Shown here: one piece after another, positions 1-61,979 of the stretch
How positions within the stretch are numbered: position 1 is the stretch's first letter
Layout: every line of letters begins with the position of its first letter
Virus record (IMG/VR): IMGVR_UViG_3300021062_000015
Coordinates: 1 to 61,979 of that record
DNA from: a virus
Taxonomy: Duplodnaviria > Caudoviricetes
Length of the DNA: 61,979 bases
Strand: one strand, 5' to 3'
Position numbers and translations under genes: made by a program
The notes under the pieces: generated by a model
Told to the model about the DNA's origin: nothing
Database searches by the model: none
The model's input: the letters and a program-made list of their open reading frames with translations, nothing else

Positions 1-145
1 GGGCTCCAATAGGTCGATCCCCCACTTCGCTGGGGACAGAGATCGGTTTATCGTCGATCGTCATTTCAAGATGGTCGAGAGAGACGCCATTACGTTTAAT
101 GATTTCTTCGGCTAGTTCGATGTCAGGTTCGTTTTGGGGTAACAT
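1..145 (-). CDS. 5' part of an ~88-aa hypothetical protein crossing the circular junction (continues to stop at 61727)
   Basis: ATG at 145 gives MLPQNEPDIELAEEIIKRNGVSLDHLEMTIDDKP..., joining the 61727..61912 ORF; upstream AAAGGAA and TTGTCA-16-TACGTT. Confidence 0.7.
   Translation of the reverse strand, partial: MLPQNEPDIELAEEIIKRNGVSLDHLEMTIDDKPISVPSEVGDRPIGA
6..131. repeat. Terminal direct repeat (left copy), circular-assembly overlap
   Basis: 6-131 is identical to 61854-61979 (126 bp); bases 1-5 also match with a 1-nt indel. Confidence 0.95.
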
Positions 146-248
146 AAGGGTTCCTTTTCCCGAACGTAATATTCTGTCCGAGCCTGACAAGCTTTATTTT
201 CCTATCAAAACCCACTGATCCTATCCTGACTTCCAAAACTATGACTCA

Positions 249-479
249 ATGAAATATTCCGATATCATCCAATCTTCACCTCTACCCAAACTTCTCGTCC
301 GGCCAGAGCAAGTCATTGAAATGGTAGAAAGCCCTCAACTCTTCAAAGACATGGAGAGTGCAGGCTGGATCAAGCCAGTCGTCGATCACCATCGCCAGAA
401 ACTTTACAGAGTAGAGCACATCCGCGCCGCCATCGATCGATTAGAACTCAATGGCTATCCGAAAAAGAAAGCTGCATGA
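249..479 (+). CDS. Putative excisionase / small winged-helix DNA-binding protein
   Basis: 76 aa, basic, MerR/Xis-like pattern (GWIKPVV...KLYRVEHIRAAIDRL); near the end of the early operon, convergent on int. Confidence 0.6.
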   Translation: MKYSDIIQSSPLPKLLVRPEQVIEMVESPQLFKDMESAGWIKPVVDHHRQKLYRVEHIRAAIDRLELNGYPKKKAA

Positions 480-775
480 AGCAAGGAGGACTCAACCAAG
501 CTTTTCAAGCGTTCGTAGCCCATCTCGTGGATAAATCCTTCGAACAAATCTGCCAAGAGCGGACCGCATTCGCATGGCTCAATGCCTTAGATGAAGGAGC
601 CGAGTTCTTTGAAAGGGAAAGGGCCGTTTATCAGGAGTGCGACTTTTGCCACAAAAGCTACGGCCTCTTCTTCATCTGGTTTACCGAAGAAGGCAAAGCC
701 CGTTGCATCCACTGCGAAACCGTTCACATATTCACTCCGCCACCTAAATTTAGCTCCCCGCCTAACAGCATCTAA
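476..775 (+). CDS. Hypothetical protein with two CxxC motifs
   Basis: ATGA-coupled to the upstream gene; CDFC and CIHC. Confidence 0.55.
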   Translation: MKQGGLNQAFQAFVAHLVDKSFEQICQERTAFAWLNALDEGAEFFERERAVYQECDFCHKSYGLFFIWFTEEGKARCIHCETVHIFTPPPKFSSPPNSI

Positions 776-807
776 ATTTGGATACTCGCCACCCTGAATA
801 GTGGTGG

Positions 808-1878
808 TCACCCCAACGCCTCAATATCCTCATCGGCAGGTTCCAAATGTCCGTAGTTATTTTGCACAACCTCCACCTTGTCTCCCATCCATTGGGCGAC
901 CTTGTAGATGGACTTTCCAGCGGACACCAGGATCGAGGCGAAGCTTCGTCTCATCGTATGGGGAGTCACCCAGCCGAACCCTTGGGCTTTCATATAATCC
1001 ATAAACGGCCGTCGGAAATCATAGCGATAACGCCACCTTCGGTGCTTCAGGTCGGCATAAAGCGCAAAATCCAGCGGATCCAAGCCTTTCAGATAGTCCT
1101 TCAGAAAGCGTCGAAAAGAGCCCGTCAGAGGGATCGCTCTTTCCTCCCTGTCTTTAATCTTAAACTCCCGTTCCCCCTCACGAATGCGGTGCTTATCGGC
1201 TTTCCTCACATGCAGGATACCTTCCTCCAGATCGAACCAATCGCGCCTGGCTTCCACAATCTCTTCGCGCCGAAGCCCAGCGTCGAAGCCGCAGAATAGA
1301 ATAAAGCGCATCTCATCATTGGGAGCGTTCTCGATCAACTTCTTCTTATCCTTGCGTCTCACCCAAGGTTTTTTCGAGATACGGTTCGTTTTGGAAAGTT
1401 TTACCTTAGCTACAGGGTTTTCGATTCTCACTCGTTTGACTTCCACGGCCCAGCGGAAAAAAGAGCGTAGCGTCATCAAATACCCTTGGATCGTGTCTTC
1501 TGTGAGGAACTTAGGATCATCCTCAGAATACTTTTTCACCTTCTTCCGGAGGTAAGCGTAGTAAGCGGAAATCTGATCTCTCGAGACATTAGCTGTCGTT
1601 GATCGAGAGGGCAGCCAGGTGCAGAAAGCCAGGAGCGTCTTTTCCTTAGCGTTGCGAGAGTTGGGGGAGTAGCGGTTCTCGCGCACTTGGTAGGCCAGGA
1701 ACTCCTGCACATCATCCTTAATCGTCCGTTCCGACTGAACCAGGGGGTTAATCCTCACCTCCATCAACCGCTTCACGGCGACCGAAGCATCCCTAGTCTG
1801 CAAATTCACCCAAACTCGTTTCCCATCCTCCATTTTAGAAAAGTAGTACCCATTGCGGCGGAGGTAGAGATTCTTCAT
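808..1878 (-). CDS. int: Tyrosine integrase
   Basis: Catalytic motifs GLRREE (R), HTMRRSF (HxxR), NNYGH (Y); N-terminal arm-binding-like segment; adjacent to attP. Confidence 0.95.
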   Translation of the reverse strand: MKNLYLRRNGYYFSKMEDGKRVWVNLQTRDASVAVKRLMEVRINPLVQSERTIKDDVQEFLAYQVRENRYSPNSRNAKEKTLLAFCTWLPSRSTTANVSRDQISAYYAYLRKKVKKYSEDDPKFLTEDTIQGYLMTLRSFFRWAVEVKRVRIENPVAKVKLSKTNRISKKPWVRRKDKKKLIENAPNDEMRFILFCGFDAGLRREEIVEARRDWFDLEEGILHVRKADKHRIREGEREFKIKDREERAIPLTGSFRRFLKDYLKGLDPLDFALYADLKHRRWRYRYDFRRPFMDYMKAQGFGWVTPHTMRRSFASILVSAGKSIYKVAQWMGDKVEVVQNNYGHLEPADEDIEALG

Positions 1879-1886
1879 CTAAGGAA

Positions 1887-2043
1887 TTTGTGATAAACAG
1901 TATCACAAAAGCAAGTCCTTCCTTAGTTTACTATAGTCTATTATAGAGGAGGAAGGTGGTGCGCTGTACAGGACTCGAACCTGTGACCCCCACCATGTCA
2001 AGGTGGATTTCCCAGAGGGAGTATCACAAGAATCGTATCACAA
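1887..2043. repeat. Integrase arm-type binding sites of attP
   Basis: GTATCACAA at 1900, 2021 and 2035 plus inverted TTTGTGATA at 1887-1895, on both sides of the tRNA-derived core. Confidence 0.75.
1957..2006 (-). other. attP core: 3' half of tRNA-Val(GAC)
   Basis: Minus strand reads CCACC-TTGACAT-GGTGG anticodon arm, ACAGG-TTCGAGT-CCTGT T arm, ACAGCGC-A-CCA; no D arm or 5' acceptor strand. Confidence 0.9.
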
Positions 2044-2100
2044 ATTCAAAACCCCACCGCGCAGAACAACAAGTTATTCACAACCTATCAAAAGACAAGA

Positions 2101-5100
2101 TTACCACAAGCCAATTGCTGTGGCACTATCCTGATACGTCTTGTCCAGTTCTCGCAACTTCGGAAGCAGGCTCGGCACCCTTCGACTGATCCATTCCTCA
2201 AAGTCTCCTTGGGAGATTTCCTTTGCCATTCCTCCCACCTTGATAGGTTGGCGCCCTTTCACGCTGGATCGTAGCTGTCGGATTGCCTTTTGCTCGTCAC
2301 CAGAAGCTTCAATGAATTCAGCTTTGATGTTCATCGCTTCGTCTACGTCCCCAATCAATAAGGCTTCCTGCATGCGATCATAGTAGGGCGAATTTGGCGT
2401 TCGGGGATACTTCCCACCAACTGGAGGTAGATCCTCTCCCAATTCCTTCGCCCATCGATTGCCGGCACGTCGGATTTCAGCCACATCCTTTTTAGCCGCA
2501 TGGATCTTAGCCGCCTTCCATTCCCCAACCAATTGCTCGGAATAGGGCCCAGCGTTCTCTTTAAGGAGAGATGTCACGTAGTTGTAGTTCGGATACTCTC
2601 CCAGAACAAAGTCATTCAGATCCCTCATTGTCAGGCGTTCTTGCTGCCACCCACGCATGATCAAGTTGTTCCAGATATTGACGAAAGGCCCGATGCTTGG
2701 GGGATCAAGAGGACTCTTCGCTCTCCCTCGAGAGACTACACTCTCCATATTCGAAGCCCAGTCGCCGATGATTCCGAACCCTCCCGCATAGACAGCATCG
2801 TGAAATAGGCGTTGCAGTATCAGTGAGACTCCTCGAAGTTCGTTCTCGTTATAGGTATTCGAGATTTCTTCAAAAGAGGCATCCAGCCGGTTCTTCCCAA
2901 AAAGCCTTTCTCTCAGCCAGTAAAGGCTGAAGCCTGTTCCGGCCGTAAAGGCCAGCCACAGGAGCAATGGGCGATAGTCTCTGACCTTTTTGCCATCGAC
3001 TTCATACCCGACGATAGCAGGCTTTAGGATGTCCACTTCAACCCTTCGAAGCATCTGGATCCCGAACTTCTGGAACTGAAACAAAAACTTCGCTGCAGGG
3101 TTTTCCATCCACAGCGGGACCTGTCGCATGTCATAACCAAATTGAGTCACATTCGCAGCGGCCCGCATCAACTTCTTCCCCTCATTCCCCGAGAGCCCTT
3201 GTTTTTTAAGCTTCTCCAAGTCGATGCCATATTTCTTCAGCTTGGCTTGAAAGATTAACGATTCTTGGCTCTTGGGATTCGCCTCCACCTTCTTCATTCC
3301 CCACCTTGCCCAATTGAGTCCTGCCGCCGCCGCCGTCGATCGCGTGAACTTTTCCACCATGGAGAACCCACCGAGCTTAAGCGATACAGAAGCAATCTTT
3401 TGCTGTAATTCCGTGAAATCACTCATCTCCGCCATGCCAGCAAGCAAATCGGATCGGAGCACACCAGCCTCTTCAGCATCACGGATTTGCTTGCCGTATT
3501 GATGCAGCGAGGCCAATCCAGGCAAGGCGTTCGACAACCCGAACTCTGGAATAGTGTTTACGAAAATCGTTGAGGCATTTCGCATCGATGTCCAAATATT
3601 CCCCAGCTTCGACGCTGTCGTATAGGTTCGGAGCCATGCCATCGTATCGTAGAACCATCCTAACTTTCGCTTCTCGTAGATCGTGTCTCGGATATGAGCC
3701 ACATAAAGTTGAGTATTTCTGCTCAGATTCCCCTCAATCGCCTTCTGGAAAGCGTCCTTGTCATTCCCGATGGCCTGCCCAAAAGCTTTGATCTGAGAGA
3801 TACGTTTTGCCCAGGAAGCGATGAAATAGGGGACAACCTCCTCAAATCCTCTCTCATAGAACCAGTCTGGGAGCTTACCCAATCGGGCCATTTCCAAGTT
3901 CGCAAAGAACTTGTTCTCAACTTCAAGAGTGAGATTTTGCTGGATGAAGAGCTTTAATTTCTCAGCATCTTCAATCCCTGTCTCCTCTCGAAGGATCTCA
4001 ATGGCTTCCAGGTAAAGCTTCGGATTTGAATCTGGATCTTCCAAAGCCTCGCGTACATCTCTTCGTAAGATTCTCGGCCAATAAGCATCTCCAAAGTCTC
4101 CAATTGGGCGCCATCCACCTTTCGCTCTCGGATCGATCACATGGACGTTGAGTTGTTTATTTACCTTCCCCGTCCACACAAACATCTTCTTCACCGCGTC
4201 GACAAACTTCTTTCCGCCATCACTCATTTTGGCGTATAAGGCATCGGCTTCAGCTTGGATCTCTGGAGTCCTACCGCTTTCGCGGATCTTCATGTACTCC
4301 TCAAACTCTTTGGAAGCCACCTTCAGATCTGCTTTCTTGAGACTTCGAACGATGTCATTAAATGGCTTCGAGAGTCGCCCAACGAGATCGGCATTCAGAT
4401 CATAGTACTCATCAATCTTATCAGCCAGAGACGAAAGCCTTCCGCCTGCTTTCCGCAAAGTATCCGTCGTGGATTTGTAAATAAGCCCGCCATTCCGCAA
4501 TCGCTGCCACGCGCTGGGGATCATCTCTCCCCGAAGCTTCTTTCTTAATTCTTCAGCCGCCAGAGTCGCTTCTTTGCCGAGAAAGGCTCCGGCTTTCGCT
4601 TGTTTTTCCACTGCAGGAGTGGACTCCGTTTCCCTCGTGAAAAGTGTCTGTCCTTCTCCAAGCACACTCTCCTTCATGGCGGGAGTGATGTCGATCGAGT
4701 GAGCCTTAAACGTCCCCACCTCTTCCTCCTCACCATTCATAACATCTTCTTCTTGGACTGCTGCAATTTCCAGGCCTCCAACCTTCGCCCCCCACTTCTT
4801 CCCATACTTCGCCATGAACTGAGGAAGGATTTGATCATAAAATCCCTTCATGCCAACGCCCCCGATTTTTAATCCTTCGCCTTCGAAAACCTCAGTTCCA
4901 CCAGCGGGAATATTCTTAGATTTCTCAGCCAGATCTTTTCCGACATACTCACTTAGTTTTTCAATAGGAACTTCCTGGGCTACCTGGGTTTGTTCATTTG
5001 CATAAGCACGATTAGGGAGTAACGCTTTTACGTTGTATAATTCCTTGTCATCATTAATGACTTTCTGGATTAGCAACTTATCAACTTGCTTACTCAAATC

Positions 5101-8100
5101 ATACCTTGCCGCCTGCTGTTCTCCCGTAGTCCAGGCAACTTTGTCGTAGCTGGGAACGTATTTGATTGACTGGCTTTTACCACCATTTAAAATAGCGTCA
5201 TGCTTATTCAAATACTCTGCCAGCAATGCGGAGCTAGGTTCAGAACCTTTATGTGTCAAATCGACAAGAACGCTGGGAGATTTTGTTCTGTTAGATGTAG
5301 ACAGATTTCCCCCATCACCAGAGAGAAGATCGCCCGCTCTAAGAGGGGAGGTAAGCCACACAACTTCTCTCGGTTTAATATCCGATGTCTTCAATGTGGG
5401 AAGGAGTTCCTTATTTGTCCCTGCCACAAGGGACGCCGTAAGTGCTGTTCTAAGGCTTGTTCCAACCTTTTTAAGCGCATTCCTAATCCCAAGCGATATC
5501 GTCGTTCTACTATCGGCGGGGAGCGACTGGATGACCACGTTCGGATTGCTTACCAACTTCTTGGTAGAGATCGAGTTCGAGGCAAGAGCGTTCATCACAT
5601 TAACGGGCAAATTCATGACAACAGCATCTCGAACCTGCTCGTAATTCATGAGCGGAAGCATAGAGATCTCCACCGGAGACAGGACGCCGCCGGACGGATC
5701 TTCACTCCCAAAGAAATTCTGCACCATTTCCCGAACGCTCTCTGGCTTGGTGATGTTATTCCAATCGCTACTACCTGACTCCGCAGCCCAACGCAGCATT
5801 CGCTTCATCACGAGCTCATGCCAGGTTTTCTTGAATGGAGCGTCGGAAACCCGTCCTTCCTCTTTGAGAGCATATTTTAAATCTCGCAGTTCAATCAATT
5901 TGTCGGCCATCGAAGAATGTTCATCAGGCAACCCGTTCTTGCTCGGACTCGCTTCAATGGCAGCCTTTAACCATTTAGGCGCATCCTGCGTCTCTTTTTC
6001 TAAGAGTTCAATGCGTGACGGATCGACCTTGTATCCCTCCTTCTTCCCTTTCTGATGCCAATCACTCTGCACCTCTTCAACGAAGAGCACTTTCTTTCCA
6101 TCGGAGTCCGTCCGCTCATTGAATCGCACATGAGCAAGAACATTTGGCTCATCGAAGTGTGAAGATTGGAAATTCTCAGTTGTCGAAAAATGTCCACGCT
6201 TTGCCTGAATATAGGCGCGTGATGCAGCTCCGTGGTTTTCCCAATCTTCCCAAGCTTCCTCTTTACTGAGATTGTAATTCAGTTTGGCCCATTCAGGGAA
6301 ACTATCGAAATCCTCATGAGCGCGGACGGGCAACGTAAACAACAACTCTCGATAGTTCTGTCCTCCTGGAAGTTGGTATTGAGAGAATTTTGTTTCCCCA
6401 GCAACGCTGCCTATGAATGAAACATCACGTTCAGTTAAGCCCAATCCAACCCTCAAAGCTTTAAGACGAGAATCCGCTTCATGATGGCCGATTTGACCAC
6501 CACGGTCTCTCAAATTAAGAATCTTTTCCTCTTCTGCTTTATACTTTTCGATTGCAGATTTCTTTTCTGGAGAGAAAGTCGTGCCCTTCACCACCTCCTC
6601 CACCTTCACCTCGTTCTGCTGCAGAAAATCCAATACCTCTTGCTTTGTTACCTTCTCTTTCCCCTGCAGAAAATCTTGGAGTCCTACCCATTTGATCTCC
6701 TCAGTCTTCACTCCATTCTGAGGGTTCATCACGATTCCCATGATCTGGCCCGCTGAAGCTGCATTCGGCATCTTCTTCTCAATCACTCTTTGAAGTTGAG
6801 AGAAAAATGGAGGAGCGATTGCAGGTTCTGTTTCCCGTGTCCAAAACATCCCGTTCTCAGGAGACTCCAAAAACTTCTTCAATTCTCCTTCAGGATTGGA
6901 AAGGATCACATCAATGGGAACTGTATGCCCATCATAGGTCTTTCTAAAATTTCCTCCATGCGCGTCGACGGCCAAGACGTTGTCTTTAGGTCGATAAAAC
7001 TTATTGAGATCAACTTGCTGAAAACCGAACTTCTTAAGGAAATCGGAGATCTCCGATTTTGAAGGATCCGTCCCCAGAATCAAAGGTTGAGAAATGACGA
7101 TATGGACATCGCCATTCGAATCTTCGATTAGCCCCTCAAACCCTACATCTTGGTTAAAAACTTTATTAAAGAGATTCCAGCGGGCAATATATTCAAGAGG
7201 TGTCGCATCCTCTAAGACAATCTCTCCATTTTTCAGGAAAGGAGTTGCTCCATACATGGAGCCTTGGGTGACTTTAAAAACTAAGCCCGTTTTTTGGTCG
7301 AGGTAGACGTCATGCTCACGACCACTGTCAACAAGAGGGTTACGGCTGATCAGCTCGTCGTAACGGAACTCTTCTTGTAACCGGACCAGGTCTTGTAAGG
7401 CATTTCGCTCAATTTCCGCTGCCTCACCCCGGTCCCCGGCCTTGAGATATACTTGGCGTACTCCTCGAACTCCTCGGAGGTGAACTTCGGCGGATTTAAG
7501 GAGATCCTTTTTAGATCTTCGAGTGTCGTCGTTACGGCGGCTTTCATTGGACTCTCCTAAGTTACCATCGGTTGTGTCTCTTGTAAAGAGCTCGCCCTGA
7601 CTTCCAGGGTCTTTAAATAGGTCTCGGGTATTGTCCCCACCTTTCTTTCCACTCTCTTTGGATTTTTCAAATTCCTGCTGAGCCTGAAGCTTTCGCAAGG
7701 ATTCCATGGATGGCTTGGGAACTTCGAAAAGAGGTTTTCCTTCCGTCTCACGCGTCTGGAGAGCAGGCACTCCTTCTAGGGCCGATTCAATATCCTGAAC
7801 CGTTCGCTTTAGGATCTCTCCCATCACGCCTTGGTCAACTTGGCGAGCGATCTGTCGGAGTCTGAATAGAGATTCTCTTACCCAATCCACGATCTTATTG
7901 AGGATAGCCAGCCAGCGAGTATCTGTGGTGAGATTATCCGCTCGGAGTTGGACGAATTGGCGGGCAAGTTCTGCCGCCATCACGATCACATCTCTTGGCT
8001 TTTTATCCAGATGCTCGATTAGAGCTTCATATGTCGTAATGCTCGAGGGTTGAGACAAGTCTTTATTCCCTTGGTAGAGATTCCAGGAATCGACCATTGC

Positions 8101-11100
8101 TTGCTCGATTGACTCGGCCTTAGTGATTTCTCCACGGCTTCGGTATTCAGACGCAAGATCCCGAATCTCACCAACGAGATCACCTAAATCTTTTCGAACG
8201 TAAGCGTCAAACGATCCTTTGCCAGACGTCTTCCATCGATCTCGTAAAATCGAAAGATGAACAGCATGAATCAGTTCTTCTTGGAATTGATCGCGGATGA
8301 GGGTGGTGCCAGCCTCTTCATTTCCCTTCGCTTCGGCATCCCGCAAGACTCGGGCAGGATCGTATTTGACGACTATTGTGCCGTCTGCCAGAAAATGCGC
8401 TCTGGGCAATTCCCCGTCGGAGGTTTCAAGTACTTCGGATCCGAAGGCTCGAAGGGCATCCCGTAAGCTAGATGTACTGCGTGATCGCTGTAAAGCGAGG
8501 CGTAATCCACGTCCCCCTCCGTCGGACGAGCGAAGCTGAAGATCCTGCCTTCCTTCTCGATTCTCTTGAGAAGTTCCTGTTTCCTGATCTCCTCGATGCT
8601 GTCCTCCAGTCGATTCATCGGTGGAAACATAAGCCTTCTTCACCTCTTCGTCAATACGGCGTCTTTCGCCTATTCCTTTTTTCTTCTTCGGCTTGGCAGG
8701 AAGAGCCTTTTCCAAAGCATCAGCCATGGAGACTAACTTCGGCTTGGACTCTTCTTCCTTTCGGAGCTTATCGAGCTTGGCCAAGTACTCCGCTTGCCCC
8801 ACCGTTCCCTTCGGAATCTTCACCCCATTTTGCTTCAGGAGAGCGATTCCCGTATCCGTCAGCACGGGTTCGCCATTCGGTCCCGTTTCCAAGAAACCCG
8901 CTTTAGCCAGTCGTGCCTTCGATTCCTTCGTCGGCTGTCCACCTTTGAGCACAGCTTCGAGATTGATGAAATCAGACTTGGTTTGAGCTTCTTCGGTTTG
9001 TTGGGCCAGTTGCTCTTCAGCGGAAACTTGTTTCGGCACCAACATCTCCAAAGCTTCTGAGATCTTCTGGCGCAGAGGTTCGGGCCAGGTGATCTTCACC
9101 ATCTGGTCAGGATTGATGGCGTTAGGCACTTCGATGGATCCTCCCGCAGCCAATTGTCGAATCGCTTGCAGATCCACTTCGCTTCCCGTCCCGAGATTTT
9201 CCCAGGCTTGGGCGAGTTCTTGTGTTGCCGCTGCAACCTCGGGCGTGATCTCAAAATTGTCAGAGGCTTGTCCAGGGAGATGGGAAACAGCTTCCGAAGG
9301 CTCAGGCAACGCTCCAGGGATCGTTACTCCAGTCCCTTGCACTCCGTTGATATCAACATCATGGCCCTGGAGTTCTTCAACCGGAGCTTGCGGTTGGGTG
9401 CTCGGAAGTTCAGGAGGCAACTGAACAGAGGAAACCGGAGTCGTCAGAGCTTCCCACGCAGTTTTCCAATCGCCTTTCTGCAGAGCCAACATGGCTCGCA
9501 TCTCCAGAGTCTTAGATTGCTGTCGGTCCTTGCGATAGTCAGAGTTCTTCCAGTCTTCCTTAAAATCTTCGATAAAATTAGTCAGCCCTTCCTTGATTTG
9601 CTTCGCGCTCTCAGGAGCATTCGCAAGGGCCGAGGCACCTACTGCCGGTCCCACCGCCATCATTTCTTGCACCGCATTGGCCACCCGTTCCCGAGAGGTC
9701 ATGTTCTCAGCCAAGAAATCATACGTCGCTTGAGGCAGTCCTTCTCGCGTCGCACCACTAGCAACATCCATAGCCCCGTGTGCAAGCTTTTGGGAGAGAG
9801 AAGCCCCCTTCGTCGCCTTGATGGTATTGGCCGCATTTTTCACAAGCCCCATGGCTGTTACCGTGGCAATCGGTCCAAAAGGATCAGTTGCGCCACCCAT
9901 CCATCCGGCGCCTGCAGCTTCCTTCACAGAATCAGGAGTACGGTTTAGAAGTTCGGCAAGATCTCCATGGCCAGAAGCTGAGAGAGCCATTAAGAGTTCT
10001 GGAGTTTGGAGGAGGTCAGAGGCGAGTTGCCCCGTCTTTCGCGCTCGATCTTCATCCTCACGTCGGAGTCGATATTGGTAGTTTGGTGTCGAAATATTCT
10101 CGATCAACTTCGCAAGAGCTTCCGCATCGCCAGAGCGGATTCTCTTCACCAAAGCCTGATTATCTGGATGTTCGATGGAATGAATGTCCTGTTTGAGATC
10201 CAGCCCCTTCCACTTCGTTCCATATCGTTCACGGTCAATCGTCGAGCTATAAATCTGTTCTTCTCGGGTCCGTCCAGCAAGCTGCAGTCGAGCGGCCGCT
10301 TTCTTCATCTTCTCTTCGTCCCCATCAGCCATCGCTTCCGCATACTCCGTCGCTGCGGATTCAATCACTTCTTTGGCCTTACTGCGGTTAAGAAGGAGAT
10401 TTTCCTTCACCGTCTGCCCGCTATTTCGCAAAGCTTCTTGCAATCGCAATGCCGCCAGTTCTTCAGTCGAAAGATCTTCAACCTTCTTTTTCCCAGCCAC
10501 ATCAAAAACATCTTTGGAAAGTCCGAGAGCTTGTAAGCCGAGAGAAGAGATTCCCCCAAGCATGGAAGCACCAAGGCCGGCAACCGATCCTGCAGTTTGT
10601 TCGGCAACCCCCTTCTTCTCTTTGGGATCCACGAACATATCTTTCGCAGCTGTTCCCACGTCCTTAGCCACATTTTTCCACCATTCCACATCCGTCGGGC
10701 GTAGCTTCACCGTCTTCACCGCTTCACGGATCTTTACGGGATCCACTTGGGTTGGCTGTTCTTCAAATCGAGATTTAAACTGCGCGATTGCTTGGGGGGT
10801 AAATTCAAAGCCATTCGGCAACTGCACCCCGAGCTTCTTCATCGCAACCCGCGCTGTTGCTGGGAGGATGGCGCCAGTCTCAACCCCATCGAGAACCTCA
10901 AAAGGCTTTGGAACGAACTCCAAATCTTCCTTCTTCTTGGGCTCAAAGCGGGCCAAGAAATCTTTATCCAATTCAAGATCGGAAGGCACTTCCGGTAAGG
11001 AAGCTTCAGCCTCCAATTCTTCAACCTTCGGCACCACCACCCGATTCGAATTCAAATCATTTTGCGCCACATATTTGCCAGCAGGGCCAGCCACCTTGAC

Positions 11101-11304
11101 ATCAGGAGCATCTTCGAAGTCATCCCAGTTGAATTCACGCTTAGCCACAACTTGGCTATTGGCTATTGGCTGATTGGCGATTTGAGTAGGAGGTTCATAA
11201 TCCGGGAAATCATCCCAGTTAAACGACTTTGCTTTCGGTGCCGATGGAGAGACTACAGATTCAGGCGCGTCCTCAAAATCATCCCAATTGAACGTAGGAG
11301 GCAT
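2101..11304 (-). CDS. Giant polyvalent / internal virion (ejected) protein, 3067 aa
   Basis: Last late gene; FNWDDF repeats; EELIHAVH peptidase-like motif; polyvalent-protein kinase-like domain (~6880-7340); HFDEPNVLAHVR...EEVQSDWHQ domain typical of phage large polyvalent proteins. Confidence 0.85.
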   Translation of the reverse strand: MPPTFNWDDFEDAPESVVSPSAPKAKSFNWDDFPDYEPPTQIANQPIANSQVVAKREFNWDDFEDAPDVKVAGPAGKYVAQNDLNSNRVVVPKVEELEAEASLPEVPSDLELDKDFLARFEPKKKEDLEFVPKPFEVLDGVETGAILPATARVAMKKLGVQLPNGFEFTPQAIAQFKSRFEEQPTQVDPVKIREAVKTVKLRPTDVEWWKNVAKDVGTAAKDMFVDPKEKKGVAEQTAGSVAGLGASMLGGISSLGLQALGLSKDVFDVAGKKKVEDLSTEELAALRLQEALRNSGQTVKENLLLNRSKAKEVIESAATEYAEAMADGDEEKMKKAAARLQLAGRTREEQIYSSTIDRERYGTKWKGLDLKQDIHSIEHPDNQALVKRIRSGDAEALAKLIENISTPNYQYRLRREDEDRARKTGQLASDLLQTPELLMALSASGHGDLAELLNRTPDSVKEAAGAGWMGGATDPFGPIATVTAMGLVKNAANTIKATKGASLSQKLAHGAMDVASGATREGLPQATYDFLAENMTSRERVANAVQEMMAVGPAVGASALANAPESAKQIKEGLTNFIEDFKEDWKNSDYRKDRQQSKTLEMRAMLALQKGDWKTAWEALTTPVSSVQLPPELPSTQPQAPVEELQGHDVDINGVQGTGVTIPGALPEPSEAVSHLPGQASDNFEITPEVAAATQELAQAWENLGTGSEVDLQAIRQLAAGGSIEVPNAINPDQMVKITWPEPLRQKISEALEMLVPKQVSAEEQLAQQTEEAQTKSDFINLEAVLKGGQPTKESKARLAKAGFLETGPNGEPVLTDTGIALLKQNGVKIPKGTVGQAEYLAKLDKLRKEEESKPKLVSMADALEKALPAKPKKKKGIGERRRIDEEVKKAYVSTDESTGGQHRGDQETGTSQENREGRQDLQLRSSDGGGRGLRLALQRSRSTSSLRDALRAFGSEVLETSDGELPRAHFLADGTIVVKYDPARVLRDAEAKGNEEAGTTLIRDQFQEELIHAVHLSILRDRWKTSGKGSFDAYVRKDLGDLVGEIRDLASEYRSRGEITKAESIEQAMVDSWNLYQGNKDLSQPSSITTYEALIEHLDKKPRDVIVMAAELARQFVQLRADNLTTDTRWLAILNKIVDWVRESLFRLRQIARQVDQGVMGEILKRTVQDIESALEGVPALQTRETEGKPLFEVPKPSMESLRKLQAQQEFEKSKESGKKGGDNTRDLFKDPGSQGELFTRDTTDGNLGESNESRRNDDTRRSKKDLLKSAEVHLRGVRGVRQVYLKAGDRGEAAEIERNALQDLVRLQEEFRYDELISRNPLVDSGREHDVYLDQKTGLVFKVTQGSMYGATPFLKNGEIVLEDATPLEYIARWNLFNKVFNQDVGFEGLIEDSNGDVHIVISQPLILGTDPSKSEISDFLKKFGFQQVDLNKFYRPKDNVLAVDAHGGNFRKTYDGHTVPIDVILSNPEGELKKFLESPENGMFWTRETEPAIAPPFFSQLQRVIEKKMPNAASAGQIMGIVMNPQNGVKTEEIKWVGLQDFLQGKEKVTKQEVLDFLQQNEVKVEEVVKGTTFSPEKKSAIEKYKAEEEKILNLRDRGGQIGHHEADSRLKALRVGLGLTERDVSFIGSVAGETKFSQYQLPGGQNYRELLFTLPVRAHEDFDSFPEWAKLNYNLSKEEAWEDWENHGAASRAYIQAKRGHFSTTENFQSSHFDEPNVLAHVRFNERTDSDGKKVLFVEEVQSDWHQKGKKEGYKVDPSRIELLEKETQDAPKWLKAAIEASPSKNGLPDEHSSMADKLIELRDLKYALKEEGRVSDAPFKKTWHELVMKRMLRWAAESGSSDWNNITKPESVREMVQNFFGSEDPSGGVLSPVEISMLPLMNYEQVRDAVVMNLPVNVMNALASNSISTKKLVSNPNVVIQSLPADSRTTISLGIRNALKKVGTSLRTALTASLVAGTNKELLPTLKTSDIKPREVVWLTSPLRAGDLLSGDGGNLSTSNRTKSPSVLVDLTHKGSEPSSALLAEYLNKHDAILNGGKSQSIKYVPSYDKVAWTTGEQQAARYDLSKQVDKLLIQKVINDDKELYNVKALLPNRAYANEQTQVAQEVPIEKLSEYVGKDLAEKSKNIPAGGTEVFEGEGLKIGGVGMKGFYDQILPQFMAKYGKKWGAKVGGLEIAAVQEEDVMNGEEEEVGTFKAHSIDITPAMKESVLGEGQTLFTRETESTPAVEKQAKAGAFLGKEATLAAEELRKKLRGEMIPSAWQRLRNGGLIYKSTTDTLRKAGGRLSSLADKIDEYYDLNADLVGRLSKPFNDIVRSLKKADLKVASKEFEEYMKIRESGRTPEIQAEADALYAKMSDGGKKFVDAVKKMFVWTGKVNKQLNVHVIDPRAKGGWRPIGDFGDAYWPRILRRDVREALEDPDSNPKLYLEAIEILREETGIEDAEKLKLFIQQNLTLEVENKFFANLEMARLGKLPDWFYERGFEEVVPYFIASWAKRISQIKAFGQAIGNDKDAFQKAIEGNLSRNTQLYVAHIRDTIYEKRKLGWFYDTMAWLRTYTTASKLGNIWTSMRNASTIFVNTIPEFGLSNALPGLASLHQYGKQIRDAEEAGVLRSDLLAGMAEMSDFTELQQKIASVSLKLGGFSMVEKFTRSTAAAAGLNWARWGMKKVEANPKSQESLIFQAKLKKYGIDLEKLKKQGLSGNEGKKLMRAAANVTQFGYDMRQVPLWMENPAAKFLFQFQKFGIQMLRRVEVDILKPAIVGYEVDGKKVRDYRPLLLWLAFTAGTGFSLYWLRERLFGKNRLDASFEEISNTYNENELRGVSLILQRLFHDAVYAGGFGIIGDWASNMESVVSRGRAKSPLDPPSIGPFVNIWNNLIMRGWQQERLTMRDLNDFVLGEYPNYNYVTSLLKENAGPYSEQLVGEWKAAKIHAAKKDVAEIRRAGNRWAKELGEDLPPVGGKYPRTPNSPYYDRMQEALLIGDVDEAMNIKAEFIEASGDEQKAIRQLRSSVKGRQPIKVGGMAKEISQGDFEEWISRRVPSLLPKLRELDKTYQDSATAIGLW
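5166..5193 (+). promoter_or_regulatory. sigma70-type promoter for the nested HNH gene (leaderless)
   Basis: TTGACT-16-TAAAAT with the ATG at 5200, 6 nt after the -10. Confidence 0.65.
5200..5778 (+). CDS. HNH homing endonuclease nested antisense inside the giant gene
   Basis: CxxC zinc fingers (CLQCGKEF...CSKAC) followed by the HNH core DHVRIAYQLLGR...VHHINGQIHDNSISNL...H. Confidence 0.85.
   Translation: MLIQILCQQCGARFRTFMCQIDKNAGRFCSVRCRQISPITREKIARSKRGGKPHNFSRFNIRCLQCGKEFLICPCHKGRRKCCSKACSNLFKRIPNPKRYRRSTIGGERLDDHVRIAYQLLGRDRVRGKSVHHINGQIHDNSISNLLVIHERKHRDLHRRQDAAGRIFTPKEILHHFPNALWLGDVIPIATT
7350..7547 (-). CDS. Nested +1-frame small protein (65 aa) at the front of the kinase domain
   Basis: Own promoter; AGGAGAG 4 nt before the ATG; helical protein-like sequence PKFTSEEFEEYAKYISR. 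Confidence 0.6.
   Translation of the reverse strand: MKAAVTTTLEDLKRISLNPPKFTSEEFEEYAKYISRPGTGVRQRKLSEMPYKTWSGYKKSSVTTS
7559..7587 (-). promoter_or_regulatory. Internal sigma70-type promoter
   Basis: TTTACA-17-TAACTT with extended -10 TG. Confidence 0.6.
8373..8618 (-). CDS. Nested +1-frame small protein (81 aa) at the front of the peptidase-like domain
   Basis: ATG 7 nt after a -10 box; MNRLEDSIEEIRKQELLKRIEKEG amphipathic helix. Confidence 0.6.
   Translation of the reverse strand: MNRLEDSIEEIRKQELLKRIEKEGRIFSFARPTEGDVDYASLYSDHAVHLAYGMPFEPSDPKYLKPPTGNCPERIFWQTAQ
8626..8654 (-). promoter_or_regulatory. Internal sigma70-type promoter (leaderless)
   Basis: TTGACG-17-TATGTT. Confidence 0.65.
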
Positions 11305-11309
11305 AAGAC

Positions 11310-12437
11310 TTACTCTCCTTGGATAAGTTCCCCACCTGCAGTCAGAGCGTCTTGCAACATATCTCTCGGGATCATCTTCACTCGTCCCGTTTGAGGATTA
11401 CGCACCGCAACGCTCACCCCTTCGTCAAAAGGCGTCTCCATCACATCGGGCTTTTTGAAGCTTTTCAGGACGTCAACACCGCCTTCTTTCTCAAGCTTCT
11501 GAGAGAACCGATCGCGCTCACCCAAAAGCTTCGCTTTCTGATCATTGAATTTCCCGATCTCAGTTCGGATTCCAGTGATCGCTTTGGGTGAGAGCTTATT
11601 CCCACTCGCATCCACCCCTTTTTTAATGAGTCCTTCGAGTTGATTGATCTTCTTCTCCCGTCGAGTGATCTCCGTGTTGAAAGCGTTCCAGTAGTTGTTA
11701 GCTTTCTGCGAGGCACGTTTCGCTCCTGGAGAGGGTTTCCCATCGGCTCCCGTCTCATAATCCGCTTCCAGCCACCCTTCAGGATCATTCCATTTCTTCG
11801 AGGGATTCGGATTTACGGGCGCACCGTTAGGGGTCCGCACGTCCACAGGAGTAATAATGATGTTTCCATCGGCATCTTCGCTTTGCTCGTTGAACACGAT
11901 ATTCCCAGCCGCATCTTTGGTCTTCAGGAGAGGCACTTTCCCTTCCTCGTAATTGGTAGGCTCACCATATTCTCCACTGTCCATACTCCAGGGAGCACCA
12001 AGCTTTGTCTTTCCCTTCCACCGATCCCGAGTCGGTTCAAATTGCACCGCACCAGATTCATGCAAGGCAGGATACTCACCTTGGATTGCATTCGTTTCAG
12101 GATCCATTTGTCGGATCATGATCTCTCGCGTCGAAGGATTCGTATACCGTCGTTCCTTCGCCACGGGGTTCAAAGTCTTCTGTGCCCGCTTCATCTTTGC
12201 GTCTTGGAGGATCTGTTCATCTTCAGAAAGTAGCGGTTTCGGAGGCTTCACCAGCTTTTTCATATCTCCACCGCGCCCCACATAGTCCTGCAATTCTTGT
12301 GGATCATACTGCCCGGATTCGATGAGGCTTTGCGCAAGAGCTCTAGACTTAGTTAGATTCTCATAATGCTCTGCTTCCTGGCGGTAGACTTCCGCCTCTG
12401 GATTGTTCGAATACGGCCGTGTTCGTGTTTTCGGCAT
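11310..12437 (-). CDS. Probable internal virion / ejection protein
   Basis: Position before the giant gene; charged and helical; C-terminal VRNPQTGRVKMIP...ALTAGG motif. Confidence 0.55.
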   Translation of the reverse strand: MPKTRTRPYSNNPEAEVYRQEAEHYENLTKSRALAQSLIESGQYDPQELQDYVGRGGDMKKLVKPPKPLLSEDEQILQDAKMKRAQKTLNPVAKERRYTNPSTREIMIRQMDPETNAIQGEYPALHESGAVQFEPTRDRWKGKTKLGAPWSMDSGEYGEPTNYEEGKVPLLKTKDAAGNIVFNEQSEDADGNIIITPVDVRTPNGAPVNPNPSKKWNDPEGWLEADYETGADGKPSPGAKRASQKANNYWNAFNTEITRREKKINQLEGLIKKGVDASGNKLSPKAITGIRTEIGKFNDQKAKLLGERDRFSQKLEKEGGVDVLKSFKKPDVMETPFDEGVSVAVRNPQTGRVKMIPRDMLQDALTAGGELIQGE

Positions 12438-12452
12438 AAAAAGCCTTTGTAA

Positions 12453-13265
12453 TTACACTCGGTTGATCGCAGATCCTAATCGGATGAAGTTTCCTGCTTT
12501 CGCAATGTTATTCACTGCGGTTCCTCTACTGGAACCTCTATTATTATAAGACGCCACCACTCTTGGATTTACCGCAGGCCCGCCAGTTACATAATCACGG
12601 ACATCCTTCTGCCAATTCGCTGTAGGGTCGTAGGTGGAAGCATTTCCAGGTCCAGGTCTTCCGATTGTACTCTGCACAAAAGCATCTCGGTCATACGGGC
12701 CATTTAAGGAAGAAGCTCCCAGTTTAGGAGCACCCATCGATCGCTTCCCTGTAATATCGATGAAAGACCCGCCCATCGCCATTTGCCTGCTTGAATCTGC
12801 TCGTCGTTTCTCAGCATTAGCCACTCGGTTTGCTGAAAGTTGTGCATTGATCATCGAAGCGTTTTTTAAGTCCATACCCTCGTCGAAACGTCGTCGGTTC
12901 TCATCCATCTGTTCGAGTTGCATCAGCAGACTTTGTCGGGAGCTATTGGCCCGTGTATCAGCGTCCAATCGAGATTTAGCCAGGGCATTGGCTCTTGCCC
13001 GTTCCATCTCGTTTTCATCGGCACTGGCCATATCGGGGAAATCCGAGTATTTGCGTCGGATCTCATCGCGCCGCGTGTTATACACCTGGTTGATGTAATC
13101 GGCTGCCGTGTTGGCATTCTTATCGACTAACTCTGGACTCAACGTGTCCATCAAAGCTTGCCTGGAAGAAGAGTGTTGGAAGCTCCCTCCATGTTTAGTT
13201 CCTAAGTTCATATTCCCCGAATTTCCGGTGGAACTGATTGCGAATGATTGTGTCGGCCATGCCAT
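12453..13265 (-). CDS. Probable internal virion / ejection protein
   Basis: G/S/N-rich with coiled coil; AGGAGA RBS; synteny with podovirus ejection genes. Confidence 0.5.
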   Translation of the reverse strand: MAWPTQSFAISSTGNSGNMNLGTKHGGSFQHSSSRQALMDTLSPELVDKNANTAADYINQVYNTRRDEIRRKYSDFPDMASADENEMERARANALAKSRLDADTRANSSRQSLLMQLEQMDENRRRFDEGMDLKNASMINAQLSANRVANAEKRRADSSRQMAMGGSFIDITGKRSMGAPKLGASSLNGPYDRDAFVQSTIGRPGPGNASTYDPTANWQKDVRDYVTGGPAVNPRVVASYNNRGSSRGTAVNNIAKAGNFIRLGSAINRV

Positions 13266-13280
13266 AAGATTTCTCCTAGT

Positions 13281-13323
13281 AAAAAAGAAAACGGCTCACC
13301 CGCTTGTGAAACGAGTGAGCCGT
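13281..13323 (-). terminator. Intrinsic terminator
   Basis: ACGGCTCAC/GTGAGCCGT stem followed by TTTCTTTTTT on the minus strand. Confidence 0.75.
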
Positions 13324-13390
13324 CGAAAACGATTGGGGCTCCTAAAATTTGTGAGTTAGATAATGTTCCCTATTTCATACTGTTTTTCAA

Positions 13391-13669
13391 CTACGAACCG
13401 AATCTAATCTTGTTCAATAGAGCCTTCCGCTTGGCACAGCCTTTGCATTCCTTGATACCGAGTGCCTGAGTTACTTTGGATACAACGTCGCCAAGGCCAA
13501 TACCCTTCGGCTTTTCCTCGACCTTTTGTCCTGGAGGAAAGGATTTCTCAATCGCAGCTATCCACCCTTCAGACATCGTCTGTTTCCGGCGCCAAGTCGC
13601 ATACTGCCTTTCCCGTTTAGAAGGATCCATCCTCTCTGCCATCTTCGCCCAAGCGTAGAAATTACTCAT
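13391..13669 (-). CDS. Small CxxC protein of the tail module
   Basis: GLGDVVSKVTQALGIKECKGCAKRK motif; ATGA-coupled to the Cys-rich protein. Confidence 0.7.
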   Translation of the reverse strand: MSNFYAWAKMAERMDPSKRERQYATWRRKQTMSEGWIAAIEKSFPPGQKVEEKPKGIGLGDVVSKVTQALGIKECKGCAKRKALLNKIRFGS

Positions 13670-15462
13670 GTCACCTCAAAATCTCCTACTAACACCACCA
13701 GAGGATCTCCAGCCTGCCACCCCGATCCATCGCCATCGCCCCCCTGGCAAGTCCCCAACGTAGGATCAACCACTCCGTCCACCTCTGCCACAAAATCAGA
13801 GGTCCATACGCCACCAGGGACAGCGTCTTGCCATGTATAAAAAATGCTATCCGTGGTAAATGGAACGGGCCCTGTCTGCCCGAAAATAAAATTAGCACCC
13901 CCTCCCGCCGCTTTTCCAAGGTAAAGATAGCATTTGGATCGACGAAGCATGCTTGCTGGATAATTCGTCATATTCGCCGTTACCCTAGCGTGAGTTCTTT
14001 CAATTGTGCTTTCAGTAGCTGGGGTTGATGAAGTAATCCATTTCCTGGGAGCCCTAGGACCTGACGCTGAATAACTTGGCGTTAGGGCAGCGATAGCAGC
14101 ACAAGTCGCCTCACAGGAATCGCCATACGCGACCCAAGCGTGAACTGCAAACCATCCCGAGCAATCCGTATAACTACCCGCAAGCGTGTAGGCAACCAAT
14201 CGCGTAACACCCTCCATCAACTTCTCGACCGTTGCTTCCATGAGGTCGCAAAACGCCGAGCTATTGACTGGCACGTGCGAGTCAGAGTCCCCAAACCTTG
14301 CGGCATCTACCGTTCCAAAACCTCCCTCACCACCGATTGTGAATTTTATCCCATCGGCATCCGTCCCGAACTCATTTCGAAACCAATCGTAGCCTGAACC
14401 AGATTGGATGATGTTATTCTCGTAAGTAGTATGTGGGGCAAGTGCTGGGAAAGCAGACAACCCAGCAACTTCCCCATCTGGATAGACATTATCATCAAGC
14501 CAAACCTGGGGATAGGCTCCACCCGATACATTACGTCCCCAAAGGTACCACGTATCGAGGAGATGGCCTTGGCCACCCGGCCACAGCCAATAATCGATCT
14601 CCTTCAAAAATAACCGCCAACCTTCATACCGTTCATCACAAGCCGTACCCGAATCATCTCCGTTCGCCTGTTCCGCCGGATTATTCAAAATGTAGTCTTC
14701 GTCACTCCAATCATGGCCAGTCACCGCCGGAAGAGACCCACTATTAGCTAGTTCAAGTCGTTCCTGAATCCCAATGGACAGAATATCCATCGAATCCATC
14801 ACTCCAGAGCAACAAGAGCATGAGGGAGAATCACACCCATCTTCCTCAATCACCGTAATATCTTCGGCCGCAGGTTGGGTGACGTTGGCAAAAGGAGTGT
14901 CGGAGCAAGATCCTGTAGACTGGTAACAACCTCCTCCATACTTCACCACCGCTCCCACACCAAATCCTTCCAAGACAGAAGTATGGAGCTGAATCTGCCC
15001 ACTCACAGGGGTTGTGCATGTCTCAAAAAGCAGATACTGGCACCCATTATCAGTGCAAGGAGATCTGGAGCATGGATCATCACCGTGCCCCGTCGCCGTT
15101 ACTTCTTCATAATCCTCCAACCCAAGGATGCGCCCAGTTACATCCGCCCCCTCCACCTCATCCCCCTTCTCAAAACAAGCAGGATTTCCGCCACAAGCAT
15201 CAAAGACTCGGATTACAGAAGGATTGGATCCAGAGGATAAGCTTTGGATATAAAACCGTGTATCCTCATCAAGTTCCTCCACGCACTGGCTTCCACAAGG
15301 GGAATACTCATCATACGTCCCTTCCAAGTTATCCGTGTTACTCGGCGCACACTCACAATCCCGAGCTTGTCGGATCAAGTCCGAAGAATCCACCGTCTCA
15401 GGTGGGAAGTTATACGCTTCCCTCGTCAGCTTGGGATAACCTTTGGGCCGTTCTTCTCTCAT
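13666..15462 (-). CDS. Cys-rich acidic tail fibre / receptor-binding candidate
   Basis: 598 aa, very acidic, many Cys in the N-terminal third; lies in the tail module. Confidence 0.5.
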   Translation of the reverse strand: MREERPKGYPKLTREAYNFPPETVDSSDLIRQARDCECAPSNTDNLEGTYDEYSPCGSQCVEELDEDTRFYIQSLSSGSNPSVIRVFDACGGNPACFEKGDEVEGADVTGRILGLEDYEEVTATGHGDDPCSRSPCTDNGCQYLLFETCTTPVSGQIQLHTSVLEGFGVGAVVKYGGGCYQSTGSCSDTPFANVTQPAAEDITVIEEDGCDSPSCSCCSGVMDSMDILSIGIQERLELANSGSLPAVTGHDWSDEDYILNNPAEQANGDDSGTACDERYEGWRLFLKEIDYWLWPGGQGHLLDTWYLWGRNVSGGAYPQVWLDDNVYPDGEVAGLSAFPALAPHTTYENNIIQSGSGYDWFRNEFGTDADGIKFTIGGEGGFGTVDAARFGDSDSHVPVNSSAFCDLMEATVEKLMEGVTRLVAYTLAGSYTDCSGWFAVHAWVAYGDSCEATCAAIAALTPSYSASGPRAPRKWITSSTPATESTIERTHARVTANMTNYPASMLRRSKCYLYLGKAAGGGANFIFGQTGPVPFTTDSIFYTWQDAVPGGVWTSDFVAEVDGVVDPTLGTCQGGDGDGSGWQAGDPLVVLVGDFEVT

Positions 15463-15695
15463 ATCGCATCAGGGAAGCTTTCACACCCGCTTTGCAGGAT
15501 AATGTCTTCAGGATCTTCAGCAATCGGCTCAAATTGGTAAGCAGGTCGAAGCATCGAACTATACCTTTTCCGTTCTTCACTATGTGGCCCTTCAGGAATC
15601 GGTCCTTCCTCATCGGCAGGTCGCGCCTTATTCTTCCAGCGTTTAGCCTGCTTCATTCGAAGTTCACGGGCAGGAGAGATATATCTTCGTCTCAT
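15459..15695 (-). CDS. Hypothetical protein
   Basis: Fills the gap in the operon; ATGA overlap with the next gene. Confidence 0.55.
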   Translation of the reverse strand: MRRRYISPARELRMKQAKRWKNKARPADEEGPIPEGPHSEERKRYSSMLRPAYQFEPIAEDPEDIILQSGCESFPDAI

Positions 15696-15699
15696 AAAA

Positions 15700-17787
15700 T
15701 TAAGCTTGTCCTGTAACTTTCAGGCTTAGGGACATCTCGCGCAGCCCCCAGCCGGTTAACTGCGTTACCGCTCGGAAGATGAATTTGATCTGCTTGCCTC
15801 GAGCTGGAAGATGTCGCTTGAAAGATCGTTCCGTGGCTACATTGATTCGAAATTTCGCCGCAATCGAAGTCGATTCATCAGTATAAACTTCCACGTACAG
15901 ATACCCCATCGAGTTCTTGATAAAGGTTCCTTTGAGGAAAAAGATACTCTTGTAAAGGTCAGGCTCTCCAAAATCCATCCAACCGGTTTCATAGACTCCA
16001 TACCACCCGCCAATCACATACTTATCTCCGGCAGCCACCGTCACCGCATCCGTCAAATCTTCAGTCTGCGCCGAGGAGCTTTGCGTCCCTACGATCATCT
16101 TAGCCCCTTTTACTGTCGTAGAGGTATAAACGATTGCGAGTTTTCCTTTGGAATTCGATCCAGGGCTGATCTCACCGGCTACGCTTGTGAGTTCACTCAA
16201 ACTTGAGGAAGGGAAGGTATCGTTAGCTAAGGAAGCCGAGTTTTCATAATCATCCACGATATAGGCTTTCCCAAGCGTATCGACGCCGACATGGAAAGAG
16301 CGTGTATTATCTCCGATCTCAGTTACGGCCGTAATTCGAGGAGGCACTTTCTCGGTCCATTCCCCTGTGTAATCGTCGTACACGTCCACAACATACCGCA
16401 TCGCTCCCAGAGAGCATCCCGAAGCGGGCCGATGGAGCTCGTAGAACCCTTCCTTGCGATCATAGCGAGCAAAGGCAAACTCCATCAGGTTCATGTTGTA
16501 CCGACTTTGCTTCGCAAATCGGTTACGCATCTTTTCGGAGACACATCGGGTCGAGTTCCCGTCAAAAGCGTACACCTGCATATCCGTCCCCATATAGAGG
16601 AGAAATCCATCTCGATCTTCCTTGATCGTCTTATCGGAGAGCGTTCCGCACTTGGCCCGAGTCCTCTTTCTCTGAGAAATCAGAGGATCAAAGTACCAAA
16701 TCGTTTCCTTGAGCCATGCGTATATCTTATTTCCATGCTCCCGAAGAGCAGTGATTTCTTCCTGGACCCCACGGTCAGCATGGTCTCCGGCGATTCCCAC
16801 ATCGAATTTAAAGGCAGGCTTCCAGGATTCAGATTTTACAAGGCCCGTCGTACTCAGATCAGCGTAGTACACCCGCGTTTTCAGCCCAAAGATCGAATAA
16901 CTCACCCCTGATTCAGTGGATCCCTTGTAAGCCGTCGCAAGAGTCAGAGTCGTCCCGCTGATTGCGGTGATGCCATATCTCGGTCCTCCAGCACGTTGGA
17001 AATAAAAAGGGGCTTCCGCATTTCTTGTATACAGTTCAGGAGGAGGCGCCACCGTGAGTTGCACGGTCGTTGAGTCAAAGGTCACATTCGCCGTTCCCTC
17101 ATTAAAAGGCCTCGCTCCACCCCAAAAGATTCGTGTAGCTGTCTTAGCTACGTACTTGCATGGGGGAGGGCGATAATTCGTGTAGGAGACTGCAGATCCC
17201 AAAGCACTATCAGCCTGGGTCAGTTGGTAGGTCCCGCTCACGTTGTCCACCGTGCGATCCAGAAGCAGCGTTGCAGGCACTCCATTGGCGTTGCGATAGA
17301 TCCGGATCTTATCGAAGCGCGAATTACTTGAAGCTACCACCGTCACAGCAAGGCTTTGGTTGGCGAGAACCTTTACCGTAGGCGCGGTCGCAAAAGGGCA
17401 TGTCTCAAAGTCCCTTGCCGAATCATAATACGTATAGAGAGCCGTGTAGCTTCCCGTCAGTCCCGTCCCACCTCCGGCTGCGATCGTAGGCACGGGCGCT
17501 GCATCGGCCCCTGCTTCACGAATCGTTGTCCCGCTGATGATCTTATTATGGTCCCACCCATTGAGCAAATAAGTCTCTCCGTTGACTGTCAGAGCGCGAT
17601 AAGGCGCTCCAGAGGCGAGACCCGAGATATCGGTCGTAGAAGCGCTCTGGGAAGAGAAATTTGGTCGATCCCCAAGATCTTCAATCCCAAAGATTCCGAG
17701 GCAGAGGTTTGCATAGAGGCGATCAATCACCGCCATCAGCCGAAGATTTCCAATCGTAGCTATCCGCAGAACTGCATCTGAGTTCAT
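15700..17787 (-). CDS. Tail nozzle / tubular protein B-like (P22 gp10-type stabilisation protein)
   Basis: 695 aa beta-rich; C-terminal YETGWMDFGEPDLYK...RGKQIKFIF pattern. Confidence 0.65.
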   Translation of the reverse strand: MNSDAVLRIATIGNLRLMAVIDRLYANLCLGIFGIEDLGDRPNFSSQSASTTDISGLASGAPYRALTVNGETYLLNGWDHNKIISGTTIREAGADAAPVPTIAAGGGTGLTGSYTALYTYYDSARDFETCPFATAPTVKVLANQSLAVTVVASSNSRFDKIRIYRNANGVPATLLLDRTVDNVSGTYQLTQADSALGSAVSYTNYRPPPCKYVAKTATRIFWGGARPFNEGTANVTFDSTTVQLTVAPPPELYTRNAEAPFYFQRAGGPRYGITAISGTTLTLATAYKGSTESGVSYSIFGLKTRVYYADLSTTGLVKSESWKPAFKFDVGIAGDHADRGVQEEITALREHGNKIYAWLKETIWYFDPLISQRKRTRAKCGTLSDKTIKEDRDGFLLYMGTDMQVYAFDGNSTRCVSEKMRNRFAKQSRYNMNLMEFAFARYDRKEGFYELHRPASGCSLGAMRYVVDVYDDYTGEWTEKVPPRITAVTEIGDNTRSFHVGVDTLGKAYIVDDYENSASLANDTFPSSSLSELTSVAGEISPGSNSKGKLAIVYTSTTVKGAKMIVGTQSSSAQTEDLTDAVTVAAGDKYVIGGWYGVYETGWMDFGEPDLYKSIFFLKGTFIKNSMGYLYVEVYTDESTSIAAKFRINVATERSFKRHLPARGKQIKFIFRAVTQLTGWGLREMSLSLKVTGQA

Positions 17788-17790
17788 GTA

Positions 17791-17871
17791 TTACAAAAAG
17801 TGAGGAGCCAAAAGCACGCATACACAGCCAATCAGTAAAGCCCCGATGAGAATGAGTTGAATCGCTTCCAT
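17791..17871 (-). CDS. 26-aa hydrophobic membrane peptide
   Basis: MEAIQLILIGALLIGCVCVLLAPHFL exactly fills the intergenic gap. Confidence 0.5.
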   Translation of the reverse strand: MEAIQLILIGALLIGCVCVLLAPHFL

Positions 17872-17872
17872 A

Positions 17873-18502
17873 TTAGTAAGAGATGTGTTGGAGCATCCAA
17901 TTGGTCGACATATAGAGGAAGGAGGCCGATCCACGCCCTGTAAAGTTCGTGTCACCTATCCCCAAGAGATCGAGTTGGTTGGTTGTTCCAGAAAGTGCGT
18001 TTTGATGCATAAACCTCACGTTTGTAGAGGTGTTGTTAATCACATAGAGAAGCTGGCCATCGCGTCCGCTTGAGAACCCCGTAAAAACGATATTTGTCCC
18101 AGTCGTGTTCGTAATCCAAAGGATAGAAACATTGGCTACCGAATAGTTGTCATTTGTCACCGCCGTGCTGAATCCAGCCGAAGCGTAGGCAAACCGCACA
18201 TCTTGAGTCACCGCCAGCGTTCCGCGCACCGTCGTATTACTGAGAATCGAAGTCCCGTTGTTAGTTTGCGTATAGCCTGCAGCAATCGTCACATTATTAC
18301 TGAACATGGCGGAGTTGGTATGGATCACCTGGTTAATCACGTTCGATCCGTAGAACACGATTGAATTATTTGTATTGATCAGCACCGATTGCGTTCTCGT
18401 CCCGACCGGCACCTGGCCAAACACCATCGAAAGAGGTAAAGGCAGGAAAATCCCGATCACCAGGATCCACATACAAATTTCCATCAAAGTCAGTTTTTTC
18501 AT
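17873..18502 (-). CDS. Signal-peptide-bearing, TN-rich virion fibre/spike-like protein
   Basis: MKK + hydrophobic core + VFG|Q; 10 Thr-Asn dipeptides; C-terminal FTGFSSGRDGQLLYVIN motif resembling phage fibre domains. Confidence 0.6.
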   Translation of the reverse strand: MKKLTLMEICMWILVIGIFLPLPLSMVFGQVPVGTRTQSVLINTNNSIVFYGSNVINQVIHTNSAMFSNNVTIAAGYTQTNNGTSILSNTTVRGTLAVTQDVRFAYASAGFSTAVTNDNYSVANVSILWITNTTGTNIVFTGFSSGRDGQLLYVINNTSTNVRFMHQNALSGTTNQLDLLGIGDTNFTGRGSASFLYMSTNWMLQHISY

Positions 18503-18511
18503 AAAATCCTT

Positions 18512-19099
18512 CTAAGCAATGGTCACAGCGTAGAGGCCAAGTCCGTTATCCGCCTGGAGCTTCCACTTGTTTCCGTTGGAATCGGTAAAGACCGGCCCAA
18601 ACCCAGAGGCGAAAGCCTGGTCGCTCGTATACCGCGTCGTGTAAAAAGGCACTCTCCCATGCTTCTCATAGAAGTAGTTCATTGCTTTATCGTCGGCACC
18701 AATCTGCGTATACGTGTTATTGATCGTATCCTTAAACATCATGTACTGGCCCGCCGTGAGCACCAGATTGGCCGAGATCGTAGCTCCAGAGTAACTCACC
18801 GTATTGTCTGGAGAGCTATTGGTGGAAAAGTCAGGCGTCGCATTCCACCACTCCCCATTGGGTGCTTGGATGAGGAGTCGAGCCCCTTCATCGAAGAGAT
18901 AGTCCACGTTATTAACGAAGCCGAAATCTAAAGCGGTTCCATTACAGGTCAGGCTATTCCAGGCGCCGAAGACAGAGATCCCACCCAAAGGCCGGAGCAC
19001 AAAGTTCTTAGCTTCACGCGCCATCGCCACTCCGAGGTTGGAGGATTCCGTAATCGTGTTGATCCCACGAAACTGAGCTATTTTTACATCTTCAAGCAT
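18512..19099 (-). CDS. Tail-associated structural protein
   Basis: FRGINT...AREAKNF N-terminus resembles nozzle-protein N-termini; synteny. Confidence 0.5.
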   Translation of the reverse strand: MLEDVKIAQFRGINTITESSNLGVAMAREAKNFVLRPLGGISVFGAWNSLTCNGTALDFGFVNNVDYLFDEGARLLIQAPNGEWWNATPDFSTNSSPDNTVSYSGATISANLVLTAGQYMMFKDTINNTYTQIGADDKAMNYFYEKHGRVPFYTTRYTSDQAFASGFGPVFTDSNGNKWKLQADNGLGLYAVTIA

Positions 19100-19104
19100 A
19101 GGGG

Positions 19105-20058
19105 TTATTGCAACACGCTCGAGGGGTAGAAAGGTTGCACTTCACTCGGTTCTTGGTACTCGTCTTTGAGCTTAGCTAAGTGGTAAGTGTAAGTGTCCCG
19201 CAGCGTCTTCTTTTCGCTTTCGGATAACTCGAAACCGGAGAATTCCGTCATCATCAGCTTGGATAAGGGCAGGAGAACGGTTTGATGAAATTCTTCAGGA
19301 ATCTCAGATACCGAACTTGTCGCACTCAGAGTCGAAGGCTTCTTCCAGCCATCGAAAGAAAGCGCATACGCTTGATCTGGGAACGGGTAGACGTTAATTA
19401 AGCGCCGACTGATATTGCTAGAATCCTGGATCTGTCCCCAAGTCGTGCAAAAGGTCGGTTGACTCACATCGGGAGTAGCCACCACGCTGATGCCAGCTTT
19501 CAGCCAGAACCCATAATCCGTCCCATCGAGCCCGAGATAACCTTGCTCTTGGTCAAAGCTTTCCTGGTCAAAAAAGGCGAGCACATGATGGCCAGCGAGC
19601 TTCATCGATCGAGGTTTAATCGATCCACAATCTGTAGGAGCTAGCACTCCATCGAAATACATCGTGAAAGAGGCCGCGCTATTGGTCGCCGCAAGAATGG
19701 GTTCGGTAAAAGTAAGGACCGATCCAGCGTAACTTGCTACACGCAGAGGAAATCCATTACCAGAGATCACCACATGTCCGCCGATCCAGGTATCGTCAGG
19801 GGTTTGGCCGGTTACCGTCCCAGTCGTCCCGAGCTTGGTGATATTGATCGTTCCCGTTGCCGATGCCTTTAGGAGAACGGAGAACTTCTTCCTACGGAAA
19901 GAGTACTGCCCTTCATTTAGGATACTGTTATGGGCTGCCTGGATCTTATTCACGATATACGTGCGCAACGAGGTCGAGGCCGTGATTACGCCATCGGTAT
20001 CCAAGAGGCCCATCATCGCCAAAATATCTGTTTCAATTTCCAGCCGAGTCATAATCAT
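19105..20058 (-). CDS. Head-tail adaptor / tubular protein A-like
   Basis: MTRLEIETDI start, INVYPFPDQAY and SEIPEEFH motifs. Confidence 0.7.
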   Translation of the reverse strand: MIMTRLEIETDILAMMGLLDTDGVITASTSLRTYIVNKIQAAHNSILNEGQYSFRRKKFSVLLKASATGTINITKLGTTGTVTGQTPDDTWIGGHVVISGNGFPLRVASYAGSVLTFTEPILAATNSAASFTMYFDGVLAPTDCGSIKPRSMKLAGHHVLAFFDQESFDQEQGYLGLDGTDYGFWLKAGISVVATPDVSQPTFCTTWGQIQDSSNISRRLINVYPFPDQAYALSFDGWKKPSTLSATSSVSEIPEEFHQTVLLPLSKLMMTEFSGFELSESEKKTLRDTYTYHLAKLKDEYQEPSEVQPFYPSSVLQ

Positions 20059-20222
20059 CCTTCTCTGGAGGTTTCACAGGTTCACAAATCATTCGCACTC
20101 CCTTGGCTTCACGTTCAGCCTTGATGCACCAACTGCAATCCTCCTGGAATCCATAGAGCCGATGTCTACGGCAGGGTTGCCGTCGTGGTTCATTTCCCAC
20201 CTGTTTCTCTTCTCCGTGCATA

Positions 20223-20657
20223 TCAAATGAGCGCCCATCGCCACTCCAGTGAGACGTTCGTATTGATAGGAATCCCGAGCTCCCGAGCTACACGCGGGAA
20301 CATGTCTAGGCCCGCACCGTTAGAAATAAAAATCGTCTTTTTCGTCCCATCAGGGTTGGGGACCGTAGGCAACTCATCGGAGTCGAGTCTCACCTTGCAG
20401 GGTTTACCCTTAAAGATTTCAGCGCGTGGCCGCTCGGTTCCGAACACATACGCATCGTCATCGATGCAGAAAGGGCCAATATCCACCACTTGCGCAAAAG
20501 TCGTTCGATCACCGTAGCGTAATTGCACCCAACGATGTCGGGCCTTCGAGCTAGGCAGGGCGATTCCAGGGAAATGCTCTCCAAGCCAGGGACTCCAGGC
20601 AAGAACCTGCTCCTCACAATGCGTGGCAAACACCCTGCACCATTCCGTTCCGTTCAT
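20223..20657 (-). CDS. Putative endolysin, RlpA/double-psi-beta-barrel lytic transglycosylase-like
   Basis: AQVVDIGP and GLDMFPRVARELGI match the two DPBB Asp motifs; in the lysis cassette. Confidence 0.6.
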   Translation of the reverse strand: MNGTEWCRVFATHCEEQVLAWSPWLGEHFPGIALPSSKARHRWVQLRYGDRTTFAQVVDIGPFCIDDDAYVFGTERPRAEIFKGKPCKVRLDSDELPTVPNPDGTKKTIFISNGAGLDMFPRVARELGIPINTNVSLEWRWALI

Positions 20658-21085
20658 AACCCAAGACCCTCCTTCGCCTTACTCCACAAATCATCAGGAT
20701 CACGCAGTTCCTTCTGCCACCGATTCAAAGTGATGAAGTATTCCAAATACTGCGCTTCAATATGGTAAAGCTGGTTCCAATACATATCCATAAAGTCCCA
20801 CACACCGTATCCAGGCTGCAGATCAACTCCGTACTCTTTCTTGAATTGCACCCGATACTTTCCGATCAAAGTGTTATACTTATCCCGAGCATTGGGAGTG
20901 ATAATCGCGCCCTTCACCTCACCACGAGAGTTGCGCGTATAGCGGATAAACCCGCTGTTATAGGCGTCGTATTGTCGTGGCGTCGAAGAATCGTAACTGT
21001 AAGCCCCATCCTTGATTGGATCCGGAGTTACAACCGAGCATCCAAGTAAGATCAGGCTTGATAAGATTATTGTAAGTATTTTCAT
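20654..21085 (-). CDS. Lipoprotein, o-spanin candidate
   Basis: Lipobox LLGC after a hydrophobic signal. Confidence 0.6.
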   Translation of the reverse strand: MKILTIILSSLILLGCSVVTPDPIKDGAYSYDSSTPRQYDAYNSGFIRYTRNSRGEVKGAIITPNARDKYNTLIGKYRVQFKKEYGVDLQPGYGVWDFMDMYWNQLYHIEAQYLEYFITLNRWQKELRDPDDLWSKAKEGLGL

Positions 21086-21113
21086 TGAAGTTACTCATCG
21101 GAACTGGTATCAC
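21085..21113 (+). promoter_or_regulatory. Promoter for the second HNH gene (leaderless)
   Basis: TTGAAG-17-TATCAC with extended TG; ATG at 21121, 7 nt later. Confidence 0.45.
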
Positions 21114-21120
21114 CCTTAGA

Positions 21121-21645
21121 ATGAAGATCTGCCCTAAATGTAAAATCGTAAAAGGTGCTAACGAGTTTTACAGAAGCTCCACGACCGCCACAGGGCTCTC
21201 TTCGTGGTGTAAGTCCTGCGATAGAGAAAAGGCCGTAAATTTTAAGAAAAAATTCCCTGAAAAAATAAAGGAGCGACAGAAGAAGTATTACGAAAGCCAC
21301 CAATGGGAGGATTATATAAAGGGGGTTAAATGGAGGAAGGCCAATCCAGAAAAGGCACTCGCAATACGTCAACGTTATAGACAAAAAAATAAGCTTAAAA
21401 TTCTTGAATACGAAAAATTGAATTACAACAAAATAAGAGCCCGCAAGCGCCTGAATACGGCTATTAAAAGAGGAAAGATTCCGAGCCCAAAAACTTTTCC
21501 ATGCGCTAAATGCGGAGGAAAATCCGACCAATATCATCATCACATGGGATATGATAAAGAGAACTGGCTTAATGCCATTCCCGTTTGCATTCAATGCCAC
21601 AACGCATTTCATGGTAAAATATCAGTTAATCGTCACTTAGCTTAA
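21121..21645 (+). CDS. Free-standing HNH-type endonuclease, inverted in the lysis cassette
   Basis: KICPKC...EFY...GLSSWCKSC zinc finger, basic helical repeats, CAKCG...HHHMGY...VCIQCH core; AT-rich. Confidence 0.85.
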   Translation: MKICPKCKIVKGANEFYRSSTTATGLSSWCKSCDREKAVNFKKKFPEKIKERQKKYYESHQWEDYIKGVKWRKANPEKALAIRQRYRQKNKLKILEYEKLNYNKIRARKRLNTAIKRGKIPSPKTFPCAKCGGKSDQYHHHMGYDKENWLNAIPVCIQCHNAFHGKISVNRHLA

Positions 21646-21834
21646 GTTTTTCCTAACAGCATCTTCATCGGCATTTCGGATAGCTTTGGCATTTTTATCG
21701 TCCTCGTTATTTTTCTTTTGCGCTTCGTCTCGTCGCTTCATTTCCGGCGTGTTATTCAGATCCGACCTCTTGGAAGCGAAACCAAACACCGCCCCAATCG
21801 CTCCAAAAAATCCCTTAATGCTCTCCCAAATCAC
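21637..21834 (-). CDS. Small membrane-anchored coiled-coil protein, i-spanin candidate
   Basis: N-terminal hydrophobic helix followed by a charged helix. Confidence 0.5.
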   Translation of the reverse strand: MIWESIKGFFGAIGAVFGFASKRSDLNNTPEMKRRDEAQKKNNEDDKNAKAIRNADEDAVRKNLS

Positions 21835-22319
21835 GGAACCTCCACTTGAGGTTGAACATCATCAAGAATCGAAGTTGCCGCGTTCTCACAACCGCGGGCG
21901 AGAGATTCGAGCACCTGTAGAGCAAGCTTTGGATCACCCTTTACCTTCGCGTAATACCCCTCATAAAAACCGCTCACCACCTTGGCTAGAGAAGCGAATT
22001 GGCTCTTCTTCCCGCCGAAAACAATAATGGTGCTTTGAATCTCTTCCACCGAGGGCACCTTCCCGCCGCTCAGAGACCGGATCCCGTGGGCGATCGCATA
22101 CATATAGTTGGCCACTTCCTGTCGCTCCTTCGGGTCTTCAATTGAAGAGATAGCGATCACACTCACCGCCTGGGCCACAGCCGGAAGAAAGTCCACCGAC
22201 TCCTCCACCACTTGTCGGGGAGTCAGGTTCCCGCACCCAGAAAACACAGAGAACGTCGCAAAGATTCCAAAGGCAACCATCACTCCGCTAAACCAACGAA
22301 CTACAGTTTTAAAATTCAT
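21831..22319 (-). CDS. Lipoprotein
   Basis: Hydrophobic signal then FSGC lipobox. Confidence 0.65.
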   Translation of the reverse strand: MNFKTVVRWFSGVMVAFGIFATFSVFSGCGNLTPRQVVEESVDFLPAVAQAVSVIAISSIEDPKERQEVANYMYAIAHGIRSLSGGKVPSVEEIQSTIIVFGGKKSQFASLAKVVSGFYEGYYAKVKGDPKLALQVLESLARGCENAATSILDDVQPQVEVP

Positions 22320-22564
22320 TTGCTCTCCTTCTTAATAATTTCATCCGTCCTTACCTGGTGATTGAGGCTATGAGCTACCACTTCTCTCAGAAACAGAATC
22401 GAAGCCGCCGCAAACCCCGCATCGAAATACCCGCTTTTCAGAACGAGATACTCGAAAGCGAGAAACACGATCAAAGTGGCAAGGCAAATCACCGTACTCC
22501 GAGATCGCATGGGGTTCGGAAGAATCGGCCCTTTTACCGGAGTAATCGTAGAGTCAGGGCTCAT
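22316..22564 (-). CDS. Holin candidate
   Basis: 82 aa, two hydrophobic helices, charged C-terminus. Confidence 0.55.
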   Translation of the reverse strand: MSPDSTITPVKGPILPNPMRSRSTVICLATLIVFLAFEYLVLKSGYFDAGFAAASILFLREVVAHSLNHQVRTDEIIKKESK

Positions 22565-22908
22565 TGGATAAGCTTCCCGTTTTTATCGATCTCGATAAGG
22601 AAAGGATCTTTCTTCTTAATCCCAACCTCATCCACAGAAACCCGCCGCATATTCCTCTCCTGCAAATCCCGCAACCACTTAATATCGGCTTCCATCCGGG
22701 CCAGTCGCACATCGATCGATCGCAGAGAGTCATCCGCTCCTTTTCCACCTGCTTGCAACTCTGAGATATCCGAAGCGTGATTCTTCAACGTCTCCTCGAG
22801 TCGCACCTGCCACTTGCCCAGGTTGTTAGCCGACACTGCGTAGGCCACCAAAAAGGCAAGCACCAAACTGATAAGCTTATCCCAGTTATTGAGCAGGAAG
22901 CGTTTCAC
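22561..22908 (-). CDS. Single-TM coiled-coil lysis-cassette protein
   Basis: TM helix then IDVRLARMEADIKWL coiled coil. Confidence 0.55.
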   Translation of the reverse strand: MKRFLLNNWDKLISLVLAFLVAYAVSANNLGKWQVRLEETLKNHASDISELQAGGKGADDSLRSIDVRLARMEADIKWLRDLQERNMRRVSVDEVGIKKKDPFLIEIDKNGKLIQ

Positions 22909-22913
22909 GTTAA

Positions 22914-23129
22914 TTAGACTTCACCTGGATCAGGAGCTCGGTATTCGCAGGAAAAGAAATTCTGATGAGAATCAAAATTCCAGGGATTAATTGCGGTATT
23001 TCGAACGGGCTCCAAAGGAATCCATCCGTCTCGAACCGCCTGATTATGGAGAAGAATAAAGGCTTCTTTGTCTGGGTGAGTTATGGCTTTTCGATGCTTG
23101 AATGTGTTGTATTCTTTAGGTACTTGCAT
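22914..23129 (-). CDS. Hypothetical protein
   Basis: GAGGA RBS; fits the operon. Confidence 0.55.
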   Translation of the reverse strand: MQVPKEYNTFKHRKAITHPDKEAFILLHNQAVRDGWIPLEPVRNTAINPWNFDSHQNFFSCEYRAPDPGEV

Positions 23130-23142
23130 AGTTGTTCCTCTG

Positions 23143-24069
23143 TTAAAGTCCGGTTCTCAACCAAGAATTGGTATCGATTAAAATATTTCCGTCACCGCTT
23201 ACGATGTTGGTGACACACACGATTCGATTCGTGCTGATAAAGGCCGAGAGATTTACAATGTTAGTCTTGAGCGAACCGCTTCCAATGATTCCCCCTAAAG
23301 ACCATTGATTCGTCTGAGTAAGATCTAGGCTGATGTCGTCGATTCTGACAGTAGCCGTTCCCGTATTCGCAGCTGCCTTGGCCGAAACACTGAAATGGGC
23401 GCGTCGCGCTGAATTAGTCCAAAGCTGATTTAAAGCCGGAGTGATGTTCTGAGAGATATCGTAAGGAGCAATATTCGTTTTCGCATAAATCGTTCCAGCG
23501 ATATCCAACTTTGCTCTTGGGGTTGCAGTTCCAATGCCGATATTTCCATTATTGGCCGACTTATCGATGAAGAGGCGAATATCAGTGTCATAAAAGAAAA
23601 TCGTGTCATCTCCGTTTGAGAAATAATCCTGTCCCATCTGGAATCCATTGGCCGCCCCTTGCCGGAAAAAGAACCGCGTCTGCCCCGTTGCGCTTGTCGA
23701 TTCAATAACGAAAGCAGTATTTCCACCACTCACAGCATGGAAAACCGTGTTTCCAATAACGCCATTTAACAGATCTCCATTTGTGATTTTAAGGCCGTTG
23801 GTAACATAAAGAATCTCCACCACATTCGAACTTCCGAAGAGGTAAGTATTCCCATCGGTGATATGTAAGCCGTTCGTCCCGTAATAAATCCCGTTATTGG
23901 TAATTCCCGAGGTTGTGATAGAGGAGAGGAACTCCGTAGGCGTCGATCCACCCGATGAAAGGTTGGGATTGGTCCCACCACCGCCTTCACGCAAGTTTGT
24001 CCCTTGCCCAAAGGCCAAGATCGCCACTGCCATAAGAACGGCTAAAACAACTGCAGCGCCTTTTTTCAT
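23143..24069 (-). CDS. Signal-peptide-bearing, TN-rich fibre-like protein
   Basis: MKK + hydrophobic + AFG|Q; GNIGIGTATPRAKLDIAG trimeric-fibre motif; 13 Thr-Asn dipeptides. Confidence 0.65.
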   Translation of the reverse strand: MKKGAAVVLAVLMAVAILAFGQGTNLREGGGGTNPNLSSGGSTPTEFLSSITTSGITNNGIYYGTNGLHITDGNTYLFGSSNVVEILYVTNGLKITNGDLLNGVIGNTVFHAVSGGNTAFVIESTSATGQTRFFFRQGAANGFQMGQDYFSNGDDTIFFYDTDIRLFIDKSANNGNIGIGTATPRAKLDIAGTIYAKTNIAPYDISQNITPALNQLWTNSARRAHFSVSAKAAANTGTATVRIDDISLDLTQTNQWSLGGIIGSGSLKTNIVNLSAFISTNRIVCVTNIVSGDGNILIDTNSWLRTGL

Positions 24070-24084
24070 TGAAAAGTCCTTCGT

Positions 24085-24567
24085 TTAATTCCCAAGCGGT
24101 TGGGCTACGATTTCCACCTTGCTTGTCGTCACGATCGAGCTTTTGATCCCCACGCGGAACACGGGGGCCATGCGATTGAAGCGCTCGGGATAAGAGTTCC
24201 CGTTCGTCACGATCATCGTCATCACCCGCGTGTAATAGTCATACCGAAGCTCCCGCCCGCTGATAGAATTAGTCACCGTTACAGGTTCAGACCACCAATT
24301 GGTTTCCGCTGCATCCGTTACCGTCGCCCATTGGAACACCATGTATGCATTCACGTTGGTTTGAGGCACAGTTACCCGCGCTCGCATAAAGACAGCATTA
24401 AATCCATCGAGACCGACAGGGGCCGTATACTCGTAGTCGCTATTCGTCAGCACCATCGACGGGCGAATCGTATCTTCTTTCCCCATGGTGAAGAGTTCGC
24501 CCGCAGCATAAGCAAAACTCAGAAATAACCAGACCACCGCTGCACTCAGAAGAAGTTTATTCTTCAT
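24085..24567 (-). CDS. Signal-peptide-bearing beta-rich virion protein candidate
   Basis: Sec signal ending AYA|A; 5 Thr-Asn; AGGAGA RBS. Confidence 0.6.
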   Translation of the reverse strand: MKNKLLLSAAVVWLFLSFAYAAGELFTMGKEDTIRPSMVLTNSDYEYTAPVGLDGFNAVFMRARVTVPQTNVNAYMVFQWATVTDAAETNWWSEPVTVTNSISGRELRYDYYTRVMTMIVTNGNSYPERFNRMAPVFRVGIKSSIVTTSKVEIVAQPLGN

Positions 24568-24637
24568 ACAGTTCTCCTTCGTAAGAGAGTGGGTAAGAGA
24601 TCATCCTACCCACTCCCAAGTTTTTCGCTTAGCTGGC

Positions 24638-25186
24638 TTAGTCGAGCCAGTAAATCGCCATGCTGCCGTGGTTTGCAGCGGTGCCGTTTTCGATCACGAT
24701 ACCGTTGGTAAACCGCACTGGATGGCGGAAGGTGTTGTTACGAGTGTTCGACAAGGTAGCGGCCGTAAAGGCTCCACCAGTCGACACGCCCGTTTGTCCC
24801 ATGCCAATCGGTCCACCGAATTGATCGGGGATGATCTTCTTGGCATTGGCCGTCGATCCCGCAAGGGAAGGACTGGCAAGCGTCACCTCAGATAGAGATG
24901 CGTTGTAGAAGCTAACCCTCCAGTTAGCAGTCGTAGTATTACCTTCAGAGGCAGACACGATCTCAACGCCTGCAAGCAACCCAGGGCCGCTTACAATCTG
25001 TTGAGTTTGCGCCGTACCGTCGAAGGAGACGACTTTGCTCTTACACCCGGTGAAGAGTTCCACAGCTTTGGTCAAAGCGGCTGGATCACGAGAACCCGTG
25101 CCATCATTGCCAAGTTGTGCCTGTGCGTACGGCAAAGCCAGAAGCATTGCCGCCACCATGATGATGAATTTTTTGATTACGTTCAT
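24638..25186 (-). CDS. Signal-peptide-bearing capsid decoration-like protein
   Basis: Sec signal ending AQA|Q; SGPGLLAGV...PVRFTNGIV pattern; two genes after the MCP. Confidence 0.55.
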   Translation of the reverse strand: MNVIKKFIIMVAAMLLALPYAQAQLGNDGTGSRDPAALTKAVELFTGCKSKVVSFDGTAQTQQIVSGPGLLAGVEIVSASEGNTTTANWRVSFYNASLSEVTLASPSLAGSTANAKKIIPDQFGGPIGMGQTGVSTGGAFTAATLSNTRNNTFRHPVRFTNGIVIENGTAANHGSMAIYWLD

Positions 25187-25188
25187 AA

Positions 25189-25578
25189 TTATTGTCCTTT
25201 CGATCCCTTGGCTTTGCCCTTAGCTTTCGCTTTAGGTTTCACTTCAGGATCTGTTGGTTTGGACTCCGCAGGTGCAGAAGCGGGATTCACTTCCTGCGAA
25301 GGAGTTACTGCAGCCGGAGCTGGTTCTTCCTTCTTGGCAGGAGCTTTCTTGTCATCCTCGATGGTTACAGCGAGGCCAGGCACAAACATTCCAAACGGCT
25401 GAATCTTGTGATTGCTCGTTAAGAGTTTGTCTGCGTCCTCTGCCGACTCCGCCTTGTAAGCGTAAGCGTCGAACTTCTCGTTCCATTGGAACGGATAGCT
25501 CTTCGCATCGATGATGATGTCTCCGATTTCTCCTCGAAATGGATACTCCCGATATAAAACCCAAATTTGCACTTTCAT
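25189..25578 (-). CDS. Head-associated protein with P/A/K-rich tail
   Basis: Directly follows the MCP. Confidence 0.6.
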   Translation of the reverse strand: MKVQIWVLYREYPFRGEIGDIIIDAKSYPFQWNEKFDAYAYKAESAEDADKLLTSNHKIQPFGMFVPGLAVTIEDDKKAPAKKEEPAPAAVTPSQEVNPASAPAESKPTDPEVKPKAKAKGKAKGSKGQ

Positions 25579-25598
25579 AAGTCCTTACCTGTCAGGGG

Positions 25599-27041
25599 TT
25601 ATAAACCTGTTGCCACCTTCGCGATGACGAAGTTAGGGAACTTCCCGTCACGTCGTTGTGCTGGGGTTTGTCCGAAGACAGCTTCCACAGCCGCGCCGTT
25701 TACGAAGTTGTAGTCCTGGTTATCGACTTGCAGCGCTTCACGGCCGGAGCCGCCTTCGCCGTTATTTCCATAACCACGGAGTAACGCATTCGCTCCAGTG
25801 ATGATCACATGGGCATAAGCCACACCCTGCTTGTTACAAGGAACAATGAGGGAGTTAGCGTCATGCTTGCCGTCCGGGTTGGTCGTGCCAGCCACGTTAC
25901 GAGTCACAGCGGTAAGTTTATTACCGTTATTGCCCGTTGAACCTGTGTAGCTGATGATCTCGAACTTGCTTGGGTTGTTGGTCGCACCAGGAAGATCGAT
26001 GATCTTCGCGTAATAGGTATTCGAGTCAGTGACCGCTGAATCACCAGGTAGGAACGTGAAGTCATATCCAGGGAAATCCCGGAAATACTTACGAGTTGTT
26101 CCAGATCCATCCGAACCACCACCATCAATGTCGGTCACTGAGGTGAAGTTCGTGGTCGCTGTTCTCAGCAACGCACGAGGTTCCAGAGGGCTACCGATGG
26201 CGCCGTTCTTTGGATTGTCATGGTCAGGCAAGAAGATTTCATAAGGAGCGATCCCCATGTACGTCTTGTTCGAGAAACACCCCGTAAAGAGCGGGTTTTT
26301 CTCATCTGCCCCGCCTTCGCGAGCGCGTCCCATGAGCTGGGCGTTATTCCATGCCGAATCATTGACCAAGCTTCGCAACACACGGTGCGTCGCCCAGAGA
26401 ATGAAGTAAGGCACTTCATTGCCTTCTTCTCGGGAGATGTTCGCCGGCTTAGCTCCAAGAGTCAGGAGCTTGATCGAAGCATCGCTGAAAAGCCCAGTGC
26501 TCAAGCGATCCGATGTCGTCAAAGCGTCATCTGTCGCCTTAGCTCCAGGGTAGATCAGGTTGTTCGATCGTCCGCTCGCCGTGTAAGCACCGCTTTTAAT
26601 CAAGCGCAGAAGCGCATAGATTTGCTTGCGTCGTGCCATCCAGCGGGAGAGCAACTTCGTGAATTCCATCTTGCGTTTCGCAAAAGTGAATCCTTTGAAG
26701 CGCCGATCGGCAGCCACACCATGTCGCACCCAATCAATTTTGAGCTGATAGGTGTTCAGGTTCAGCTTTTCTTCGTTTCCGATTAGGCTATCGCTTCCGG
26801 TCTGCCCTTCGTCCACGAGTTCGGACCCTACCGTGAAGTTCATGGTTTGAGCCCCACCTACCGAGAGATCATCTTTCTCGATAATCGGCATGTTACTGCC
26901 TTCAGGCCCTTGAAATCGACTCAACCACTCGTTCTCAATCACACCATCCTGCATCGCCTTAGCCCAAAGCTGGGCCACGATGCTGGGTGAAAGCGAACTA
27001 TGGTCATTTAATACCGATGCATTAATTGAGTTTAATGCCAT
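25599..27041 (-). CDS. Major capsid protein (N4 gp56 / DUF4043-like)
   Basis: IIEKDDLSVGG, LIGNEEKL, IDWVRHGV, NPLFTG motifs; GGAGG RBS; follows the scaffold. Confidence 0.85.
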   Translation of the reverse strand: MALNSINASVLNDHSSLSPSIVAQLWAKAMQDGVIENEWLSRFQGPEGSNMPIIEKDDLSVGGAQTMNFTVGSELVDEGQTGSDSLIGNEEKLNLNTYQLKIDWVRHGVAADRRFKGFTFAKRKMEFTKLLSRWMARRKQIYALLRLIKSGAYTASGRSNNLIYPGAKATDDALTTSDRLSTGLFSDASIKLLTLGAKPANISREEGNEVPYFILWATHRVLRSLVNDSAWNNAQLMGRAREGGADEKNPLFTGCFSNKTYMGIAPYEIFLPDHDNPKNGAIGSPLEPRALLRTATTNFTSVTDIDGGGSDGSGTTRKYFRDFPGYDFTFLPGDSAVTDSNTYYAKIIDLPGATNNPSKFEIISYTGSTGNNGNKLTAVTRNVAGTTNPDGKHDANSLIVPCNKQGVAYAHVIITGANALLRGYGNNGEGGSGREALQVDNQDYNFVNGAAVEAVFGQTPAQRRDGKFPNFVIAKVATGL

Positions 27042-27077
27042 ATACCGTTCCTCCTACGACTCCGCTTCGCGTACGAA

Positions 27078-28268
27078 TTACCGCCGCTTGCGAGCCGCCA
27101 TTTGTTCTGTGATCTCAGCAATCACCTCCATCCGTTTTAAGGACGGGATTTTGTTGATCTCACCTATTAACTGCTCGGCTGTAACTGGAGGTTTGCCACC
27201 AGGGCTACTACTCGTAATTACCGCCGCGTTCTTTCGATGAACGGTCGCATTTGACTTTACCGAGGGCACTTCTGCGGCTTTCGCAGGAGGGGCCTTTGCT
27301 TTCAGGGGAGGAAGATCAAGGCCTTTAAGATCCATCACATACTCGAGGGCTTTTCGAAACACCTTCGGAGTCAGAGTAATGGGATCTTTCTGGGCTTTCC
27401 ACTTCGCTACCGTCTGAGTTACTTCCTTGAAGAGCGGGCTATCAGGGTCGTCGAGATCAAGATCTGGATCATCCAGCTCCTGCATTCTCTCAACATCCTC
27501 ATCCCACAGTTCATCCCGCTTCGCTTTGAGGTCTTTCTCAGCGGTTTCGAACTTGGTTTCCCAAGATTTCCCTTCATTGGCCTTAGCTTCCTCTCGCTTC
27601 GCTTTCGCATCCTCTTCCCTTGCTTTTGCGAGCTTGAGATCGGATTTTGCGTCAATGAGTTCTTCTTGGGCTGCCAACTCCTCATCAGCATTCAGGGCTT
27701 CCTTAGCTTTCTTGAGCTTCTCGCGGGCTGCATCGATTCGGCTTTGGGCTTCATCAAGCGGACTTACAGTCTTAGTAGGTTTCTCAGCTCTCTCCTCTTT
27801 CCCTCCGAGTTCCTCCTTCGCTTTCAGTGCGCTTTCAGCCAGCTTTTCGAGAAGTTGATCGTGTTTGGCCGCCTTATCCAAAATGCGGTTCCAACGATCA
27901 TCCTTCACGTTTTTGTAACCCTTCTTGAAGTCCCGCTTCCCCTTGGCTTCAAGCACCTCTTCCTCTTCTTTCCCTTCTTCGGTCTGAGTTACTTCCTTCT
28001 TCTCCTCCGCCTTAGGCGGATTCGGGGCTTCAGGCTCACCGCCTAACTCCTCCTCAATCGGATCCAGATCATTCAGGCGTTCAGCCTTGCGCTGATTCTC
28101 GCCCTTCTGGAAGGCTTCCTCCACCGCTAGAGCTTGCTCAAGCGAGTTCCCTTGTGTCTTCGGTAAAGTCAAAGAACGACTATCATCTGACCCACTGCCT
28201 TGCAGGTCTCGGCTTCCTTCCTCGGCATTCGCTGCCGTTTCCGTGGCGCTAACTGTTTCTTGGTCCAT
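27078..28268 (-). CDS. Capsid scaffolding protein
   Basis: E/K/A-rich coiled coil immediately before the MCP; start uncertain (28268 or 28277). Confidence 0.75.
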   Translation of the reverse strand: MDQETVSATETAANAEEGSRDLQGSGSDDSRSLTLPKTQGNSLEQALAVEEAFQKGENQRKAERLNDLDPIEEELGGEPEAPNPPKAEEKKEVTQTEEGKEEEEVLEAKGKRDFKKGYKNVKDDRWNRILDKAAKHDQLLEKLAESALKAKEELGGKEERAEKPTKTVSPLDEAQSRIDAAREKLKKAKEALNADEELAAQEELIDAKSDLKLAKAREEDAKAKREEAKANEGKSWETKFETAEKDLKAKRDELWDEDVERMQELDDPDLDLDDPDSPLFKEVTQTVAKWKAQKDPITLTPKVFRKALEYVMDLKGLDLPPLKAKAPPAKAAEVPSVKSNATVHRKNAAVITSSSPGGKPPVTAEQLIGEINKIPSLKRMEVIAEITEQMAARKRR

Positions 28269-28345
28269 CGAGATCAACTCTGTTGGATGTTCTGGCCCGA
28301 GGATCTACCTCTGGCTTTCCGCCCCTTTACCGGCATCACGCAGGC

Positions 28346-28399
28346 AAAAAAAAAGACGGTGGACGCTTCCAGATTCAGCTCGGAAGAGTCCACCGTCTT
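28346..28399 (-). terminator. Intrinsic terminator (long hairpin)
   Basis: AAGACGGTGGAC/GTCCACCGTCTT stem running into a T9 tract. Confidence 0.75.
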
Positions 28400-28448
28400 A
28401 TGAGATTGGGGTGGCTAAGTTAGTTAGTTATTACTGCTATGTCATAAT

Positions 28449-28486
28449 AAAAAAAGCCGCACCAAGCATGTTACGCTCAGTGCGGC
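28449..28486 (-). terminator. Intrinsic terminator
   Basis: GCCGCAC/GTGCGGC stem followed by T7. Confidence 0.7.
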
Positions 28487-28532
28487 GTCGGTAAATCGAT
28501 TGGGCCGCTTTAAAATTTAAGAACCTTGCTAC

Positions 28533-28721
28533 TTACGCATACTTTTTCTCTTCTGTCAATAACTTATCGAGCCGTTGCGTGTATTTAGCATCATCCCACA
28601 TGATCGCTCCATCCCTTACATTGAGGAGTACTTGGCCACTAAACCTCTTCTCTTCGAGCACAACGCCGAGAACCGACAATTTCGCCCTATCGGATGGTCG
28701 CTTTTTAGGAACTTCGTTCAT
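28533..28721 (-). CDS. Hypothetical protein
   Basis: ATGA-coupled; FSGQVLLNVRDG motif. Confidence 0.6.
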   Translation of the reverse strand: MNEVPKKRPSDRAKLSVLGVVLEEKRFSGQVLLNVRDGAIMWDDAKYTQRLDKLLTEEKKYA

Positions 28722-28990
28722 GCTCCAGGATTCTCCTCGTCTTCCATGTCGATCTTACCATCGAGTTCCTTCACAAAGACGTCCAGTAACTCGCCGGATT
28801 CCAGGCGTAACAGGATACTATGCTCCACGCGGGCTGCTTCCAGTTCTTCATCCTTACACTTCAGGTTAAAGATTCGCGCCTGCAAATCCTGCACGCGTTC
28901 ATTCAGGCTAAACCGTAGAGCCAGCCAGAAAGGATTGGCGTCTCGCGTCGTTAGTTCCACCTTGCGTCCCTTAAAATCTTTCTCATTCAT
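28718..28990 (-). CDS. Hypothetical protein
   Basis: Operon position, helical. Confidence 0.6.
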   Translation of the reverse strand: MNEKDFKGRKVELTTRDANPFWLALRFSLNERVQDLQARIFNLKCKDEELEAARVEHSILLRLESGELLDVFVKELDGKIDMEDEENPGA

Positions 28991-29130
28991 AGAGGTTAAT
29001 AGCCAAAAGTTGGGCGTGTTCGCTTCTTTTTAGACTTTTTCTTGCCGTTCTGAGTCCATACCTGCTTCTTTACATTCTCAGGTACGTCAGAGCTTGTCGT
29101 CGCGTTGATTGAGGGGAGGGATTCCATAAA

Positions 29131-29574
29131 TCAGTTCTTCTTTTTAAACTTCTCCGCATGGGCAAACATTTCGTCATGGAGATCGGGCCTGCCATGTCGT
29201 CTTAAAATCGCTCCTACATGGTCTTTTAACGTCTTAGCTACAAGTTCAGCCTCCCGAGGAAACACGTTTTTCCAGTCCTGATAAGCATCAGCTGGTATCT
29301 TTTCTGAGATGAGTCGAAGCGAGAGCCGCTCAATCACATCAACCAACTCCTCAATTTCGTTATGTGTTTTAAGAGCATCTTCTGGCACTCGTTTTGTGCA
29401 GAGCCAGCCAGGAGCAAACAAAGCTCGAATACTCGCCGCTAACTCCCTGTATCGCTCTTCCATAGGAGGGGTAAATCTTCCCCAATCTGGATGAGATAGA
29501 AATGCTAAGAGTTCCATTGCCCTCTCCATTTTCTCTTCCATGTCGCTACTGGATTTACTGTTAAATGGTTTCAT
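29131..29574 (-). CDS. Hypothetical protein
   Basis: ATGA-coupled 147-aa ORF. Confidence 0.6.
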   Translation of the reverse strand: MKPFNSKSSSDMEEKMERAMELLAFLSHPDWGRFTPPMEERYRELAASIRALFAPGWLCTKRVPEDALKTHNEIEELVDVIERLSLRLISEKIPADAYQDWKNVFPREAELVAKTLKDHVGAILRRHGRPDLHDEMFAHAEKFKKKN

Positions 29575-29807
29575 TTCTCATCAAGAGCAGCTTTGCTCCA
29601 GGGAGGTACTAAATGCAGATTTCGAATATGCAGGCCAAAAGTCTCAAGGAGACGCCCCACACTTACTTGATCTTCTCCGGAGAATTCCTTTTGCACATGC
29701 CACACATCAGATCCATCTTCTCGGGCAAGGGTCGCCCTGATGCCATAACCAGGAGCCCCATCATTGGGCTTGAAGATCTCTATGCTTTTAACGAACCACT
29801 GTTTCAT
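29571..29807 (-). CDS. Hypothetical protein
   Basis: Operon position. Confidence 0.55.
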   Translation of the reverse strand: MKQWFVKSIEIFKPNDGAPGYGIRATLAREDGSDVWHVQKEFSGEDQVSVGRLLETFGLHIRNLHLVPPWSKAALDEK

Positions 29808-29814
29808 AAATGGG

Positions 29815-30060
29815 CTACACTCTTTCCATTTCCTTCACTTGAGCTACGAGTTCTTCATAAGTCTTCTTTGGAGTCGTAAATTCCCCTTCCAAATAACTGC
29901 CATTGCGTTCCGCTCTCCTCTTTAGTCTGAGCCTGTTACGTTTATAGATATTAAGCACTCGTTGATATTCTTGATTGGTTGCGGGAGCCGGATTTGCACC
30001 GACGATCTTCTCCTTATGAGGGAGACGGATTGCTCCTTTCCTATCCCGCGTCAAAATCAC
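29815..30060 (-). CDS. Hypothetical protein
   Basis: GTGA-coupled to the portal stop. Confidence 0.55.
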   Translation of the reverse strand: MILTRDRKGAIRLPHKEKIVGANPAPATNQEYQRVLNIYKRNRLRLKRRAERNGSYLEGEFTTPKKTYEELVAQVKEMERV

Positions 30061-32255
30061 GCCGCCATCTCCTGAGGAGGAGGCTCCGGTTGAGGTTGTT
30101 GCTGCGCAGGCGCCTGCTGAATAATCTCTTGGATCGTCCCCACAAGCATCATCAGCTCATTCACAACTGATTTCTCAGGCGTTTTATCCATGCCTCCGCC
30201 CTGGATTTGCTGTGCTGCCGCTTGGATCTTGCCCGCCACTTCAGCCAGGAGCGCATCTTGGTTCTGGTTGGCCTGCAATTCTTCCATGGAAGGCAAGATC
30301 GAGTCCGCTTCGATAATCCCAATCGAATTGAGTAATTGAATGAAGAGGTCTCGGAGTCGCACCTGATACTCAGGAGGCGTACCAATCCAAGTTTGGACGA
30401 TCTGCAGAGCTCCCTGGATTGCTTGGGCCCGTTGTTGCTGCCCATACTTGGAGAGCACAATCTTCACGTCAAAGTCGAGTTCTCGGATGTCTTCAGGGTT
30501 GACCCGCGCCACCACCTCATGGAGGCCCTTGTTGTACCGGAACACGCGCACTTGCTCCACGTTCTGTTGAATCAGTCGCACATTACCCGATATTTCGCGC
30601 TCGAAAGACCCCTGGCATCGTCGGATGAACATCCGGTAGAGTTTATTACCTTCTTCGATGATGCTCTTAGTTCCCGTCGCCGTCGCCGTACTGGGCAGGC
30701 TCGAAACGTCGCCCTGTGCCGCGTTGGAGATCCCAGTAATCAACTGGATGAGAGACACGAAGAACTGGAAGATCTGCCATTCAAAGGCCTCCATCTGTGG
30801 CATCACGTAGTAACCAAATGAATCCGCCGCGTTTGCACTCTCTTTTAAAAGAGTTTGGTCTCCAGGTTTAATATCGCGGGGCGGAGGCTTTATAAAGTTG
30901 CCTTGCTTCACCCAGGCAAGAGGGTTAGCCGACATGCTCGAGCGGTAATTCACTCGGTTAAAGACCTTATCCACAAAGTCTTGGGCCATCTTCAAGTAAT
31001 CGTAAGGCCCGTAACTCCACCACCTGCCAGGATTTTGGAAGAACCCGTGGACTTCAAATGGAAGCTTGCAATCGGCATACACATTCACGAGGAGCTCGTA
31101 CCACACGATGAGTTTCGTCGATCGCTCCATCAGCACGATGATTTCTTCGACAATCCCATCTCCATCGATGTCGTATTTCAGGTAACATTCAGCGAATTGC
31201 AGGGTTTTAAAGAGTTGATCTTGCGTATCTACTCCCATGATCGATGAGGCCGATTCACCGAGATAGGTCTTGGGCGCCGACTTATTGGCCTTATCCCCCT
31301 CGTTTTCAGTCTTGGAAGTCGCATCGGGTAAACCTTTCAACTTCTGCAAGTTCTCGAGCACCCAGCGGGAGTTCTTAAAAGCTTCTTCGGAGAGATCCCC
31401 ATCCATCGACTGCATCACTTTCTCCATGATTTCGTGCAGTTTCTGGTCAAACACATGGGCGACCACGGGCGATTTCTTGATCTCGCTTACCGTCATGTCA
31501 CACCAAAAGTCTTCAAAAGGGATCAACTCACTCTTTGCGTTGTCGTAATGCGTAATTGAGTCTTTGATCGGCACATCCACATACTCATGATTTGGGGTGA
31601 TCTCAGGCCCCATCATCTCGACGCCTTCAGGATCCAGGAACTTGAGGTAACGCCGATCTCGACCAAGCCCCATGGTGAGAGGGCTGGCTTTCAAAATCAC
31701 TTCAGGGTGTCCTTCCTGCACGGGCTGTCCATCCTGTCCCATCACAGGTCCATCAGGGCCATGCAGTTGCGTCTCGATTCGAGTAAAGTAAGATCGTTCT
31801 ACAGCCCAAGAGCGTTTCTTGATCGCCGTTCCTTCCGTGCAAGTTACCCAAAGCGTTTCACTCCCGCTTTGGCGGAAGTTCATCTGTTCCATGATCTCCC
31901 AGAGCCAATACTTCGTGAATTGATCGGCCGCTTCCTTATCATCCACGTCTTGGGCTTTGGCGATAAAAGGCTGATCGTTAGCCAGTAACTCATCTTCCAC
32001 CTTCGAGGCGTAGGAGGTTGCTACCCCTTTCACAAGTGGCACACCGATATTGGAGAGTTGATAGATCGACCCCGCCTTCGCACGATGGCTAAAGTCATCC
32101 ATATGTTCCTTACGGATCTCTTGCACCCGTTTCACGCGGTCGCGTCGTCCAGCTTCAATCGCCTTCATCCGTTCATCGATGATTGTGGCCAGTCGTTCCA
32201 AACGAAAAGTGTCCAGCACCGGAGGAGCTGCGAGTTTCATCTTCAAAGTCTTCAT
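30057..32255 (-). CDS. Portal protein
   Basis: 732 aa; ECYLKYDIDGDG, ITGISNAAQG, TATGT motifs of podovirus-type portals. Confidence 0.9.
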   Translation of the reverse strand: MKTLKMKLAAPPVLDTFRLERLATIIDERMKAIEAGRRDRVKRVQEIRKEHMDDFSHRAKAGSIYQLSNIGVPLVKGVATSYASKVEDELLANDQPFIAKAQDVDDKEAADQFTKYWLWEIMEQMNFRQSGSETLWVTCTEGTAIKKRSWAVERSYFTRIETQLHGPDGPVMGQDGQPVQEGHPEVILKASPLTMGLGRDRRYLKFLDPEGVEMMGPEITPNHEYVDVPIKDSITHYDNAKSELIPFEDFWCDMTVSEIKKSPVVAHVFDQKLHEIMEKVMQSMDGDLSEEAFKNSRWVLENLQKLKGLPDATSKTENEGDKANKSAPKTYLGESASSIMGVDTQDQLFKTLQFAECYLKYDIDGDGIVEEIIVLMERSTKLIVWYELLVNVYADCKLPFEVHGFFQNPGRWWSYGPYDYLKMAQDFVDKVFNRVNYRSSMSANPLAWVKQGNFIKPPPRDIKPGDQTLLKESANAADSFGYYVMPQMEAFEWQIFQFFVSLIQLITGISNAAQGDVSSLPSTATATGTKSIIEEGNKLYRMFIRRCQGSFEREISGNVRLIQQNVEQVRVFRYNKGLHEVVARVNPEDIRELDFDVKIVLSKYGQQQRAQAIQGALQIVQTWIGTPPEYQVRLRDLFIQLLNSIGIIEADSILPSMEELQANQNQDALLAEVAGKIQAAAQQIQGGGMDKTPEKSVVNELMMLVGTIQEIIQQAPAQQQPQPEPPPQEMAA

Positions 32256-33970
32256 TGATGCTCCAATTCAAACCCACCGGGTTTAAGATAAAGGTTCCCT
32301 TCCTGCAGGGCCGCGAGAAAGGCCCACTCACACTTACGAAAATTCTTATGTCTCAACCACAGGAGAGATTCAGAGGCGTAATCTCTAGGTCGCACATCGA
32401 GTTGATAGAGGAGGATAAGCTTATCCCCATTGGTTTCCTTGATGTTCCCCGTCTTAGAAACGAGATAGTAGAGTTTTACATACTCCTGGCGTCGCCAAGG
32501 GTCCAGGCGCTGGGCCATTGCCATTTGTCCGAGAATATCATGCACCATCCCGTCCTTGGCCCGCCACCGGTCCTTCGCATGCTTCATCATCATGTCGCCA
32601 GCTAGCATCTTTGCGTAGATCCCGAGCGAGACGAGGAGCACTGCAAAAGTTCCATACTTCAAAGCGTTAGAGAACCATCCACGAACCGAGAAACGCGACT
32701 CACCGTGAGTTGCCGGCGCCGCTACGATTCCGCTAGCAGCGATTGCCGCGAGCATCATAAAGAGTCCACCGAGAGGGTTCCACGTAGAACAAATGAGGAA
32801 AGCGACCAAAACACCCGCAAACCCTCTCACATACCAGTGTCTTACTCGGATATTCACCCAGTTACGAATGAGAGCGATCGAATAGAGGCAGATCCCGAAT
32901 CCTACCCAGCCTATCGTTACCAGTAACTCAATCGGCCAGGAGTGGAAACGGTCGTAAATCGCCATATCTCCACCGGCAAGAGCCTGCCAACCTCGCTTTA
33001 CATCAGATCCTTCGCGGTCGATCAGAGCTCTTTGAGAATCCACCCCCCATCCGAATGGGAAGATCCCATGGGCATAAGCTTGTTTAGCAAGTTCAGAGCG
33101 CGGCCCGCTTCCTACCGAAGAGAAACTGTAGTGCTTGAGTTTATATCGCAGGGTAGGGGAAAAAGAGAGCGCCACCCCGAAGAGCAGCGCCATTGCAACG
33201 AAGATCGCGAAGACGATACGTGCACGCTGTATCGTCGTCATCATGCTTTTTGCTGAATAATGGAGGTAAACAACGAAAGCACACCCGAGTAAGAGGGCCA
33301 GGAGAGAAGAGCGCACTCCATGGAGGCCAATCACAGTAAAAGCCCAGATCATGGTTCCGAGCGCAAACACCCATCGCAGAGAGGTGAAGGAGCGATCCAG
33401 GAGATCGCCTTTAAACTTCGAGTCAAGAGCCCACGCCAGTAAGTAAGGAGCTACCAAAGCCGCTAGGTGACAGACCCCCATCTTTACCGAGAACACCGCT
33501 TCCACGAGATTCCACCCGGAATCTTGCTCGAAATACCACCGAGAAAGGCAGTAAAGACCAGTTACCGATAAAAGCAGAGCTACTAAAGTCCAGGCATAGA
33601 GTTCAAACGGTCGATCAGGGCTTACCTCATTACCATCTTCGTCATGCTCTATCGGTTTGATCTTCCAGAAACAAAGCCAGGCAAAGATCCAGATCGTCGC
33701 GAGAGTCAACCATCCTTCCACACGGATCGGCTCACCCACAAATCCTTGAAAAAGAGTGGTGCACACAGAAGTTGCCGTCGAATAAGCTGAGATCAAGAGC
33801 ACCGCCACCCCGAGTTTCAACAGAAGTCCGCCGTCACGATAAGCGGAACGGAAGTCGACGAGAAAGAAAGAGGCGATTACGAGAAAGCATTGCTTGGCAA
33901 GATCGGTATGAAGTCCGAACCATGGATCCCAGGGTAGAAGAAAGAAACCGAGCAGGACCAGGTATCTCAC
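32252..33970 (-). CDS. O-antigen ligase / O-oligosaccharyltransferase (Wzy_C, GT-C fold) family membrane protein
   Basis: About 12 hydrophobic helices; VRSSLLALLLG, PFGWG and RFHSWPIELLVTIGWVG motifs; TPR-like C-terminus. Confidence 0.8.
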   Translation of the reverse strand: MRYLVLLGFFLLPWDPWFGLHTDLAKQCFLVIASFFLVDFRSAYRDGGLLLKLGVAVLLISAYSTATSVCTTLFQGFVGEPIRVEGWLTLATIWIFAWLCFWKIKPIEHDEDGNEVSPDRPFELYAWTLVALLLSVTGLYCLSRWYFEQDSGWNLVEAVFSVKMGVCHLAALVAPYLLAWALDSKFKGDLLDRSFTSLRWVFALGTMIWAFTVIGLHGVRSSLLALLLGCAFVVYLHYSAKSMMTTIQRARIVFAIFVAMALLFGVALSFSPTLRYKLKHYSFSSVGSGPRSELAKQAYAHGIFPFGWGVDSQRALIDREGSDVKRGWQALAGGDMAIYDRFHSWPIELLVTIGWVGFGICLYSIALIRNWVNIRVRHWYVRGFAGVLVAFLICSTWNPLGGLFMMLAAIAASGIVAAPATHGESRFSVRGWFSNALKYGTFAVLLVSLGIYAKMLAGDMMMKHAKDRWRAKDGMVHDILGQMAMAQRLDPWRRQEYVKLYYLVSKTGNIKETNGDKLILLYQLDVRPRDYASESLLWLRHKNFRKCEWAFLAALQEGNLYLKPGGFELEHQ

Positions 33971-34212
33971 GCTGGTTTCCCTTCCGCGTAAGTCTTCGAG
34001 AACCGCTTCTTAGATTCCTCAAAAGCCTTTCGTCCGTCGACCACAGCGGCCGACACCATCGCATCCGCTTCCCGCGCCTTACGGTTGCCAGCGATCTCAT
34101 CGAGAATCTTGGCTTTAAAGGACGTCTCCCACCTCTCCTCGAGAGATTTAAGTTGAGACGCAAAGAATCGCTGGAAAAGCGACGAATCGAAAATCCGTTG
34201 AGATAAAGTCAT
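33967..34212 (-). CDS. Hypothetical helical protein
   Basis: Stop overlaps the GTG start of the ligase gene. Confidence 0.6.
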   Translation of the reverse strand: MTLSQRIFDSSLFQRFFASQLKSLEERWETSFKAKILDEIAGNRKAREADAMVSAAVVDGRKAFEESKKRFSKTYAEGKPA

Positions 34213-34335
34213 GGTAGTGGATGTCGCACCGCTCCAAAGACAAGCACATCACTACCAACGGAAAGGATAAGATAAGAAGAGCGAGCGTTGAAACAAATAA
34301 CTCAAGGGAGCAATACTGTCAAGGACCCAGTTGAC

Positions 34336-34548
34336 TTACTCCTGACTTTTCGGCTTCTTCTTAGCCATCCGCTTAGCAATCGGTCCACGCAGCAAGATCC
34401 ACTTCTTACACTTACTGCATTCGATCTCTGGCGTATAAGGCCAGTGGGCAGAGAATTCAAACTTACCGCAGTGGGGGCAGAGATAGCTTCCCACCTCAAA
34501 ACCTTCCTGCACGAGATAACCCACTGCCTTGATGATCTTGGGGTCCAT
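34336..34548 (-). CDS. Zinc-ribbon protein, Mu Com-like
   Basis: CPHCGK...EIECSKCKK; starts right after the terL stop. Confidence 0.5.
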   Translation of the reverse strand: MDPKIIKAVGYLVQEGFEVGSYLCPHCGKFEFSAHWPYTPEIECSKCKKWILLRGPIAKRMAKKKPKSQE

Positions 34549-36069
34549 TTAGTAGTCTCCAATCACCGTCTCCCCATCCAGGAGGACTCCATCGCCATCG
34601 TCTTCAAACACAGGTTTCTCACGCAGACTATCGGGGACATAGTCTTTGAAGGGTCGTTTCGGAGGTTCGGGGGCCATCTTGGGAGCAGGGCGAGATCGCA
34701 GAGCGTAACGGATGGAGTCCCCTGCGTGATCGTCGCACGTCGTATCCACGTCTTCAGGTCGATCTGGATCATGGATCAGCTTCGGGATCGTTGTAATAGG
34801 TCCATGGTCCCCCTTGAGGCTGGGAATGTCGAAGAAAGCAATCCAGGCACGTTTAGGGAGATAGTCATGCTCCGTTCTTAGATGTTCCTCCTTCTTCTTT
34901 CCTTCAGGGGTCAGCATTCGGGGCATGGGACGCAAGAAAGCCGACATATGCTGCCATCCAGCCACACGATCTCCCTTTTGAGCTCTTACGATCGTCAACT
35001 TCCCATTCGCATACTTCTGCCAGAGCTCGTAATGGCTCATGTCTTGCGCTCGGACCACTTGAGAGTTTGCACTTCCCTTCGACCAACAGGCGTCATCCGC
35101 GTACCACACCACCCCAGGAGCTCCGGATAGGAGCCATTGCGCTTGCTGTTCATGCTCCCAACCGGCGCAGGAAATCCCGCGGTAAAAAACGATTGCTCCA
35201 TCTTCGGTGATACACCCTTCATTGGCCGACCATGGCTTGGCCCGTCCCCAATCGATCCCGCCGATTCGTGGATAAGACAATGGAATCCCCCATTGATCGG
35301 TATCTGGCCCAGGCTCCCAAGGAGCAATCACATGCACATCTTGGTCCCATTCCGTGAAATACTGCCCTTCAATCACATCCCAAGAGCCATCCATGAGGGC
35401 TTTACGCATATGCTCTGGAAGAGACCCGAGGGTTTCAGTGAAGTAACTCGGATGCAAATGCGGATTATCCGTCGCCTTCGCTCGTACATAGCCGAAATAC
35501 TCAGGCTTCAGGGCTTCAGGCTCATGGCGAAAGTCGCTGTCCACCCACAACTTTTTAACCCATAAATGGCCGATCCCAGTTGGGTTCGTTCCTGCAGCAA
35601 ACTTACAATGCTCAAGTCCAGGCCAGCGCAGGCGCCAGATCAGGTTATCAAAGACAGGTCGCTCATTGAGGGTTAACTCCTCCACACCCATCGCTCCGAA
35701 CTCAGCAGAACGGTACTTTCCAGGGTCATCCAGGTTCAAACAACGAATAATCCCGCTGCCCCACTGCTCGTGAAGACGGAATTCTCGCAAAGTCCCATGC
35801 CACGTTCCGAGCCATTCAGGAAACTCAGTTACGATCTTACTAATCTGCCTGCTTTGAAGAGCTGGATAATCCTCACAAAAGAGGCCGGTCTCAACTCGTT
35901 TCAGCCCATATTTCTTAAAGACAGAAATCAGAAAGACAACAAGGAACCATCTAAGCCAGAACGATTTACCCCCACCACCAGCGCCTCCATAGAGGGTATA
36001 CTTCTTTCTCTTCGTTACGTCGAAAGCTTCCCGCTGCCGAGGAGTGAATTCTGGGAACTTAGCGGTCAC
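34549..36069 (-). CDS. terL: Terminase large subunit
   Basis: Walker A YGGAGGGGKS, Walker B GVEEL, TNPTGIGHLWVK, nuclease GIDWG and DHAGDSIRY. Confidence 0.95.
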   Translation of the reverse strand: MTAKFPEFTPRQREAFDVTKRKKYTLYGGAGGGGKSFWLRWFLVVFLISVFKKYGLKRVETGLFCEDYPALQSRQISKIVTEFPEWLGTWHGTLREFRLHEQWGSGIIRCLNLDDPGKYRSAEFGAMGVEELTLNERPVFDNLIWRLRWPGLEHCKFAAGTNPTGIGHLWVKKLWVDSDFRHEPEALKPEYFGYVRAKATDNPHLHPSYFTETLGSLPEHMRKALMDGSWDVIEGQYFTEWDQDVHVIAPWEPGPDTDQWGIPLSYPRIGGIDWGRAKPWSANEGCITEDGAIVFYRGISCAGWEHEQQAQWLLSGAPGVVWYADDACWSKGSANSQVVRAQDMSHYELWQKYANGKLTIVRAQKGDRVAGWQHMSAFLRPMPRMLTPEGKKKEEHLRTEHDYLPKRAWIAFFDIPSLKGDHGPITTIPKLIHDPDRPEDVDTTCDDHAGDSIRYALRSRPAPKMAPEPPKRPFKDYVPDSLREKPVFEDDGDGVLLDGETVIGDY

Positions 36070-36566
36070 ACAACTTCCAGACTGCTATCCCATTGGATCG
36101 TCAGGCCACCCTTACTATTCGGAGATACATCCAGCTTATCTTTGAGAAACCCAGCTGCCTTGCCGATTAACTCCATAGCTTTGATGTCATCAGAAAGCGT
36201 TGTCTCGAGTCCTCGCTTCGTTTTAATGATACTGCGGACTGCATGCCGATCAGTCCGAGTAAACGCTTCCTCTACGACAAGGCCCTGCTCGTCGACAAAG
36301 TCTAAGACACTAGCCTTCGCTTTCTCACTCAGCATCGCGAAATACTCTCGTCGAGTCATCCCGATATCGTTTTCCACCAGCTCCCGCTGTTTAGCCAAGA
36401 TCTTCTGAAAGTTAGGGTTTGTCAGCAACTTACAGCTTTCGACCGTAGCTGTGCGTAGCTTCACATGAGGTCGTGCTTTGAGATAGGCTTGAGCCCCATT
36501 CTCGTTGTTTTTGAGATACTCGACGGCGAACTTCTCCCACCAAAGAGGTATTTGGCCCTTTCTCAT
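36066..36566 (-). CDS. terS: Terminase small subunit
   Basis: KFAVEYL..NGAQAY HTH and KAMELIGK motif; ATG at 36566 with GGAGGGGG RBS. Confidence 0.85.
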   Translation of the reverse strand: MRKGQIPLWWEKFAVEYLKNNENGAQAYLKARPHVKLRTATVESCKLLTNPNFQKILAKQRELVENDIGMTRREYFAMLSEKAKASVLDFVDEQGLVVEEAFTRTDRHAVRSIIKTKRGLETTLSDDIKAMELIGKAAGFLKDKLDVSPNSKGGLTIQWDSSLEVV

Positions 36567-36730
36567 TTCCCCCTCCGATTTAAGAGTTCCTTCGTCAGTT
36601 GATTGGAGAGGAATCGTAGCTGGCAAGGCCGGAGGGACTTGAAGGAAATTGCTCCCTCTGTGATCTGACGTCGTAGAATCCAGTAACGAAGGCGAGATAC
36701 CTTCTCATCAAACTCGTAATCTGCTCCCAT
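36563..36730 (-). CDS. 55-aa hypothetical protein, first late gene
   Basis: MGADYEFDEKVSRLRYWILRR...; TGA overlaps the terS ATG. Confidence 0.5.
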   Translation of the reverse strand: MGADYEFDEKVSRLRYWILRRQITEGAISFKSLRPCQLRFLSNQLTKELLNRRGK

Positions 36731-36789
36731 AGGATCCACCTATCGGTTGCGCCCCCAGGTCCCCACACCACCCCATCATCCAATGAGGG

Positions 36790-36831
36790 AAATAAAAAAG
36801 GCGAGCCCGCGCTTCACGCGCAAACTCGCCT
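36790..36831 (-). terminator. Intrinsic terminator ahead of the late genes
   Basis: AGGCGAG/CTCGCCT stem followed by TTTTTATTT. Confidence 0.75.
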
Positions 36832-36865
36832 GTGTAAAAACATTGAAGGCTATTTCTTAGATACT

Positions 36866-36894
36866 TACTTACTCTAAGTCAGAGAGAGTGTCAA
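36866..36894 (-). promoter_or_regulatory. Candidate late promoter
   Basis: TTGACA-17-TAAGTA. Confidence 0.4.
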
Positions 36895-36899
36895 TCTAC

Positions 36900-37568
36900 T
36901 CAGTACCTTGCAGGCCTCAACTTCTTCTCTCCATAGTCCTTAACGAAATCGAGAATGCCATCGGTGAATAACGCCTCCCTTGATCGCTCGAAGCTGTTAG
37001 TAGTAGTGACCTTGTCGAACTTCGAACTCATCCCCTTGGTCTCTATGTACCTTCCATTTTCCGACCAACTTGCGTGCCGATTCGTTGTCACGCTTTTTAT
37101 GCGAGAACTCTCGATCCTCTCATACGTTTCAGTGAAAGAGATTCTTCCATCATTCCCGCCCAGAACCTTCACTCCCTCCTTGCGCTCCAAGACGTACTTT
37201 GCCTGGGCCAAAGGCATCCCTGCACTCAACTCCATGTAGGGGAACCATCGGTCTCGTGAAGTGTCACTTGCTTTCTCAGAGACTCTTCCCATTGATTCAT
37301 TCATGTAATCATTCGCGTAAGGCCCTTTTTTGTAGATCACTTTCAACTGTCCTTCTACCTCGTCCTCCACTTGGAAGATGAAGTTAGAGGCACCCGTCCC
37401 GCCCTCACTTGCGTGGACCACGAGCCAGCCTTTCACTTCTTTAGCTGGAAGACGTTGGGAGTTTTCAAAAGATTCTCCAAAAAGACGGATCACCAGCACT
37501 ACCAGGAAAATAATCGCCCCAAAGAGGAGCTTTCCGCCTACCCATGAGATGTGACGCTGAGAGAACAT
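36900..37568 (-). CDS. Membrane-anchored accessory protein
   Basis: N-terminal TM helix; downstream of the repressor. Confidence 0.65.
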   Translation of the reverse strand: MFSQRHISWVGGKLLFGAIIFLVVLVIRLFGESFENSQRLPAKEVKGWLVVHASEGGTGASNFIFQVEDEVEGQLKVIYKKGPYANDYMNESMGRVSEKASDTSRDRWFPYMELSAGMPLAQAKYVLERKEGVKVLGGNDGRISFTETYERIESSRIKSVTTNRHASWSENGRYIETKGMSSKFDKVTTTNSFERSREALFTDGILDFVKDYGEKKLRPARY

Positions 37569-37837
37569 TATTGATCCTGCTTTTCTATCTTCCTCACTTT
37601 AAACCACACCCTCTCTATCTTGCTATCAGACTTCGATAGCAAACTCCACTCCCACGACTCTCCAGTTTCCGTATCCAGCAACACAGAAGATTTCTCATCC
37701 TGATCTACCACACTGTAAATCTGATACCGCCCTCTAAACGCAGAATCTGCAGCAGCGTGCCCCTTATCTCCACCGCCAATCAAACTCCCAAAAATAAACA
37801 TGCACACACAAAGAATGCAGATGTTTTGTGTTTTCAT
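37568..37837 (-). CDS. Small exported accessory protein
   Basis: Signal-like N-terminus; GRYQI...LLDTETGESW motif. Confidence 0.65.
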   Translation of the reverse strand: MKTQNICILCVCMFIFGSLIGGGDKGHAAADSAFRGRYQIYSVVDQDEKSSVLLDTETGESWEWSLLSKSDSKIERVWFKVRKIEKQDQ

Positions 37838-38109
37838 GAATTGACTGCTTCAGGTTGCTTAGGAGGATCAAATTTCGTTAAGAACATCCGACTTTCCTTG
37901 GATGGATTCTTTTCAATCTCAGTCGGGAGCCATGCCACAATTTTCTCTCCGATTTCAGGCCACTCCTTCGTAAGTCCACGCACATGCTGCCTGATCTCCT
38001 CTCTCCTATCCTCAGTCTTAGCGTTGTGAAACATCAACTTTACAAAATCCCAAAATTCGCATGTAGCGTGAATCGTCAATCCCTCCATAGGGGATTGTGT
38101 TTCGCCCAA
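37834..38109 (-). CDS. Hypothetical protein
   Basis: TGA overlaps the next ATG; start uncertain. Confidence 0.5.
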   Translation of the reverse strand: MGETQSPMEGLTIHATCEFWDFVKLMFHNAKTEDRREEIRQHVRGLTKEWPEIGEKIVAWLPTEIEKNPSKESRMFLTKFDPPKQPEAVNS

Positions 38110-38190
38110 GATTGCTACTGAATCAAGCGAAATTAGTCATTTCTGTCATTTTAACTACATTTTGTGAACAACTGTGAATAAGTAGTATCC

Positions 38191-38652
38191 CTACTTCTTC
38201 AAAGTTTCATCCCACCAGGCGATAATCTTATCGGCAAAGGCTGGGTTTCTTTCAGAAAGCTTTCGCATTAACATGCGATATTCCGCTCGCCTATCTTCAC
38301 TGAGTTTCGGCCAGCGTTGATGGATGTCCTTCCAAAGAATCATTGTTTCTTCAGAGAATTCACGTCTCTTCGGGTCGTCAGTGATTGACTCATCAGGAAA
38401 AAAGGATTTGCGAATCGATTTTTGTCGCGCAGCCCACTCGTCGAGTTTATGGAAAACCATCTCCTGCACTGGCAAGGGAGGCACTCGTCCCCCAGGAGCT
38501 TCACCTTTAAGCCAACGCCCTACCGTGGTCTGATCATAGCCGCCGATTATCTCCGCGACGTCTGATTGGCGTAGTCCAAGCTCATCCATTCTCCTCTGCA
38601 GTCCAGTAGCAAAATCAATCACTATCGTCGTTCCATTCATAGAAATTAGCAC
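38191..38652 (-). CDS. CI-like XRE HTH repressor
   Basis: LQRRMDELGLRQSDVAEIIG..QTTVGRWLKG HTH; divergent from the early operon; no S24 peptidase domain. Confidence 0.8.
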   Translation of the reverse strand: MLISMNGTTIVIDFATGLQRRMDELGLRQSDVAEIIGGYDQTTVGRWLKGEAPGGRVPPLPVQEMVFHKLDEWAARQKSIRKSFFPDESITDDPKRREFSEETMILWKDIHQRWPKLSEDRRAEYRMLMRKLSERNPAFADKIIAWWDETLKK

Positions 38653-38692
38653 AAATCCTATATATCGGAAAAGTGTAACACATTTCTGAAGA

Positions 38693-38736
38693 AATATGAC
38701 AAAGTCATATTGACATCGTCGTATGACAATGGCATA
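38693..38736. promoter_or_regulatory. Two operator palindromes flanking a TTGACA box
   Basis: AATATGAC-AAA-GTCATATT (38693-38711) and TATGAC-AAT-GGCATA (38722-38736); TTGACA at 38710-38715. Confidence 0.75.
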
Positions 38737-39248
38737 GAGACACCGTCACATTGATTGTGACCGGCACGGGCGCCGTAAAACAACTGGTAGCGCAGAATGA
38801 AAAAGAGATCTAAAACTCCAAATTCTTTAACGGCATCAAGTCGCATTCGGTTTCGTCTTGAGCGTTCATCGCTTACTGCGTTGCCAACCCTAGCCCGGTT
38901 TGCGGCTTTGATGCCCTTCAAGAATTCGAGCGCGAGCTTAGCGGACTTGGGACTGAGTGACGGGAGAGGCAGCATATTTGAAGGAGAGGGTCATTTAGTT
39001 TCGTCCCCCTTATACGTCAAGAGGGGCAAAGAGAGGTATGGGGTATTTACCCGCTATGTAGCATCACCCCTAAACCATTGCAAGTCATGAATCTACCCAA
39101 TCATTCCGACACCGCTTTCGCCAGCCTCTTTTATCAAGAGCTTGCTGAGTTTACTCCCACGTCCGTGTTACTGGACGACGATTTAGTCCGCGATTCAGAA
39201 GCGGACATCCTGTCCGAAATCAAACCAACCAACTGATCCTATCCTATT

Positions 39249-40325
39249 ATGTTCAAAACCCAAGAAGATCCTATCAAGCCGGAATTCGATGTCGTTACAT
39301 CGGATTCATTACAATCCCTCACGCGAGCGGAGATCGATATTCAGATCGCCACCGCACACCGCTTCCCTCGGTCGCTGTCCAAATTCAAGCAAAAGGCTTT
39401 GGAAATGGCCACGCTCGACCAGGAGACTGCGGAGTCTTGTTTCTACTGTCTGCCTCGAGGTGGAAAGCAGATCCAAGGACCATCGGCTCGCTTAGCTGAA
39501 ATCGTCGCTTCGGCTTGGGGAAATATCCGGGCTGGAGCTCGGGTTATCGCCAACGACGGGAAGACCATCACATCACAAGCTATCTGCCATGATCTCGAAA
39601 CCAACACCGCCATCACCATCGAAGTTAAACGCCGCATCACGGACAAAGCGGGCAAAACCTTCACCGAAGACATGCAAGTGGTCGCTGGCAACGCAGCTTG
39701 TTCGATCGCGCTTAGGAACGGTTTATTTAAGACGATCCCCTTTGCGTACGTCCGCAGCATCTACGAAGAAGCCAAGAGGACGGCAATTGGCGATGCTACG
39801 ACGCTTGTGCAGAGAAGAACGCACGCTCTCCAACATTTTGCGAAAATGGGCATTGCAGAAGCTCGCGTCCTCTCTGTCCTTGGAAAAGCCAAACTCGAAG
39901 ATGTCGGACTCGAGGATCTCGAGACGCTCACGGGTATTAAAACGGCCATCAAAGAAGGGGATGTCACGCTCGACGAAGCATTCCCGGAAGTAGCTCCAGT
40001 CAATAAACCCAAAATCTCGAAGGAGACTCCCAAAGCTCCCGAGCCAGCCAAACAAGAAGCTTCTCCCGCGGCACCCGTTGAAGCCCTAAGCCCTACGCCA
40101 CCTATCAGCCACGTTCTTTCAGACACAGGAGGAGAGAAGACCCAGAAGATGCTCGCCCTATGCAAAGAGCACGATCTGGAAGTCTCCCTTGCCCGTGAAT
40201 ACCTCCAGGCAATGGGCCACGAGAGCTTTGAAGAAATGGCAGATGGTTATTTTCAATCTGTCATCTCCAAACCCGCAAGATTCGTTTCTCTCATTAAATC
40301 GTCGATGAAAGCAGGTGCCAAGTGA
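39249..40325 (+). CDS. Putative single-strand annealing recombinase
   Basis: EIDIQIATAHRFPR...YCLPRGGKQIQGPSARLAE family motif; paired with an exonuclease. Confidence 0.55.
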   Translation: MFKTQEDPIKPEFDVVTSDSLQSLTRAEIDIQIATAHRFPRSLSKFKQKALEMATLDQETAESCFYCLPRGGKQIQGPSARLAEIVASAWGNIRAGARVIANDGKTITSQAICHDLETNTAITIEVKRRITDKAGKTFTEDMQVVAGNAACSIALRNGLFKTIPFAYVRSIYEEAKRTAIGDATTLVQRRTHALQHFAKMGIAEARVLSVLGKAKLEDVGLEDLETLTGIKTAIKEGDVTLDEAFPEVAPVNKPKISKETPKAPEPAKQEASPAAPVEALSPTPPISHVLSDTGGEKTQKMLALCKEHDLEVSLAREYLQAMGHESFEEMADGYFQSVISKPARFVSLIKSSMKAGAK

Positions 40326-40696
40326 TCGACCAAAACGGCATCCGCTACCGTCTCCTTAGTGTAGGCGAGTCTATCCGCCCAGGAGATGAATCCCTGGCTT
40401 TCGCCGATCTCGAAGGAGGGTGGAAACCAGAGTCTATCGGATTCACTTACGACCAAGCTTTTGCAGAGACCCACGCCGTCCGCAGAAGGATCCTGGATGT
40501 CACAGGCAAGAAGTACGAATGCCAACACCACACCGTCTCTAATCTCGCATTACTCACGCCGCTCATTGATGAGGGTTGGAGAATCCTTTTCGCCCGTCAT
40601 CTCAAGACAGGGAGAGATATCGAAGTCCTCCTTCACAGAGGAGATCCCGCCACCGTCGTCGCCCAAGCCGTCCGTCCAGATCCTATGTCCCATTGA
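40322..40696 (+). CDS. Hypothetical protein
   Basis: GTGA-coupled; YRLLxxGExIxxGDE motif shared with 50470..50877. Confidence 0.6.
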   Translation: MIDQNGIRYRLLSVGESIRPGDESLAFADLEGGWKPESIGFTYDQAFAETHAVRRRILDVTGKKYECQHHTVSNLALLTPLIDEGWRILFARHLKTGRDIEVLLHRGDPATVVAQAVRPDPMSH

Positions 40697-40700
40697 TTTT

Positions 40701-41792
40701 ATGATCCGCGCCTCATCTCTTTATCGTTATCGTCTCTGCCCAGGCTCCCTAGCCTTGGAAGCCAAGTGCCCCGAGTTACCTCCGTCAGAGGATGCTTCCG
40801 CTGGCGCACTCCAACACGCAGTTTTATCCGGTACTGCGGATATGAAGCTCCTTACATCCGAGCAACGCGCTGCCGTCCAGTGGTGTCACGCGGATACCGA
40901 GTTACTCATTGAAAGGACCTTTGGAGAGGTAAGGCCTAAGATCTTCTGCGAAATCGAGATGGACTTAGATGGATTCATTTCTGGCCACCCAGATTTCATC
41001 GCAGTGCATAAAGACACAGCCATCGTCCTAGATCGAAAGTTCGGCAGAAACGAAGTCGATCCAGCGGAGATTAACGACCAAATCCGTGCTTACTCTCTCA
41101 TGACTCAAGAGACTTTCGGAGTTGAATACGTCTTAGGCGGAATTCAACAACCTCACGCATCACTTGACTCCCGTCGCTCGCTTACCATGTACGGGCCAAA
41201 AGAATTATCCGAAGCCAAGATCGATCTTAAAACCGTCCACAACGAAGCCCAGAAGCCAGATGCACCTTTAAATCCTGGCAAGGAGCAATGTCGGTATTGC
41301 CGAGCCAAAGCCATTTGTCCAGCAGTCTCCAAGTGGGAAAGCTCCATCGTTAAACTCGATCTAAGTCTTATTCCCATGGAGCACGCGGCCGAGCTCTACG
41401 TCCAAGCCGATGTCTTAGGCAAACGCTCCGCAGAGGTTAAACAGATCATTTACAACATGGTCCAGAATGCCCAGGCAGAGAACCGTCCTACACCAGGTTT
41501 CGAGCTCAAACCAGGCATTCCCAAACGCCAAGTGGAATCAGCGCAAGCCGCCTTCGATGCCCTCCGCTCCCTCTGTCCTGATCTTAAAGATGAAGTTTTC
41601 GCCCGCCTCTTTACCGAGTGCTGTTCCGTAGGCATTGGAGCGTTAGATAGCCTCGTAGCTCGTGCCAAGAACTTATCCGAAGGTAATGCAAAGAAATTAG
41701 TTACCGGCGCTCTCAAAGAAGCCGGCTGCCTCTCCTACACGAAACCCCAAGCCTCTCTGAAGTTAGTCAAAGAAGAAAAAGCCGCCGCGTGA
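40701..41792 (+). CDS. PD-(D/E)XK Cas4-like exonuclease (DUF2800-like)
   Basis: RASS..RYRLCPGS, GHPDF, VLDRKFG, QCRYCRAKAICP. Confidence 0.8.
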   Translation: MIRASSLYRYRLCPGSLALEAKCPELPPSEDASAGALQHAVLSGTADMKLLTSEQRAAVQWCHADTELLIERTFGEVRPKIFCEIEMDLDGFISGHPDFIAVHKDTAIVLDRKFGRNEVDPAEINDQIRAYSLMTQETFGVEYVLGGIQQPHASLDSRRSLTMYGPKELSEAKIDLKTVHNEAQKPDAPLNPGKEQCRYCRAKAICPAVSKWESSIVKLDLSLIPMEHAAELYVQADVLGKRSAEVKQIIYNMVQNAQAENRPTPGFELKPGIPKRQVESAQAAFDALRSLCPDLKDEVFARLFTECCSVGIGALDSLVARAKNLSEGNAKKLVTGALKEAGCLSYTKPQASLKLVKEEKAAA

Positions 41793-42634
41793 GTCAGAAA
41801 TTGTATCAAATCAAGGATTGGAACGTGCACTTCGAAAACTACAAGTCTCGCGTCTTGGACCAGTGTGGGTTCGTCTGTGTGCCCAATAAGCAACACGGCA
41901 TGGGTTTTACCAGGATCATGCTAGATCCGAACGGGGCCGCTGTTTACGGGATTTGGCAGCTCATCGTGGGCGCCTGCTCCCAACAACGAAAACCTCGTCA
42001 AGGATGGCTCACGGATAATGGCAAACCCGATGGCCATCCATGGACCGCAGAAGACCTCGCGTTGAAGTTTAGACGCCCGATTGAAGAGATCCAAAACGCC
42101 CTAAAAGTACTCTCCTCTCCGGCCATTGGGTGGTTAGTAATACAAGACTTCTCCGCTCAAGATACTGCAGTATCCCGCACCCATCCCCGCAGTATCCCGC
42201 AAGAAACCCCGCAGTATCTTGAGGAAGTCCCCGCAGTATCTGAAGCGGAACCCCGCAATATTCCGAGCGGAGGTGACGAAAGAAAGAAAGAAAGAAAGAA
42301 AGAAGGAAAGGAAGGCGGAGACTCCGCTCCGCAACCTTCCCGCACTTTGGAAAATCCCGCAGATGCGGAGATCGGACATGCGGAGATCAACCTCATTGGA
42401 CTAACTGCAGCCTTTCCGTGGCTGGATGTCCGTCACGAGTTCGAGAAATACAAAAAACATTGTCGCATCAACCATCGCAAGATCGATTCCGAGCGGTTCA
42501 CCAGCTGGCTCAATCGTTGCGAGCGTCCAGTCATCGTCGAGGATGCAGCCGTCAAACCACCCAAAGTCTACTCCGCCGCCGAGCACGAAGCCGCTCGGAA
42601 AGAACGCTTCAAAGAACATCTTGCCGACACATGA
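41789..42634 (+). CDS. Replication initiator protein
   Basis: wHTH-like N-terminus, internal iterons, directly upstream of DnaB. Confidence 0.75.
   Translation: MSQKLYQIKDWNVHFENYKSRVLDQCGFVCVPNKQHGMGFTRIMLDPNGAAVYGIWQLIVGACSQQRKPRQGWLTDNGKPDGHPWTAEDLALKFRRPIEEIQNALKVLSSPAIGWLVIQDFSAQDTAVSRTHPRSIPQETPQYLEEVPAVSEAEPRNIPSGGDERKKERKKEGKEGGDSAPQPSRTLENPADAEIGHAEINLIGLTAAFPWLDVRHEFEKYKKHCRINHRKIDSERFTSWLNRCERPVIVEDAAVKPPKVYSAAEHEAARKERFKEHLADT
42163..42316 (+). repeat. Replication origin: five 22-bp-spaced iterons plus a GAAA tract
   Basis: CCCCGCAGTATC at 42185, 42207, 42229, variants at 42163 and 42251, then (GAAA)n. Confidence 0.8.
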
Positions 42635-43986
42635 ACCTGATCCTCTCCCAACTTTTTGCCGTCCTGCTGCTTATGAGCGAACCTGCCGTCCAAACCATGC
42701 CTCAATCAAACGAGGCAGAGATCGCCGTCCTTGGCGCCTTTCTCACGAGCGAGGATGCCGTTGCAGATTTCGCTTCTCGGGTCTCCAAAGATCATTTTTA
42801 CCAACGCTCCCACGGAATCATTTTTTCCTCGATCGAAGCCCTGCACAACGAGGGTAAACCCGCCGATCTCATCACCGTCACCGACCACCTGCGCACCGCT
42901 GGAAAGTTAGATGAAATCGGAGGCAGTTTTTACCTTTCACGCCTCACGGTCGCCTTCCCTACCTCTGCCCACTGCGAGCAATACGTCGAGATCCTGGATG
43001 CCAAGTACCGCTTACGCCGAATCCTCGAGAGCGCAGCCGATGTCACCGCGTCGATTTACACCGGATCCGAACTCGCCGAAGTCCTGCCGAAATTGGAAGA
43101 GAGTGTGTTCGAGATCGCCGAGAGCCGCAAGACCGAGAACCTCACCACTTCGTCCGTCGATTACTTCGTCGCCGAAGTGCAGCGCAAAATCAATGGCGAG
43201 AAAGTTACGGGCATGAAGACAGGGGTTTTCGAGTGGGATCGCGCCGTAGGAGGTCTCGTCAAATCTCGATTGTACGTCATCGCTGCAAGGCCAGGGGATG
43301 GCAAGACCGCACTGGCTACCCAGATGATCCGCAGATTTTGCAACGAGAAAGAGCCCGTCATGATCTTCTCGCAGGATATGGCGCCAGAGATGTTCATCGC
43401 TCGCGCAGCGTGCAGCGAAGCAGGCTTTGCCTACTCCGATTACGAAGCCAATCGCCTATCAGCGCTGAGCCTTCGCACCATCGAGCGAGCCGCATTAAGC
43501 CTCAAAGCTTCCCCCCTTCACATCCATTCCCCATCGTCACTGACTGCTACAGAATTTCGTTCCGCAGTACGCAAAGCCAAGAGACTCCATGGCATCAAAG
43601 CCGTGTTCTTAGATCATATTCAACTCATCGATACTGGGAAGGACGAGTTACGCGAGGGACTTACCAAAGCATCCTTACAAATCGTTCGGTCCGTTAAAGA
43701 CACCGGTATACCCCACGTCATTATCTCACAATTGAATCGTGAGGCCGAGAAGACGGGGAGACCTAGTCCGAGTCACATCAAAGAGTTCGACCAGTTATTC
43801 GCCGATTGCGACGTCATGGCGTTGATTTACAGCGAGGTTAGTCCAGCCACGTTAGCTCCAGGTCAGATGCGACCGATGAAGATCTACTTTGGAAAGAACC
43901 GCTACGGCTCCCAGACCGAGGAAGAAATGCTCTTCGATGGACAAACGCTTAATTTCCGATCCAAAGCCTTTGGAGGGCGGGTATGA
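42631..43986 (+). CDS. dnaB: DnaB-like replicative helicase
   Basis: PQSNEAEIAVLG N-domain, AARPGDGKT, VFLDHIQL, ISQLNR. Confidence 0.92.
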   Translation: MNLILSQLFAVLLLMSEPAVQTMPQSNEAEIAVLGAFLTSEDAVADFASRVSKDHFYQRSHGIIFSSIEALHNEGKPADLITVTDHLRTAGKLDEIGGSFYLSRLTVAFPTSAHCEQYVEILDAKYRLRRILESAADVTASIYTGSELAEVLPKLEESVFEIAESRKTENLTTSSVDYFVAEVQRKINGEKVTGMKTGVFEWDRAVGGLVKSRLYVIAARPGDGKTALATQMIRRFCNEKEPVMIFSQDMAPEMFIARAACSEAGFAYSDYEANRLSALSLRTIERAALSLKASPLHIHSPSSLTATEFRSAVRKAKRLHGIKAVFLDHIQLIDTGKDELREGLTKASLQIVRSVKDTGIPHVIISQLNREAEKTGRPSPSHIKEFDQLFADCDVMALIYSEVSPATLAPGQMRPMKIYFGKNRYGSQTEEEMLFDGQTLNFRSKAFGGRV

Positions 43987-44465
43987 AGAATTCGAATATC
44001 GAGTGGGCGGATCCAATAAACAACAAGGCAACAGGCCGACAGCTTGGAGCTTATAAGAGCGCCGCTAAAAAGTCAGGATGCAGCCTTGAGGACTGGATGT
44101 TGAACCGCTCATTTGGAAGAGCCCGATGTTATCGATGCAAGACATGGAAGCTGACCTCAGCATTCACAATCGACTTATCAAGAAAATCTGGAAAGACCAG
44201 TATCTGCAAGAGCTGTATGTCAGAAGCCTCTACGGCATCACGATATAAAATATCGAGATCCAAATTAAAAGAATTTCGCGAAAAACACGGGAACCTTTGT
44301 GCGATTTGCTCATCCACTCAGATATTGTACATCGACCATAACCACAAGACGGGCGAGTTAAGAGGTCTTCTATGCCCAAGGTGTAACTCCGCAATCGGAT
44401 TATTTGCTGAGGATCCACACCGCTTGTCTGCCGCAATCAATTACCTTGGAAAATACAATGGGTAA
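43983..44465 (+). CDS. Endonuclease VII-like homing endonuclease
   Basis: CAIC...IDHNHKTGELRGLLCPRCNSAIG...AINYL. Confidence 0.85.
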   Translation: MKNSNIEWADPINNKATGRQLGAYKSAAKKSGCSLEDWMLNRSFGRARCYRCKTWKLTSAFTIDLSRKSGKTSICKSCMSEASTASRYKISRSKLKEFREKHGNLCAICSSTQILYIDHNHKTGELRGLLCPRCNSAIGLFAEDPHRLSAAINYLGKYNG

Positions 44466-45369
44466 AACAAACATAGAATGGGCAGATTTTACCTTCAACC
44501 CCTGGAAAATCTGCACTCCTGTTTCTCCAGGTTGCGTGAACTGCTATGCCGCAGCAATGGCCAAACGTTTTGGATGGGGGGAGTATAGGAAAGGAGTTCC
44601 GAGGCAACGCACGAGCGAAACTTACTGGAAGCAACCGCTGATGTGGAATCAGACTTTTGTTTGTGATGTGTGTGGAGCACCTACCCGAGATAAGCTCAGC
44701 CCTCGTTGCTCCCATTGTGGCGTTATCGGTTTTTGGAGAAAGCCCCGTGTCTTCTGTGCATCGTTAGCCGACGTTTTTGATCCCGAAGCACCTGATCAAT
44801 GGCGAGATGATTTATTTCAACTGATCGTTAATACTCCGAATCTCGATTGGCTCTTCCTCACTAAAAGGCCTGAAAACGCACTTCAAATCTACAACGATCT
44901 TTCGCTGAGTCAGTGGAATGGAATTAAAGAAAATCTTTGGCTTGGTGTTTCTGTGGAGAACCAAGAGCAGGCTGATAAGCGAATCCCCGAGCTCCTAAAA
45001 ATTCCCGCAAAAGTCCGATTCCTCAGCATGGAGCCATTGCTTGGACCTGTGAATCTAGAAAATTACTTTGAGAGATTCGATCATTCCGATAACTGCGAGA
45101 ATGACTTTTGCGCCTTGGCAGGAGGAATCGATGACTGTGATGGAGTAGTAAGCAAGGGGGTTGACTGGGTGATTGTCGGAGGAGAATCGGGTCCTGGAAA
45201 GCGCAAGTTTGAAACCTCTTGGGCCTATTCGCTTCGAGACCAGTGCAAAGCGGCCAGCGTTCCGTTTTTCATGAAGCAGATCGACAAGGTCCAGCCCATT
45301 CCAGAGGACTTACTCATCCGAGAATTTCCGAGGACTCCTTATACCATCGTAAAAACTTTAAACGCATGA
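44458..45369 (+). CDS. Gp37/Gp68 (DUF5131) family protein
   Basis: IEWADFTFNPW..CTPVSPGCVNCYA, VFCASLADVF, LTKRPEN, WVIVGGESG, PFFMKQ. Confidence 0.9.
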   Translation: MGKTNIEWADFTFNPWKICTPVSPGCVNCYAAAMAKRFGWGEYRKGVPRQRTSETYWKQPLMWNQTFVCDVCGAPTRDKLSPRCSHCGVIGFWRKPRVFCASLADVFDPEAPDQWRDDLFQLIVNTPNLDWLFLTKRPENALQIYNDLSLSQWNGIKENLWLGVSVENQEQADKRIPELLKIPAKVRFLSMEPLLGPVNLENYFERFDHSDNCENDFCALAGGIDDCDGVVSKGVDWVIVGGESGPGKRKFETSWAYSLRDQCKAASVPFFMKQIDKVQPIPEDLLIREFPRTPYTIVKTLNA

Positions 45370-45787
45370 AATCCCTTTCTCGACAAGACCGTAACTGGCG
45401 ACGAACTGCATTAAGTGGTCCTCCTCCTGAGGTCGAAAGACTGTCATTTGCAGCGTCCCTCCTCGTGGAGGTTTGGGGGTTGTCGGATTCCACTCATCAC
45501 TTCTCATTTCTAACTTCTCACTCTTCATGAAACCTCTCCTCCTCTTCTACCTCCATCTCCGCCTCAACCACTTACTGGAGAAACTCCGATTTCCACTACC
45601 GGAAACCGATCGCATCAAGATCCAGTATCAAATCGAGCGATTAGCCAGAAAGCGTTACCAGCTCATTAAACTCTAAGTCACATCTGTCCTATATGCTCCT
45701 ATCCCTTTCAAAAATCTTCTTCCCTTGGCGCCTTGGCGTCTTGGCGAGAGATCATTCTGCCTCTCCTCACAATCAAATCCTAGTCCG

Positions 45788-46138
45788 ATGTCCAAACCCA
45801 AGAACCACCTCAACCAAGTCATCCTCAGTGGAAACCTCATCAAAGAAGTCGACTTACGATTCACACCAAGAGGCAAAGCTATTGCCGAGACCTGCGTCGC
45901 GAGCCAGAAAACATGGAAAGATCCAGAGGGCAACGAGCATGAAGAGACCGATCTCGTCAACATCACCTTCTGGGGCAAAAGAGCAGAGATGGCAGCCGCA
46001 GTCTTGCGCAAAGGGGGTTTTGTCGATGTCGAGGGGAGACTTAAATTCGAGAAGTGGAACGATAAGAGCGGGGAAAAGCGCAGCGCATTGAAAGTCGAAG
46101 TCATCCACGTCCGTTACCCCACCGAGTTAAACCCATAG
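45788..46138 (+). CDS. ssb: Single-stranded DNA-binding protein
   Basis: LNQVILSGNL, LRFTP, FWGKRAE, LRKG..VDVEGRL. Confidence 0.9.
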   Translation: MSKPKNHLNQVILSGNLIKEVDLRFTPRGKAIAETCVASQKTWKDPEGNEHEETDLVNITFWGKRAEMAAAVLRKGGFVDVEGRLKFEKWNDKSGEKRSALKVEVIHVRYPTELNP

Positions 46139-46147
46139 AGCGCACCA

Positions 46148-46528
46148 ATGAAAATGGCCAAAGCACCCAGAGGAGAATGGGAAAGAGTGATGAAGTTCGC
46201 CCAGGAACTTGAACATGAAATCAAATATCGGGAGAAAACAAACGAACAACTCGGGGCTTGGGTTCGCAAGGCCCCCCCTCTGTTTCGCGTCATATTCGGT
46301 TATCAAGTTCTTGTCGATAATTGCTGTGACCCCAACGAGGACATATTGGAATTTAAACCGGAACTCAGAGCGATAGCAGAATCCAAGTCCATCGAATGTG
46401 GAAAGTATTCCATTAAGCGCCATCAAAATGGCCATCTCTGGATAAGCAATGAGATAGGCGAAGGGATGCAGGTTAACGATGAATTATTCGAGAAAGCACT
46501 CCACGCCTTCTTCCAAGAACATTTCTAA
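46148..46528 (+). CDS. Hypothetical protein
   Basis: Operon position. Confidence 0.6.
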   Translation: MKMAKAPRGEWERVMKFAQELEHEIKYREKTNEQLGAWVRKAPPLFRVIFGYQVLVDNCCDPNEDILEFKPELRAIAESKSIECGKYSIKRHQNGHLWISNEIGEGMQVNDELFEKALHAFFQEHF

Positions 46529-46566
46529 ACTTCTCCCTTCTCATTTCTAACTCCTCACTTTCTCCC

Positions 46567-46905
46567 ATGCTCCTCCCCGAACCCGATCTCTTCAACTACC
46601 GCCAAGGCGAAGTCCTTAAAAAGGAAGGAGCCGAGCGCGTCGTCGATTCCGAGGGAACATGGAAGGCAAGAGCCCTAGCTGTCGTCAAACACATCAGCGA
46701 GACCCACCCATGTTTCACGGCGGACGATATTCGGTATCACGCATCGGCCAAAGGCATTGGAGATCCGAGGCATCAAAACTCCTGGGGCGCCATCCTCATG
46801 GCGTGTTCCAAGCGAGGGATGATTGAGAAGACCGGCAAATACAAAAAATCCACCTTCAAATCCAACCACGCTCGGATGATTCCTGAGTGGACGAAGAAAT
46901 TATGA
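46567..46905 (+). CDS. Hypothetical winged-helix-like protein
   Basis: FTADDIR...PRHQNSWGA...NHARMIPEW recurrent phage motif. Confidence 0.65.
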   Translation: MLLPEPDLFNYRQGEVLKKEGAERVVDSEGTWKARALAVVKHISETHPCFTADDIRYHASAKGIGDPRHQNSWGAILMACSKRGMIEKTGKYKKSTFKSNHARMIPEWTKKL

Positions 46906-47804
46906 ACTCCCTTAGCTCCTACCCATCCATCTACGCAATCGGCCACAAGGCTATCCAGAACATCTTCGAATCCGATGTCATCGTAGAAGAGAAGATCGAT
47001 GGCTCCCAATTCAGCTTCGGCACGCACAAGGGAGAGCTCTTCTGTCGATCCAAAGGTCAGAGCCTCATCATCGAAGAGCCGGAGAAGCTTTTCGCTAAAG
47101 CTGTACAGGTTGTTAAGACTCTTGATCTTCGAGAAGGGTGGACCTACCGCGCCGAATATCTCCGCACTCCGAAGCACAATACCCTAGCTTACGGAAGGAT
47201 TCCGAATAACCACATCATCATCTTCGATATTGAGACCAGCGTCCAAACCTTCCTCTCACACGAAGGCAAATATCACGAAGCGCAACGGTTAGGCCTGGAA
47301 TGCGTCCCCGCACTTTTCCAAGGCAAGGTGGAGAACCTGGATCAATTCAAAACATTCCTGGAAAAAGATAGCGTCTTAGGCGGGTGCAAAGTCGAAGGAG
47401 TAGTCGTCAAAAACTACAACATCTTCACCGATCGCAAACAGATTGCTGTCGGCAAATTTGTCTCCGAAGCCTTCAAAGAAAAACACACCACCGAATGGAA
47501 GAAAACCAACCCAGGCCGACAGGATGTCATCGAGTTACTCGTCCAGGAGTACAAGACCGATGCCAGATGGCGTAAAGCCATCCAACATCTCAGGGATGAT
47601 GGAAAGCTAGAAGGATCTCCCAGAGATATCGGCAATCTCATTCGGGAAGTGCCAGAGGACATTCTCAAAGAATCTGGCGAAGAGATCAAAATAAGGCTGT
47701 TTGATTTCTTCTGGCCCCACATCCGTCGTGGAGTCATTCGCGGATTTCCAGAGTTCTACAAAGAAGAACTAGCCAAGAACGCATTCACCCCTACTGCCCC
47801 CTAA
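46902..47804 (+). CDS. RNA ligase (Rnl2-like nucleotidyltransferase)
   Basis: Motif I EEKIDGSQF, IFDI, motif IV EGVVVK. Confidence 0.8.
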   Translation: MNSLSSYPSIYAIGHKAIQNIFESDVIVEEKIDGSQFSFGTHKGELFCRSKGQSLIIEEPEKLFAKAVQVVKTLDLREGWTYRAEYLRTPKHNTLAYGRIPNNHIIIFDIETSVQTFLSHEGKYHEAQRLGLECVPALFQGKVENLDQFKTFLEKDSVLGGCKVEGVVVKNYNIFTDRKQIAVGKFVSEAFKEKHTTEWKKTNPGRQDVIELLVQEYKTDARWRKAIQHLRDDGKLEGSPRDIGNLIREVPEDILKESGEEIKIRLFDFFWPHIRRGVIRGFPEFYKEELAKNAFTPTAP

Positions 47805-47839
47805 TCACCCTTCATTACCCATAATTACCCCTTCTTCCC

Positions 47840-48921
47840 ATGAAACCCATCATCGACTACCTCATCCTCGCCTTTCTCTTCATCGGCCTCAGCGGGCTCA
47901 ACGCCTATTACGGAGAGTGGGAGACAGCCAGCGCATGGTTCGTAGCCTTTGTCTTCTACACCTTGTGGCACGCAAGTCTGTACCTCGTTTCCACCACGCA
48001 GAAGAAGGAAATCAATAACAACACAACCACCAGCAACCAACCCTCTTACCTCCCATAGGCTATCGGCTATTTGCGATTGGCTATTACTTCCCCATGCCCC
48101 ACCTCTTCGAAATCACCTTACTGCGGGTCCGCAAGGATCGAGTCACCGTTCGGGTCCGAGCCAAGAACGAGAAGGAAGCCAGGGAGAGAATCGACCAGAT
48201 CAAAGCAACCGACGGCATCGATTGGGGTAAGACCAAAACTCAACTTCACATCCGCAACTGCCAAGAAATCAAACCCATCATCGTTAAATGAACAATACAG
48301 TTACAAGCGATCCCGCCTACCAAGCCGAGCAAGAAAAGATTCAGCTCATGGGCCGAGTCTACCGCGATCGTGCCAGCAAAGAAGAGCTAGCGAGCTTAGC
48401 CAAAAAGAGCTGCAAGAAATGCTACGGCAGGGGGCATCTTGGGGTGCAATTCGGCAAAGATCATCTCATTTCCTGTTCCTGCGCCAGGAAAACAATCCGC
48501 GCCTACGCCGTCAAAGCCACCACGCCGAAGCCATAATTACTCTCAACTATCCACTCTCAACCTTCTTCCCCATGGACCTCCTTCTCTCCATCCTCTTCTC
48601 CCTCATCGTAGGCCTGGCCATCGGCGCCATCCTAGAATTCCGTTACATCGCCTGGAGGGTCCGCTCCTTCCATAAGAAGTGCGATCACCTGGGGGATAAC
48701 TACGGCCGAGCCACCGTCGAAGAACTCTCAGAAGACTTACACATCCATTTATGAAAACTATCAAACTCCACAGACAAGCCAGAGACTACATCCTTCAACT
48801 CTACCGCCATCGGCCCGTTAAAGAAGCCGCCAAAGAGGCAGGCTGTTCCCAGGGAATGGCCAGCCTACGTTACCGAATTCTAGGAATCCGCCGCCCTCAC
48901 GATCACCGCTGCAAAGCATAA
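47840..48921 (+). other. Run of small early ORFs (47840-48058 membrane, 48094-48291, 48288-48536 Zn-finger, 48572-48754 membrane, 48751-48921 HTH-like)
   Basis: Same strand, several ATGA overlaps. Confidence 0.55.
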
Positions 48922-48993
48922 CTTCCCGAAGGTCGCGCCGTAGCTCATAGAGCGAAGGCGGATCACTCCCTCACTCCTAACTTCTCACTCCAC

Positions 48994-49212
48994 ATGAAGC
49001 CTCTCCACAACCTATCCCACCGCCGAAGACTGGGCGACAACATCACCACTTTCAGAAAAGAGCAAGGTCTTACCCAGACAGCCTTAGCTGAAAAGATCGA
49101 TGCCCACTGGACTTACATCTCAAGGATTGAAAGAGGCTGTGTCAACCTCCCCATCGATACCTTGGTCAGGATCTGCAAGGCACTCAATTGTCCACCGAGC
49201 CAGTTACTCTAA
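48994..49212 (+). CDS. XRE-family HTH regulator
   Basis: LGDNI..FRKEQGLTQTALAE...YISRIERG..N..IDTLVRICKAL. Confidence 0.9.
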   Translation: MKPLHNLSHRRRLGDNITTFRKEQGLTQTALAEKIDAHWTYISRIERGCVNLPIDTLVRICKALNCPPSQLL

Positions 49213-49866
49213 ATGAAACTCATCATTTCAACCCTCCTTCTGTCAGCCATCATCCTCATCGGTGTTGGCACCTATTCGGCCAACGTTCCAAAGTGCGAAC
49301 CATTCCCTGAGAAAGAGCACTACCTCCATCAGCGCAGCAGGGAATCCATACAGGCAATTCTCAATCAAAACGAACTCTTATACCCAAAACCCGGCCATGT
49401 CATCCGAGCCCTGCACGACACCAACGGCAACGCCTTCTGTCGCATCACCTTCAAATGGGCTCCCAAGGACCCCGATCCCAAAGAAATCCTCAAACAAAAA
49501 GCCATCGAAGCTCATCAGAAAAAAATCGAAGATGCCAAAAAAGCCGAGGAACTCCGGCTCCAGCAGGACATAGCCAAATTCAAAAAGCTCCTCAAACAAG
49601 TCCTGCAGCTCGACGTCGAGCCGGATGGCACCTCCTATAAGATCGACAAAGTAACCATCAGTTTATCGTATGGCACCACCAACGGGTTCGACGTCCTAAC
49701 GTGGGATGGAGCAACCCAAAGCTATCGCACAGAATCAAAATCCGCAGTCTATCACCTGCGAGCTGTTTCTCCAAACACCCACTGGCGCCAGCTTCACCAC
49801 AATTCCGCCTACAACGGAATCATCATCCACAACCTCTCAGATCTAGGAGCCCTGCTCTCCCAATAA
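49213..49866 (+). CDS. Exported hypothetical protein
   Basis: Signal-peptide-like N-terminus. Confidence 0.6.
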   Translation: MKLIISTLLLSAIILIGVGTYSANVPKCEPFPEKEHYLHQRSRESIQAILNQNELLYPKPGHVIRALHDTNGNAFCRITFKWAPKDPDPKEILKQKAIEAHQKKIEDAKKAEELRLQQDIAKFKKLLKQVLQLDVEPDGTSYKIDKVTISLSYGTTNGFDVLTWDGATQSYRTESKSAVYHLRAVSPNTHWRQLHHNSAYNGIIIHNLSDLGALLSQ

Positions 49867-49882
49867 GTCCTATACGTCCTAT

Positions 49883-50179
49883 ATGTCCACTCTTCGCCAC
49901 ATCTCCAAAGCTCAATCCCGCAGGCTCTACAAATACCGTAAAGCCAGAAAAGAGTATTTAGAAGAGCACCCCGTGTGCGAAGTCTGCGATCACCAAAGAG
50001 CTACAGAGATCCATCACAAGAAGGGGAAACTAGGAGTGTTACTTTGGGATAAGAGATTCTTCCTGGCTACGGATTTCGAATGTCACCGGCGCCTGGAGAA
50101 CAACCGAGCCGCTGCCCGAGCCAAAGGCTACCTCCTCGATCGAGTGGCGGAGAGTAATTACCGGAGGGAAACTTTATGA
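49883..50179 (+). CDS. Small HNH-fold nuclease
   Basis: HPVCEVC...ATEIHHKKG...ECHRR. Confidence 0.7.
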   Translation: MSTLRHISKAQSRRLYKYRKARKEYLEEHPVCEVCDHQRATEIHHKKGKLGVLLWDKRFFLATDFECHRRLENNRAAARAKGYLLDRVAESNYRRETL

Positions 50180-52017
50180 AAAATATCCACCAAAGAATCA
50201 AAGACAAGCTCGCTAAAGGAGAGACGATCTACTCTAAAGCCGCCGGAAGATGGGGAGAGATTATTGGAGTTGATGATCCTCCTTACAGCCTTGTGCGCTT
50301 TAAGCTTCATCGGACACCGAAAAGAATTGCCGTTACATCATTCCTTGGAGGAGATCCTGTTCGCTTAATCAGGGGATGGCGTCTTCGGGAGTGGTTGCTT
50401 GTGAATGTATGGAACAAATCGACAAGTAACCGTCAGCAAGGCAAGCGAGCACAAAGAACCCAATAATTTATGAGCACACCACAACACTACAGGCTTTTGA
50501 ACGAAGGAGAAATCATCCAAGAGGGGGATGAGTATATAAGCACGATGAGCGAATGGGTCTCATGTGAAGAGAGTCACGGCTTAATAGGACATAAGGTAGA
50601 AGCTATTGAAACTAAGTTTCGCCGCCCCATCTCTTACTTCGTAGATGAGGGAGACAAGCATATTGTTGAATCGCGGTCGCGGTCTTCTTCGGGGGAGTCA
50701 TCCGTCAAGATAGCGTCACCGCCACCAATAGATCCACCTTACGACCTAGATCGAAATGCGAATGGATGGACGATTAGTAAGAGATATGAAGATAGTGCCA
50801 AGAAAGCTTATGTCTTTCTATCCCTCCAAGAACTCTTTGAGTGGCTGAGTCCGATAGAGGAAGGGAGGAAGGGATGACCGACAAAGAAAGAATCCTTACG
50901 GCTCTTGTAAGAGAGCTGAGGACTACTTTTTGCTTAGCCAAAAATCCGAAGGGATGGGGTGAGGAGCACTTTGAAGGTCGTGGCGGTAGCGGTGTTTATA
51001 CACACTTTGCTCCTTGGATTACGAAGCTGACTCCGGGGATGTTGGTTTTATGTGAAACAATGATGTTGAATGAGTTCTCTATTGGCATCGTTGTTAGTCA
51101 AATCGCATCAGATACGTGCATTATCAGAGAGATTGGAACTTCGAGGGAGTGCAAGGTAGGCAATGAAAACTTTACTCCCATCATCGGGATGAGCGAAGAA
51201 AAACTCCTTGAGGGAGATAAATACCTCTTCAGGATAAAACTCTTAAAGGCACTCAGAAAAGCAGATGACTATTGGCATCGGTTCGGTGGAGTGAGGTTTG
51301 ATGGCGATAAAGCTATTATCACTGTTTGCGAAAGATATGGCGGAATGCTTTCCGGCGACAAGGAAAGTGTTCCTTACGAGATAGAAATTCCGTGGTCTAA
51401 ACGTGCGTCAATAAAGTCAATCGTCGCAGCTATGTTGGCTCAAGGATTTGGGAAGCGAGAGTTTGTCCGAAAAACTTCTGAAACCACTCCAACCCCTAGC
51501 GACACCCACAACTCCAAAAATATATGATTCCTCCTCCTCCAACATGGTTACAAGAAAAGGTGGTTTCTTTAGAAATGTCCCTAAGCTTGTGGGGAGAGAT
51601 TATAGCTCTAACAGTCGTCATGACTCTCATTATTTGTGGCATTGCCTACTTCGGCTTCAGAGGCATCGTCTACACCTTCAAATCCTTCCGAGACTTATTT
51701 AAATCATGACAACTCACACGCAATTCATTGAGCAAGATATTGCCCTTCTCGACTCCGTGATTGAGATGAAGAAAAGCCTTAATTGGCCCGTAGATCATGC
51801 TCCCGTGAATCCTTGGGGATACAAGAATCTGCATCTTGTTCAGATACAGCCCGATTCAGGGCAAGTATTCCTAACTTACTCGAACTTCCAAACAACGCTT
51901 CAGCTTCAGAAGCTCCATATCAAAGACCTCTTTGAGTTGATTGTTTGCCTTCAGAAGATGCTCAAACGAGAAGAGGTTGTCACTCCGAGCGAGAGCGCAC
52001 AGGAATCCCAAAAGTGA
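50176..52017 (+). other. Run of early ORFs (50176-50466, 50470-50877, 50874-51527, 51524-51709 membrane, 51706-52017)
   Basis: Tightly packed with ATGA overlaps. Confidence 0.6.
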
Positions 52018-52361
52018 ATCCACACCAACTTAAACGCCTTTTCCCGCATGTCTCAAAATCCGTACTCCGAGCCAATCAAGATAACCCTGATGATCCCGGA
52101 AGCTCCAAGGAGTCCGAACAGGTGGATCAAACACGGTTTAGCGAAACATGCGGAAGTGAAGAGATGGGAGCACAATATCGCCTGTGCCGTGTTGAGATTG
52201 AGTTCTACACAAAGCATGCCGTCAAATTGGATGAAGATAATCGCCGATACGTTGCGAAGCCAATCCTCGATGCATTGGTCAACCTTGGTTTCGCTAGCGA
52301 TGACAAAGATATCACGACGGAAACCACGCAAAGGGTGGGTAAAGCTAACTCTGATATTTGA
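52014..52361 (+). CDS. RusA-like Holliday junction resolvase, catalytic half
   Basis: VEIEFY...LDEDN...KPILDAL...GFASDD; GTGA-coupled start. Confidence 0.7.
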   Translation: MNPHQLKRLFPHVSKSVLRANQDNPDDPGSSKESEQVDQTRFSETCGSEEMGAQYRLCRVEIEFYTKHAVKLDEDNRRYVAKPILDALVNLGFASDDKDITTETTQRVGKANSDI

Positions 52362-52374
52362 GAGAATTAACTAA
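52048..52374 (+). CDS. Overlapping ORF carrying a RusA-like N-terminal half
   Basis: ITLMIPEAPRSPNRW...EVKRWEHNIA resembles the RusA beta1-PxSxN-helix start. Confidence 0.5.
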   Translation: MSQNPYSEPIKITLMIPEAPRSPNRWIKHGLAKHAEVKRWEHNIACAVLRLSSTQSMPSNWMKIIADTLRSQSSMHWSTLVSLAMTKISRRKPRKGWVKLTLIFERIN

Positions 52375-52714
52375 TTTTATGCTAACTGAAATTCAAATAA
52401 ACGAAATGCTAGAGGCTGCAAAGCCATCCATTATCAACGGGTTTAAAGAGGAGATCTCTAAAAACATCACATGGGAGATTCGCGAGAAAGCTGCGGCCGT
52501 CATACAGAAAGAGGTTGAGGCTTGGGTTAAGGAGAATGTTATTCCTGAAGTTCTTAAGGGGTTAACGGAAAGAAAAGAGGGGTTTATCGGCTTAGGCGTG
52601 GAGTTCGGTCAACAGGCCGTGCAACTCATTTCTCAAAGCATGACGGATACGCTCAAGAAGAAGTTGGAGAGTTCTTGGGAAAGAAAGAAAATCTTTACGG
52701 CGATGATGGACTAA
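52358..52714 (+). CDS. Hypothetical helical protein
   Basis: Operon position; start may be ATG 52379. Confidence 0.6.
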   Translation: MRELTNFMLTEIQINEMLEAAKPSIINGFKEEISKNITWEIREKAAAVIQKEVEAWVKENVIPEVLKGLTERKEGFIGLGVEFGQQAVQLISQSMTDTLKKKLESSWERKKIFTAMMD

Positions 52715-52718
52715 TTCT

Positions 52719-53168
52719 ATGAAACCCTCCCTCTACCTCCTCACCCTCCTCCTCTTCGCATCGGGCTGCACCAAACGAGAAGAAAAGCCCCATACGTGGA
52801 ATCCTGTAAGCAACTCCCCAAAAATCTCTGTCTCTCAAGATAAAGACTCTTGGATCATCTCTAACAATCACGGGAGAGAAGAACACAAGTATGGGTTAAT
52901 TGTGGGGCCTGTCTTACATCGGGGAGTTGACTATCGCTTAACCTTTTCCGTGAAGGCAGAGAAAGCCAATGGCTTAGCTCTTACGGTGGTTACGAATACG
53001 GCCCACAACACTTGGTATCAAGCCGAAGTCTTCCCGCATGGCTCTACCTTCGATTGGCAGAAACGGTCCTATCAGTTCAGGCCGAGCGCAGAGACGCAAG
53101 TGATGTTCTTGAGTCAGGACCATGGGCGCGTGGAATTGAGAGACATTCAGATTGAGAGGGTGAAGTGA
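52719..53168 (+). CDS. Lipoprotein with carbohydrate-binding-module-like beta sandwich
   Basis: ASGC lipobox; YRLTFSVKAE, GSTFDWQK, GRVELRDIQI patterns. Confidence 0.6.
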   Translation: MKPSLYLLTLLLFASGCTKREEKPHTWNPVSNSPKISVSQDKDSWIISNNHGREEHKYGLIVGPVLHRGVDYRLTFSVKAEKANGLALTVVTNTAHNTWYQAEVFPHGSTFDWQKRSYQFRPSAETQVMFLSQDHGRVELRDIQIERVK

Positions 53169-56100
53169 TGGCTGCCGATCCTATTATTTTGTGGCCCGTA
53201 ATCACTCCTGAAGAGATTTGGAAGGATTGCGAGGAATGGGTTAAGCGAAAAGGCGGCCTTTCCGATGATAACCCGAATCAAATGATGGCGGCAGCGGGAG
53301 CTGATCCCGGAATATGTTCTTGCCCGAATTGCCACGAGCACCATTGGAGCTATGGGAGGATTCATAAGTGCCCTACCTGTAGCTTTATCTATCCCTCGGA
53401 TTGGTGGCCTATGTATGCCTATGGGTGTTCTTCAGGGAGAGGCAGGCTTAGCTTCGAACACATAGATGAGAGGCGGAGAGGGCATCCTTATTGGAAGTAT
53501 GGATTTGAGCATCCTGTGGAAGACGCTTGGGAAACTCACGATAAGCTACCTTGGAAGGAATTGATTGGAGATTGCTATATCTTCGGAGGAGATTTTTCCA
53601 CGGCAACGGATTATCTGCCTTTAATTCAGGAAGCCACCAAACGAGAGAAGACCTTATGACACCTAGAACGAAAAAGAATCCCAATAAGAAAGTTAAGCAA
53701 GTCCGATTACCTTCCAAGCCCTCTGCCCTGATCCGATTAGCCTTAAGTGATTTGAGGAAGGTGGAGAAGGATAAGAGGTACAAGGTTAATATGAGATTTT
53801 GGCATCTCCCCATCAGCGTACGGAGGTGTAACGTTTGTTTAGCGGGGGCGGTAATAGCTCAAACGTTAGAAGCTTTTCCACAGCAAAGTATTTCTCCCGG
53901 ACTGCTGCCTTACAGTAAGAGATCTAGGTTGAGGGCCTTGGATTGTTTTCGGCAGGGTCATTGCGGGGCAGCTTTTACTTGGTTGGGATTAAGGAAGGGG
54001 GACGGGAAGAGGTTTGGGCGAAATATATGTGATTACAGCCGGGACTCTCAATCCTTCCACTCCGACATGTCCCGCCTCGCCGACGACTTAGAGAGGGAGG
54101 GGTACTAAAATATGAAGGTATTATGTGCCGCAATCGCTCTTACGTTGCTTGTCGGTTACACCGCGCTCGCAAAAACGCAATACGTGCCCGGATGGAGTAC
54201 TATTCCGGGTTTGAGAGTTGAGAGGGAAGACTATCAAGAAAAGAGGGAGCTAGCTGAGAAGTTTCTCAGTGCTGTGATTATTGCCGACAACATTAAGCCC
54301 AACAAGATTCCGAAGCTTTTAAAGGAAGATCGAATGGTTCAGGTCCGCCTTGCTTGGCATTACGCTGAAGAGTTCCTTGATCGAGGAGAGAATTATAGAT
54401 GGAAATTTAATGAAGAGGTTGATTCTCCCACTCCTCCCAATGAAACCAACCGAAAGCCAACTCCATGACCTCACAAAACACAACAACTGCCAAACAGGCT
54501 TTTGAGACGCTTACTCAAGTCATGCGTGAAGATCCGTATTATGCGTGGGTGTGGCATTCTAATATCATGATGCCCATTTACGATGGAGCGAAAGGAAAGC
54601 TGACTATCGAAGAAGCCGAGAAGATCTCCAAAGATCTCATGAGACATCTATTTGAAATAAGAGAAGTAAAGTTTCCAAACGAAATATAACCCCATGACAC
54701 CCAAAGACATTACGACTCCCCAAGAAGTTGCTGCCAAGCCGAACTTAGAGGAGATAAGGGCGCGACTTCAGCGCTTGAAGGAATATCGCGAGAAGCGAAG
54801 GAAAGCGGCTGAATCTTCTGATCCGGGAAGTAAGCACGCATGCACTCAAGCGATTGCAGCTCTCCCTCTCGAAGCCGACATAGAAGCGCTGATTGATATG
54901 GTGGAGGATGCCAAGGAGCGGATCGAGGGGGCATTGCAATGGTTTTCAGAAGATGATTTGGAAGCAGTCCGAGTGAATCTTGGAGGGGATGCGGCTAGGG
55001 ATTTCGGTTACGCTGTTAACAGACTAAGAGCGACTATTGAGTTTCTTTCCACCTCTCCAACAAGTGGGGGGACGAAGTGAGCGAAGTAAAAATAAGCTAT
55101 GTTGTGCAATGGCGCTCTCGAAATGGCTGCCTTATCGAGATGGAGTTTAAACGCCTAAAGGACGCCCGAAAAGAACAGCGGAAGCATAAGGATGCTGAGA
55201 TCTACGAATTAACCCGCATCCTCTAACAACTCACAAGGAATGATATGAAGACAAAAAAAGTAGAACTGTTTATGGATATTTACCCCGGATGGCAAGATGC
55301 GCCTGAGCCATACCTGTGCGCCTACTCAAGTCCGGGAATGAGTGTAAAGGCTCTTGATGCCAAGCGAATTAAAATCACAGTCGAATTACCTATCTTCGGT
55401 GGAAAGGCTGATACCGACTTAGAGACAGGCTCTGTAAGCGAAGAGGTTAAGGAGGGTTTTAAGCCATAAACCATTTCGTTGATGTCGCCAATATGGTCCA
55501 AATGAAAGAAAATGTATGAATCCCCCTAACGACGTTACAACTCCCCCTCCTTTAACTTCTCAGGAGATAGAGAGATTGAGAGAGCTACTAGGCATAGGCT
55601 TGGTTGATGGATGGGTAATATCTGATGAGGAAACAATCCGCTCCCTCCTCCCCCGCCTCTTAGCTGAGCTGAGTCAGGAGAAGGAGTGGCATGCCGTTAT
55701 GTCTAAGATTGCTTCAGATAATCAGGTGAGAAACGCTTATTTATTAGACACCCTTGAAGGGGTGGAGAAAATAAATTCAGATCTCGCAAAGGAGCTAGAG
55801 GGATACAAGCAACGAGTGGTGGAGATTGCAAAAGAAGGCGAAACGATTCTCCAACAAAATCAGTCCCTTTCCGAACAAGTGAAAGCACTTGAGAAGGAGA
55901 ATACAGACATTTCCGACAAACTGATAAGAGAGCGTGTTAGGAGTGGGGATTTACAGGAGGGATTGAAATACTATCAATTCAAGCTCCAATCACTTGAAGC
56001 AAGCGCGGGGGAGATGAGGCAGTTCATTCAGTGGATGCATGACGTTCAACTCTCGGATCACGTCATCGATCAGGACAAGCTTCATGCGCGAATAGACAGA

Positions 56101-59100
56101 TTACTCTCCTCCGACGCAGGGAAGGGGCTGCTAAGCGAGTTAGGGGAACTGAGGAGAGAGAATGCGAAGCTGAAAGAGGAGATTCTTGAGGCGCAAAAAG
56201 CAGAAGAAGCAGCCCTCAACATGGAACTTGGACCTCCGCTTTCGGGGAAGGAAATATTTATTCAGGCGTGTGAGTCGCTAAAAACCCGAGAGGTTCAACA
56301 CGCTCCATCTCTACAGCAAGAAATCAACTCCCTCTCAAATTCCGAGACGAAGAAGGAGGGTGTATGAATCTTGCCGATTTGATGGCGGCCTACTCTCAGG
56401 CGAGAAGGATTGGACAGATCATCCAACGGCACGACCCTAGCGGGACGATGCGGAAGGCTTCGAATGGCAAGCAACACGACTTAATCAAGAAGATGGACGA
56501 CTCCGAGCTTGCTGAATTGTTTTCATACATCGAGAGGACGGATGAAATGATATGTGACTTTGGCAGGTCTTATGACGTGAAACTCTCCCAAAATTGCGGG
56601 GCTAGACAGGAAGAGAGGAAGGAGAAATGAGCAACGAACCTATAAAGCTTTGCCTGCCCAAGAAGCTTCTTAATAAAAAGAAGACTCAAGCTCAGCGCCT
56701 CCAAGAAGCTGAAAAATTGATTGAAGTCATGAAGGAGGCTTTGGATAGCTGCTGTCATGTTTATGGACAGTATTGGGTCAATGAAGAAGCAGTCAAGGCC
56801 GCCCTCGCCGCTCACAAGAAATGGAAGGAAGGCAAGGAATGAAAGCAGCAGTTACTCTAATTCTGATATTTCTCATATCAACATTTCCCGTATTCCTTTT
56901 GTGTTGCAAGTTCGAGGGGTGGAAGGTTGCCGCTACGGTATTCGCCCTAACCTTAGCGACTGTTAGTTGGATTGCCTTCTCAATTTTGCTTGTGGAGGCA
57001 TTAATAGGACAATGACCCATTTTATGCGAGAGCAACGAAACCAATTAAGTGTGGCAGGATGGCGCTACGAAAAGGAGATATCCTTAGGCGATGCTATCCG
57101 TAACAAGCGTGCGATTGGAAAGTCAGAGAGTGGAGATATCCACCACATAAGAACCTGCAACTGTGCCGACGCCACGCTCTCGCAGAAACTTTGAAAGGAA
57201 TGAAATGACAACTGAAACGATAGACAAACTATATTTAGAATTATCCCAATTCACTACAGCTAAAACAAAGCGTGAGCTTGCACTGTATGAAGCGGTAAGC
57301 CTTCTCAATTCGATGGTGGAATCGGGAGAGAGCCATTCAAAGCAATCCCGTGAGGTTGTAAATCGAGCCTTAAACTTTGGATACGCAAGCGACCAAGAGC
57401 GAATGACATTACCATGAAACAACCACAACTCCCAAAAAAGTCGGGTGCTACGCGGAAGAGTGTAAGGGTTCCTGAACCTCTATGGCCTGAATGGTGGGCA
57501 GCAATCCATCCTCGTGGCGGAGTGCTTCAAGTTAGTCCCACAAGATATGGGCTTCGGATGTATGAGAGATGTAGTGACGCTAAGAAAATCCGTATCGTTA
57601 GAGTGAAAGTTGAGGAATTATGACATCGAAACAGCGAATCAAGAAGGTGAAGGGATTATCTCTCGAAGAACACAAGACTTTGCATGTAATTCTTCAGAAT
57701 TGGCATCATCGAAACAATATAGAGATTCAATTTGTGCAACCGATTCAAGTTTTCAACTCAATCCCTTCTGAGGTTAATGTTGGATATCATAGTGCTATGG
57801 TTAAAGATTTAGTGAGCCTTGTAAGAAAACTCCATAAAAAGTTGTCGCTGCCCCGCTCAGCAAGGAAGGGGAGGAAATGACGCAGGACGATAAGCTAAAA
57901 GCGGTAATTGATTGGTATGAAGCTAATACTCAATTCAAGAAGCAGCTTCAGCGATACAAGGAGGAGGCTACCTTTTGGCAAGGCAAGTACCGCATTGTGA
58001 AGCAGGAGAATAACGCCTTAAGGAAGAAGCTTTATCCGAAGAAATGCTAACACCTATGACACCGAAAACGAAGCTTAAGCCCTTTTATCACAAGCTTTCT
58101 CAGAAGGAGCAAGTGAAGGTGCGTGAGAGTAGGATCACGATAGGGCAATTCAGGAAGAGATATCGTCAACCCTCTTGGTGCGATCACCCCGATGCTCTTG
58201 CGGGATTCTTAGGGTGTTGGTCTTTATTGGAGCTTCCGACTGTCATCCACGCCAAGAAAGATTGCATGAGATGTGAGTTTTGTAAGGGCGGCAAATATAC
58301 AAATAAAATCTATGAATAGAGAAGTCCCATACGACCCCGAAGCAGTCTGCGACATCTGCGGAAAGAAAGGTGCGCATGACTATTTAGGTGATAACATCTG
58401 TTACGATTGCACCTCTCCAATAGCTCCCCCTAAAACGAAAGACATAAGTTTTGCGGAGTGGTGGAAGGTAATGTGCTTAGTTAGCGTTCCTAGTGAAGGA
58501 GGTAGAGATTTCGCAGAAGCAGCTTGGGGGTATCGGTTAGCTAGGTTTAATGAAATGCGAGAGTTTTATACGCAGCAAATCCGTGAGCTAGCAGACGAGA
58601 ATGGGAGGCTGAGGGGGGAAATGTTGGAACTCAGGAAGTCACGCATAGACATTATGAAGGAGAACGGGAAATGGCGTCAGGCTTGGTATGATGAATGCAT
58701 GAGAAGGGCTGAAATGGAGAGAGAGGTGGAGAGGTTGAAGGAGTCTGCAACATCCCCAAAAGTTTCGCCACAAGAGAAAGAGAAGTGAATGAAGCTATGT
58801 AAAGACTGTAAACACTTCGGATTTGTAAGATGGGACGGCAACGTCTGTTTAAAGACATCCAAGAACTACACAGAACTAAATTTGGTCACAGGAGATAAGC
58901 AAGTGGGTCAGCAAACCTGTTCCGAGCAAAGGCATAACGTAGTAGCTGAGAATGTATGTGGGCCGCAAGGAAGATGGTGGGAGAGGAAGGAATGAAAGAC
59001 TTCATGCAATACCTAGGGTGCGGCTGTCTCATCCTCTGCTTGGGAAGCGCAGGTGGTATCAACTGCCTCATCAAAGCTGTAGCCACTCGAATCGAGAAAG

Positions 59101-59959
59101 AGCCAACCTCCCCCACGATTCAGAAGATCATCGAAGTGGATCGAATGACTCCCGAGGAGAGGAAGAAATTTAAAGTTTGGAGAACTATAACAATTCCAGT
59201 GGAGGAGAAAGAATGAGCGAACTATTCCAAGGCGAAGAAAAATGTCCCGATTGTGGCTTTCCATTCGAGAGGCAGGAGCAAACCTTCTACGTCAAAGGCA
59301 AATTCTACCCCGGCCTAGTCTGCACGGCTTGCTGTACCTTGCGAGAAGATCCTAAACAACCCATCCTTCCACAACCAAACCAATGAACAAACCACCCCCA
59401 GATCAACGTCGAGACCTCATTAACCTGGCTGTCCTCCTAATCAAGGAACTGGAGATCGCCAAAAAGATCCTCAAGAAACATGGCCTGGAGAAAGAATTTC
59501 AAAGAGCCCTGAAGAAGAAAGCTAAATCATGATCACACTTTGGGACGACTGTCCGCGATGCGATGGAGGTGGAGAGGTTTGGGAGAACGGTTTCAAAACT
59601 TGCCCAGAATGCAAAGGCACGAGAATTAAGCCCAACAGCATGGGAGAGGACATCCTATTCCTCATGGAATATTATCTCAAAACACGCACTCCCAAAGAAA
59701 AGAAGGATCTTGGATTATGAGCGATGCCGCCCACGACGAATTTGAGAAAGACTTCGAGATGGTCAAAAAAGCCACCACCTCACTAGGTGAGCATTTCGAC
59801 TCCGTCCAGATCTTCGTCACAAGATACAGCAGTCAGGATCGCACTCTGAATGGCTCCTGGGGAGAAGGCAACTGGTTCTCCAGATACGGCCTAGTCCGAG
59901 AATGGCTTATCTCTGAAGAGGAACGCACCAAAGAAAAACAACGCGATCGATCTATATGA
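53165..59959 (+). other. Dense array of ~20 small early accessory ORFs (e.g. 53165-53659, 53656-54108, 54112-54468, 54465-54689, 54694-55080, 55245-55469, 55516-56367 coiled coil, 56364-56630, 56627-56842, 57414-57623, 57620-57880, 58044-58319, 58312-58788, 58789-58995, 58992-59216, 59529-59720, 59717-59959)
   Basis: All plus strand, mostly ATGA-coupled, many with CxxC; no function recognisable. Confidence 0.6.
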
Positions 59960-60246
59960 AGTCACTTAAGTCCAAACAACTCCCACCCATACACCCAGGC
60001 GAAGTCCTCCTAGAAGACTTCCTTAAACCCATGGGAGTTACCCGTTACCGCTTCGCCAAACAAAGCGGCATCTCCTTCCGTGCTCTGGGAGACATCGTCC
60101 GGAAGAAGTCAGGCGTAGGCATCACCACTGGCTTTCGTTTAGCCAAAGCTACCAAAACCAGCCCCTTGCTTTGGTTCAACTTACAGCATCAGTACAACGA
60201 AGAAATGAAACGCCTTTATCCACTCACCAAACCACCCAAGCCATGA
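59956..60246 (+). CDS. higA: HigA-family antitoxin-like HTH protein
   Basis: PPIHPGEVLLEDFLKPMG...RLAKA..TSPLLWFNLQ..Y. Confidence 0.85.
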   Translation: MKSLKSKQLPPIHPGEVLLEDFLKPMGVTRYRFAKQSGISFRALGDIVRKKSGVGITTGFRLAKATKTSPLLWFNLQHQYNEEMKRLYPLTKPPKP

Positions 60247-61336
60247 CCTACCACGAATTTCACGATCAAGTTTACTGCGAAGAGATGCGCCGAAGAAAAG
60301 GTCTTCCGAATGGATCCATCCAATGGAAAGGCACAGACGTGTGTATCGATCTTAACTGTCGATGTGGTGCCGACTTTCACTTCGATGGAGACTTCCTCTA
60401 TTTCGTCCAATGTCCTTACTGCAAAGAAATCTTTGCTGTTGGAACCGTCGTCGATCTCATTCCACTCACACCGGAGCAACTCGCATTCATTCAAGAGGAT
60501 CGCCCCAACCTCATCAAAACCCCAGAAAAATGCCCATGGGATTAAATATGACCTCCTACCAACGCCAAAAGCAACAAATCGAATACTGGAAACAAGTTGC
60601 TAAAAACATGCATCACATCGCCACTGAGCTTGAGAAGCAAATGAAACAAGCTGGCATTCCACCGAAGCCCATCATCGATCTGGGGCTCAAAGGAAGTGAT
60701 TTTATCATGCCATGGGAAGGGCGACTCAACCTCTCGTCCGTCGTTCCAAGAATGAGCTTTGAATGAAAACCAAGATTGATCCAGAAGTTCCGCCACATCG
60801 CAAACGCATCAGTAAGGCGAGAAAACTCTTCGCTATCGAATCGCGCCATCACGAACCCAAAGGCGGAAGTCCTGGCCCATGGATGGATTTCCTCTATAAG
60901 TGGAGTAGCCATTCCAAATACCATACAAGAGAACAGCGCGATCAAGCCTTGGCCGACCTAAGAAAAGGCCAGCGCCAATGGATGGAATTTCGCCCCATTG
61001 ATTTAAAGTCCATGTAAGTCCACTCCCATGACCACACCCAACGAAGAGGAAAGGTTAAGAGATGAGATTAGATCCCTACATCAACTCATTGAAATCAAAC
61101 GCGATAAGTACGGTTGGCCTGTGGATCATAAACCTGTGGCCACGAATGCAGGCACGCTCATGGACGCCAATATTAATTGGGAGAGTGGGCAGGTTCTTCT
61201 CTCGACACCGTTCGGGATATCAACATTTCAAATTCAAAAGATGCACATCAAAGATCTCATAAACCTCATCAACTGCTTCAGGCTGAAACTTCAGTACCCA
61301 TCCAATTCTGCGCCCACGACCCCTAATTCCCCATGA
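60243..61336 (+). other. Small early ORFs (60243-60545, 60548-60766, 60763-61017, 61028-61336)
   Basis: Tightly packed or coupled plus-strand ORFs. Confidence 0.6.
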
Positions 61337-61749
61337 ACCCCCAACACATCGACAAACTCCAACCTGGCCCAGAACTAGACGCCCTCGTGGCAGAGAAAGT
61401 GATGGGGTGGAAGGTTGTTGAGATTCATGAGCCTAGTGGCCGGAAAGTCATGAGGTGGCTTTCAGACCATGGGGAAGGACTTGGGATGTACGGTGTCGAC
61501 GATTGGACCCCAAGCAGCGACATCACCCTAGCCTGGGAAGTCGTTGAGAAAATCCACAACCACGGCGAGTCATTCAAACCTTTAAGCCTCTCTCGGGCTA
61601 CGGGGCTCGGCGAGCCATTCTCCAAATTCCTCTGGGAAGCCACCTTCAGAATGTATCCCGCGATTTGTTACGCCACCGCCGAGACCGCTCCTCACGCCAT
61701 TTGCCTCGCTGCCTTAAAAGCCACCCTCAATCAAACTTCCTCAAAATAA
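61333..61749 (+). CDS. Phage ABA-sandwich domain protein
   Basis: GPELDALVAEKVMGW...PSSDITLAWEVVEK...AETAPHAICLAALKA. Confidence 0.8.
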   Translation: MNPQHIDKLQPGPELDALVAEKVMGWKVVEIHEPSGRKVMRWLSDHGEGLGMYGVDDWTPSSDITLAWEVVEKIHNHGESFKPLSLSRATGLGEPFSKFLWEATFRMYPAICYATAETAPHAICLAALKATLNQTSSK

Positions 61750-61979
61750 TGTCTCGTTCCAACAAAATCTCCCAATCCTGGCTTTCAAGATCGTATTGGA
61801 AGACCTCTTTCGTCTTCTTATTGAGGATGATCAGGATTTCAGCCAAGGGGCTCCCAATAGGTCGATCCCCCACTTCGCTGGGGACAGAGATCGGTTTATC
61901 GTCGATCGTCATTTCAAGATGGTCGAGAGAGACGCCATTACGTTTAATGATTTCTTCGGCTAGTTCGATGTCAGGTTCG
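61727..61979 (-). CDS. 3' part of the junction-spanning hypothetical protein
   Basis: Open frame from the window end to TGA at 61727. Confidence 0.65.
   Translation of the reverse strand, partial: EPDIELAEEIIKRNGVSLDHLEMTIDDKPISVPSEVGDRPIGSPLAEILIILNKKTKEVFQYDLESQDWEILLERDIILRKFD
61854..61979. repeat. Terminal direct repeat (right copy)
   Basis: Identical to 6-131. Confidence 0.95.

What the first reader, a model, noticed from the sequence alone, without database searches (positions are those of the whole stretch)
5149..5778. Antisense HNH endonuclease embedded in-frame inside the giant virion gene, with no sign of splicing
Seen: the giant protein reads KRMLRWAAESG-[208 extra residues]-YDKVAWTTGEQQ, and from my recollection of this family the two flanks are normally contiguous. 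The 624-bp insert is almost exactly a promoter (TTGACT-16-TAAAAT) plus a leaderless 192-aa HNH gene on the opposite strand, codon-aligned with the host frame. None of its ~14 Leu and ~10 Ser codons is TTA, CTA or TCA, so the host frame stays stop-free. There is no intein C-terminal HN-C/S/T and little room for a group I intron core. Inference: another way for a homing endonuclease to live inside a gene, tolerated as a translated antisense loop, which also creates de novo protein sequence.
Basis: partly seen in the sequence, partly recalled or inferred. Interest (0 to 1): 0.88.

Follow-up and report, generated by a model that had tools for sequence, protein, structure and literature searches.

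The report
Backwards HNH gene inside giant phage gene
A small, probably selfish DNA-cutting gene with its own promoter sits backwards, codon for codon, inside a giant phage gene without breaking it, so the phage apparently makes its protein with about 208 extra residues and needs no intron or intein.

Summary
The 3067-codon polyvalent-protein gene (2101-11304, minus strand) carries a 624-nt insert (5149-5772). The flanks are contiguous in the Dfl-JY45 homologue and in 6 of 6 aligned IMG/VR homologues, and 0 of 80 further host-domain loci hold an HNH there.

The insert is almost exactly a promoter (TTGACT-16-TAAAAT) plus a 192-codon zinc-finger/HNH_3 gene (5200-5778, plus strand), with the -10 box ending 6 nt before the ATG. 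It lies codon-aligned with the host frame and has none of the TTA/CTA/TCA codons.

For this window alone that could be luck (P about 0.04). Comparison makes it solid:
- 12 related elements lie at four sites of the same host domain and in other domains. All keep both frames open (joint P about 1e-20).
- In an HNH-based scan, 17 of 80 loci are embedded, with 0 of 347 Leu/Ser codons stop-making. Free-standing relatives have 160 of 753.
- dN/dS is lower in the HNH frame in 36 of 36 pairs.
- No intron, intein or unusual RNA structure was found.

Translation of the loop, transcription and homing are inferred, not shown. The closest published case is the same-strand ShiLan "hidden HNH". Earlier agents of this scan noted the antisense layout on other genomes. 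I rate it a new variant of a known kind.

The parts
2101..11304 (-). Giant host gene, 3067 codons: a phage polyvalent protein
   Evidence: Single open frame. Pfam Kinase-PolyVal hit at residues 1303-1468, E 2.5e-13. 2451 of 8000 scored candidates match residues 1640-2260 at E<=1e-3, many carrying polyvalent-protein Pfam domains.
5149..5772 (-). 208-codon insert read through in the host frame (host residues about 1845-2052); boundary uncertain by about 6 nt
   Evidence: Absent from Dfl-JY45 and from 6 of 6 insert-free IMG/VR homologues in alignment A3. No Pfam hit for the sense translation at E<=0.01.
5200..5778 (+). HNH endonuclease gene, 192 codons plus TGA, codon-aligned with the host frame
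   Evidence: PHROG HNH families, best E 3.1e-10. Pfam HNH_3 E 6.8e-4 for this copy, below the curated cut-off. 10 of 10 members of alignment A2 hit HNH_3, best 8.5e-11. AlphaFold2 mean pLDDT 83.3.
5166..5171 (+). -35-like hexamer TTGACT
   Evidence: Only partly conserved in relatives (read).
5188..5193 (+). -10 hexamer TAAAAT, ending 6 nt before the ATG, with no Shine-Dalgarno sequence; implies a leaderless mRNA
   Evidence: A TAnnnT hexamer stands at the same position in 11 of 12 clade-1 elements (read).
5218..5462 (+). Two Cys4 zinc-ribbon modules (C7, C10, C29, C33 and C63, C66, C83, C87)
   Evidence: All eight cysteines are invariant in alignment A2. zf-FCS hits in 2 of 10 members. Weak eL24-like zinc-ribbon match, E 0.001.
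5536..5673 (+). HNH core (residues 113-158: DDH...VHHINGQIHDNSISNL...HERKHRDLH)
   Evidence: Pfam HNH_3 stretch 113-153. H113, H132, H133, N141, N145, H154 and H158 are invariant in A2. The host frame reads the VHHING motif as PVNVMN.
5773..5778 (.). Junction: the last HNH codon and its stop TGA are read by the host as Gly and Ser of 'AAESG'
   Evidence: Read.

Best explanation
The insert is a self-contained homing-endonuclease cassette: a sigma-70-type promoter, a leaderless start, a zinc-finger/HNH_3 gene and its stop. It lies on the strand opposite the host gene, in exact codon register with it.

In that register the element's stop codon is read by the host as Leu or Ser. The only way the element can stop the host frame is through its own TTA, CTA or TCA codons, and it uses none. 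Its length is a multiple of three. The giant polyvalent-protein gene is therefore neither split nor shifted. The host is most likely translated straight through, which would give a protein with a 208-residue loop between a helix and a strand of a conserved domain. No RNA or protein splicing would be needed.

The HNH would be made from its own antisense transcript. It would cut insert-free alleles in co-infecting relatives, and repair would copy the cassette in.

Shown here: the anatomy, selection against stops, stronger purifying selection on the HNH frame, a conserved -10 box, presence/absence polymorphism, several insertion sites, and inheritance of the embedded habit in two HNH clades.

Inferred: translation of the loop into the mature protein, transcription and its timing, and cleavage and homing.
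For: 1. Insert-free alleles are the rule. The flanks are contiguous in Dfl-JY45 and in 6 of 6 insert-free loci aligned. None of 80 top host-domain loci has an HNH at this site.

2. Both frames are always open.
- In 13 of 13 non-redundant loci found with the sense-frame alignment, the host frame is open across the insert. It runs to both locus ends in 10 of the 13.
- In the same 13, the codon-aligned antisense frame is the longest antisense frame, 128-267 codons. 12 of the 13 hold a complete zinc-finger/HNH gene. L022 is cut off by its contig end and keeps only the HNH core and C-terminus.

3. Stop avoidance.
- 12 elements have 0 TTA/CTA/TCA codons among 169 Leu and 172 Ser codons. Per-locus P ranges from 2e-6 to 0.79, and the summed log10 P is -20.2.
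- In a scan that started from the HNH protein, 17 of 80 loci are embedded in antisense frames of 667-2196 codons.
- Within the matched stretches, 0 of 347 Leu/Ser codons are stop-making in the 17 embedded loci, against 160 of 753 in 54 distinct free-standing loci (Fisher P 1.4e-29).
- Against the 30 free-standing loci with GC>=0.45, the figure is 56 of 412, P 2.4e-16.
- A classification by flanks alone avoids circularity. 25 of 80 loci have antisense frames of 200 or more codons on both sides. The script scored 17 as continuous through the HNH; an 18th, L103, was scored broken only because of an edge offset.

4. Selection. dN/dS is 0.19-0.60 in the HNH frame and 0.51-1.07 in the host frame, lower in the HNH frame in 36 of 36 pairs. 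Amino-acid identity is higher in the HNH frame in 30 of 36 pairs. The zinc ligands and HNH residues are invariant.

5. Promoter. A TAnnnT hexamer lies exactly 6 nt before the start codon in 11 of 12 clade-1 elements.

6. Mobility. The element occupies site A (window, L012, L017, L018), site B (L014, L016, L019), site C (L011) and site D (L013) of one host domain, and other host domains in L015, L023 and L024. Sites are mixed within the HNH tree. The embedded state needs only 3 changes on the tree, against a mean of 21 for shuffled labels (0 of 500 shuffles as low).

7. No splicing machinery was found.
- Rfam gives 0 matches in 4600-6400 even at E<=10.
- The folding z-score is -1.25.
- The sense translation has no Pfam or Hint hit.
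- The insert ends ...VPS|Y, with no His-Asn and no Cys/Ser/Thr at +1.
Against: - There is no direct evidence of any kind for transcription, translation or cleavage.
- For this window alone the stop-free host frame has P about 0.04.
- This copy's own Pfam HNH_3 score (19.7 bits) is below the curated cut-off of 24.8.
- Foldseek found no significant PDB match for the HNH model: best E 0.17, with I-HmuI only at rank 23, E 2.
- No close insert-free relative of this phage was found. Identity of the listed homologues is 53% at most, over partial alignments, and 29-40% for the IMG/VR loci. Recent mobility of this particular copy therefore cannot be shown.
- dS is above 1 in most pairs, and overlapping frames bias dN/dS.
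- The joint P treats related elements as independent.
- Host-frame dN/dS is below 1 in most pairs, and AlphaFold2 predicts confident helices for part of the loop. The loop may therefore not be mere passenger sequence.
- An unknown kind of splicing cannot be excluded by a search for known families.
Confidence: 0.8

Rival explanations
1. The cassette is removed after all, by an undescribed RNA or protein splicing mechanism, and the mature protein lacks the 208 residues.
For: Homing endonucleases inside genes normally ride in introns or inteins (established knowledge). Searches for known families cannot exclude an unknown one. The insert starts with Ser, which could serve as a nucleophile.
Against: If the segment were spliced from RNA, nothing would select for codon register, a length divisible by three or avoidance of stop-making codons. 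All three hold in every embedded copy. Rfam gives 0 matches at E<=10. The folding z-score is -1.25. There is no Hint or Pfam hit and no C-terminal His-Asn plus Cys/Ser/Thr.
Confidence: 0.06
2. The HNH is domesticated. It is no longer a homing element but serves the phage, for example by excluding competing phages, helping DNA packaging, or controlling the giant gene through its antisense transcript.
For: No close insert-free allele of this phage was found. The HNH frame is under purifying selection. Phage HNH proteins have non-homing roles such as terminase partners (stated in PMC11855218, section 4.2, read).
Against: The distribution is sporadic: 0 of 80 top host-domain loci carry an HNH at this site. 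The element sits at several insertion sites, mixed within one HNH clade. Sites A to C abut the most conserved host motifs (read), as expected for homing targets (established knowledge).
Confidence: 0.1
3. The sense-strand 208-residue segment is the real functional domain, and the antisense ORF is a by-product of codon usage.
For: The segment recurs in frame in 18 homologous proteins examined. AlphaFold2 gives helices with pLDDT 72-92 for model residues 251-330. Codon-aligned antisense frames tend to be open in this gene; for example 9154-9948 is open for 264 codons.
Against: 10 of 10 antisense translations hit Pfam HNH_3, best 8.5e-11, and the metal ligands are invariant. The sense translation hits nothing. 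dN/dS is lower in the HNH frame in 36 of 36 pairs. A conserved -10 box precedes the antisense start. The segment changes position within and between host domains.
Confidence: 0.03

Closest known systems
ShiLan domain and Pacc40 gp60 insertion: 'hidden HNH endonuclease' in actinobacteriophage DNA methylase genes (Arsenault, Gosselin, Gogarten 2025, PMC11855218; I read the abstract, sections 1.3, 3.6 and 4, and a word search)
   Same: A zinc-finger plus HNH gene of about 195 aa is inserted in a phage ORF. The insertion has no stops in the host frame, no detectable intron or intein, and a disjunct distribution. The authors predict that it stays in the protein as a loop and propose leaderless initiation.
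   Different: [quoted passage not shown] The words antisense, reverse, opposite strand, complement and polyvalent occur 0 times. Here the gene is on the opposite strand in exact codon register, with its own promoter, in polyvalent proteins, at several sites, and in two HNH clades.
Free-standing and intron-borne HNH homing endonucleases of phages (I-HmuI, T4 mob genes; recalled. PMC2988022 seen only in a search listing, and PMC3428280 by its abstract start only)
   Same: HNH family, small size, own expression signals, and targets in conserved genes.
   Different: Those lie between genes or inside self-splicing group I introns. None is described as read through by the host gene.
Antisense homing-endonuclease genes in nuclear rDNA group I introns (PMC9548176; title and abstract start only)
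   Same: The endonuclease gene lies on the strand opposite the host gene.
   Different: It sits in a self-splicing intron of an rRNA gene and is removed from the host RNA. No host reading frame has to be kept.
Cyanobacterial dnaX intein with an out-of-frame LAGLIDADG endonuclease (bioRxiv 10.64898/2026.09.14.751524; passages only)
   Same: Two overlapping frames with frame-specific dN/dS, and purifying selection on the endonuclease frame.
   Different: The passages I read describe a '+2ORF', and the word 'antisense' occurs 0 times. The whole segment is removed by protein splicing.

Membership tests
HNH endonuclease (Pfam HNH_3, PF13392) | Sequence match to the family profile | tested here: met
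   This copy scores E 6.8e-4, 19.7 bits, below the curated 24.8. 10 of 10 members of its alignment A2 match, best 8.5e-11. PHROG HNH families match, best 3.1e-10.
HNH endonuclease (Pfam HNH_3, PF13392) | Conserved His/Asn/His metal-finger residues | tested here: met
   H132, H133, N141, N145, H154 and H158 are invariant in 10 sequences.
HNH endonuclease (Pfam HNH_3, PF13392) | Beta-beta-alpha-metal fold similar to solved HNH structures | tested here: inconclusive
   AlphaFold2 mean pLDDT is 83.3. Foldseek against the PDB gave no match at E<=0.001, and I-HmuI came at rank 23 with E 2.
Homing endonuclease gene (mobile) | Presence/absence polymorphism at one site among homologous host genes | tested here: met
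Homing endonuclease gene (mobile) | Cleavage of the insert-free allele and copying by repair | not testable with these tools
   Needs an enzyme assay and a co-infection experiment.
Homing endonuclease gene (mobile) | Element phylogeny not tied to insertion site or host | tested here: met
   Sites A, B and D are mixed within clade 1. No formal test against a host tree was made.
Group I or group II intron | Conserved ribozyme core | tested here: not met
   Rfam gives 0 matches in 4600-6400, both strands, at E<=10. The folding z-score is -1.25.
Intein | Hint-domain blocks, C-terminal His-Asn, and Cys/Ser/Thr at +1 | tested here: not met
   The sense translation has no Pfam hit. The insert ends VPS and is followed by Tyr. 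Site-A relatives end in Gly followed by Tyr, Phe or Ala.
ShiLan-type hidden HNH insertion | In-frame, stop-free insertion without an intron or intein | tested here: met
ShiLan-type hidden HNH insertion | HNH in an alternative frame of the same strand, inside a DNA methylase gene | tested here: not met
   Here the HNH is on the opposite strand, codon-aligned, and the host is a polyvalent protein. The paper's text was read.
Phage polyvalent protein (the host gene) | Giant multi-domain ORF carrying polyvalent-protein domains | tested here: met
   Kinase-PolyVal, E 2.5e-13. Homologues carry ART-PolyVal, LPD, MuF_C, RadC and similar domains. Packaging into the virion was not tested: four upstream neighbours had no PHROG hit, and the downstream neighbour is an integrase.

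The most novel reading that the evidence does not exclude
The translated antisense loop is not just tolerated. Being read backwards through an HNH gene repeatedly gives polyvalent proteins a folded, mostly helical module of about 200 residues. This module would be under selection of its own, making the stretch truly dual-coding. Antisense homing endonucleases would then be a recurrent source of new protein domains, as well as a specialised, splicing-free class of mobile element.
Probability: 0.15. Interest if true: 0.9.

Novelty: new variant of a known kind. Interest (0 to 1): 0.77.

Why it matters
- It adds a further way for a homing endonuclease to live inside an essential gene. The element needs no ribozyme and no intein. 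Codon register, a promoter of its own and avoidance of three codons suffice.
- The opposite strand in codon register lets a complete gene, stop codon included, hide in another ORF, because TAA, TAG and TGA are read as Leu, Leu and Ser.
- Gene callers do not report ORFs nested backwards in a larger ORF (my knowledge of how they work, not tested here), so such elements are probably missed systematically. Here they made up 17 of the 80 best IMG/VR relatives of this HNH.
- They insert about 200 residues of antisense-derived sequence into conserved domains. This is a natural experiment in tolerance to insertion and possibly in the birth of new domains.
- The antisense promoter inside a giant gene also raises questions about convergent transcription and the timing of expression.

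Tried and rejected
- Group I or II intron: Rfam found nothing in 4600-6400 at E<=10. The only gathering-level hit in the window is a tRNA. The folding z-score is -1.25.
- Intein: rejected on sequence.
- Near-identical phages: megablast of 1-25000 against the phage collection found none.
- P0001 alone as a query in IMG/VR gave only 2 partial N-terminal matches, L009 and L010. I did not follow them.
- Genome contigs gave 1 locus, L025, which is near-identical to L023.
- Foldseek against the PDB gave nothing significant for the HNH model (best E 0.17) or for the host domain (best E 0.094). The host domain's function stays unknown.
- A PDB sequence search with alignment A2 gave only an eL24 zinc-ribbon match, E 0.001.
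- A census through the protein database failed. The insert region alone found only itself. Alignment A1 with 'longer' found 3 proteins, and only lengths of 428-2000 aa were searched. I therefore give no total number.
- The profile search of 1.84 billion representatives shows that the HNH belongs to a very large family: 52,759 proteins at E<=1e-3 and 40 at E<=1e-30. It gives no genomic context.
- RNA evidence: no RNA holder was listed, and read laying was not used.
- Other long antisense ORFs in the giant gene have no Pfam hit.
- Supplementary files of papers were closed. The ShiLan paper's tables and its repository of similar elements might list opposite-strand cases that I could not see.
Full report
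WHAT IS THERE. The window is a complete 61,979-base IMG/VR virus record. Its minus strand holds one open frame of 3067 codons, 2101-11304. This frame has a Pfam Kinase-PolyVal domain at residues 1303-1468 (E 2.5e-13). Thousands of giant relatives carry polyvalent-protein domains, so the host is a phage polyvalent protein. Packaging into the virion was not tested: four upstream neighbours have no PHROG hit, and the downstream neighbour at 808-1878 is an integrase.

On the plus strand, 5200-5778 encodes 192 residues. They form two Cys4 zinc ribbons followed by an HNH core. PHROG HNH families match, best E 3.1e-10. Pfam HNH_3 gives E 6.8e-4 for this copy, below the curated cut-off. Since 5200 - 2101 = 3 x 1033, the two genes use the same triplets. 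TTGACT (5166-5171), 16 nt and TAAAAT (5188-5193) precede the ATG by 6 nt, with no Shine-Dalgarno sequence. The HNH gene has 14 Leu and 10 Ser codons, none of them TTA, CTA or TCA.

IT IS AN INSERT. In the Dolichospermum phage Dfl-JY45 homologue, both internal copies of the host domain read ...RWAAANG...VAWATGEQ and ...FAVDQGFDQVAWISG without a break. Alignment A3 places the window and L012, L017 and L018 with a block of 208-220 residues between the Gly and the Tyr/Phe. All 6 of 6 insert-free IMG/VR loci (L002-L007) lack that block. A scan with A3 confirmed 578 of 600 candidate stretches as relatives. Among the best 80 loci, none has an HNH at this site, and one (L126) has a different HNH upstream on the opposite strand. 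The insert is 5149-5772, uncertain by about 6 nt, because the HNH stop TGA is read by the host as the Ser of 'AAESG'.

THE SAME CASSETTE ELSEWHERE. Eighteen homologous proteins that I read carry the segment in frame (P0005, seventeen more). Twelve have it at the window's site (A). Three have it after AWTTGxQQxxRY (site B).
- In 13 of 13 non-redundant loci the host frame is open across the insert, and in 10 of them it runs to both ends of the locus.
- In the same 13, the codon-aligned antisense frame is the longest of the three antisense frames, 128-267 codons.
- 12 of the 13 encode a complete zinc-finger/HNH protein. L022 is cut off by its contig end and keeps only the HNH core and C-terminus.
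- 10 of 10 members of alignment A2 hit Pfam HNH_3, best 8.5e-11. All eight cysteines and the His/Asn/His residues are invariant.
- The invariant His of the sense alignment is simply the ATG of the HNH read backwards.
- One search shows four sites in one host domain (A: window, L012, L017, L018; B: L014, L016, L019; C: L011; D: L013) and three further host contexts (L015, L023/L025, L024).

IS THE OPEN HOST FRAME MORE THAN LUCK? With each host gene's own codon usage, P(no stop-making codon) is 0.038 for the window and ranges from 2e-6 to 0.79 over 12 elements. The summed log10 P is -20.2, and the elements have 0 such codons among 169 Leu and 172 Ser codons. This treats related elements as independent, which overstates the figure, although synonymous sites are saturated.

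A scan that started from the HNH protein (alignment A2) does not presuppose an open host frame. It returned the best 80 of 224 relatives. Seventeen lie in antisense, codon-aligned frames of 667-2196 codons and have no stop-making codon. Of the other 63, two also have none and 61 have 1-12. Within the matched stretches the counts are 0 of 347 Leu/Ser codons in the 17 embedded loci, against 160 of 753 in 54 distinct free-standing loci (Fisher P 1.4e-29). Against the 30 free-standing loci with GC>=0.45 they are 0 of 347 against 56 of 412 (P 2.4e-16).

That classification requires zero such codons, so I also classified by flanks alone. Twenty-five of 80 loci have antisense frames of 200 or more codons on both sides. 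The script scored 17 as continuous through the HNH. An 18th, L103, was scored broken only because of an edge offset. The remaining 7 (6 distinct) look like ordinary genes on either side of a free-standing HNH.

WHICH FRAME IS SELECTED? Among 9 clade-1 elements, dN/dS is 0.19-0.60 in the HNH frame and 0.51-1.07 in the host frame. It is lower in the HNH frame in 36 of 36 pairs. Amino-acid identity is higher in the HNH frame in 30 of 36 pairs, lower in 5 and tied in 1. dS exceeds 1 in most pairs and overlapping frames bias such estimates, so this shows direction and not magnitude. The sense translation hits no Pfam family.

EXPRESSION SIGNALS. A TAnnnT hexamer stands exactly 6 nt before the start codon in 11 of 12 clade-1 elements: the window, L011, L013-L019, L027 and L028. 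L012, which has 64% GC, lacks it (read). This fits a leaderless transcript that starts at the ATG. The -35 box is less regular. In the second clade some elements have Shine-Dalgarno-like sequences instead.

NO SPLICING MACHINERY. Rfam gives no match in 4600-6400 on either strand at E<=10. The sense RNA folds no better than shuffles (z -1.25). The insert has no Hint domain, ends ...VPS, and is followed by Tyr. More telling, splicing would not select for codon register, a length divisible by three or stop avoidance, and all three hold.

LINEAGES. I built a tree of 64 HNH rows. It used 54 of the 80 loci. I left out 26 rows: mostly matches shorter than about 85 residues, plus four exact or near duplicates of rows kept (L066, L069, L088, L105) and three longer matches that I omitted without a stated reason (L092, L096, L102). 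It also used 10 of the 12 elements. L011 and L013 were left out because they lie on the same contigs as L026 and L029. The tree places the embedded genes in two groups:
- The window's clade has 12 rows, with an 11-row core at SH-aLRT 98.
- An HNH-plus-helix-turn-helix clade has 15 embedded rows and 1 free-standing row.
The embedded state needs 3 changes on the tree, against a mean of 21 for shuffled labels (0 of 500 as low). The habit is therefore inherited, which suggests specialised lineages. Sites A, B and D are mixed inside clade 1, which suggests moves between sites. Hosts of 15 embedded loci were scanned, and 10 of the 15 hit polyvalent-protein domains: RadC, ART-PolyVal, DUF7178, MuF_C, LPD1, 2H ligase, InPase, ddrB-ParB and helicase.

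STRUCTURE.
- The HNH frame folds with mean pLDDT 83.3 from only 10 sequences.
- The host domain with its insert (alignment A4, 56 rows, of which only 4 cover the insert) gives mean pLDDT 78.2 and pTM 0.70.
- The flanks score 88-97. The insert (model residues 213-420) lies between helix 196-210 and strand 423-426.
- The insert is predicted mostly helical: pLDDT 57-73 at its start, 72-92 for residues 251-330, and 34-43 for residues 361-390.
So the loop sits between secondary-structure elements of a well-folded domain, and it is not predicted to be simply disordered. I cannot explain that.

WHAT IS KNOWN. Five searches found no paper describing an HNH or other homing endonuclease gene nested antisense in a protein-coding ORF that is read through.
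- The closest is the ShiLan domain (PMC11855218). [quoted passage not shown] It is stop-free in the host frame, has no intron or intein, and is predicted to remain as a loop. The words antisense, reverse, opposite strand and complement do not occur in it.
- A 2026 preprint on the dnaX intein describes a '+2ORF' endonuclease with frame-specific dN/dS (passages only).
- Antisense endonuclease genes are known inside nuclear rDNA group I introns (PMC9548176, abstract start only).
- Earlier agents of this scan noted the same antisense layout on other genomes and pointed me to the ShiLan paper. I checked the paper myself but not their counts.

VERDICT. It is a new variant of a known kind: the hidden-HNH idea is in print for the same strand, while the antisense, codon-aligned, self-promoted form in polyvalent proteins is not, as far as my searches reach. 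Translation of the loop, transcription and homing remain to be shown.

Noticed in passing
L014, L016 and L019 (site B); proteins P0020, P0026 and P0098: In site-B hosts the stretch of about 80-100 residues between 'RY' and 'GxGMxGFYD' is missing. In the window's model this stretch is a beta-rich subdomain (residues about 436-515). The HNH cassette stands in its place, preceded by a short 'WGHEVIAPAV'-like piece. I could not tell whether insertion came with a deletion or whether these hosts never had the subdomain.
   Followed up: partly
window model residues 251-330 (nt about 5419-5658, minus strand): AlphaFold2 predicts the antisense-derived loop as helices with pLDDT 72-92, although only 4 alignment rows cover it. 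Host-frame dN/dS is also below 1 in most pairs. Possibly this is more than passenger sequence.
   Followed up: partly
L023/L025, L024, L031, L035, L038, L044, L046, L050, L053, L064, L070, L073, L080, L099, L103: A second clade of embedded antisense HNH genes has C-terminal helix-turn-helix-like tails. These genes sit in other domains of polyvalent proteins. Some have Shine-Dalgarno-like sequences instead of a -10 box 6 nt before the start.
   Followed up: partly
L126: 496-1074: This host-domain locus has no site-A insert but carries a clade-2-like HNH on the opposite strand about 430 nt upstream of the matched domain.
   Followed up: no
window 808-1878 (-): Tyrosine-integrase-like gene (phrog_1, E 2.5e-39) just downstream of the giant gene. 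The phage is probably temperate.
   Followed up: no
window 29979-30050 (-): One tRNA gene (Rfam RF00005, 52.4 bits).
   Followed up: no
window 9154-9948 (+) and 10006-10536 (+): Further long ORFs (264 and 176 codons) antisense to the giant gene and codon-aligned with it, with no Pfam hit. They show that this antisense register tends to stay open in this gene. This is a caution for single-locus chance estimates.
   Followed up: partly
window 5977-6003 (+): Terminator-like hairpin with a T run about 200 nt downstream of the HNH stop, inside the host gene. The region has 3 such sites against 1.2 expected from shuffles.
   Followed up: no
L048, L059, L065/L066: Free-standing HNH genes lie between two opposite-strand ORFs of 295-602 codons that share one frame with each other. 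These could be genes split by an antisense HNH, or simply neighbouring genes.
   Followed up: no

Follow-up and report, generated by a model that had tools for sequence, protein, structure and literature searches.

Does the giant gene of this phage carry a second gene, read in another frame, at the front of its protein kinase domain, and what would the hidden product do? The stretch of DNA analysed here (the window, 61,979 nucleotides) contains on its minus strand a gene for a giant polyvalent protein of 3067 amino acids (2101..11304, main frame, taken from the ORF list and its translation). This gene stands at the end of the virion gene block and adjoins the integrase gene, with portal, major head, tail and integrase genes recognized nearby by PHROGs. 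The original prediction placed within it a 65-aa ORF in the +1 frame, opened by an ATG behind AGGAGAG and ending just ahead of the ATP loop of the kinase. All of these elements could be located on the minus strand. The overlapping ORF (P0002) occupies 7350..7547, with 65 codons and a stop, runs from the ATG at 7547 to a TGA at 7352..7350, and overlaps main-frame residues 1253–1318; its stop lies 12 codons ahead of the Glu in the SGREH glycine loop. The explanation that we prefer, with a probability of about 0.6 as a whole, is an overprinted gene of the Kinase-PolyVal module, with its own ATG and a product that would bind and modulate the kinase.

The main frame encodes a recognizable but reduced kinase. 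The module (6829..7584, minus strand, main-frame residues 1241–1492) lies between two TR[ED]T linker motifs (residues 1241 and 1489), and its limits coincide in the alignment with the start and end of stand-alone kinases of ~240 aa. Kinase-PolyVal (PF18762) is the only Pfam family above its cut-off in the 3067-aa protein. The match (6901..7398, minus strand, residues 1303–1468) scores 50.8 bits against a cut-off of 27, with an E value of 2.5e-13, and the main frame is thus a member of that family. The AF2 model of the module has a pLDDT of 83.6. Protein kinases are its best fold matches in the PDB, although weak ones (E 1.5e-3, TM 0.3), and matches to full kinase folds cover only part of their targets (TM about 0.25–0.3). 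The C-terminal kinase subdomain is absent, as the module stops at the TR[ED]T linker ~25 residues past the metal-binding Asp. The invariant alignment columns (A1), E90, H91, K104, D207, N212 and D225, are all present in the window's module, and from general kinase topology we take them to supply the glycine-loop Glu, the beta-3 Lys, the catalytic Asp/Asn and the metal-binding Asp. This assignment also draws on the main text of Iyer et al. (Iyer, Burroughs, Anand, de Souza and Aravind 2017, PMC5512222), which describes Kinase-PolyVal as a stripped-down Ser/Thr/Tyr-type kinase that lacks the C-terminal subdomain and occurs both as a stand-alone protein and within polyvalent proteins of (pro)phages from the Verrucomicrobia and Bacteroidetes lineages.

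Taken in the window sequence alone, the +1 ORF is no more than chance. The +1 frame stayed open over codon offsets -72 to -26 in 18% of synonymous shuffles of the module, and the giant gene holds 11 +1-frame ORFs of at least 50 aa, five of them of at least 65 aa. For the domain behind a second hidden ORF (8373–8630), no relatives were found in 5 and then 401 Verrucomicrobiota genomes with the query used. The closest relative shares just 39% identity with the kinase module, the relatives ranging over ~30–39%, so that the selection tests below bear on the family. Searches of phages and plasmids by blastn and tblastn gave a single chance-level match (E 0.7), no close relative was found among viral contigs with either the protein or an alignment (A2) as the query, and a search for homologs with the giant protein returned only itself, on two contigs, with none at 193–615 aa. 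When both frame readings were compared by blastp with 150 homologous proteins, nothing significant appeared in register; sufficient sensitivity was reached with profiles only.

That the ORF exceeds chance emerges from the comparison with distant relatives. All comparative loci, at least 120, came from a single scan with a back-translated kinase-core pattern and are nearly all labelled as Verrucomicrobiota assemblies, Akkermansia and Prosthecobacter among them. Relatives of the kinase module were encoded in 118 of the 120 listed loci (tblastn, E <= 1e-3), and 108 listed loci were put in register on the glycine-loop Glu. The original prediction had proposed looking for the ORF upstream of homologous kinase domains, and there, in 93 of the 95 listed loci, the +1 frame is open at the same place, where synonymous shuffling of the main frame leads one to expect 61.2. 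The same 95 loci contain 0.021 +1 stops per locus, against 0.44 expected. The listed loci are nearly stop-free in this frame from codon offset -72 to -26; in the relatives, +1 stops concentrate around -79 and between -22 and -9, and those of the window are at -81 and -12. These are not repeated counts of one sequence, as the listed loci have a median pairwise core identity of 34% and form 19 clusters at 50% core identity. With one representative per cluster, the frame is open in all 19 (12.0 expected), with 0 stops against 9.2. Stop avoidance is confined to the +1 frame, the +2 frame having about 3 stops per locus in the overlap.

The substitution pattern is also that of two coding frames. In 30 disjoint pairs, mean main-frame third-position divergence is 0.228 in the overlap versus 0.503 in the kinase core, and it is lower in the overlap in 29 of them. 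Within the overlap, 21 of the 30 pairs diverge more at the first phase of the main frame, which is the third position of the +1 frame, than at the third phase; within the core, 0 of 30 do so. Conversely, when the +1 codons are shuffled synonymously, the main frame is expected to remain open through the whole +1 ORF in 28.9 of 100 listed loci; it does so in 89. The stretch is therefore dual-coding, since the main frame is kept open as well. An R/G/D-rich main frame had been put down to constraint on the other frame only, an account that this result does not support in that form. On these comparisons, we conclude that the +1 ORF is kept by selection in about a hundred distant kinase relatives and that it is a property of the Kinase-PolyVal module and not just of this phage.

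A +1 ORF of 40–110 aa with a start codon is present in 99 of the 108 mapped listed loci, with a modal length of 63 aa. An ATG serves as the start in 72 of these 99 relatives, at offsets of about -80 to -66, while about a quarter of the listed relatives (group B) have no ATG and only GTG or TTG candidates. The ORF and its ATG are intact in five loci where the kinase lies at least 344 codons into a longer ORF. In stand-alone relatives, 4–40 nt separate the +1 ATG from the start codon of the kinase, and it is the first ATG to follow a -10-like box. Position, openness, start codon and peptide are thus conserved in distant relatives, which bears out the proposal that the ORF travels with the kinase module under selection. 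We regard it as very probably a real, translated gene, judging from sequence conservation. No RNA run was listed among the sequencing runs containing the stretch; the two that contain it are DNA runs, possibly the ones from which the present DNA came. The neighbourhoods of five sampled stand-alone loci revealed no common partner gene and no common toxin–antitoxin or defence context.

The products of the +1 frame form a family of their own. The relatives' peptides align around L[RK]xxRLxQPxx[TS]xEE[FA]xxQ[MVI]E, and a profile built from the 99 non-window peptides ranks the window's ORF first among 805 window frames (E 1.3e-4; next 0.4), a modest match confined to about 29 N-terminal residues. 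When a profile was made from the main-frame segments of the relatives, nothing in the giant protein matched it at E <= 10. The conserved part carrying the motif of the peptide alignment (A3) corresponds to residues 9–35 of the window's peptide (7443..7523, minus strand; TLEDLKRISLNPPKFTSEEFEEYAKYI). AF2 with this alignment gave a pLDDT of 72 and two helices, at residues 9–17 and 24–35, with 86–87 in the residue blocks within 11–30; the C-terminal half is low-complexity and predicted to be disordered. In the public data, 47 small proteins of 49–105 aa that match the peptide profile have already been called as hypothetical proteins. Pfam returned no family for 37 peptides tested beyond single chance-level matches, and no recognized HTH or other DNA-binding domain, and PHROG and the ESM Atlas gave no family match and no usable match, respectively. 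Within the overlap, the best-conserved +1 part is the first half and the best-conserved main-frame part is the last third. About 190 bases would be read twice: in the main frame as a helical N-terminal extension or linker of the kinase, in keeping with the helices predicted there, and in the +1 frame as a small protein with a conserved, helix-turn-helix-shaped N-terminal hairpin (~35 aa) and a poorly conserved, disordered tail.

How the small protein would be started is less clear-cut. The promoter-like TTTACA-17-TAACTT with an extended TG, said to be encoded by the LFTRDTTDGNL linker, is present as described (7559..7587, minus strand; putative in function). Its -35-like TTTACA lies at 7587..7582 and is encoded by L-F-T, the TG lies at 7567..7566, and the -10-like TAACTT at 7564..7559 is encoded by G-N-L and ends 11 nt upstream of the +1 ATG. 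The motif scores 8/12 (-35, 5/6; -10, 3/6, keeping T1, A2 and T6 in addition to the extended TG), which is below the threshold of the consensus scan, so that it was not listed there. The window, both strands included, has two sites of its class, and shuffles give 1.69 +/- 1.35; promoter-like sites in general are not enriched in the giant gene (4 found, 6.8 expected). In 27 of the 72 listed relatives with an ATG start, a TAnnnT box begins 19 to 14 nt upstream of the +1 ATG, most of these being related group A loci and hence not independent; the modal position, -17, is that of the window's TAACTT. One relative (L098) has TTTACA-17-TGtTATCAT. Of the idea that the ORF has its own promoter, the recurring spacing of the -10-like box stands, while the motif itself falls short of the scan threshold, and an internal promoter is plausible but unproven.

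A gap of 4 nt separates the Shine-Dalgarno-like AGGAGAG (7552..7558, minus strand) from the +1 ATG. This heptamer also stands in front of the ATG of the giant gene itself and of the gene at 21831..22319, and the window holds 27 copies against 14.1 +/- 3.4 expected, only two of them on the sense strand of the giant gene. In the relatives, SD-like motifs are not enriched before the +1 ATG (8 of 73, background 0.106). The promoter-like motif and AGGAGAG cannot serve one transcript, because a start ~7 nt past the -10 would fall at ~7552, the last base of AGGAGAG. The small protein would be made from its own ATG by either of two routes: internal initiation on the giant late mRNA via AGGAGAG, or a short-leader transcript from the internal promoter-like motif, as may be the case in the stand-alone relatives whose -10-like box is equally far from the ATG.

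The modelling of the peptide with the kinase that the original prediction had suggested favours binding. The complex model scores 0.77 and the best of three controls 0.00; of 80 solved complexes, 58 attained this mark, as did 2 of 110 mismatched pairs, counts that are rough because the alignments were our own. At least 59% of contacts agree between the runs, with a partner pLDDT of at least 54, and the predicted contacts use peptide residues 4–35 and kinase module residues 83–101, 143–146, 167–170, 181–185 and 216–223. In the model, the peptide would sit on the kinase core against the strands flanking the glycine loop and the stretch after the conserved Gln, and would also contact the strand before the metal-binding Asp, that is, the mouth of the nucleotide cleft. 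We therefore lean, somewhat beyond even odds, towards the view that the peptide binds the kinase. The bound peptide would then modulate the kinase, and the direction of the effect is our conjecture: an inhibitor or antidote is a tentative suggestion, beside an activating or structural subunit.

A more far-reaching proposal, which we regard as speculative, is that an effector and its antidote are written twice in the same DNA as one cassette, with the peptide plugging the cleft. The peptide might be made alone from the internal promoter in the lysogen, while the late operon is silent, where it would guard the host from leaky kinase and neutralize the kinase injected by a superinfecting sibling phage, giving protection against superinfection. 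As the bases are shared, recombination could never part the antidote from the effector, and such a cassette would account for the unbroken pair seen equally in stand-alone genes, two-domain proteins and giant polyvalent proteins.

Several other explanations have to be weighed against the overprinted gene. Nothing in the window alone goes beyond chance, the promoter lies below the scan threshold and the match to the peptide profile is modest, all of which would suit a relic: the +1 gene would be real in the family but a silent passenger here since the capture of the module, no peptide would be made, and the ORF with its promoter-like and SD-like motifs would survive through shortness of time or tolerance of the main frame. 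We consider this unlikely. The capture is old, because the module is only about 30–39% identical to any relative; the ATG, length, stop position and family motif have been kept while the main frame drifted beyond recognition by a profile; and the ORF is retained in five other embedded copies. Another possibility would be a translational device acting in cis, in which a functionless peptide exerts uORF-like control over initiation or folding of the kinase. It draws on the stand-alone relatives, in which the two starts must compete, since they are 4–40 nt apart and the +1 ATG is the first to follow the -10-like box. However, ~35 residues are conserved, with conservative replacements, across clusters of less than 40% kinase identity, the substitutions by codon phase have the pattern of a coding frame, the complex model passes its controls, and retention 3.7 kb inside a giant ORF is left unexplained by a uORF role. 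We therefore hold such a device to be rather improbable.

The conserved first half of the +1 peptide and the best-conserved last third of the main-frame overlap could also be pieces of one chain, the peptide being joined to the kinase core by a -1 frameshift or a fusion to give a second isoform with an alternative N-terminus. One protein (P0078, 237 aa) indeed reads through ~50 residues of +1-type peptide and then in frame into the kinase core (profile E 5.9e-13), but it is a singleton from one contig. The +1 stop is conserved just before the core, the main frame is open along the whole overlap, and a ribosome in the giant gene would need two shifts. X_XXY_YYZ heptamers occur in 28 of 100 listed loci, mostly as A-runs at the very start of group B ORFs, and none lies in the window; no slippery heptamer is conserved, for which reason a programmed frameshift was rejected, and we judge the joined isoform very unlikely. 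A compensated frameshift or assembly error, with the +1 frame as the true reading, was likewise rejected, as the two-frame arrangement recurs in about 100 independent assemblies. The constraint might instead act on the nucleotides, as an RNA structure or a recombination site for cassette exchange, with the open +1 frame as a by-product. The main text of Iyer et al. (2017, PMC5512222) proposes that ORFs standing alone in the vicinity of polyvalent loci serve as cassettes for recombination into the main gene, and such recombination could constrain the module borders. Yet the constraint is specific to one frame, with ~3 stops per locus in the +2 frame, the variability is ordered by +1 codon position, the ATG and stop are at fixed places, and the peptide can be aligned between clusters with dissimilar DNA, which leaves this explanation highly improbable. 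Hardly any credence remains for a chance ORF with chance motifs and no gene in any genome. The commonness of +1 ORFs of such size in the giant gene and the 4 promoter-like sites against 6.8 expected agree with it, but all comparative tests contradict it, and the loci are not near-identical copies (median core identity 34%).

The proposed arrangement can be compared with known systems. In phage lambda, the Rz1 gene is wholly embedded in the +1 frame of the larger Rz gene, and both products are made and bind each other. The hidden gene described here is likewise an embedded +1 gene, with binding predicted between the two products. Unlike these spanins, which are lysis proteins with Rz1 as a lipoprotein, the host frame here is a protein-kinase module whose N-terminal extension is covered by the embedded gene, and the two travel as one piece between stand-alone genes and giant polyvalent proteins. 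By analogy with kinase toxin–antitoxin pairs such as HipA/HipB, a small protein encoded 5′ of a protein kinase could neutralize it by direct binding. HipB, however, is encoded by a separate, non-overlapping gene and has a recognized HTH DNA-binding domain, whereas the candidate partner here is overprinted on the kinase gene and has no HTH family match. Inside srfAB, a giant multidomain gene of Bacillus subtilis, lies comS, which is short, out of frame and equipped with initiation signals of its own, and in this it resembles our hidden short ORF with its putative start signals. The pathway on which ComS acts is unrelated, and comS has no tie to any one domain of its host gene, whereas the present ORF accompanies a single domain family in every setting of that domain. 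In the toxin–immunity cassettes of polymorphic toxin systems (CdiA/CdiI, Rhs), an effector domain and its cognate small binding protein form an exchangeable cassette. The kinase similarly travels with a candidate small binding protein, but the immunity gene of those systems is separate and follows the effector, and the candidate partner here lies ahead of the catalytic core and has its DNA in common with it.

Only a few phage examples are known in which an embedded gene encodes a binding partner for the product of its host frame. In the present case, the overprinted gene seems to be a constant feature of an entire family of protein-kinase domains and, along with the kinase, to be distributed over prophages, bacterial chromosomes and giant virion proteins. 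As the kinase frame is the longer of the two, gene callers nearly always overlook the hidden gene. Should the peptide regulate or neutralize the kinase, the annotated protein alone would not suffice to understand kinase activity, experiments that express the kinase gene would unknowingly co-express its partner, and the pair would be a clean natural case of interacting proteins locked together by shared DNA. It would also offer a testable answer to how phages safely carry potentially toxic injected effectors.

No description of the hidden gene was found in full-text searches for papers on Kinase-PolyVal/PF18762, polyvalent proteins, or overlapping genes combined with kinase or antitoxin. In the main text of PMC5512222, the words 'overlapping' and 'frameshift' do not occur, nor is a second frame or a partner peptide mentioned. 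A survey of the Legionella kinome also came up under the name Kinase-PolyVal.

The giant gene (2101..11304, minus strand; 3067 aa) lies between an integrase gene (808-1878, minus strand; PHROG 1, E 2.5e-39), which directly adjoins its 3' end, and a minus-strand block of virion genes (tail, major head, portal), in what is a complete virus record of 61,979 bases. With an integrase gene at its side the phage is probably temperate, which bears on the idea, part of the original prediction, that the hidden gene protects lysogens. Kinase-PolyVal, at aa 1303-1468, is the sole Pfam family above the cut-off in the giant ORF (E 2.5e-13). This match assigns the main frame to Kinase-PolyVal and makes the ORF a polyvalent protein as defined by Iyer et al. 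2017 (PMC5512222). The peptide motif TR[ED]T occurs at aa 1184, 1241, 1489 and 2223, and copies of it bracket the kinase module (aa 1241-1492). The fuller form [QFW]-T-R-[ED]-T-[ET], found on the minus strand at about 7741-7764, 7570-7593, 6826-6849 and 4624-4647, coincides with apparent module borders, and its copies may be linkers or processing sites. At the N-terminus, the motif FNWDDF(E/P)D is repeated three times (aa 6, 29 and 59; about 11100-11290, minus strand).

Ahead of the kinase, the original prediction described promoter-like hexamers, a Shine-Dalgarno (SD)-like heptamer and an ATG opening a 65-aa ORF in the +1 frame, and all of these read as stated on the minus strand: a -35-like TTTACA (7587-7582), 17 nt, an extended TG (7567-7566) with a -10-like TAACTT (7564-7559), AGGAGAG (7558-7552), and, 4 nt further, the ATG at 7547, whose 65 codons end with TGA at 7352-7350. 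The bases of the -35-like TTTACA double as the codons for L-F-T in one copy of the TR[ED]T motif. Relative to the giant gene the ORF is read in frame +1; it spans main aa 1253-1318, with its stop 12 codons ahead of the SGREH-loop Glu. Judged from the window by itself, the ORF does not stand out. Within the giant gene there are 11 +1-frame ORFs of at least 50 aa, five of which reach at least 65 aa, and the +1 frame remained open in 18% of trials when the window's own kinase module was shuffled synonymously. By codon statistics, which are only suggestive, it is the second most coding-like of the 11 when read in its own frame, and the main frame scores low there. The highest coding-likeness belongs to an 85-aa +1-frame ORF (ATG at 8630; window 8373-8654, minus strand), which precedes the next upstream domain of the giant protein; for that domain, no relatives were found in 5 plus 401 Verrucomicrobiota genomes.

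No close relative was present in the collections searched. In a full HMMER scan of 1.84 billion representatives, the kinase was recognised in 813 proteins (E <= 0.001), of which the top one shares only 39% identity. For a locus search, six conserved kinase-core blocks (ATP, EY, R, N, F and D of ATPxEYxxRxxxxNxxFxxD) drawn from A1, the alignment of kinase module relatives, were back-translated into one pattern and run over genome contigs. This yielded at least 120 loci, nearly all labelled Verrucomicrobiota; among the matches listed, 118 of 120 were true kinase relatives by tblastn, and 108 could be registered on the glycine-loop Glu (module residue 90), from which offsets are counted in codons. 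The pattern lies well downstream of the +1 ORF and therefore does not select for it. The Verrucomicrobiota labels, which among the matches listed amount to no census, hint at the host range of the kinase module; a few of the listed loci are labelled Klebsiella, Bifidobacterium or Acidiferrales.

Across the registered loci among the matches listed, the +1 frame is nearly free of stops from offset -72 to -26, and stops concentrate at about -79 and at -22 to -9; those of the window lie at -81 and -12. Among the usable loci listed, an ORF of at least 50 aa covers the overlap in the +1 frame in 101/103, as against 11/103 in the +2 frame. When the main-frame protein was held and its synonymous codons were shuffled, 61.2 of 95 listed loci were expected to be open in the +1 frame, and 93 were, with 0.021 stops per locus against 0.44 expected. 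The same holds for one representative of each of 19 clusters (50% core identity; matches listed), where all 19 are open against 12.0 expected and no stop occurs against 9.2 expected.

The codon phases, compared in a main-frame codon alignment of 79 listed loci for pairs at 70-90% core identity, agree with this picture. Divergence at phases 1, 2 and 3 of the kinase core is about 0.16, 0.12 and 0.49; the overlap shows 0.19, 0.05 and 0.09 between offsets -60 and -45, and the core pattern is back by -15. Of 30 disjoint pairs from the matches listed, 29 diverge less at third positions in the overlap than they do in the core (0.228 vs 0.503), and phase 1, the +1 frame's third position, diverges more than phase 3 in the overlap of 21/30 pairs and in the core of 0/30. 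This pattern is the sequence signature of a coding +1 frame. Overlap phase 1 (0.27) is itself below the core third-position rate in all 30 pairs, and the main frame is open in 89 of 100 listed loci against 28.9 expected when the +1 peptide is held and its synonymous codons are shuffled. Phase divergence and openness against the shuffles thus indicate that both frames are maintained, so that the overlap is dual-coding, and selection, as read from these alignments, bears on both readings alike. The hidden gene postulated by the original prediction is, on this comparative evidence, real.

The encoded peptides form an alignable family. Among the matches listed, a +1 ORF that has a start codon and measures 40-110 aa is present in 99 of the 108 registered loci; the start is ATG in 72 of the 99, and the modal length is 63 aa. 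The shared motif L[RK]xxRLxQPxx[TS]xEE[FA]xxQ[MVI]E, in the window TLEDLKRISLNPPKFTSEEFEEYAKYI, is followed by a Ser/Gly/Lys-rich tail. A profile of the 99 non-window peptides ranks the window's ORF top of 805 stop-to-stop window frames (E 1.3e-4; runner-up 0.4). A profile of the relatives' main-frame segments matched many database kinases and nothing in the giant protein. Since only the peptide profile matches, the family likeness of the overlap in this phage is carried by the +1 frame. The peptide has no matching family in Pfam, PHROG or Atlas, and its profile matches 47 small proteins called 'hypothetical' in public data. AF2 with an alignment predicts helices at residues 9-17 and 24-35 (pLDDT 86-87 in blocks 11-30), followed by a tail without order, and the main-frame reading of the overlap is predicted as two longer helices ahead of the kinase strands.

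Binding of the peptide to the kinase, as the original prediction would have it, is supported by a model in which the window's kinase module (alignment A1) was folded with the peptide (A3, the alignment of +1 peptides): the score was 0.77, the best of three controls 0.00. The score mark was reached by 58/80 solved complexes and 2/110 mismatched pairs, counts that hold only roughly here because our own alignments were used. Contact agreement between runs was at least 59% and partner pLDDT at least 54. Peptide residues 4-35 are predicted to contact module residues 83-101, 143-146, 167-170, 181-185 and 216-223, which by kinase topology correspond to the strands flanking the glycine loop, the segment that follows the conserved Gln and the strand leading up to the metal-binding Asp; jointly these line the entrance, or mouth, of the nucleotide cleft. 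Such a placement would be compatible with an inhibitor, and also with an activating or structural subunit.

In lambda Rz/Rz1, an embedded +1 gene encodes a product that binds the host-frame product, and the kinase-peptide arrangement works alike, partner binding here being predicted. Kinase toxin-antitoxin (TA) or toxin-immunity pairs are alike in possible role. Unlike in TA systems, the peptide has no DNA-binding family match; toxicity and rescue are the defining TA features. A partner role of the peptide for the kinase is a model-supported reading, and an antidote or immunity role is a hypothesis. No published description of a second reading frame in Kinase-PolyVal kinases was found in the parts of the literature open to our search.

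An internal promoter for the +1 ORF, the other element of the original prediction, is plausible from the sequence. A promoter scan of the giant gene listed 4 sites against 6.8 expected; TTTACA-17-TAACTT is absent from them because its -10 matches only 3/6, and window sites combining a -35 of at least 5/6 with TGnTAnnnT number two, against 1.69 in shuffles. Among the four listed sites is TTGACG-17-TATGTT, upstream of the 85-aa ORF. A TAnnnT box starts 19 to 14 nt upstream of the +1 ATG in 27/72 ATG-start relatives among the matches listed, with a sharp mode at -17, where the TAACTT of the window also starts. Relatives with the box are mostly related loci (group A) with TATAAT, TATATT or TATACT preceded by CTCGCA; L098, a locus outside this group, has TTTACA-17-TGtTATCAT. 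In stand-alone genes, this box position would yield a transcript with almost no leader, on which the ATG of the small ORF comes first; the window retains this geometry within the giant gene.

Transcription starting about 7 nt past the -10 would begin at the last base of AGGAGAG, so a single transcript cannot make use of both the promoter and the SD-like heptamer. Upstream of the relatives' +1 ATG, SD-like motifs show no enrichment (8/73 vs background 0.106, matches listed). In the window phage, AGGAGA-type SDs precede 13/35 genes (background 0.165), and the giant gene's own start is preceded by AGGAGAG, as is that of the +1 ORF. The whole window has 27 copies of AGGAGAG against 14.1 +/- 3.4 expected, a count reached by no shuffle; several precede gene starts, so the heptamer looks like the phage's preferred ribosome-binding site.

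The overlap occurs in several arrangements. Among the matches listed, five loci have the kinase at least 344 codons inside a longer ORF, with the +1 ORF and its ATG intact; in several others a main-frame stop falls within the overlap segment, and the small ORF starts outside the kinase ORF. Five stand-alone or two-domain copies, compared by their neighbours, have no partner gene in common and show neither a defence nor a TA context; in these five neighbourhoods the overprinted ORF is the kinase's sole constant companion. A database protein, P0078 (237 aa), carries a +1-type peptide of about 50 aa in frame with the kinase core; it may reflect either a genuine fusion or an indel introduced in assembly, and we give it little weight because this one sequence comes from a single contig (10,007 bases). 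Across the overlap loci listed, slippery heptamers show no conservation. In about a quarter of the listed relatives (group B, e.g. L008, L010, L042, L064, L066 and L122), the +1 ORF terminates at offset -22 and lacks an ATG, its only start candidates being GTG or TTG; an A7-A8 run (AAAAAAG or AAAAAAA) lies near its start, and ribosomes may enter this frame either by slippage or at a GTG. In group C (L020, L044, L085, L046, L052, L073 and L076), the main-frame start (GTG or ATG) lies 4-7 nt from the +1 ATG, as in GTGCATGG and ATGCCCCATGG, so that both frames would share a single initiation region.

Follow-up and report, generated by a model that had tools for sequence, protein, structure and literature searches.

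A protein-like +1 open reading frame inside the gene for a giant phage virion protein may be a by-product of the composition of an interdomain linker

In a 61,979-nt stretch of phage DNA (the window), an open reading frame (ORF) with a promoter-like site in front of it lies in the +1 frame of the gene for a 3067-aa virion protein. The reading that we favour, with a probability of roughly 0.45, is that this ORF is not a gene but a by-product, namely what a hydrophilic linker rich in G, R and S gives when read in +1, and we infer that neither a transcript nor a peptide is made from it. We also entertain, more tentatively, a leaderless +1 gene placed ahead of a helical domain with an EE-x-x-IH motif in a giant injected virion protein, in which the frame and the start signals, though not the peptide, would have been kept. 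Coordinates of the features are collected in Table 1.

Table 1. Features in and around the +1 ORF (window coordinates)
Feature	Position	Strand	Remarks
Polyvalent virion-protein gene, 3067 aa	2101..11304	minus	single ORF; encloses all features below
Sigma-70-like pair TTGACG-17-TATGTT	8626..8654	minus	9/12, within main-frame codons for IDEEVKKAYV
+1-frame ORF, product P0002	8373..8630	minus	85 codons from ATG 8630, 81 from ATG 8618, stop TAG 8375-8373
Interdomain linker, residues 893-954	8443..8628	minus	45% G+R+S, 15% hydrophobic
Conserved uncharacterised domain, residues 955-1200	7705..8442	minus	64 homologues, AlphaFold2
Second +1 ORF, product P0003, 65 codons	7350..7547	minus	over next linker, before kinase domain
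Kinase-PolyVal domain	6901..7398	minus	residues 1303-1468, Pfam

An earlier note on this DNA had described a TTGACG hexamer, a 17-nt spacer, TATGTT and, 7 nt further on, the ATG of an 81-codon ORF in frame +1. Reading the minus strand confirmed all of this: the hexamers lie at 8654..8649 and 8631..8626 and the ATG at 8618..8616, and the ORF runs to a TAG (8375..8373) in frame +1 relative to the 3067-aa ORF; across the site the main frame codes for RIDEEVKKAYVS. The upstream in-frame ATG that gives the 85-codon version lies within the -10 hexamer, and after a TGA at 8642-8640 the +1 frame runs for 88 codons before it meets a stop. The ORF does overlap a low-complexity linker of the main frame, in which G, R and S make up 45% of residues against 19% of the whole protein, and it does lie just ahead of the domain that contains QEELIHAVH (residues 1008-1016, 8283..8257); its final ~23 codons overlap the first predicted beta-strands of that domain, which starts near residue 955. 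Tandem repeats are absent from the region around the ORF, where the repeats found were two short direct ones, each in two copies, and a single inverted pair of 9 nt, and the sole match in an Rfam scan of the window, a tRNA, lies elsewhere. The sequence sources are DNA contigs from three soil-metagenome runs, of which the third spans only 9443-9613. Contigs from the other two (depth 59 and 16) are identical over 7300-9700, with 0 differences and 0 gaps, and therefore rule out an assembly error as the origin of the +1 ORF.

The protein that encloses the ORF is large and multidomain, with a PolyVal-type kinase domain (Pfam E 2.5e-13), and it is encoded beside virion genes: SU10-type portal, capsid and adaptor genes lie upstream. 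It thus resembles the polyvalent proteins of phages and conjugative elements described in PMC5512222 (Iyer et al. 2017), likewise giant, multidomain, with Kinase-PolyVal and adjoining virion genes, and one of its relatives carries LPD37. The main text of PMC5512222 uses the words 'overlapping' and 'linker' 0 times and therefore describes no nested ORFs. Unlike the polyvalent proteins presented there, the protein studied here has a domain after the linker that belongs to no Pfam family, and no zincin peptidase domain was detected in it. The domain that follows the linker consists of three beta-strands and then helices, with the EE-x-x-IH motif at 1009-1013. It has 64 homologues at E <= 1e-3 besides itself (best 36% identity) and is modelled by AlphaFold2 with pLDDT 81.7 and pTM 0.75. 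It matched no Pfam family, either in the 3067-aa protein or in 8 homologues, and no clear PDB fold (best Foldseek E 0.1); VIA-align gave Z <= 6.5 with generic helical proteins as partners. HExxH is absent from the domain, the motif EELIHAVH being HxxH only, and Pfam found no zincin peptidase domain anywhere in the 3067-aa protein. Hence, the earlier description of this domain as peptidase-like is unsupported by family, motif or fold.

We reasoned that linker composition alone could open the +1 frame. Stop codons start with T, and position 1 of each +1 codon coincides with position 2 of a main-frame codon; +1 stops are therefore possible only at F, L, I, M and V codons, and a linker with half the usual hydrophobic share is for that reason open in +1. 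In the linker, 1.08 stops are expected in +1 per 88 codons, whereas the mean over the whole gene is 3.23, and G/R/S-rich linkers occupy the same place in relatives (0.39 in P0010, 0.42 in P0015 and 0.35 in P0018). The +1 frame would close on reaching the hydrophobic beta-strands with which the next domain starts, and low linker hydrophobicity together with strand onset would by themselves produce the layout of a +1 ORF just before a domain. Read in +1, a purine-rich linker would give E/K/R/I-rich, helix-like text with the look of a protein. The hexamer pair and the ATG (from ACC GAT GAA) would be chance matches within the codons for IDEEVKKAYV..TDE.

The length of the open frame is no greater than the main-frame codons predict (P 0.93-0.998 in the length test for overlapping genes). 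The 3067-aa gene contains 3 runs of at least 88 codons in +1, whereas 1000 synonymous shuffles gave 4.52 and 1000 codon permutations 3.99, and the probability that the longest +1 run reaches 88 codons is 0.998 and 0.994, respectively. With the main-frame protein fixed, this particular stretch stayed open in 30-38% of shuffles. PMC6188560 (Schlub et al. 2018) describes single-genome tests for overlapping genes by codon permutation and synonymous mutation, and our comparison of alternative-frame ORF length with permuted or synonymously resampled codons follows the same logic; the candidates described there are ORFs longer than expected, unlike the ORF studied here, and only its counterpart in the relative L002 is locally long.

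The promoter-like site had been called near-consensus, an overstatement for a match of 9/12 (5/6 + 4/6). It is the only sense-strand site of at least 9/12 in the whole 3067-aa gene, where synonymous shuffles contained 2.67 ± 1.62; promoter-like sites overall numbered 4, compared with 6.8 ± 2.4 in shuffles. In the comparison with synonymous shuffles that the note had proposed, promoter/+1-ORF pairs are less frequent in the shuffled sequences than in the gene itself (a promoter, an ATG 5-9 nt past the -10 and an alternative-frame ORF of at least 60 codons occurred together in 6/500), whereas sites taken alone are not enriched. With looser limits (promoter, ATG at 5-12 nt, ORF of at least 40 codons in any frame), the two strands of the window hold 4 such layouts, at least 2 of them antisense to genes; one of the 4, a better one (10/12, 192 codons), lies antisense within the same 3067-aa gene. 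The phage's divergent intergenic region at 38976-39248 has no site of at least 9/12. The geometry is that of a sigma-70-type leaderless start (two hexamers, a 16-18-nt spacer, a start about 7 nt past the -10), read against a consensus from which that of the host may differ. The mRNA of lambda cI made from P_RM is leaderless. Judged from the sequence, the order of -10, 7 nt and ATG here would likewise fit a transcript starting at the A of the ATG; in L002 the -10-to-ATG distance is 10 nt, and the host's promoters may again follow another consensus.

Searches with the product of the +1 ORF found no match in Pfam or PHROG, no homologue by tblastn against phages and none by word search among longer proteins; in the ESM Atlas it fell at 0.90 into unnamed viral clusters, with low recognition. 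AlphaFold2, run on the single sequence, gave one helix (aa 7-27) and no confident fold (pLDDT 60, pTM 0.25). Nothing points to the role of regulator or inhibitor that had been proposed for this product.

L002, at 36% identity, is the only relative whose DNA was compared (n = 1), and the overlap is accordingly judged on two genomes. Its homologous linker contains GTGACA-17-TATATT, at 10/12 the best promoter-like site of the whole L002 gene, and 10 nt past it a +1 ATG that opens a 68-codon ORF with its stop 2 codons from the homologous position. ORF and start codon are thus kept in 1/1 relatives with DNA, a weak result at n = 1. A layout of promoter, +1 ATG and an ORF of at least 60 codons with its end between -10 and +40 codons of the domain start had a shuffle probability of 0.0057 (17/3000) in the window and 0.0056 (28/5000) in L002; the limits on the -10-to-ATG distance, 5-9 nt at first, were relaxed to 5-12 nt once L002 had been seen, and the L002 site is 42% likely from the amino-acid sequence alone. 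In L002 the +1 frame stays open where 2.9-4.1 stops would be expected; P is 0.10 gene-wide, 0.03 when the count starts at the ATG and 0.004 when the run of 117 codons is taken as a whole. The promoter-like sites are out of register in a MAFFT DNA alignment of the two linkers and offset in a protein-guided alignment as well.

We looked for selection on the +1 frame between the window and L002 as peptide conservation and as reduced synonymous change, and saw neither. The two +1 peptides share 9/91 identities, against 10.0 ± 2.7 in shuffles (P 0.29), and the main frames over the overlap share 24/96. Third positions are identical at a rate of 0.33 in the overlap, and the flanking parts give 0.33 and 0.32; where the residue is the same in both proteins, the counts are 5/21 in the overlap and 40/80 and 120/329 outside. 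Between the window and the closest relative, P0005, residues 925-954 align without gaps in the main frame (p 0.0066 vs 0.60 for the +1 reading). When each frame was aligned by Smith-Waterman to the 130 aa that precede the domain in 54 homologues, the scores were noise (mean z 0.22 for +1 and 0.14), and we distrust a weak LxDSIxE..LK match of the +1 frame to P0008 (z 4.3) among those 108 comparisons. Word searches for closer relatives returned the query itself or nothing, none turned up in viral-contig, phage and plasmid collections, and DNA scans for the family (P0015, P0010, P0006, P0008, P0009 and the alignments A1 and A4) led back to the L002 contig (L003, L006) or to loci lacking the domain (L004, L005).

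Two sets of results count against the by-product reading, the layout in L002 and the composition of the +1 frame. The coding-likeness log-likelihood ratio of the +1 frame is 14.3, against -1.5 ± 6.0 in resamplings (P 0.001); in a region picked post hoc, P is 0.003 given an open frame and 0.037 after local GC3 matching. The +2 frame over the same stretch has no such excess (z 0.49), z values of 2.4-3.0 are found in other genes too, and the top coding-likeness z of the L002 gene falls at the same linker. In absolute terms the +1 product of L002 scores -2.1 over 67 codons, against a main-frame average of about 17 per 50 codons. The main-frame GC3 of the linkers in the window and L002 is 0.41 and 0.43, converging from expected values of 0.50 and 0.32; on our own reading, a GC3 of ~0.42 in both linkers matches typical second-codon-position composition. 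On the side of the by-product reading, when the +1 peptide was held fixed, the main frame was open in only 0.28% of 300,000 resamplings, and the main frame is therefore the constrained one.

The results against the by-product reading argue for the possibility that we rate next, though as doubtful: that the +1 frame of the linker encodes a small protein of 68-85 aa that evolves fast and is probably disordered over most of its length. As far as sequence can tell, such a gene would be transcribed from an internal sigma-70-type promoter into an mRNA with little or no leader, and two or more soil phages, only distantly related, would have kept the arrangement; regulation of the next domain is one function that it might have. 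A layout shared at the homologous linker by two genes of 36% identity, an L002 frame open against ~3-4 expected stops, a coding-likeness excess specific to +1 and repeated in place in L002, and the convergence of GC3 all favour it, and an open frame with start signals kept in the face of a changing peptide would fit a fast-evolving, disordered product. Precedent exists among phages: lambda Rz1 lies wholly inside Rz in the +1 frame, and embedded products are described as rich in disorder-promoting residues (PMC6139136). Like Rz1 in the two-component spanins, the ORF studied here is small, in +1 and wholly inside a larger phage gene; Rz1, however, has a lipoprotein signal and a proven function and recurs in many phages, whereas this ORF has no signature and its peptide is not conserved. 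The enclosing gene of Rz1 is a lysis gene, and that of our ORF encodes a virion polyvalent protein. Against a nested gene stand the dissimilarity of the two +1 peptides on homologous DNA, the lack of added synonymous-site constraint, the failure of every search run to find a homologue, the negative absolute score of the L002 product and a single-sequence model of one helix with the rest at low confidence. No ribosome site is well placed for the ORF, although the phage's own genes carry sites of the AGGAG type. The promoter-like site of L002 is also fairly likely (42%) on its amino-acid sequence alone, and the distance limit was relaxed with L002 in view, on two genomes.

Much less probable is that +1 represents the frame in which a segment of the linker was formerly coding, left by compensated indels or an out-of-frame insert, with G/R/S-rich out-of-frame text tolerated because the segment is only a linker. 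Over ~8610-8450 the +1 codon statistics are indeed gene-like (~9 per 50 codons, genome mean 9.2; main frame ~-1), and the +1 text resembles ordinary protein where the main frame is low-complexity. However, the identical contigs of two runs exclude an assembly error, the +1 product matches the main frame of no relative compared (best E 1.7 among 64 domain-family members, and noise over the 54 upstream regions), and at 925-954 it is the main frame that aligns with the closest relative. The low main-frame score is moreover what amino-acid composition predicts (0.1 vs 1.8 ± 2.4), synonymous codon usage in the main frame is typical (2.45 vs 4.1 ± 3.8), and the main frame exceeds the expectation for an out-of-frame text (0.4 vs -7.2 ± 3.5 in 833 open resamplings, P 0.011). 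The least probable reading is that the linker holds a nucleic-acid signal and no free-standing gene: either an internal promoter for the 3' portion of the gene and whatever follows it, or a +1 ribosomal frameshift ending at 8373, which would give a truncated N-terminal product. Promoter-like sites and an open +1 frame in the same linker of both phages would suit it, but the hexamer matches are within chance counts, and by eye no recognisable +1 shift site lies between 8639 and 8610.

The earlier note had paired this ORF with the one before the kinase domain as two independent occurrences of a promoter and a +1 ORF, and had drawn from them a design rule for polyvalent genes. The second ORF has no promoter-like site of at least 9/12, its best upstream candidate by eye being TTTACA-17-TAACTT (8/12). 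It has TAGGAGAG 5 nt ahead of its ATG, an arrangement (SD, ATG and an ORF of at least 60 codons) found in 20% of 600 shuffles, and its +1 coding-likeness z is 3.1-3.5. That the two ORFs share a frame is true and generic, as 7/7 same-strand alternative-frame ORFs of at least 60 aa in the gene are in +1. With a second ORF that has no comparable promoter match, +1 ORFs no commoner than in shuffles and a shared frame that is generic, a design rule across polyvalent genes does not follow, though a nested gene at one linker is possible.

If the +1 ORF is a by-product, as we favour, then the hydrophilic linkers in giant proteins of phages give rise to +1 ORFs that resemble protein and stop where the next domain starts; hidden genes should therefore not be called in such places from the letters alone, and a shared +1 frame carries no meaning. 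If instead the nested gene were true, the genes for giant virion proteins would contain small genes overlooked by gene callers, and the linker before the domain family of residues 955-1200 would offer a defined site at which to seek them.

The largest gene of the window, encoding the 3067-aa protein P0001, houses an open reading frame in the +1 frame (P0002). We confirmed by reading the minus strand that TTGACG is followed after 17 nt by TATGTT and, 7 nt later, by an ATG from which 81 codons run to a TAG, as the earlier note had described. This frame opens after a TGA, and an upstream in-frame ATG lying within the -10 hexamer extends the ORF to 85 codons. Main-frame residues 893-954 form a linker that is 45% G+R+S (19% in the whole protein) and 15% hydrophobic (30% across P0001). 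A 13-nt direct repeat (12/13 identical) has its copies 120 nt apart, both encoding LRDA in the main frame.

Coordinates of the features discussed (positions in the window, except for the last row)
Feature	Coordinates	Strand	Remark
P0001, giant gene	2101..11304	-	main frame
FNWDDF(E/P)D stretch of P0001	11133..11292	-	residues 5-63
C-terminal 818 residues of P0001	2104..4557	-	
P0002, +1 ORF	8373..8630	-	upstream ATG at 8630
TGA preceding the frame	8642..8640	-	
TTGACG	8654..8649	-	
TATGTT	8631..8626	-	
ATG of the 81-codon frame	8618	-	
TAG	8375..8373	-	
Top codon-score segment	8634..8395		
13-nt direct repeat	8335..8347; 8455..8467		
P0003, +1 ORF	7350..7547	-	65 codons, over the linker preceding the kinase domain
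Antisense layout	5166..5778	+	TTGACT-16-TAAAAT (10/12), ATG 5200 after 6 nt, 192-codon ORF; antisense to giant gene
Wzy_C protein	32252..33970	-	572 aa
Terminal direct repeat	6..131; 61854..61979		126 nt, exact
Layout in relative's contig L002	3846..4091	+	GTGACA-17-TATATT (10/12), +1-frame ATG at 3885, 10 nt past it

The window is a complete virus record of 61,979 bases, and its gene content includes an SU10-type portal, capsid protein, adaptor, terminase, integrase and one tRNA-Met. The portal and terminase genes flank one whose product matches Wzy_C (O-antigen ligase; E 3.9e-9), an unusual position for such a protein. The sole Pfam match of P0001 is Kinase-PolyVal (residues 1303-1468); hence, P0001 qualifies as a polyvalent virion protein as Iyer et al. 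2017 (PMC5512222) use the term. Its extreme N-terminus carries the FNWDDF(E/P)D motif three times (residues 5, 28 and 58), and its C-terminal 818 residues share 43% identity with the C-terminal half (residues ~750-1568) of P0005, the 1568-aa product of L002, so that the two proteins have in common a conserved module without a Pfam family. Two soil-metagenome runs, at depths of 59 and 16, yielded independently assembled contigs that are identical to the window over 7300..9700, with 0 differences and 0 gaps, which rules out an assembly artefact as the origin of the sequence. These contigs (61,873 and 61,875 nt) have differing start points, and the two ends of the record carry the same direct repeat (offset 61,848); this points to a probably circular or circularly permuted genome of about 61.85 kb, despite the 'linear' class of the record.

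Following the test logic of Schlub et al. 2018 (PMC6188560), we found that the length of P0002 is not beyond chance. Three +1 open runs in the giant gene reach at least 88 codons (99, 92 and that of P0002), against 4.52 expected from 1000 synonymous shuffles and 3.99 from 1000 codon permutations; the probability that the longest run is at least 88 codons is 0.998 and 0.994, respectively. Nor is the promoter-like site beyond chance, with 4 such sites on both strands of the gene (6.8 +/- 2.4 in shuffles) and 1 on the sense strand (2.67 +/- 1.62). The proposed pairing of promoter and +1 ORF held up in one respect, since the strict combination (promoter, ATG 5-9 nt past the -10, alternative-frame ORF of at least 60 codons) occurred in only 6 of 500 synonymous shuffles, but its components, promoter-like sites and +1 runs, are not in excess. 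Four layouts of this general kind occur in the window, on both strands; one of them, antisense inside the giant gene, is a better 'leaderless' layout than that of P0002 and presumably spurious, a useful caution. The frame that P0002 shares with P0003 means nothing, because all seven same-strand alternative ORFs of at least 60 aa in the giant gene are in +1, and P0003, claimed as a second occurrence, has no promoter-like site of at least 9/12. TAGGAGAG lies 5 nt upstream of the P0003 ATG; SD, ATG and ORF by themselves occur in 20% of shuffles. No +1 coding-likeness excess in the gene is stronger than that of P0003, with z 3.1-3.5 and P about 1e-4 (post hoc).

Everything that bears on conservation points to the main frame of the linker. 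Anchored on the domain alignment without gaps, main-frame residues 925-954 match P0005 with p 0.0066, versus p 0.60 when the same DNA is read in +1. In homologous DNA columns, the main frames of the window and L002 are identical at 24/96 positions. When the +1 peptide was held fixed and codons resampled, the main frame stayed open in just 0.28% of 300,000 trials, and its coding score (LLR 0.4) is far above the -33.4 +/- 10.6 expected. Its synonymous codon use across the linker is typical, and its low frame-discriminating score is as its composition predicts. P0002 matched none of the 64 homologues of the downstream domain (best E 1.7), nor anything in phage genomes or in a word search of longer proteins. 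This evidence argues against the view that an older +1 coding segment is now read out of frame as the linker; such a frame-change relic is improbable, and an internal promoter or frameshift signal on its own slightly more so.

The serious rival to a compositional by-product, though less likely than it, is a genuine nested +1 gene retained by both phages, which would have its parallel in embedded genes like lambda Rz1 within Rz (PMC6139136). A codon log-likelihood model, with the other genes of the phage as its training set, ranks the segment around P0002 first among alternative-frame segments of the giant gene, at about 9 per 50 codons in +1, the mean of true frames, against about -1 in the main frame. 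With the main-frame protein held fixed, the +1 score is 14.3 versus -1.5 +/- 6.0 (P 0.001; 0.003 conditional on an open frame), for a region picked post hoc when windows of z 2.4-3.0 are seen in other genes; once the locally low GC3 is matched, P rises to 0.037. No excess appears in the +2 frame, and coding-likeness z has a weak correlation with low hydrophobicity (rho -0.14). In L002, the one relative compared at the DNA level, the homologous linker holds the longest +1 open run (117 codons) and the gene's best promoter-like site, with a 68-codon +1 ORF whose stop is offset by two codons from where the P0002 stop would align, and the main-frame score drops there to about 1-4 (mean 17.5). Shuffling reproduced the layout at the linker in 28 of 5000 trials for L002 and 17 of 3000 for the window gene, using a 5-12 nt distance widened after L002 was seen. 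The L002 hexamers are 42% likely from amino-acid sequence alone; the open +1 frame is the rare part (P 0.031 counted from the ATG and 0.004 over the whole run; gene-wide, 0.10), and gene-wide +1 stop counts equal expectation. Against a conserved nested protein, however, the two +1 peptides share no more residues than shuffles do (9/91; 10.0 +/- 2.7 in shuffles), third-position identity is much the same in the overlap (0.33) as outside (0.33 and 0.32), and the absolute coding score of the L002 +1 product is negative. Both ORFs lack the well-placed ribosome site present in the phage's genes, no promoter-like site of at least 9/12 lies in the divergent intergenic region of the phage, and AlphaFold2 (single sequence) models P0002 as one helix and little else (pLDDT 60). 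The most likely reading, at a probability of roughly 0.45, is that P0002 is a compositional by-product with chance matches.

The 'peptidase-like' label of the downstream domain (residues 955-1200) is unsupported: its conserved motif is EE-x-x-IH, not HExxH, no Pfam family covers it, and no clear fold match emerged (best Foldseek E 0.1; VIA-align Z at most 6.5, the hits being generic helical proteins). Those 64 homologues, besides the protein itself, came at E <= 1e-3 from a full HMMER search against 1.84 billion representatives, the best being P0005 (36% identity across 258 residues). The AlphaFold2 model (14-row alignment; pLDDT 81.7, pTM 0.75) has three beta-strands at residues 956-981, then helices. 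All stop codons start with T, and base 1 of a +1 codon is base 2 of a main-frame codon; hence, no codons other than those for F, L, I, M and V can give rise to a +1 stop. Per 88 codons, 1.08 such stops are expected in the linker versus 3.23 on gene average, and with the protein held fixed the stretch is open in +1 in 30-38% of shuffles. No test here supported the general picture of polyvalent proteins as cassette strings in which every cassette has its own overprinted regulator. With few +1 stops expected in the linker, and the frame closed by ATA|G within beta-strand IVVKY among the first strands of the domain, the layout would follow from composition: a +1 ORF just before the domain may simply arise from what the linker is made of.

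What the first reader, a model, noticed from the sequence alone, without database searches (positions are those of the whole stretch)
17873..25186. Four virion-type proteins carry Sec signal peptides and three are loaded with Thr-Asn dipeptides
Seen: 24638, 24085, 23143 and 17873 all start with classic signal peptides, yet they sit in the head/tail module and three show decoration or fibre motifs. TN counts are 1, 5, 13 and 10, against 3 in the 480-aa MCP and 1 in the 695-aa nozzle. 17873 also has about 10 N-x-S/T sequons. Established: tailed phages assemble in the cytoplasm, so exported structural parts are unexpected. Inference: these are exported, modified (glycosylated) in the periplasm and added to particles at lysis; alternatively they are surface proteins of the infected cell.
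Basis: partly seen in the sequence, partly recalled or inferred. Interest (0 to 1): 0.8.

Follow-up and report, generated by a model that had tools for sequence, protein, structure and literature searches.

The report
Exported fibre-like proteins in phage late operon
A soil phage encodes four proteins with export signals among its head and tail genes, at least two of them built like phage tail fibres, which suggests they work outside the cytoplasm where phage particles are normally assembled.

Summary
All four ORFs begin with classic Sec/signal-peptidase-I leaders, and each start codon has a Shine-Dalgarno-like motif upstream. TN counts are exactly 1, 5, 13 and 10.

In the last three, TN is the most over-represented dipeptide, 3-4 times the shuffle expectation. 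So T and N composition does not explain it.

In the 209-aa protein, both the leader and 6 of its 10 TN are conserved in its only two homologues. Only 1 of its 10 N-x-S/T sequons is conserved.

That protein fails as a monomer model but gives a confident homotrimer. The 308-aa protein carries one module of a very large tail-fibre repeat family. In viral contigs that family almost never has a leader (1 of 88 ORFs). In the general protein library it often does (46 of 134).

Best reading (about 0.5): these are Sec-exported, partly fibre-like trimeric envelope proteins of the infected or lysogenic cell. They resemble Bdellovibrio MAT fibres, and TN is a structural strand-turn motif. Glycosylation and post-lysis attachment to virions have no direct support but are not excluded. 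A Wzy_C-family membrane protein sits in the same operon.

The four proteins have almost no relatives: two homologues of the 209-aa protein and a shared repeat module in the 308-aa protein. The host is unknown.

The parts
24638..25186 (-). SP182: 182-aa ORF with a predicted signal peptide (codons 1-23, 25118-25186) and cleavage A-Q-A|Q. It has 1 TN. It starts directly after the stop of the 129-aa gene that follows the MCP.
   Evidence: No Pfam, PHROG, NCBIfam, PDB-sequence or phage-database hit. The ESM Atlas nearest clusters are unnamed viral ones (0.93). The AF2 model of the mature part has pLDDT 47.9.
24085..24567 (-). SP160: 160-aa ORF with a predicted signal peptide (codons 1-21, 24505-24567) and cleavage A-Y-A|A. 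It has 5 TN against 1.12 expected.
   Evidence: It is an orphan: only itself was found among 5.8 billion proteins by the word-seeded search, and there are no family, PDB or phage-database hits.
23143..24069 (-). SP308: 308-aa ORF with a predicted signal peptide (codons 1-21, 24007-24069) and cleavage A-F-G|Q. It has 13 TN against 3.44 expected.
23470..23727 (-). Residues about 115-200 of SP308: one copy of a tail-fibre repeat module that ends in the motif N-I-G-I-G-T-x-x-P-x-x-K-L-D-I.
   Evidence: phmmer found 5080 proteins at E<=1e-3, many of them giant proteins with up to 49 matched stretches. Some short members end in the Peptidase_S74 chaperone (2 of 8 scanned). There is a weak tblastn hit to a Roseobacter phage 'tail fiber domain-containing protein' (E 5e-3).
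17873..18502 (-). SP209: 209-aa ORF with a predicted signal peptide (codons 1-29, 18416-18502) and cleavage V-F-G|Q. It has 10 TN against 2.97 expected and lies between the 195-aa gene and the 695-aa 'nozzle' candidate.
   Evidence: Two homologues exist (46% and 43% identity). The leader and the mature N-terminus Q-[LV]-[PS]-V-G-T-R are conserved.
18185..18319 (-). SP209 residues 62-106: predicted intertwined three-chain shaft. TN recurs at 18-residue spacing (44, 62, 80, then 116).
   Evidence: Continuous confident inter-chain contacts over 62-106 in the trimer model.
17876..18133 (-). SP209 residues 124-209: predicted trimeric globular head.
   Evidence: The interface residues 124-129, 147-157, 178-182, 187-198 and 203-209 are.
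20223..22908 (-). Neighbouring block of envelope-directed genes between the SP308 gene and the adaptor gene. It holds a 115-aa signal-anchor protein (22561-22908), an 82-aa one-TM protein (22316-22564), a lipobox protein of 162 aa (21831-22319), a 65-aa protein, a lipobox protein of 143 aa (20654-21085) and a 144-aa protein (20223-20657). It is a probable lysis/envelope cassette, interrupted by a plus-strand gene at 21085-21645.
   Evidence: The hydrophobicity and lipobox scan is. There are no family hits, so the roles are inferred.
25599..27041 (-). Major capsid protein (context).
   Evidence: PF13252 at 3.1e-12 and phrog_334 at 6.3e-22
19105..20058 (-). Adaptor-like tail protein (context).
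   Evidence: phrog_10775 'tail protein' at 2.9e-7. PF24175 SU10_adaptor scores 4.4e-4, below its cut-off.
15700..17787 (-). The name rests on position only.
   Evidence: No Pfam or PHROG hit

Best explanation
The four genes are real late-operon genes of a complete, temperate, very isolated podophage genome of about 61.8 kb. Their products are exported by the Sec pathway and cut by signal peptidase I.

At least two are built like phage fibres. SP209 is an intertwined homotrimer with a shaft and a head. SP308 carries one module of the tail-fibre repeat family whose members often end in an S74 chaperone, followed by a separate C-terminal tip.

Because they leave the cytoplasm, they most likely act in the envelope of the infected or lysogenic cell. 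They would be periplasmic or surface-attached fibre or adhesin-like proteins, analogous to the Sec-exported MAT fibres of Bdellovibrio and to the exported unknown proteins of Porphyromonas phages. They are then not parts assembled into the particle.

The Thr-Asn dipeptides are conserved structural elements of these beta-rich folds: a Thr that ends a strand followed by an Asn that starts the turn or stacks along the fibre. They are not glycosylation sites.

What is shown: leaders, start sites, TN excess and TN conservation, predicted trimer, membership in the fibre repeat family. What is inferred: actual export and cleavage, final location, biological role (adhesion, receptor masking or exclusion), and the structural role of TN.
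For: Leaders and starts:
- The leaders have a classic n/h/c layout and SD-type 5-mers before all four starts.
- In the SP209 family the leader varies in sequence and length but stays hydrophobic, and the residues just after the cut are invariant. 2 of 32 leader columns are invariant against 59 of 183 mature columns.

Fibre character:
- SP209 as a monomer gives pLDDT 37.
- Three copies of its residues 30-209 give ipSAE 0.90, best of 3 controls 0.00. The three runs share at least 94% of contacts, and partner pLDDT is at least 80.
- That mark was reached by 20 of 30 proteins solved as pairs of one chain and by 1 of 23 solved as single chains. These counts hold only roughly here, because my own 3-row alignment was used and three copies were folded, not two.
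- No solved structure is related by sequence (0 hits at E<=10).
- SP308 residues 115-200 match 5080 proteins of a fibre repeat family.

Leaders within that family:
- By one crude leader rule, 46 of 134 hits that start with M have a leader (149 examined, 15 not starting with M).
- Only 1 of 88 5'-complete ORFs from viral contigs does (121 ORFs found, 33 truncated at the 5' end).
- So members with leaders are mostly not ordinary phage tail fibres.

Context:
- Three of the four genes adjoin a block of two lipobox proteins and several membrane proteins. 13 of 101 ORFs have a strongly hydrophobic N-terminus and 2 more a lipobox.
- For scale, a paper on rumen phages reports 0-2 signal peptides per genome in five phages (PMC5723332, passages).

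TN:
- It is the top dipeptide in three proteins.
- 6 of 10 TN are invariant in the SP209 family, against 23 of 179 adjacent pairs in general (p = 6e-4).
- It has 18-residue spacing in the predicted shaft.
- It is not enriched in the rest of the proteome (34 observed, 38.8 expected) or in the fibre family at large (1822 observed, 1920.7 expected).

Precedents:
- All 21 MAT fibres have a signal peptide and localise to the cell surface (PMC10769870, passages).
- Porphyromonas phages carry five unknown genes with Q-rule signal peptides (PMC10367356, passage).
Against: - The genes sit inside the head-to-tail late operon. A sigma-70-type scan found no promoter or strong terminator of their own, although that scan may not fit this host.
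- Their GC (0.465-0.536) is like that of their neighbours (mean 0.494, sd 0.031). They therefore do not look like recently acquired morons, and they are probably made together with virion proteins.
- SP209 lies exactly where a podophage tail fibre would be expected. Its invariant mature N-terminus looks like a docking peptide.
- SP182's nearest language-model neighbours are unnamed viral clusters.
- No surface-targeting signal was found: no T9SS C-terminal domain, autotransporter anchor or clear beta-barrel C-terminal signal (C-termini read). How a protein that is merely periplasmic would reach the cell surface is therefore open.
- No function is shown. The structural role of TN is an inference, because no confident coordinates were available to me.
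- The leader calls come from rules, not from a trained predictor.
Confidence: 0.5

Rival explanations
1. First reader's model. The proteins are exported, mature in the periplasm, and bind to finished particles when lysis mixes periplasm and cytoplasm. SP182, SP160 and SP308 would bind the head and SP209 the tail. Part of virion maturation would then be extracytoplasmic.
For: - Gene positions: three lie directly after the MCP and one lies between the adaptor-region genes and the 695-aa tail protein.
- They share an operon with structural genes and have matching composition.
- SP209 is a predicted fibre-plus-head trimer whose invariant N-terminus is exposed only after leader cleavage.
- SP182 resembles unnamed viral protein clusters.
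- No SP-free tail fibre or receptor-binding protein was identified elsewhere. The 598-, 375-, 270- and 195-aa proteins have no family hits.
Against: - No tailed phage is known to me to use an exported virion part (recalled). Three text searches surfaced none in their listings.
- In viral contigs, fibre-family ORFs almost never carry leaders (1 of 88).
- There is no evidence of binding to capsid or tail.
- Three of the genes border an envelope/lysis block.
Confidence: 0.15
2. They belong to the lysis or egress machinery. They would be periplasmic accessory proteins, made late, that help to breach the peptidoglycan, outer membrane or surface polysaccharide, or that protect progeny from re-adsorbing to debris.
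For: - SP182, SP160 and SP308 lie directly upstream of a block with a signal-anchor coiled-coil protein, a small one-TM protein and two lipobox proteins.
- They sit in the late operon.
Against: - No enzymatic or spanin-like family hit was found for any of them.
- SP209 lies 1.7 kb away from that block, among tail genes.
- A fibre-plus-head trimer is not a known lysis component (recalled).
Confidence: 0.1
3. The hydrophobic N-termini are not cleaved export signals. They are membrane-active or buried anchors of proteins that assemble into the virion in the cytoplasm, for example for membrane penetration at infection.
For: - They lie in the structural module.
- SP209 has an unusually long leader of 29 residues with two prolines.
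Against: - All four have the full n/h/c layout with small residues at -3/-1.
- The SP209 family leader is poorly conserved in sequence and length (17 to 30 residues) while the mature start is invariant. That is the pattern of a removed signal peptide, not of a structural anchor.
- There is no SD before the internal Met26 of SP209 that could give a leader-less form.
Confidence: 0.08
4. The exported proteins are glycosylated in the periplasm on TN threonines (or asparagines) by the phage's Wzy_C-family membrane protein, which would act as a PglL-like O-oligosaccharyltransferase using host lipid-linked glycans. This could apply on top of any of the location models.
For: - A Wzy_C-family protein of 572 aa with about 8 hydrophobic segments lies between the large terminase and portal genes (PF04932, 3.9e-9, 36.9 bits against a cut-off of 31.7).
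- PglL-type O-oligosaccharyltransferases belong to the same family as WaaL ligases and often sit next to their targets (PMC3643930, abstract start in the listing only).
- TN is conserved and shared by three unrelated exported proteins.
Against: - No TN sequon is known to me (recalled).
- Known sequons are not enriched, and N-x-S/T sequons are not conserved (1 of 10).
- Prophage-encoded Wzy polymerases used for lysogenic conversion are a documented and simpler reading (PMC13228068, listing and abstract start only).
- Only Wzy_C matched. No other Pfam family did at E<=0.01, and there was no PDB or phage-database relative.
- No glycosyltransferase was found in the 40 window ORFs put through Pfam.
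Confidence: 0.07

Closest known systems
Mosaic adhesive trimer (MAT) fibres of Bdellovibrio bacteriovorus (PMC10769870; passages read)
   Same: They have a Sec signal peptide followed by a trimeric, intertwined, phage-tail-fibre-like beta structure with interchangeable tips, either with the S74 chaperone or without it. They are found on the cell surface. Their capping-loop motif V-G-G/N-pi-x-x-P-x-x-x-L resembles the I-G-I-G-T-x-x-P-x-x-K-L motif of SP308.
   Different: MATs are chromosomal genes of a predator, 600-1100 aa long, and share a conserved N-terminal domain of about 130 aa. Here the proteins are 180-290 aa when mature and are encoded in a phage late operon. The motif spacing differs by one residue. 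No sequence match to the solved MAT tips was found.
Phage tail fibres and spikes with a C-terminal S74 intramolecular chaperone (K1F endosialidase, T5 L-shaped fibre; named in PMC10769870, otherwise recalled)
   Same: The SP308 module belongs to the same repeat family. Short family members end in Peptidase_S74 (2 of 8 scanned). L100's fibre hits PHROG tail-fibre families.
   Different: SP308 has a leader and no S74 domain. In viral contigs, 87 of 88 complete family ORFs lack a leader.
Signal-peptide proteins of unknown function in temperate Porphyromonas gingivalis phages (PMC10367356; passage read)
   Same: These are phage-encoded Sec substrates of unknown function whose predicted cleavage exposes Gln. 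Here 3 of the 4 do so, as do both SP209 homologues. They are proposed to modify the host envelope.
   Different: No fibre architecture, TN bias or placement inside the head/tail gene order is described in the passage I read. The host here is unknown.
Lambda Lom and Bor, and T5 Llp
   Same: They are exported or lipid-anchored envelope proteins encoded by phages. Lom lies within the tail-gene region. They act on the cell, not in the virion.
   Different: Lom is an 8-stranded outer-membrane barrel, and Bor and Llp are lipoproteins. They have their own expression signals. None is a fibre-like trimer.

Membership tests
Sec / signal peptidase I substrates | Positively charged n-region, hydrophobic h-region of 7-15 residues, c-region with small residues at -3 and -1, and no Cys at +1 | tested here: met
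   Read from the translations. The hydrophobicity scan gives a 12-residue maximum of 2.68-3.33 for the four. No trained predictor was available.
Sec / signal peptidase I substrates | The leader evolves under physico-chemical constraint only, while the mature start is conserved | tested here: met
   Tested for the SP209 family only: 2 of 32 leader columns invariant against 59 of 183 mature columns. The other three have no homologues to test.
Sec / signal peptidase I substrates | Actual translocation and cleavage | not testable with these tools
   This needs reporter fusions or N-terminal sequencing.
S74-type phage tail-fibre repeat family (SP308) | Significant sequence match to the repeat module | tested here: met
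   5080 proteins at E<=1e-3 and 365 at E<=1e-10. The best stretches fall in residues about 100-210.
S74-type phage tail-fibre repeat family (SP308) | C-terminal Peptidase_S74 intramolecular chaperone | tested here: not met
   No Pfam hit in SP308 at E<=0.01. It would be a non-S74 form.
MAT superfamily (Bdellovibrio) | Signal peptide followed by a conserved N-terminal beta-rich domain of about 130 aa | tested here: inconclusive
   A signal peptide is present. The N-terminal domain could not be compared because no MAT full-length sequence was at hand. PDB holds tip fragments only, and they gave no hit.
MAT superfamily (Bdellovibrio) | Capping-loop motif V-G-G/N-pi-x-x-P-x-x-x-L | tested here: inconclusive
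   SP308 has I-G-I-G-T-A-T-P-R-A-K-L. It is similar, but Pro and Leu fall one position earlier than in the published motif.
Homotrimeric fibre (SP209) | Confident three-chain model with an intertwined interface that clearly exceeds controls | tested here: met
   ipSAE 0.90 against a best control of 0.00. Partner pLDDT is at least 80, and at least 94% of contacts are shared between runs. The monomer model has pLDDT 37. This is a prediction only.
Trimeric autotransporter adhesins (considered for SP209) | C-terminal YadA-type membrane anchor and YadA-like head or stalk repeats | tested here: not met
   No Pfam hit at E<=0.01 and no NCBIfam hit at E<=0.1.
C1q/TNF-like head domain (considered for SP308) | Match to PF00386 | tested here: not met
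   No Pfam hit. The only link is an ESM Atlas feature neighbour at 0.89, below the tool's own 0.9 bar.
Known bacterial protein-glycosylation substrates | Enrichment or conservation of a known sequon: N-x-S/T, [DE]-x-N-x-[ST], or D-[ST]-[AILVMT] (the last two recalled) | tested here: not met
   N-x-S/T is enriched only in SP209 (10 observed, 5.14 expected), and only 1 of those 10 is conserved. The other two sequons occur 0-1 times per protein, at expectation.
DGR variable protein (considered because of the Asn codons) | Template/variable repeat pair and a reverse transcriptase | tested here: not met
   No repeat of 30 nt or more pairs with the four genes in that way. The only family that touches them is a 30-nt, 70% match (D17), and the tandem-repeat scan of 17000-26000 found only four short low-copy arrays, none in the four genes. 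No RT was found among the ORFs scanned.

The most novel reading that the evidence does not exclude
SP209, and perhaps the three proteins after the capsid gene, are genuine virion fibres or decorations that a tailed phage sends through the Sec pathway. They would trim, fold and trimerise in the periplasm, possibly gain pyroglutamate N-termini or be modified at the conserved Thr-Asn sites with help from the phage's Wzy_C-family enzyme, and dock onto particles only at lysis. This would be an extracytoplasmic step in tailed-phage morphogenesis.
Probability: 0.12. Interest if true: 0.9.

Novelty: new variant of a known kind. Interest (0 to 1): 0.6.

Why it matters
Tailed phages are taken to build their particles entirely in the cytoplasm. 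Here a trimeric, tail-fibre-like protein has a conserved cleavable export signal and is encoded between tail genes. Three more exported proteins follow the capsid gene.

There are two main possibilities. Phages may equip the host envelope with fibre-like proteins made alongside virions. That would be a phage counterpart of the MAT fibres of predatory bacteria, with roles in adhesion, receptor masking or exclusion. Or part of a virion may mature outside the cytoplasm. Either can be tested directly once a host or an expression system is available.

The shared, conserved Thr-Asn motif in three proteins with no detectable sequence similarity to one another is an unexplained sequence signature. It could mark a structural rule or a modification site.

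Tried and rejected
- Relatives of the phage: none were found with the MCP, portal, large terminase, SP308 or the SP209 alignment in viral, metagenome or genome contigs. In the phage database the MCP has one distant hit (27%). SP182, SP160 and SP209 have none. Synteny in relatives therefore could not be checked. The tool that fetches the contigs of the two SP209 homologues is closed.
- Family searches: Pfam, PHROGs and NCBIfam gave nothing for the four proteins. PDB sequence searches gave nothing meaningful.
- Paralogy among the four: BLAST all-against-all found no pair among them at E<=1. hhalign probabilities were at or below 1%.
- DNA-level cause of TN: rejected, because the codons vary.
- DGR: rejected.
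- Internal start giving a leader-less SP209: there is no SD before Met26.
- Moron signature: the four genes have no deviant GC. The plus-strand gene at 21085-21645 does (0.398).
- Folding: the SP209 monomer (pLDDT 37) and mature SP182 (pLDDT 47.9) gave poor models. The BFVD search with the latter gave no match at E<=0.001, so it was not interpreted.
- Alignment of SP308 with 29 short family members: too scrambled by the repeats to use for folding or for pattern searches.
- Host: a tRNA 3'-end fragment next to the integrase was searched as an exact 32-mer in genome contigs and gave no match. Gln at +1 in 3 of 4 leaders, and in both homologues, hints at a Bacteroidota-type host (Q-rule; PMC5837995, passages). 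The SD use by late genes argues the other way (recalled: Bacteroidota rarely use SD). This is left open.
- Sequencing runs: two DNA runs labelled soil metagenome hold the stretch, and both may be its source. No RNA holder is listed.
- Paper supplements were not consulted (closed). Those of PMC10367356 and PMC10769870 may list sequences that bear on the comparisons.

Full report
**Setting**

The window is the whole record. A 126-nt exact repeat joins its two ends (6-131 and 61854-61979), so this is a complete circular assembly of about 61.85 kb.

The left 39 kb is a minus-strand late arm. In order of transcription it holds:
- the small terminase (PF03592) and a weak large-terminase match;
- a Wzy_C-family membrane protein;
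- an SU10-type portal (PF23899, 3.1e-34) and tRNA-Met;
- a scaffold-like protein and the MCP (PF13252, phrog_334);
- a 129-aa protein, then SP182, SP160 and SP308;
- a block of membrane and lipobox proteins;
- an adaptor-like protein and a 195-aa protein;
- SP209, then a 695-aa protein;
- further unknown proteins and a 3067-aa polyvalent protein;
- an integrase.

The right arm carries replication genes. Two runs labelled soil metagenome hold the DNA.

The phage is very isolated. No relatives were found in any contig collection.

**The observation**

The four N-termini have the n/h/c layout of signal-peptidase-I substrates. None has a second hydrophobic segment. Each start is backed by an AAGGA-type motif. 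Such motifs occur upstream of 21 of 101 ORFs, against 8% of control windows. The start spacing is tight: 0, 70, 15 and 9 nt from the upstream gene.

TN is 3-4 times over the shuffle expectation in SP160, SP308 and SP209. In each it is the most over-represented dipeptide. NT is not enriched, and the codons vary. In these three proteins 28 of 64 Asn follow a Thr, against 34 of 721 in the other 98 ORFs.

The enrichment is absent from the rest of the proteome and from the fibre family at large. The composition-only refutation therefore fails.

**Conservation**

Only SP209 has homologues: two, at 46% and 43% identity, both from assembled public runs.

Their leaders differ in sequence and length but remain hydrophobic. 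All end just before an invariant Q-[LV]-[PS]-V-G-T-R. 2 of 32 leader columns are invariant, against 59 of 183 mature columns.

Six of the ten TN are invariant, against 23 of 179 adjacent pairs in general (p = 6e-4). In contrast, only 1 of the 10 N-x-S/T sequons is kept in both homologues.

**What the proteins are**

*SP308.* Residues about 115-200 are one unit of a very large repeat family. It has 5080 hits at E<=1e-3, and many are giant proteins with dozens of units. Some members end in the S74 chaperone of phage tail fibres.

I applied one crude leader rule to two samples of this family:
- Library hits: 46 of 134 that start with M have a leader.
- Viral contigs: a pattern scan of IMG/VR gave 121 ORFs, of which 88 are complete at the 5' end. 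Only one of these (L100) has a leader. It hits PHROG tail-fibre families.

The two samples were drawn differently. Even so, a leader is clearly atypical for a phage-borne member.

*SP209.* As a single chain it gave pLDDT 37. As three copies of residues 30-209 it gave ipSAE 0.90, with a best control of 0.00. Partner pLDDT is at least 80, and at least 94% of contacts are shared between runs.

The tool's calibration is that 20 of 30 proteins solved as pairs of one chain reached the mark, and 1 of 23 solved as single chains did. That holds only roughly here, because my own alignment was used and three copies were folded.

Contacts run continuously over residues 62-106 and in patches over 124-209. 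This indicates an intertwined shaft and a trimeric head. TN recurs every 18 residues through the shaft region. No solved structure is related by sequence, so the pass is unlikely to come from memory.

*SP182 and SP160.* They remain unassigned.

The four proteins are not detectably related to each other.

**Interpretation**

Export is the best-supported step. Given export, the simplest reading is that these are envelope proteins of the infected or lysogenic cell. Sec-exported, phage-fibre-like trimers are established surface proteins in Bdellovibrio (PMC10769870). Temperate Porphyromonas phages carry unknown genes with Q-rule signal peptides (PMC10367356).

This genome is rich in such genes. 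13 of 101 ORFs have a strongly hydrophobic N-terminus, and two more have a lipobox.

TN is best read as a structural motif: a strand-ending Thr and a turn or ladder Asn. The grounds are that it is periodic in the predicted shaft, often follows a hydrophobic residue, is often followed by G, N or S, and is invariant in homologues. This remains an inference.

**Against that reading**

The genes are embedded in the late operon with matching composition and without obvious signals of their own. SP209 sits where a podophage fibre gene would sit. No leader-free receptor-binding protein was identified. No surface-targeting signal was found.

A glycosylation overlay stands at about 0.07. Its only prop is the Wzy_C-family gene in the same operon, and that is more simply a lysogenic-conversion polymerase or ligase (listings only).

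**Verdict**

The signature is real, non-random and conserved. The proteins are most likely exported fibre-like envelope proteins, a new variant of known kinds. A small but interesting chance remains that a tailed phage matures part of its virion outside the cytoplasm.

Noticed in passing
window 32252-33970 (-): A 572-aa protein with about 8 hydrophobic segments matches Wzy_C (O-antigen ligase/polymerase family; PF04932, 3.9e-9). It sits between the large terminase and portal genes. It has no PDB, phage-database, PHROG or NCBIfam relative. It could be a seroconversion enzyme or a PglL-like oligosaccharyltransferase.
   Followed up: partly
window about 1955-1990 (-), between the integrase (808-1878) and the 3067-aa gene: A tRNA 3' end (T-arm, acceptor strand, CCA) lies next to the integrase. 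It is a probable attP core. The exact 32-mer was not found in genome contigs.
   Followed up: partly
window 6-131 and 61854-61979: A 126-nt exact direct repeat lies at the two ends, so the assembly is circular and the genome complete.
   Followed up: yes
window 2101-11304 (-): A 3067-aa protein has a Kinase-PolyVal domain (PF18762, 2.5e-13) at residues 1303-1468. It may be an injected polyvalent protein.
   Followed up: no
window 17791-17871 (-): A 26-codon, wholly hydrophobic mini-ORF fills the gap between SP209 and the 695-aa gene. It starts 2 nt after SP209's stop and ends 3 nt before the next ATG (read).
   Followed up: no
window 21085-21645 (+): This is the only plus-strand gene inside the late arm. 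Its GC of 0.398 is low against a mean of 0.494, and it has a weak DUF968 match with Cys/His motifs. It looks like an inserted homing-endonuclease-type gene.
   Followed up: partly
window 42162-42261: Four 22-nt-spaced direct repeats (iteron-like) lie just upstream of the DnaB-type helicase gene.
   Followed up: no
window 36900-37837 (-), 49213-49866, 52719-53168 and 54112-54468 (+): Further predicted exported or anchored proteins lie outside the late structural genes. They are a 222-aa signal-anchor protein, an 89-aa protein, a 217-aa and a 118-aa leader-bearing protein, and a 149-aa lipobox protein with a weak CBM_4_9 match.
   Followed up: partly
window about 24590-24625 (-): A GC-rich hairpin without a T-run lies in the 70-nt gap between SP182 and SP160 (read). 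It may be an RNA-processing or stability element.
   Followed up: no
L100 1750-3819 (+): This is the only leader-bearing member among 88 complete fibre-family ORFs from viral contigs. It is 689 aa long, its predicted cleavage exposes Gln, it has PHROG tail-fibre hits, and it has 8 TN against 3.53 expected.
   Followed up: partly
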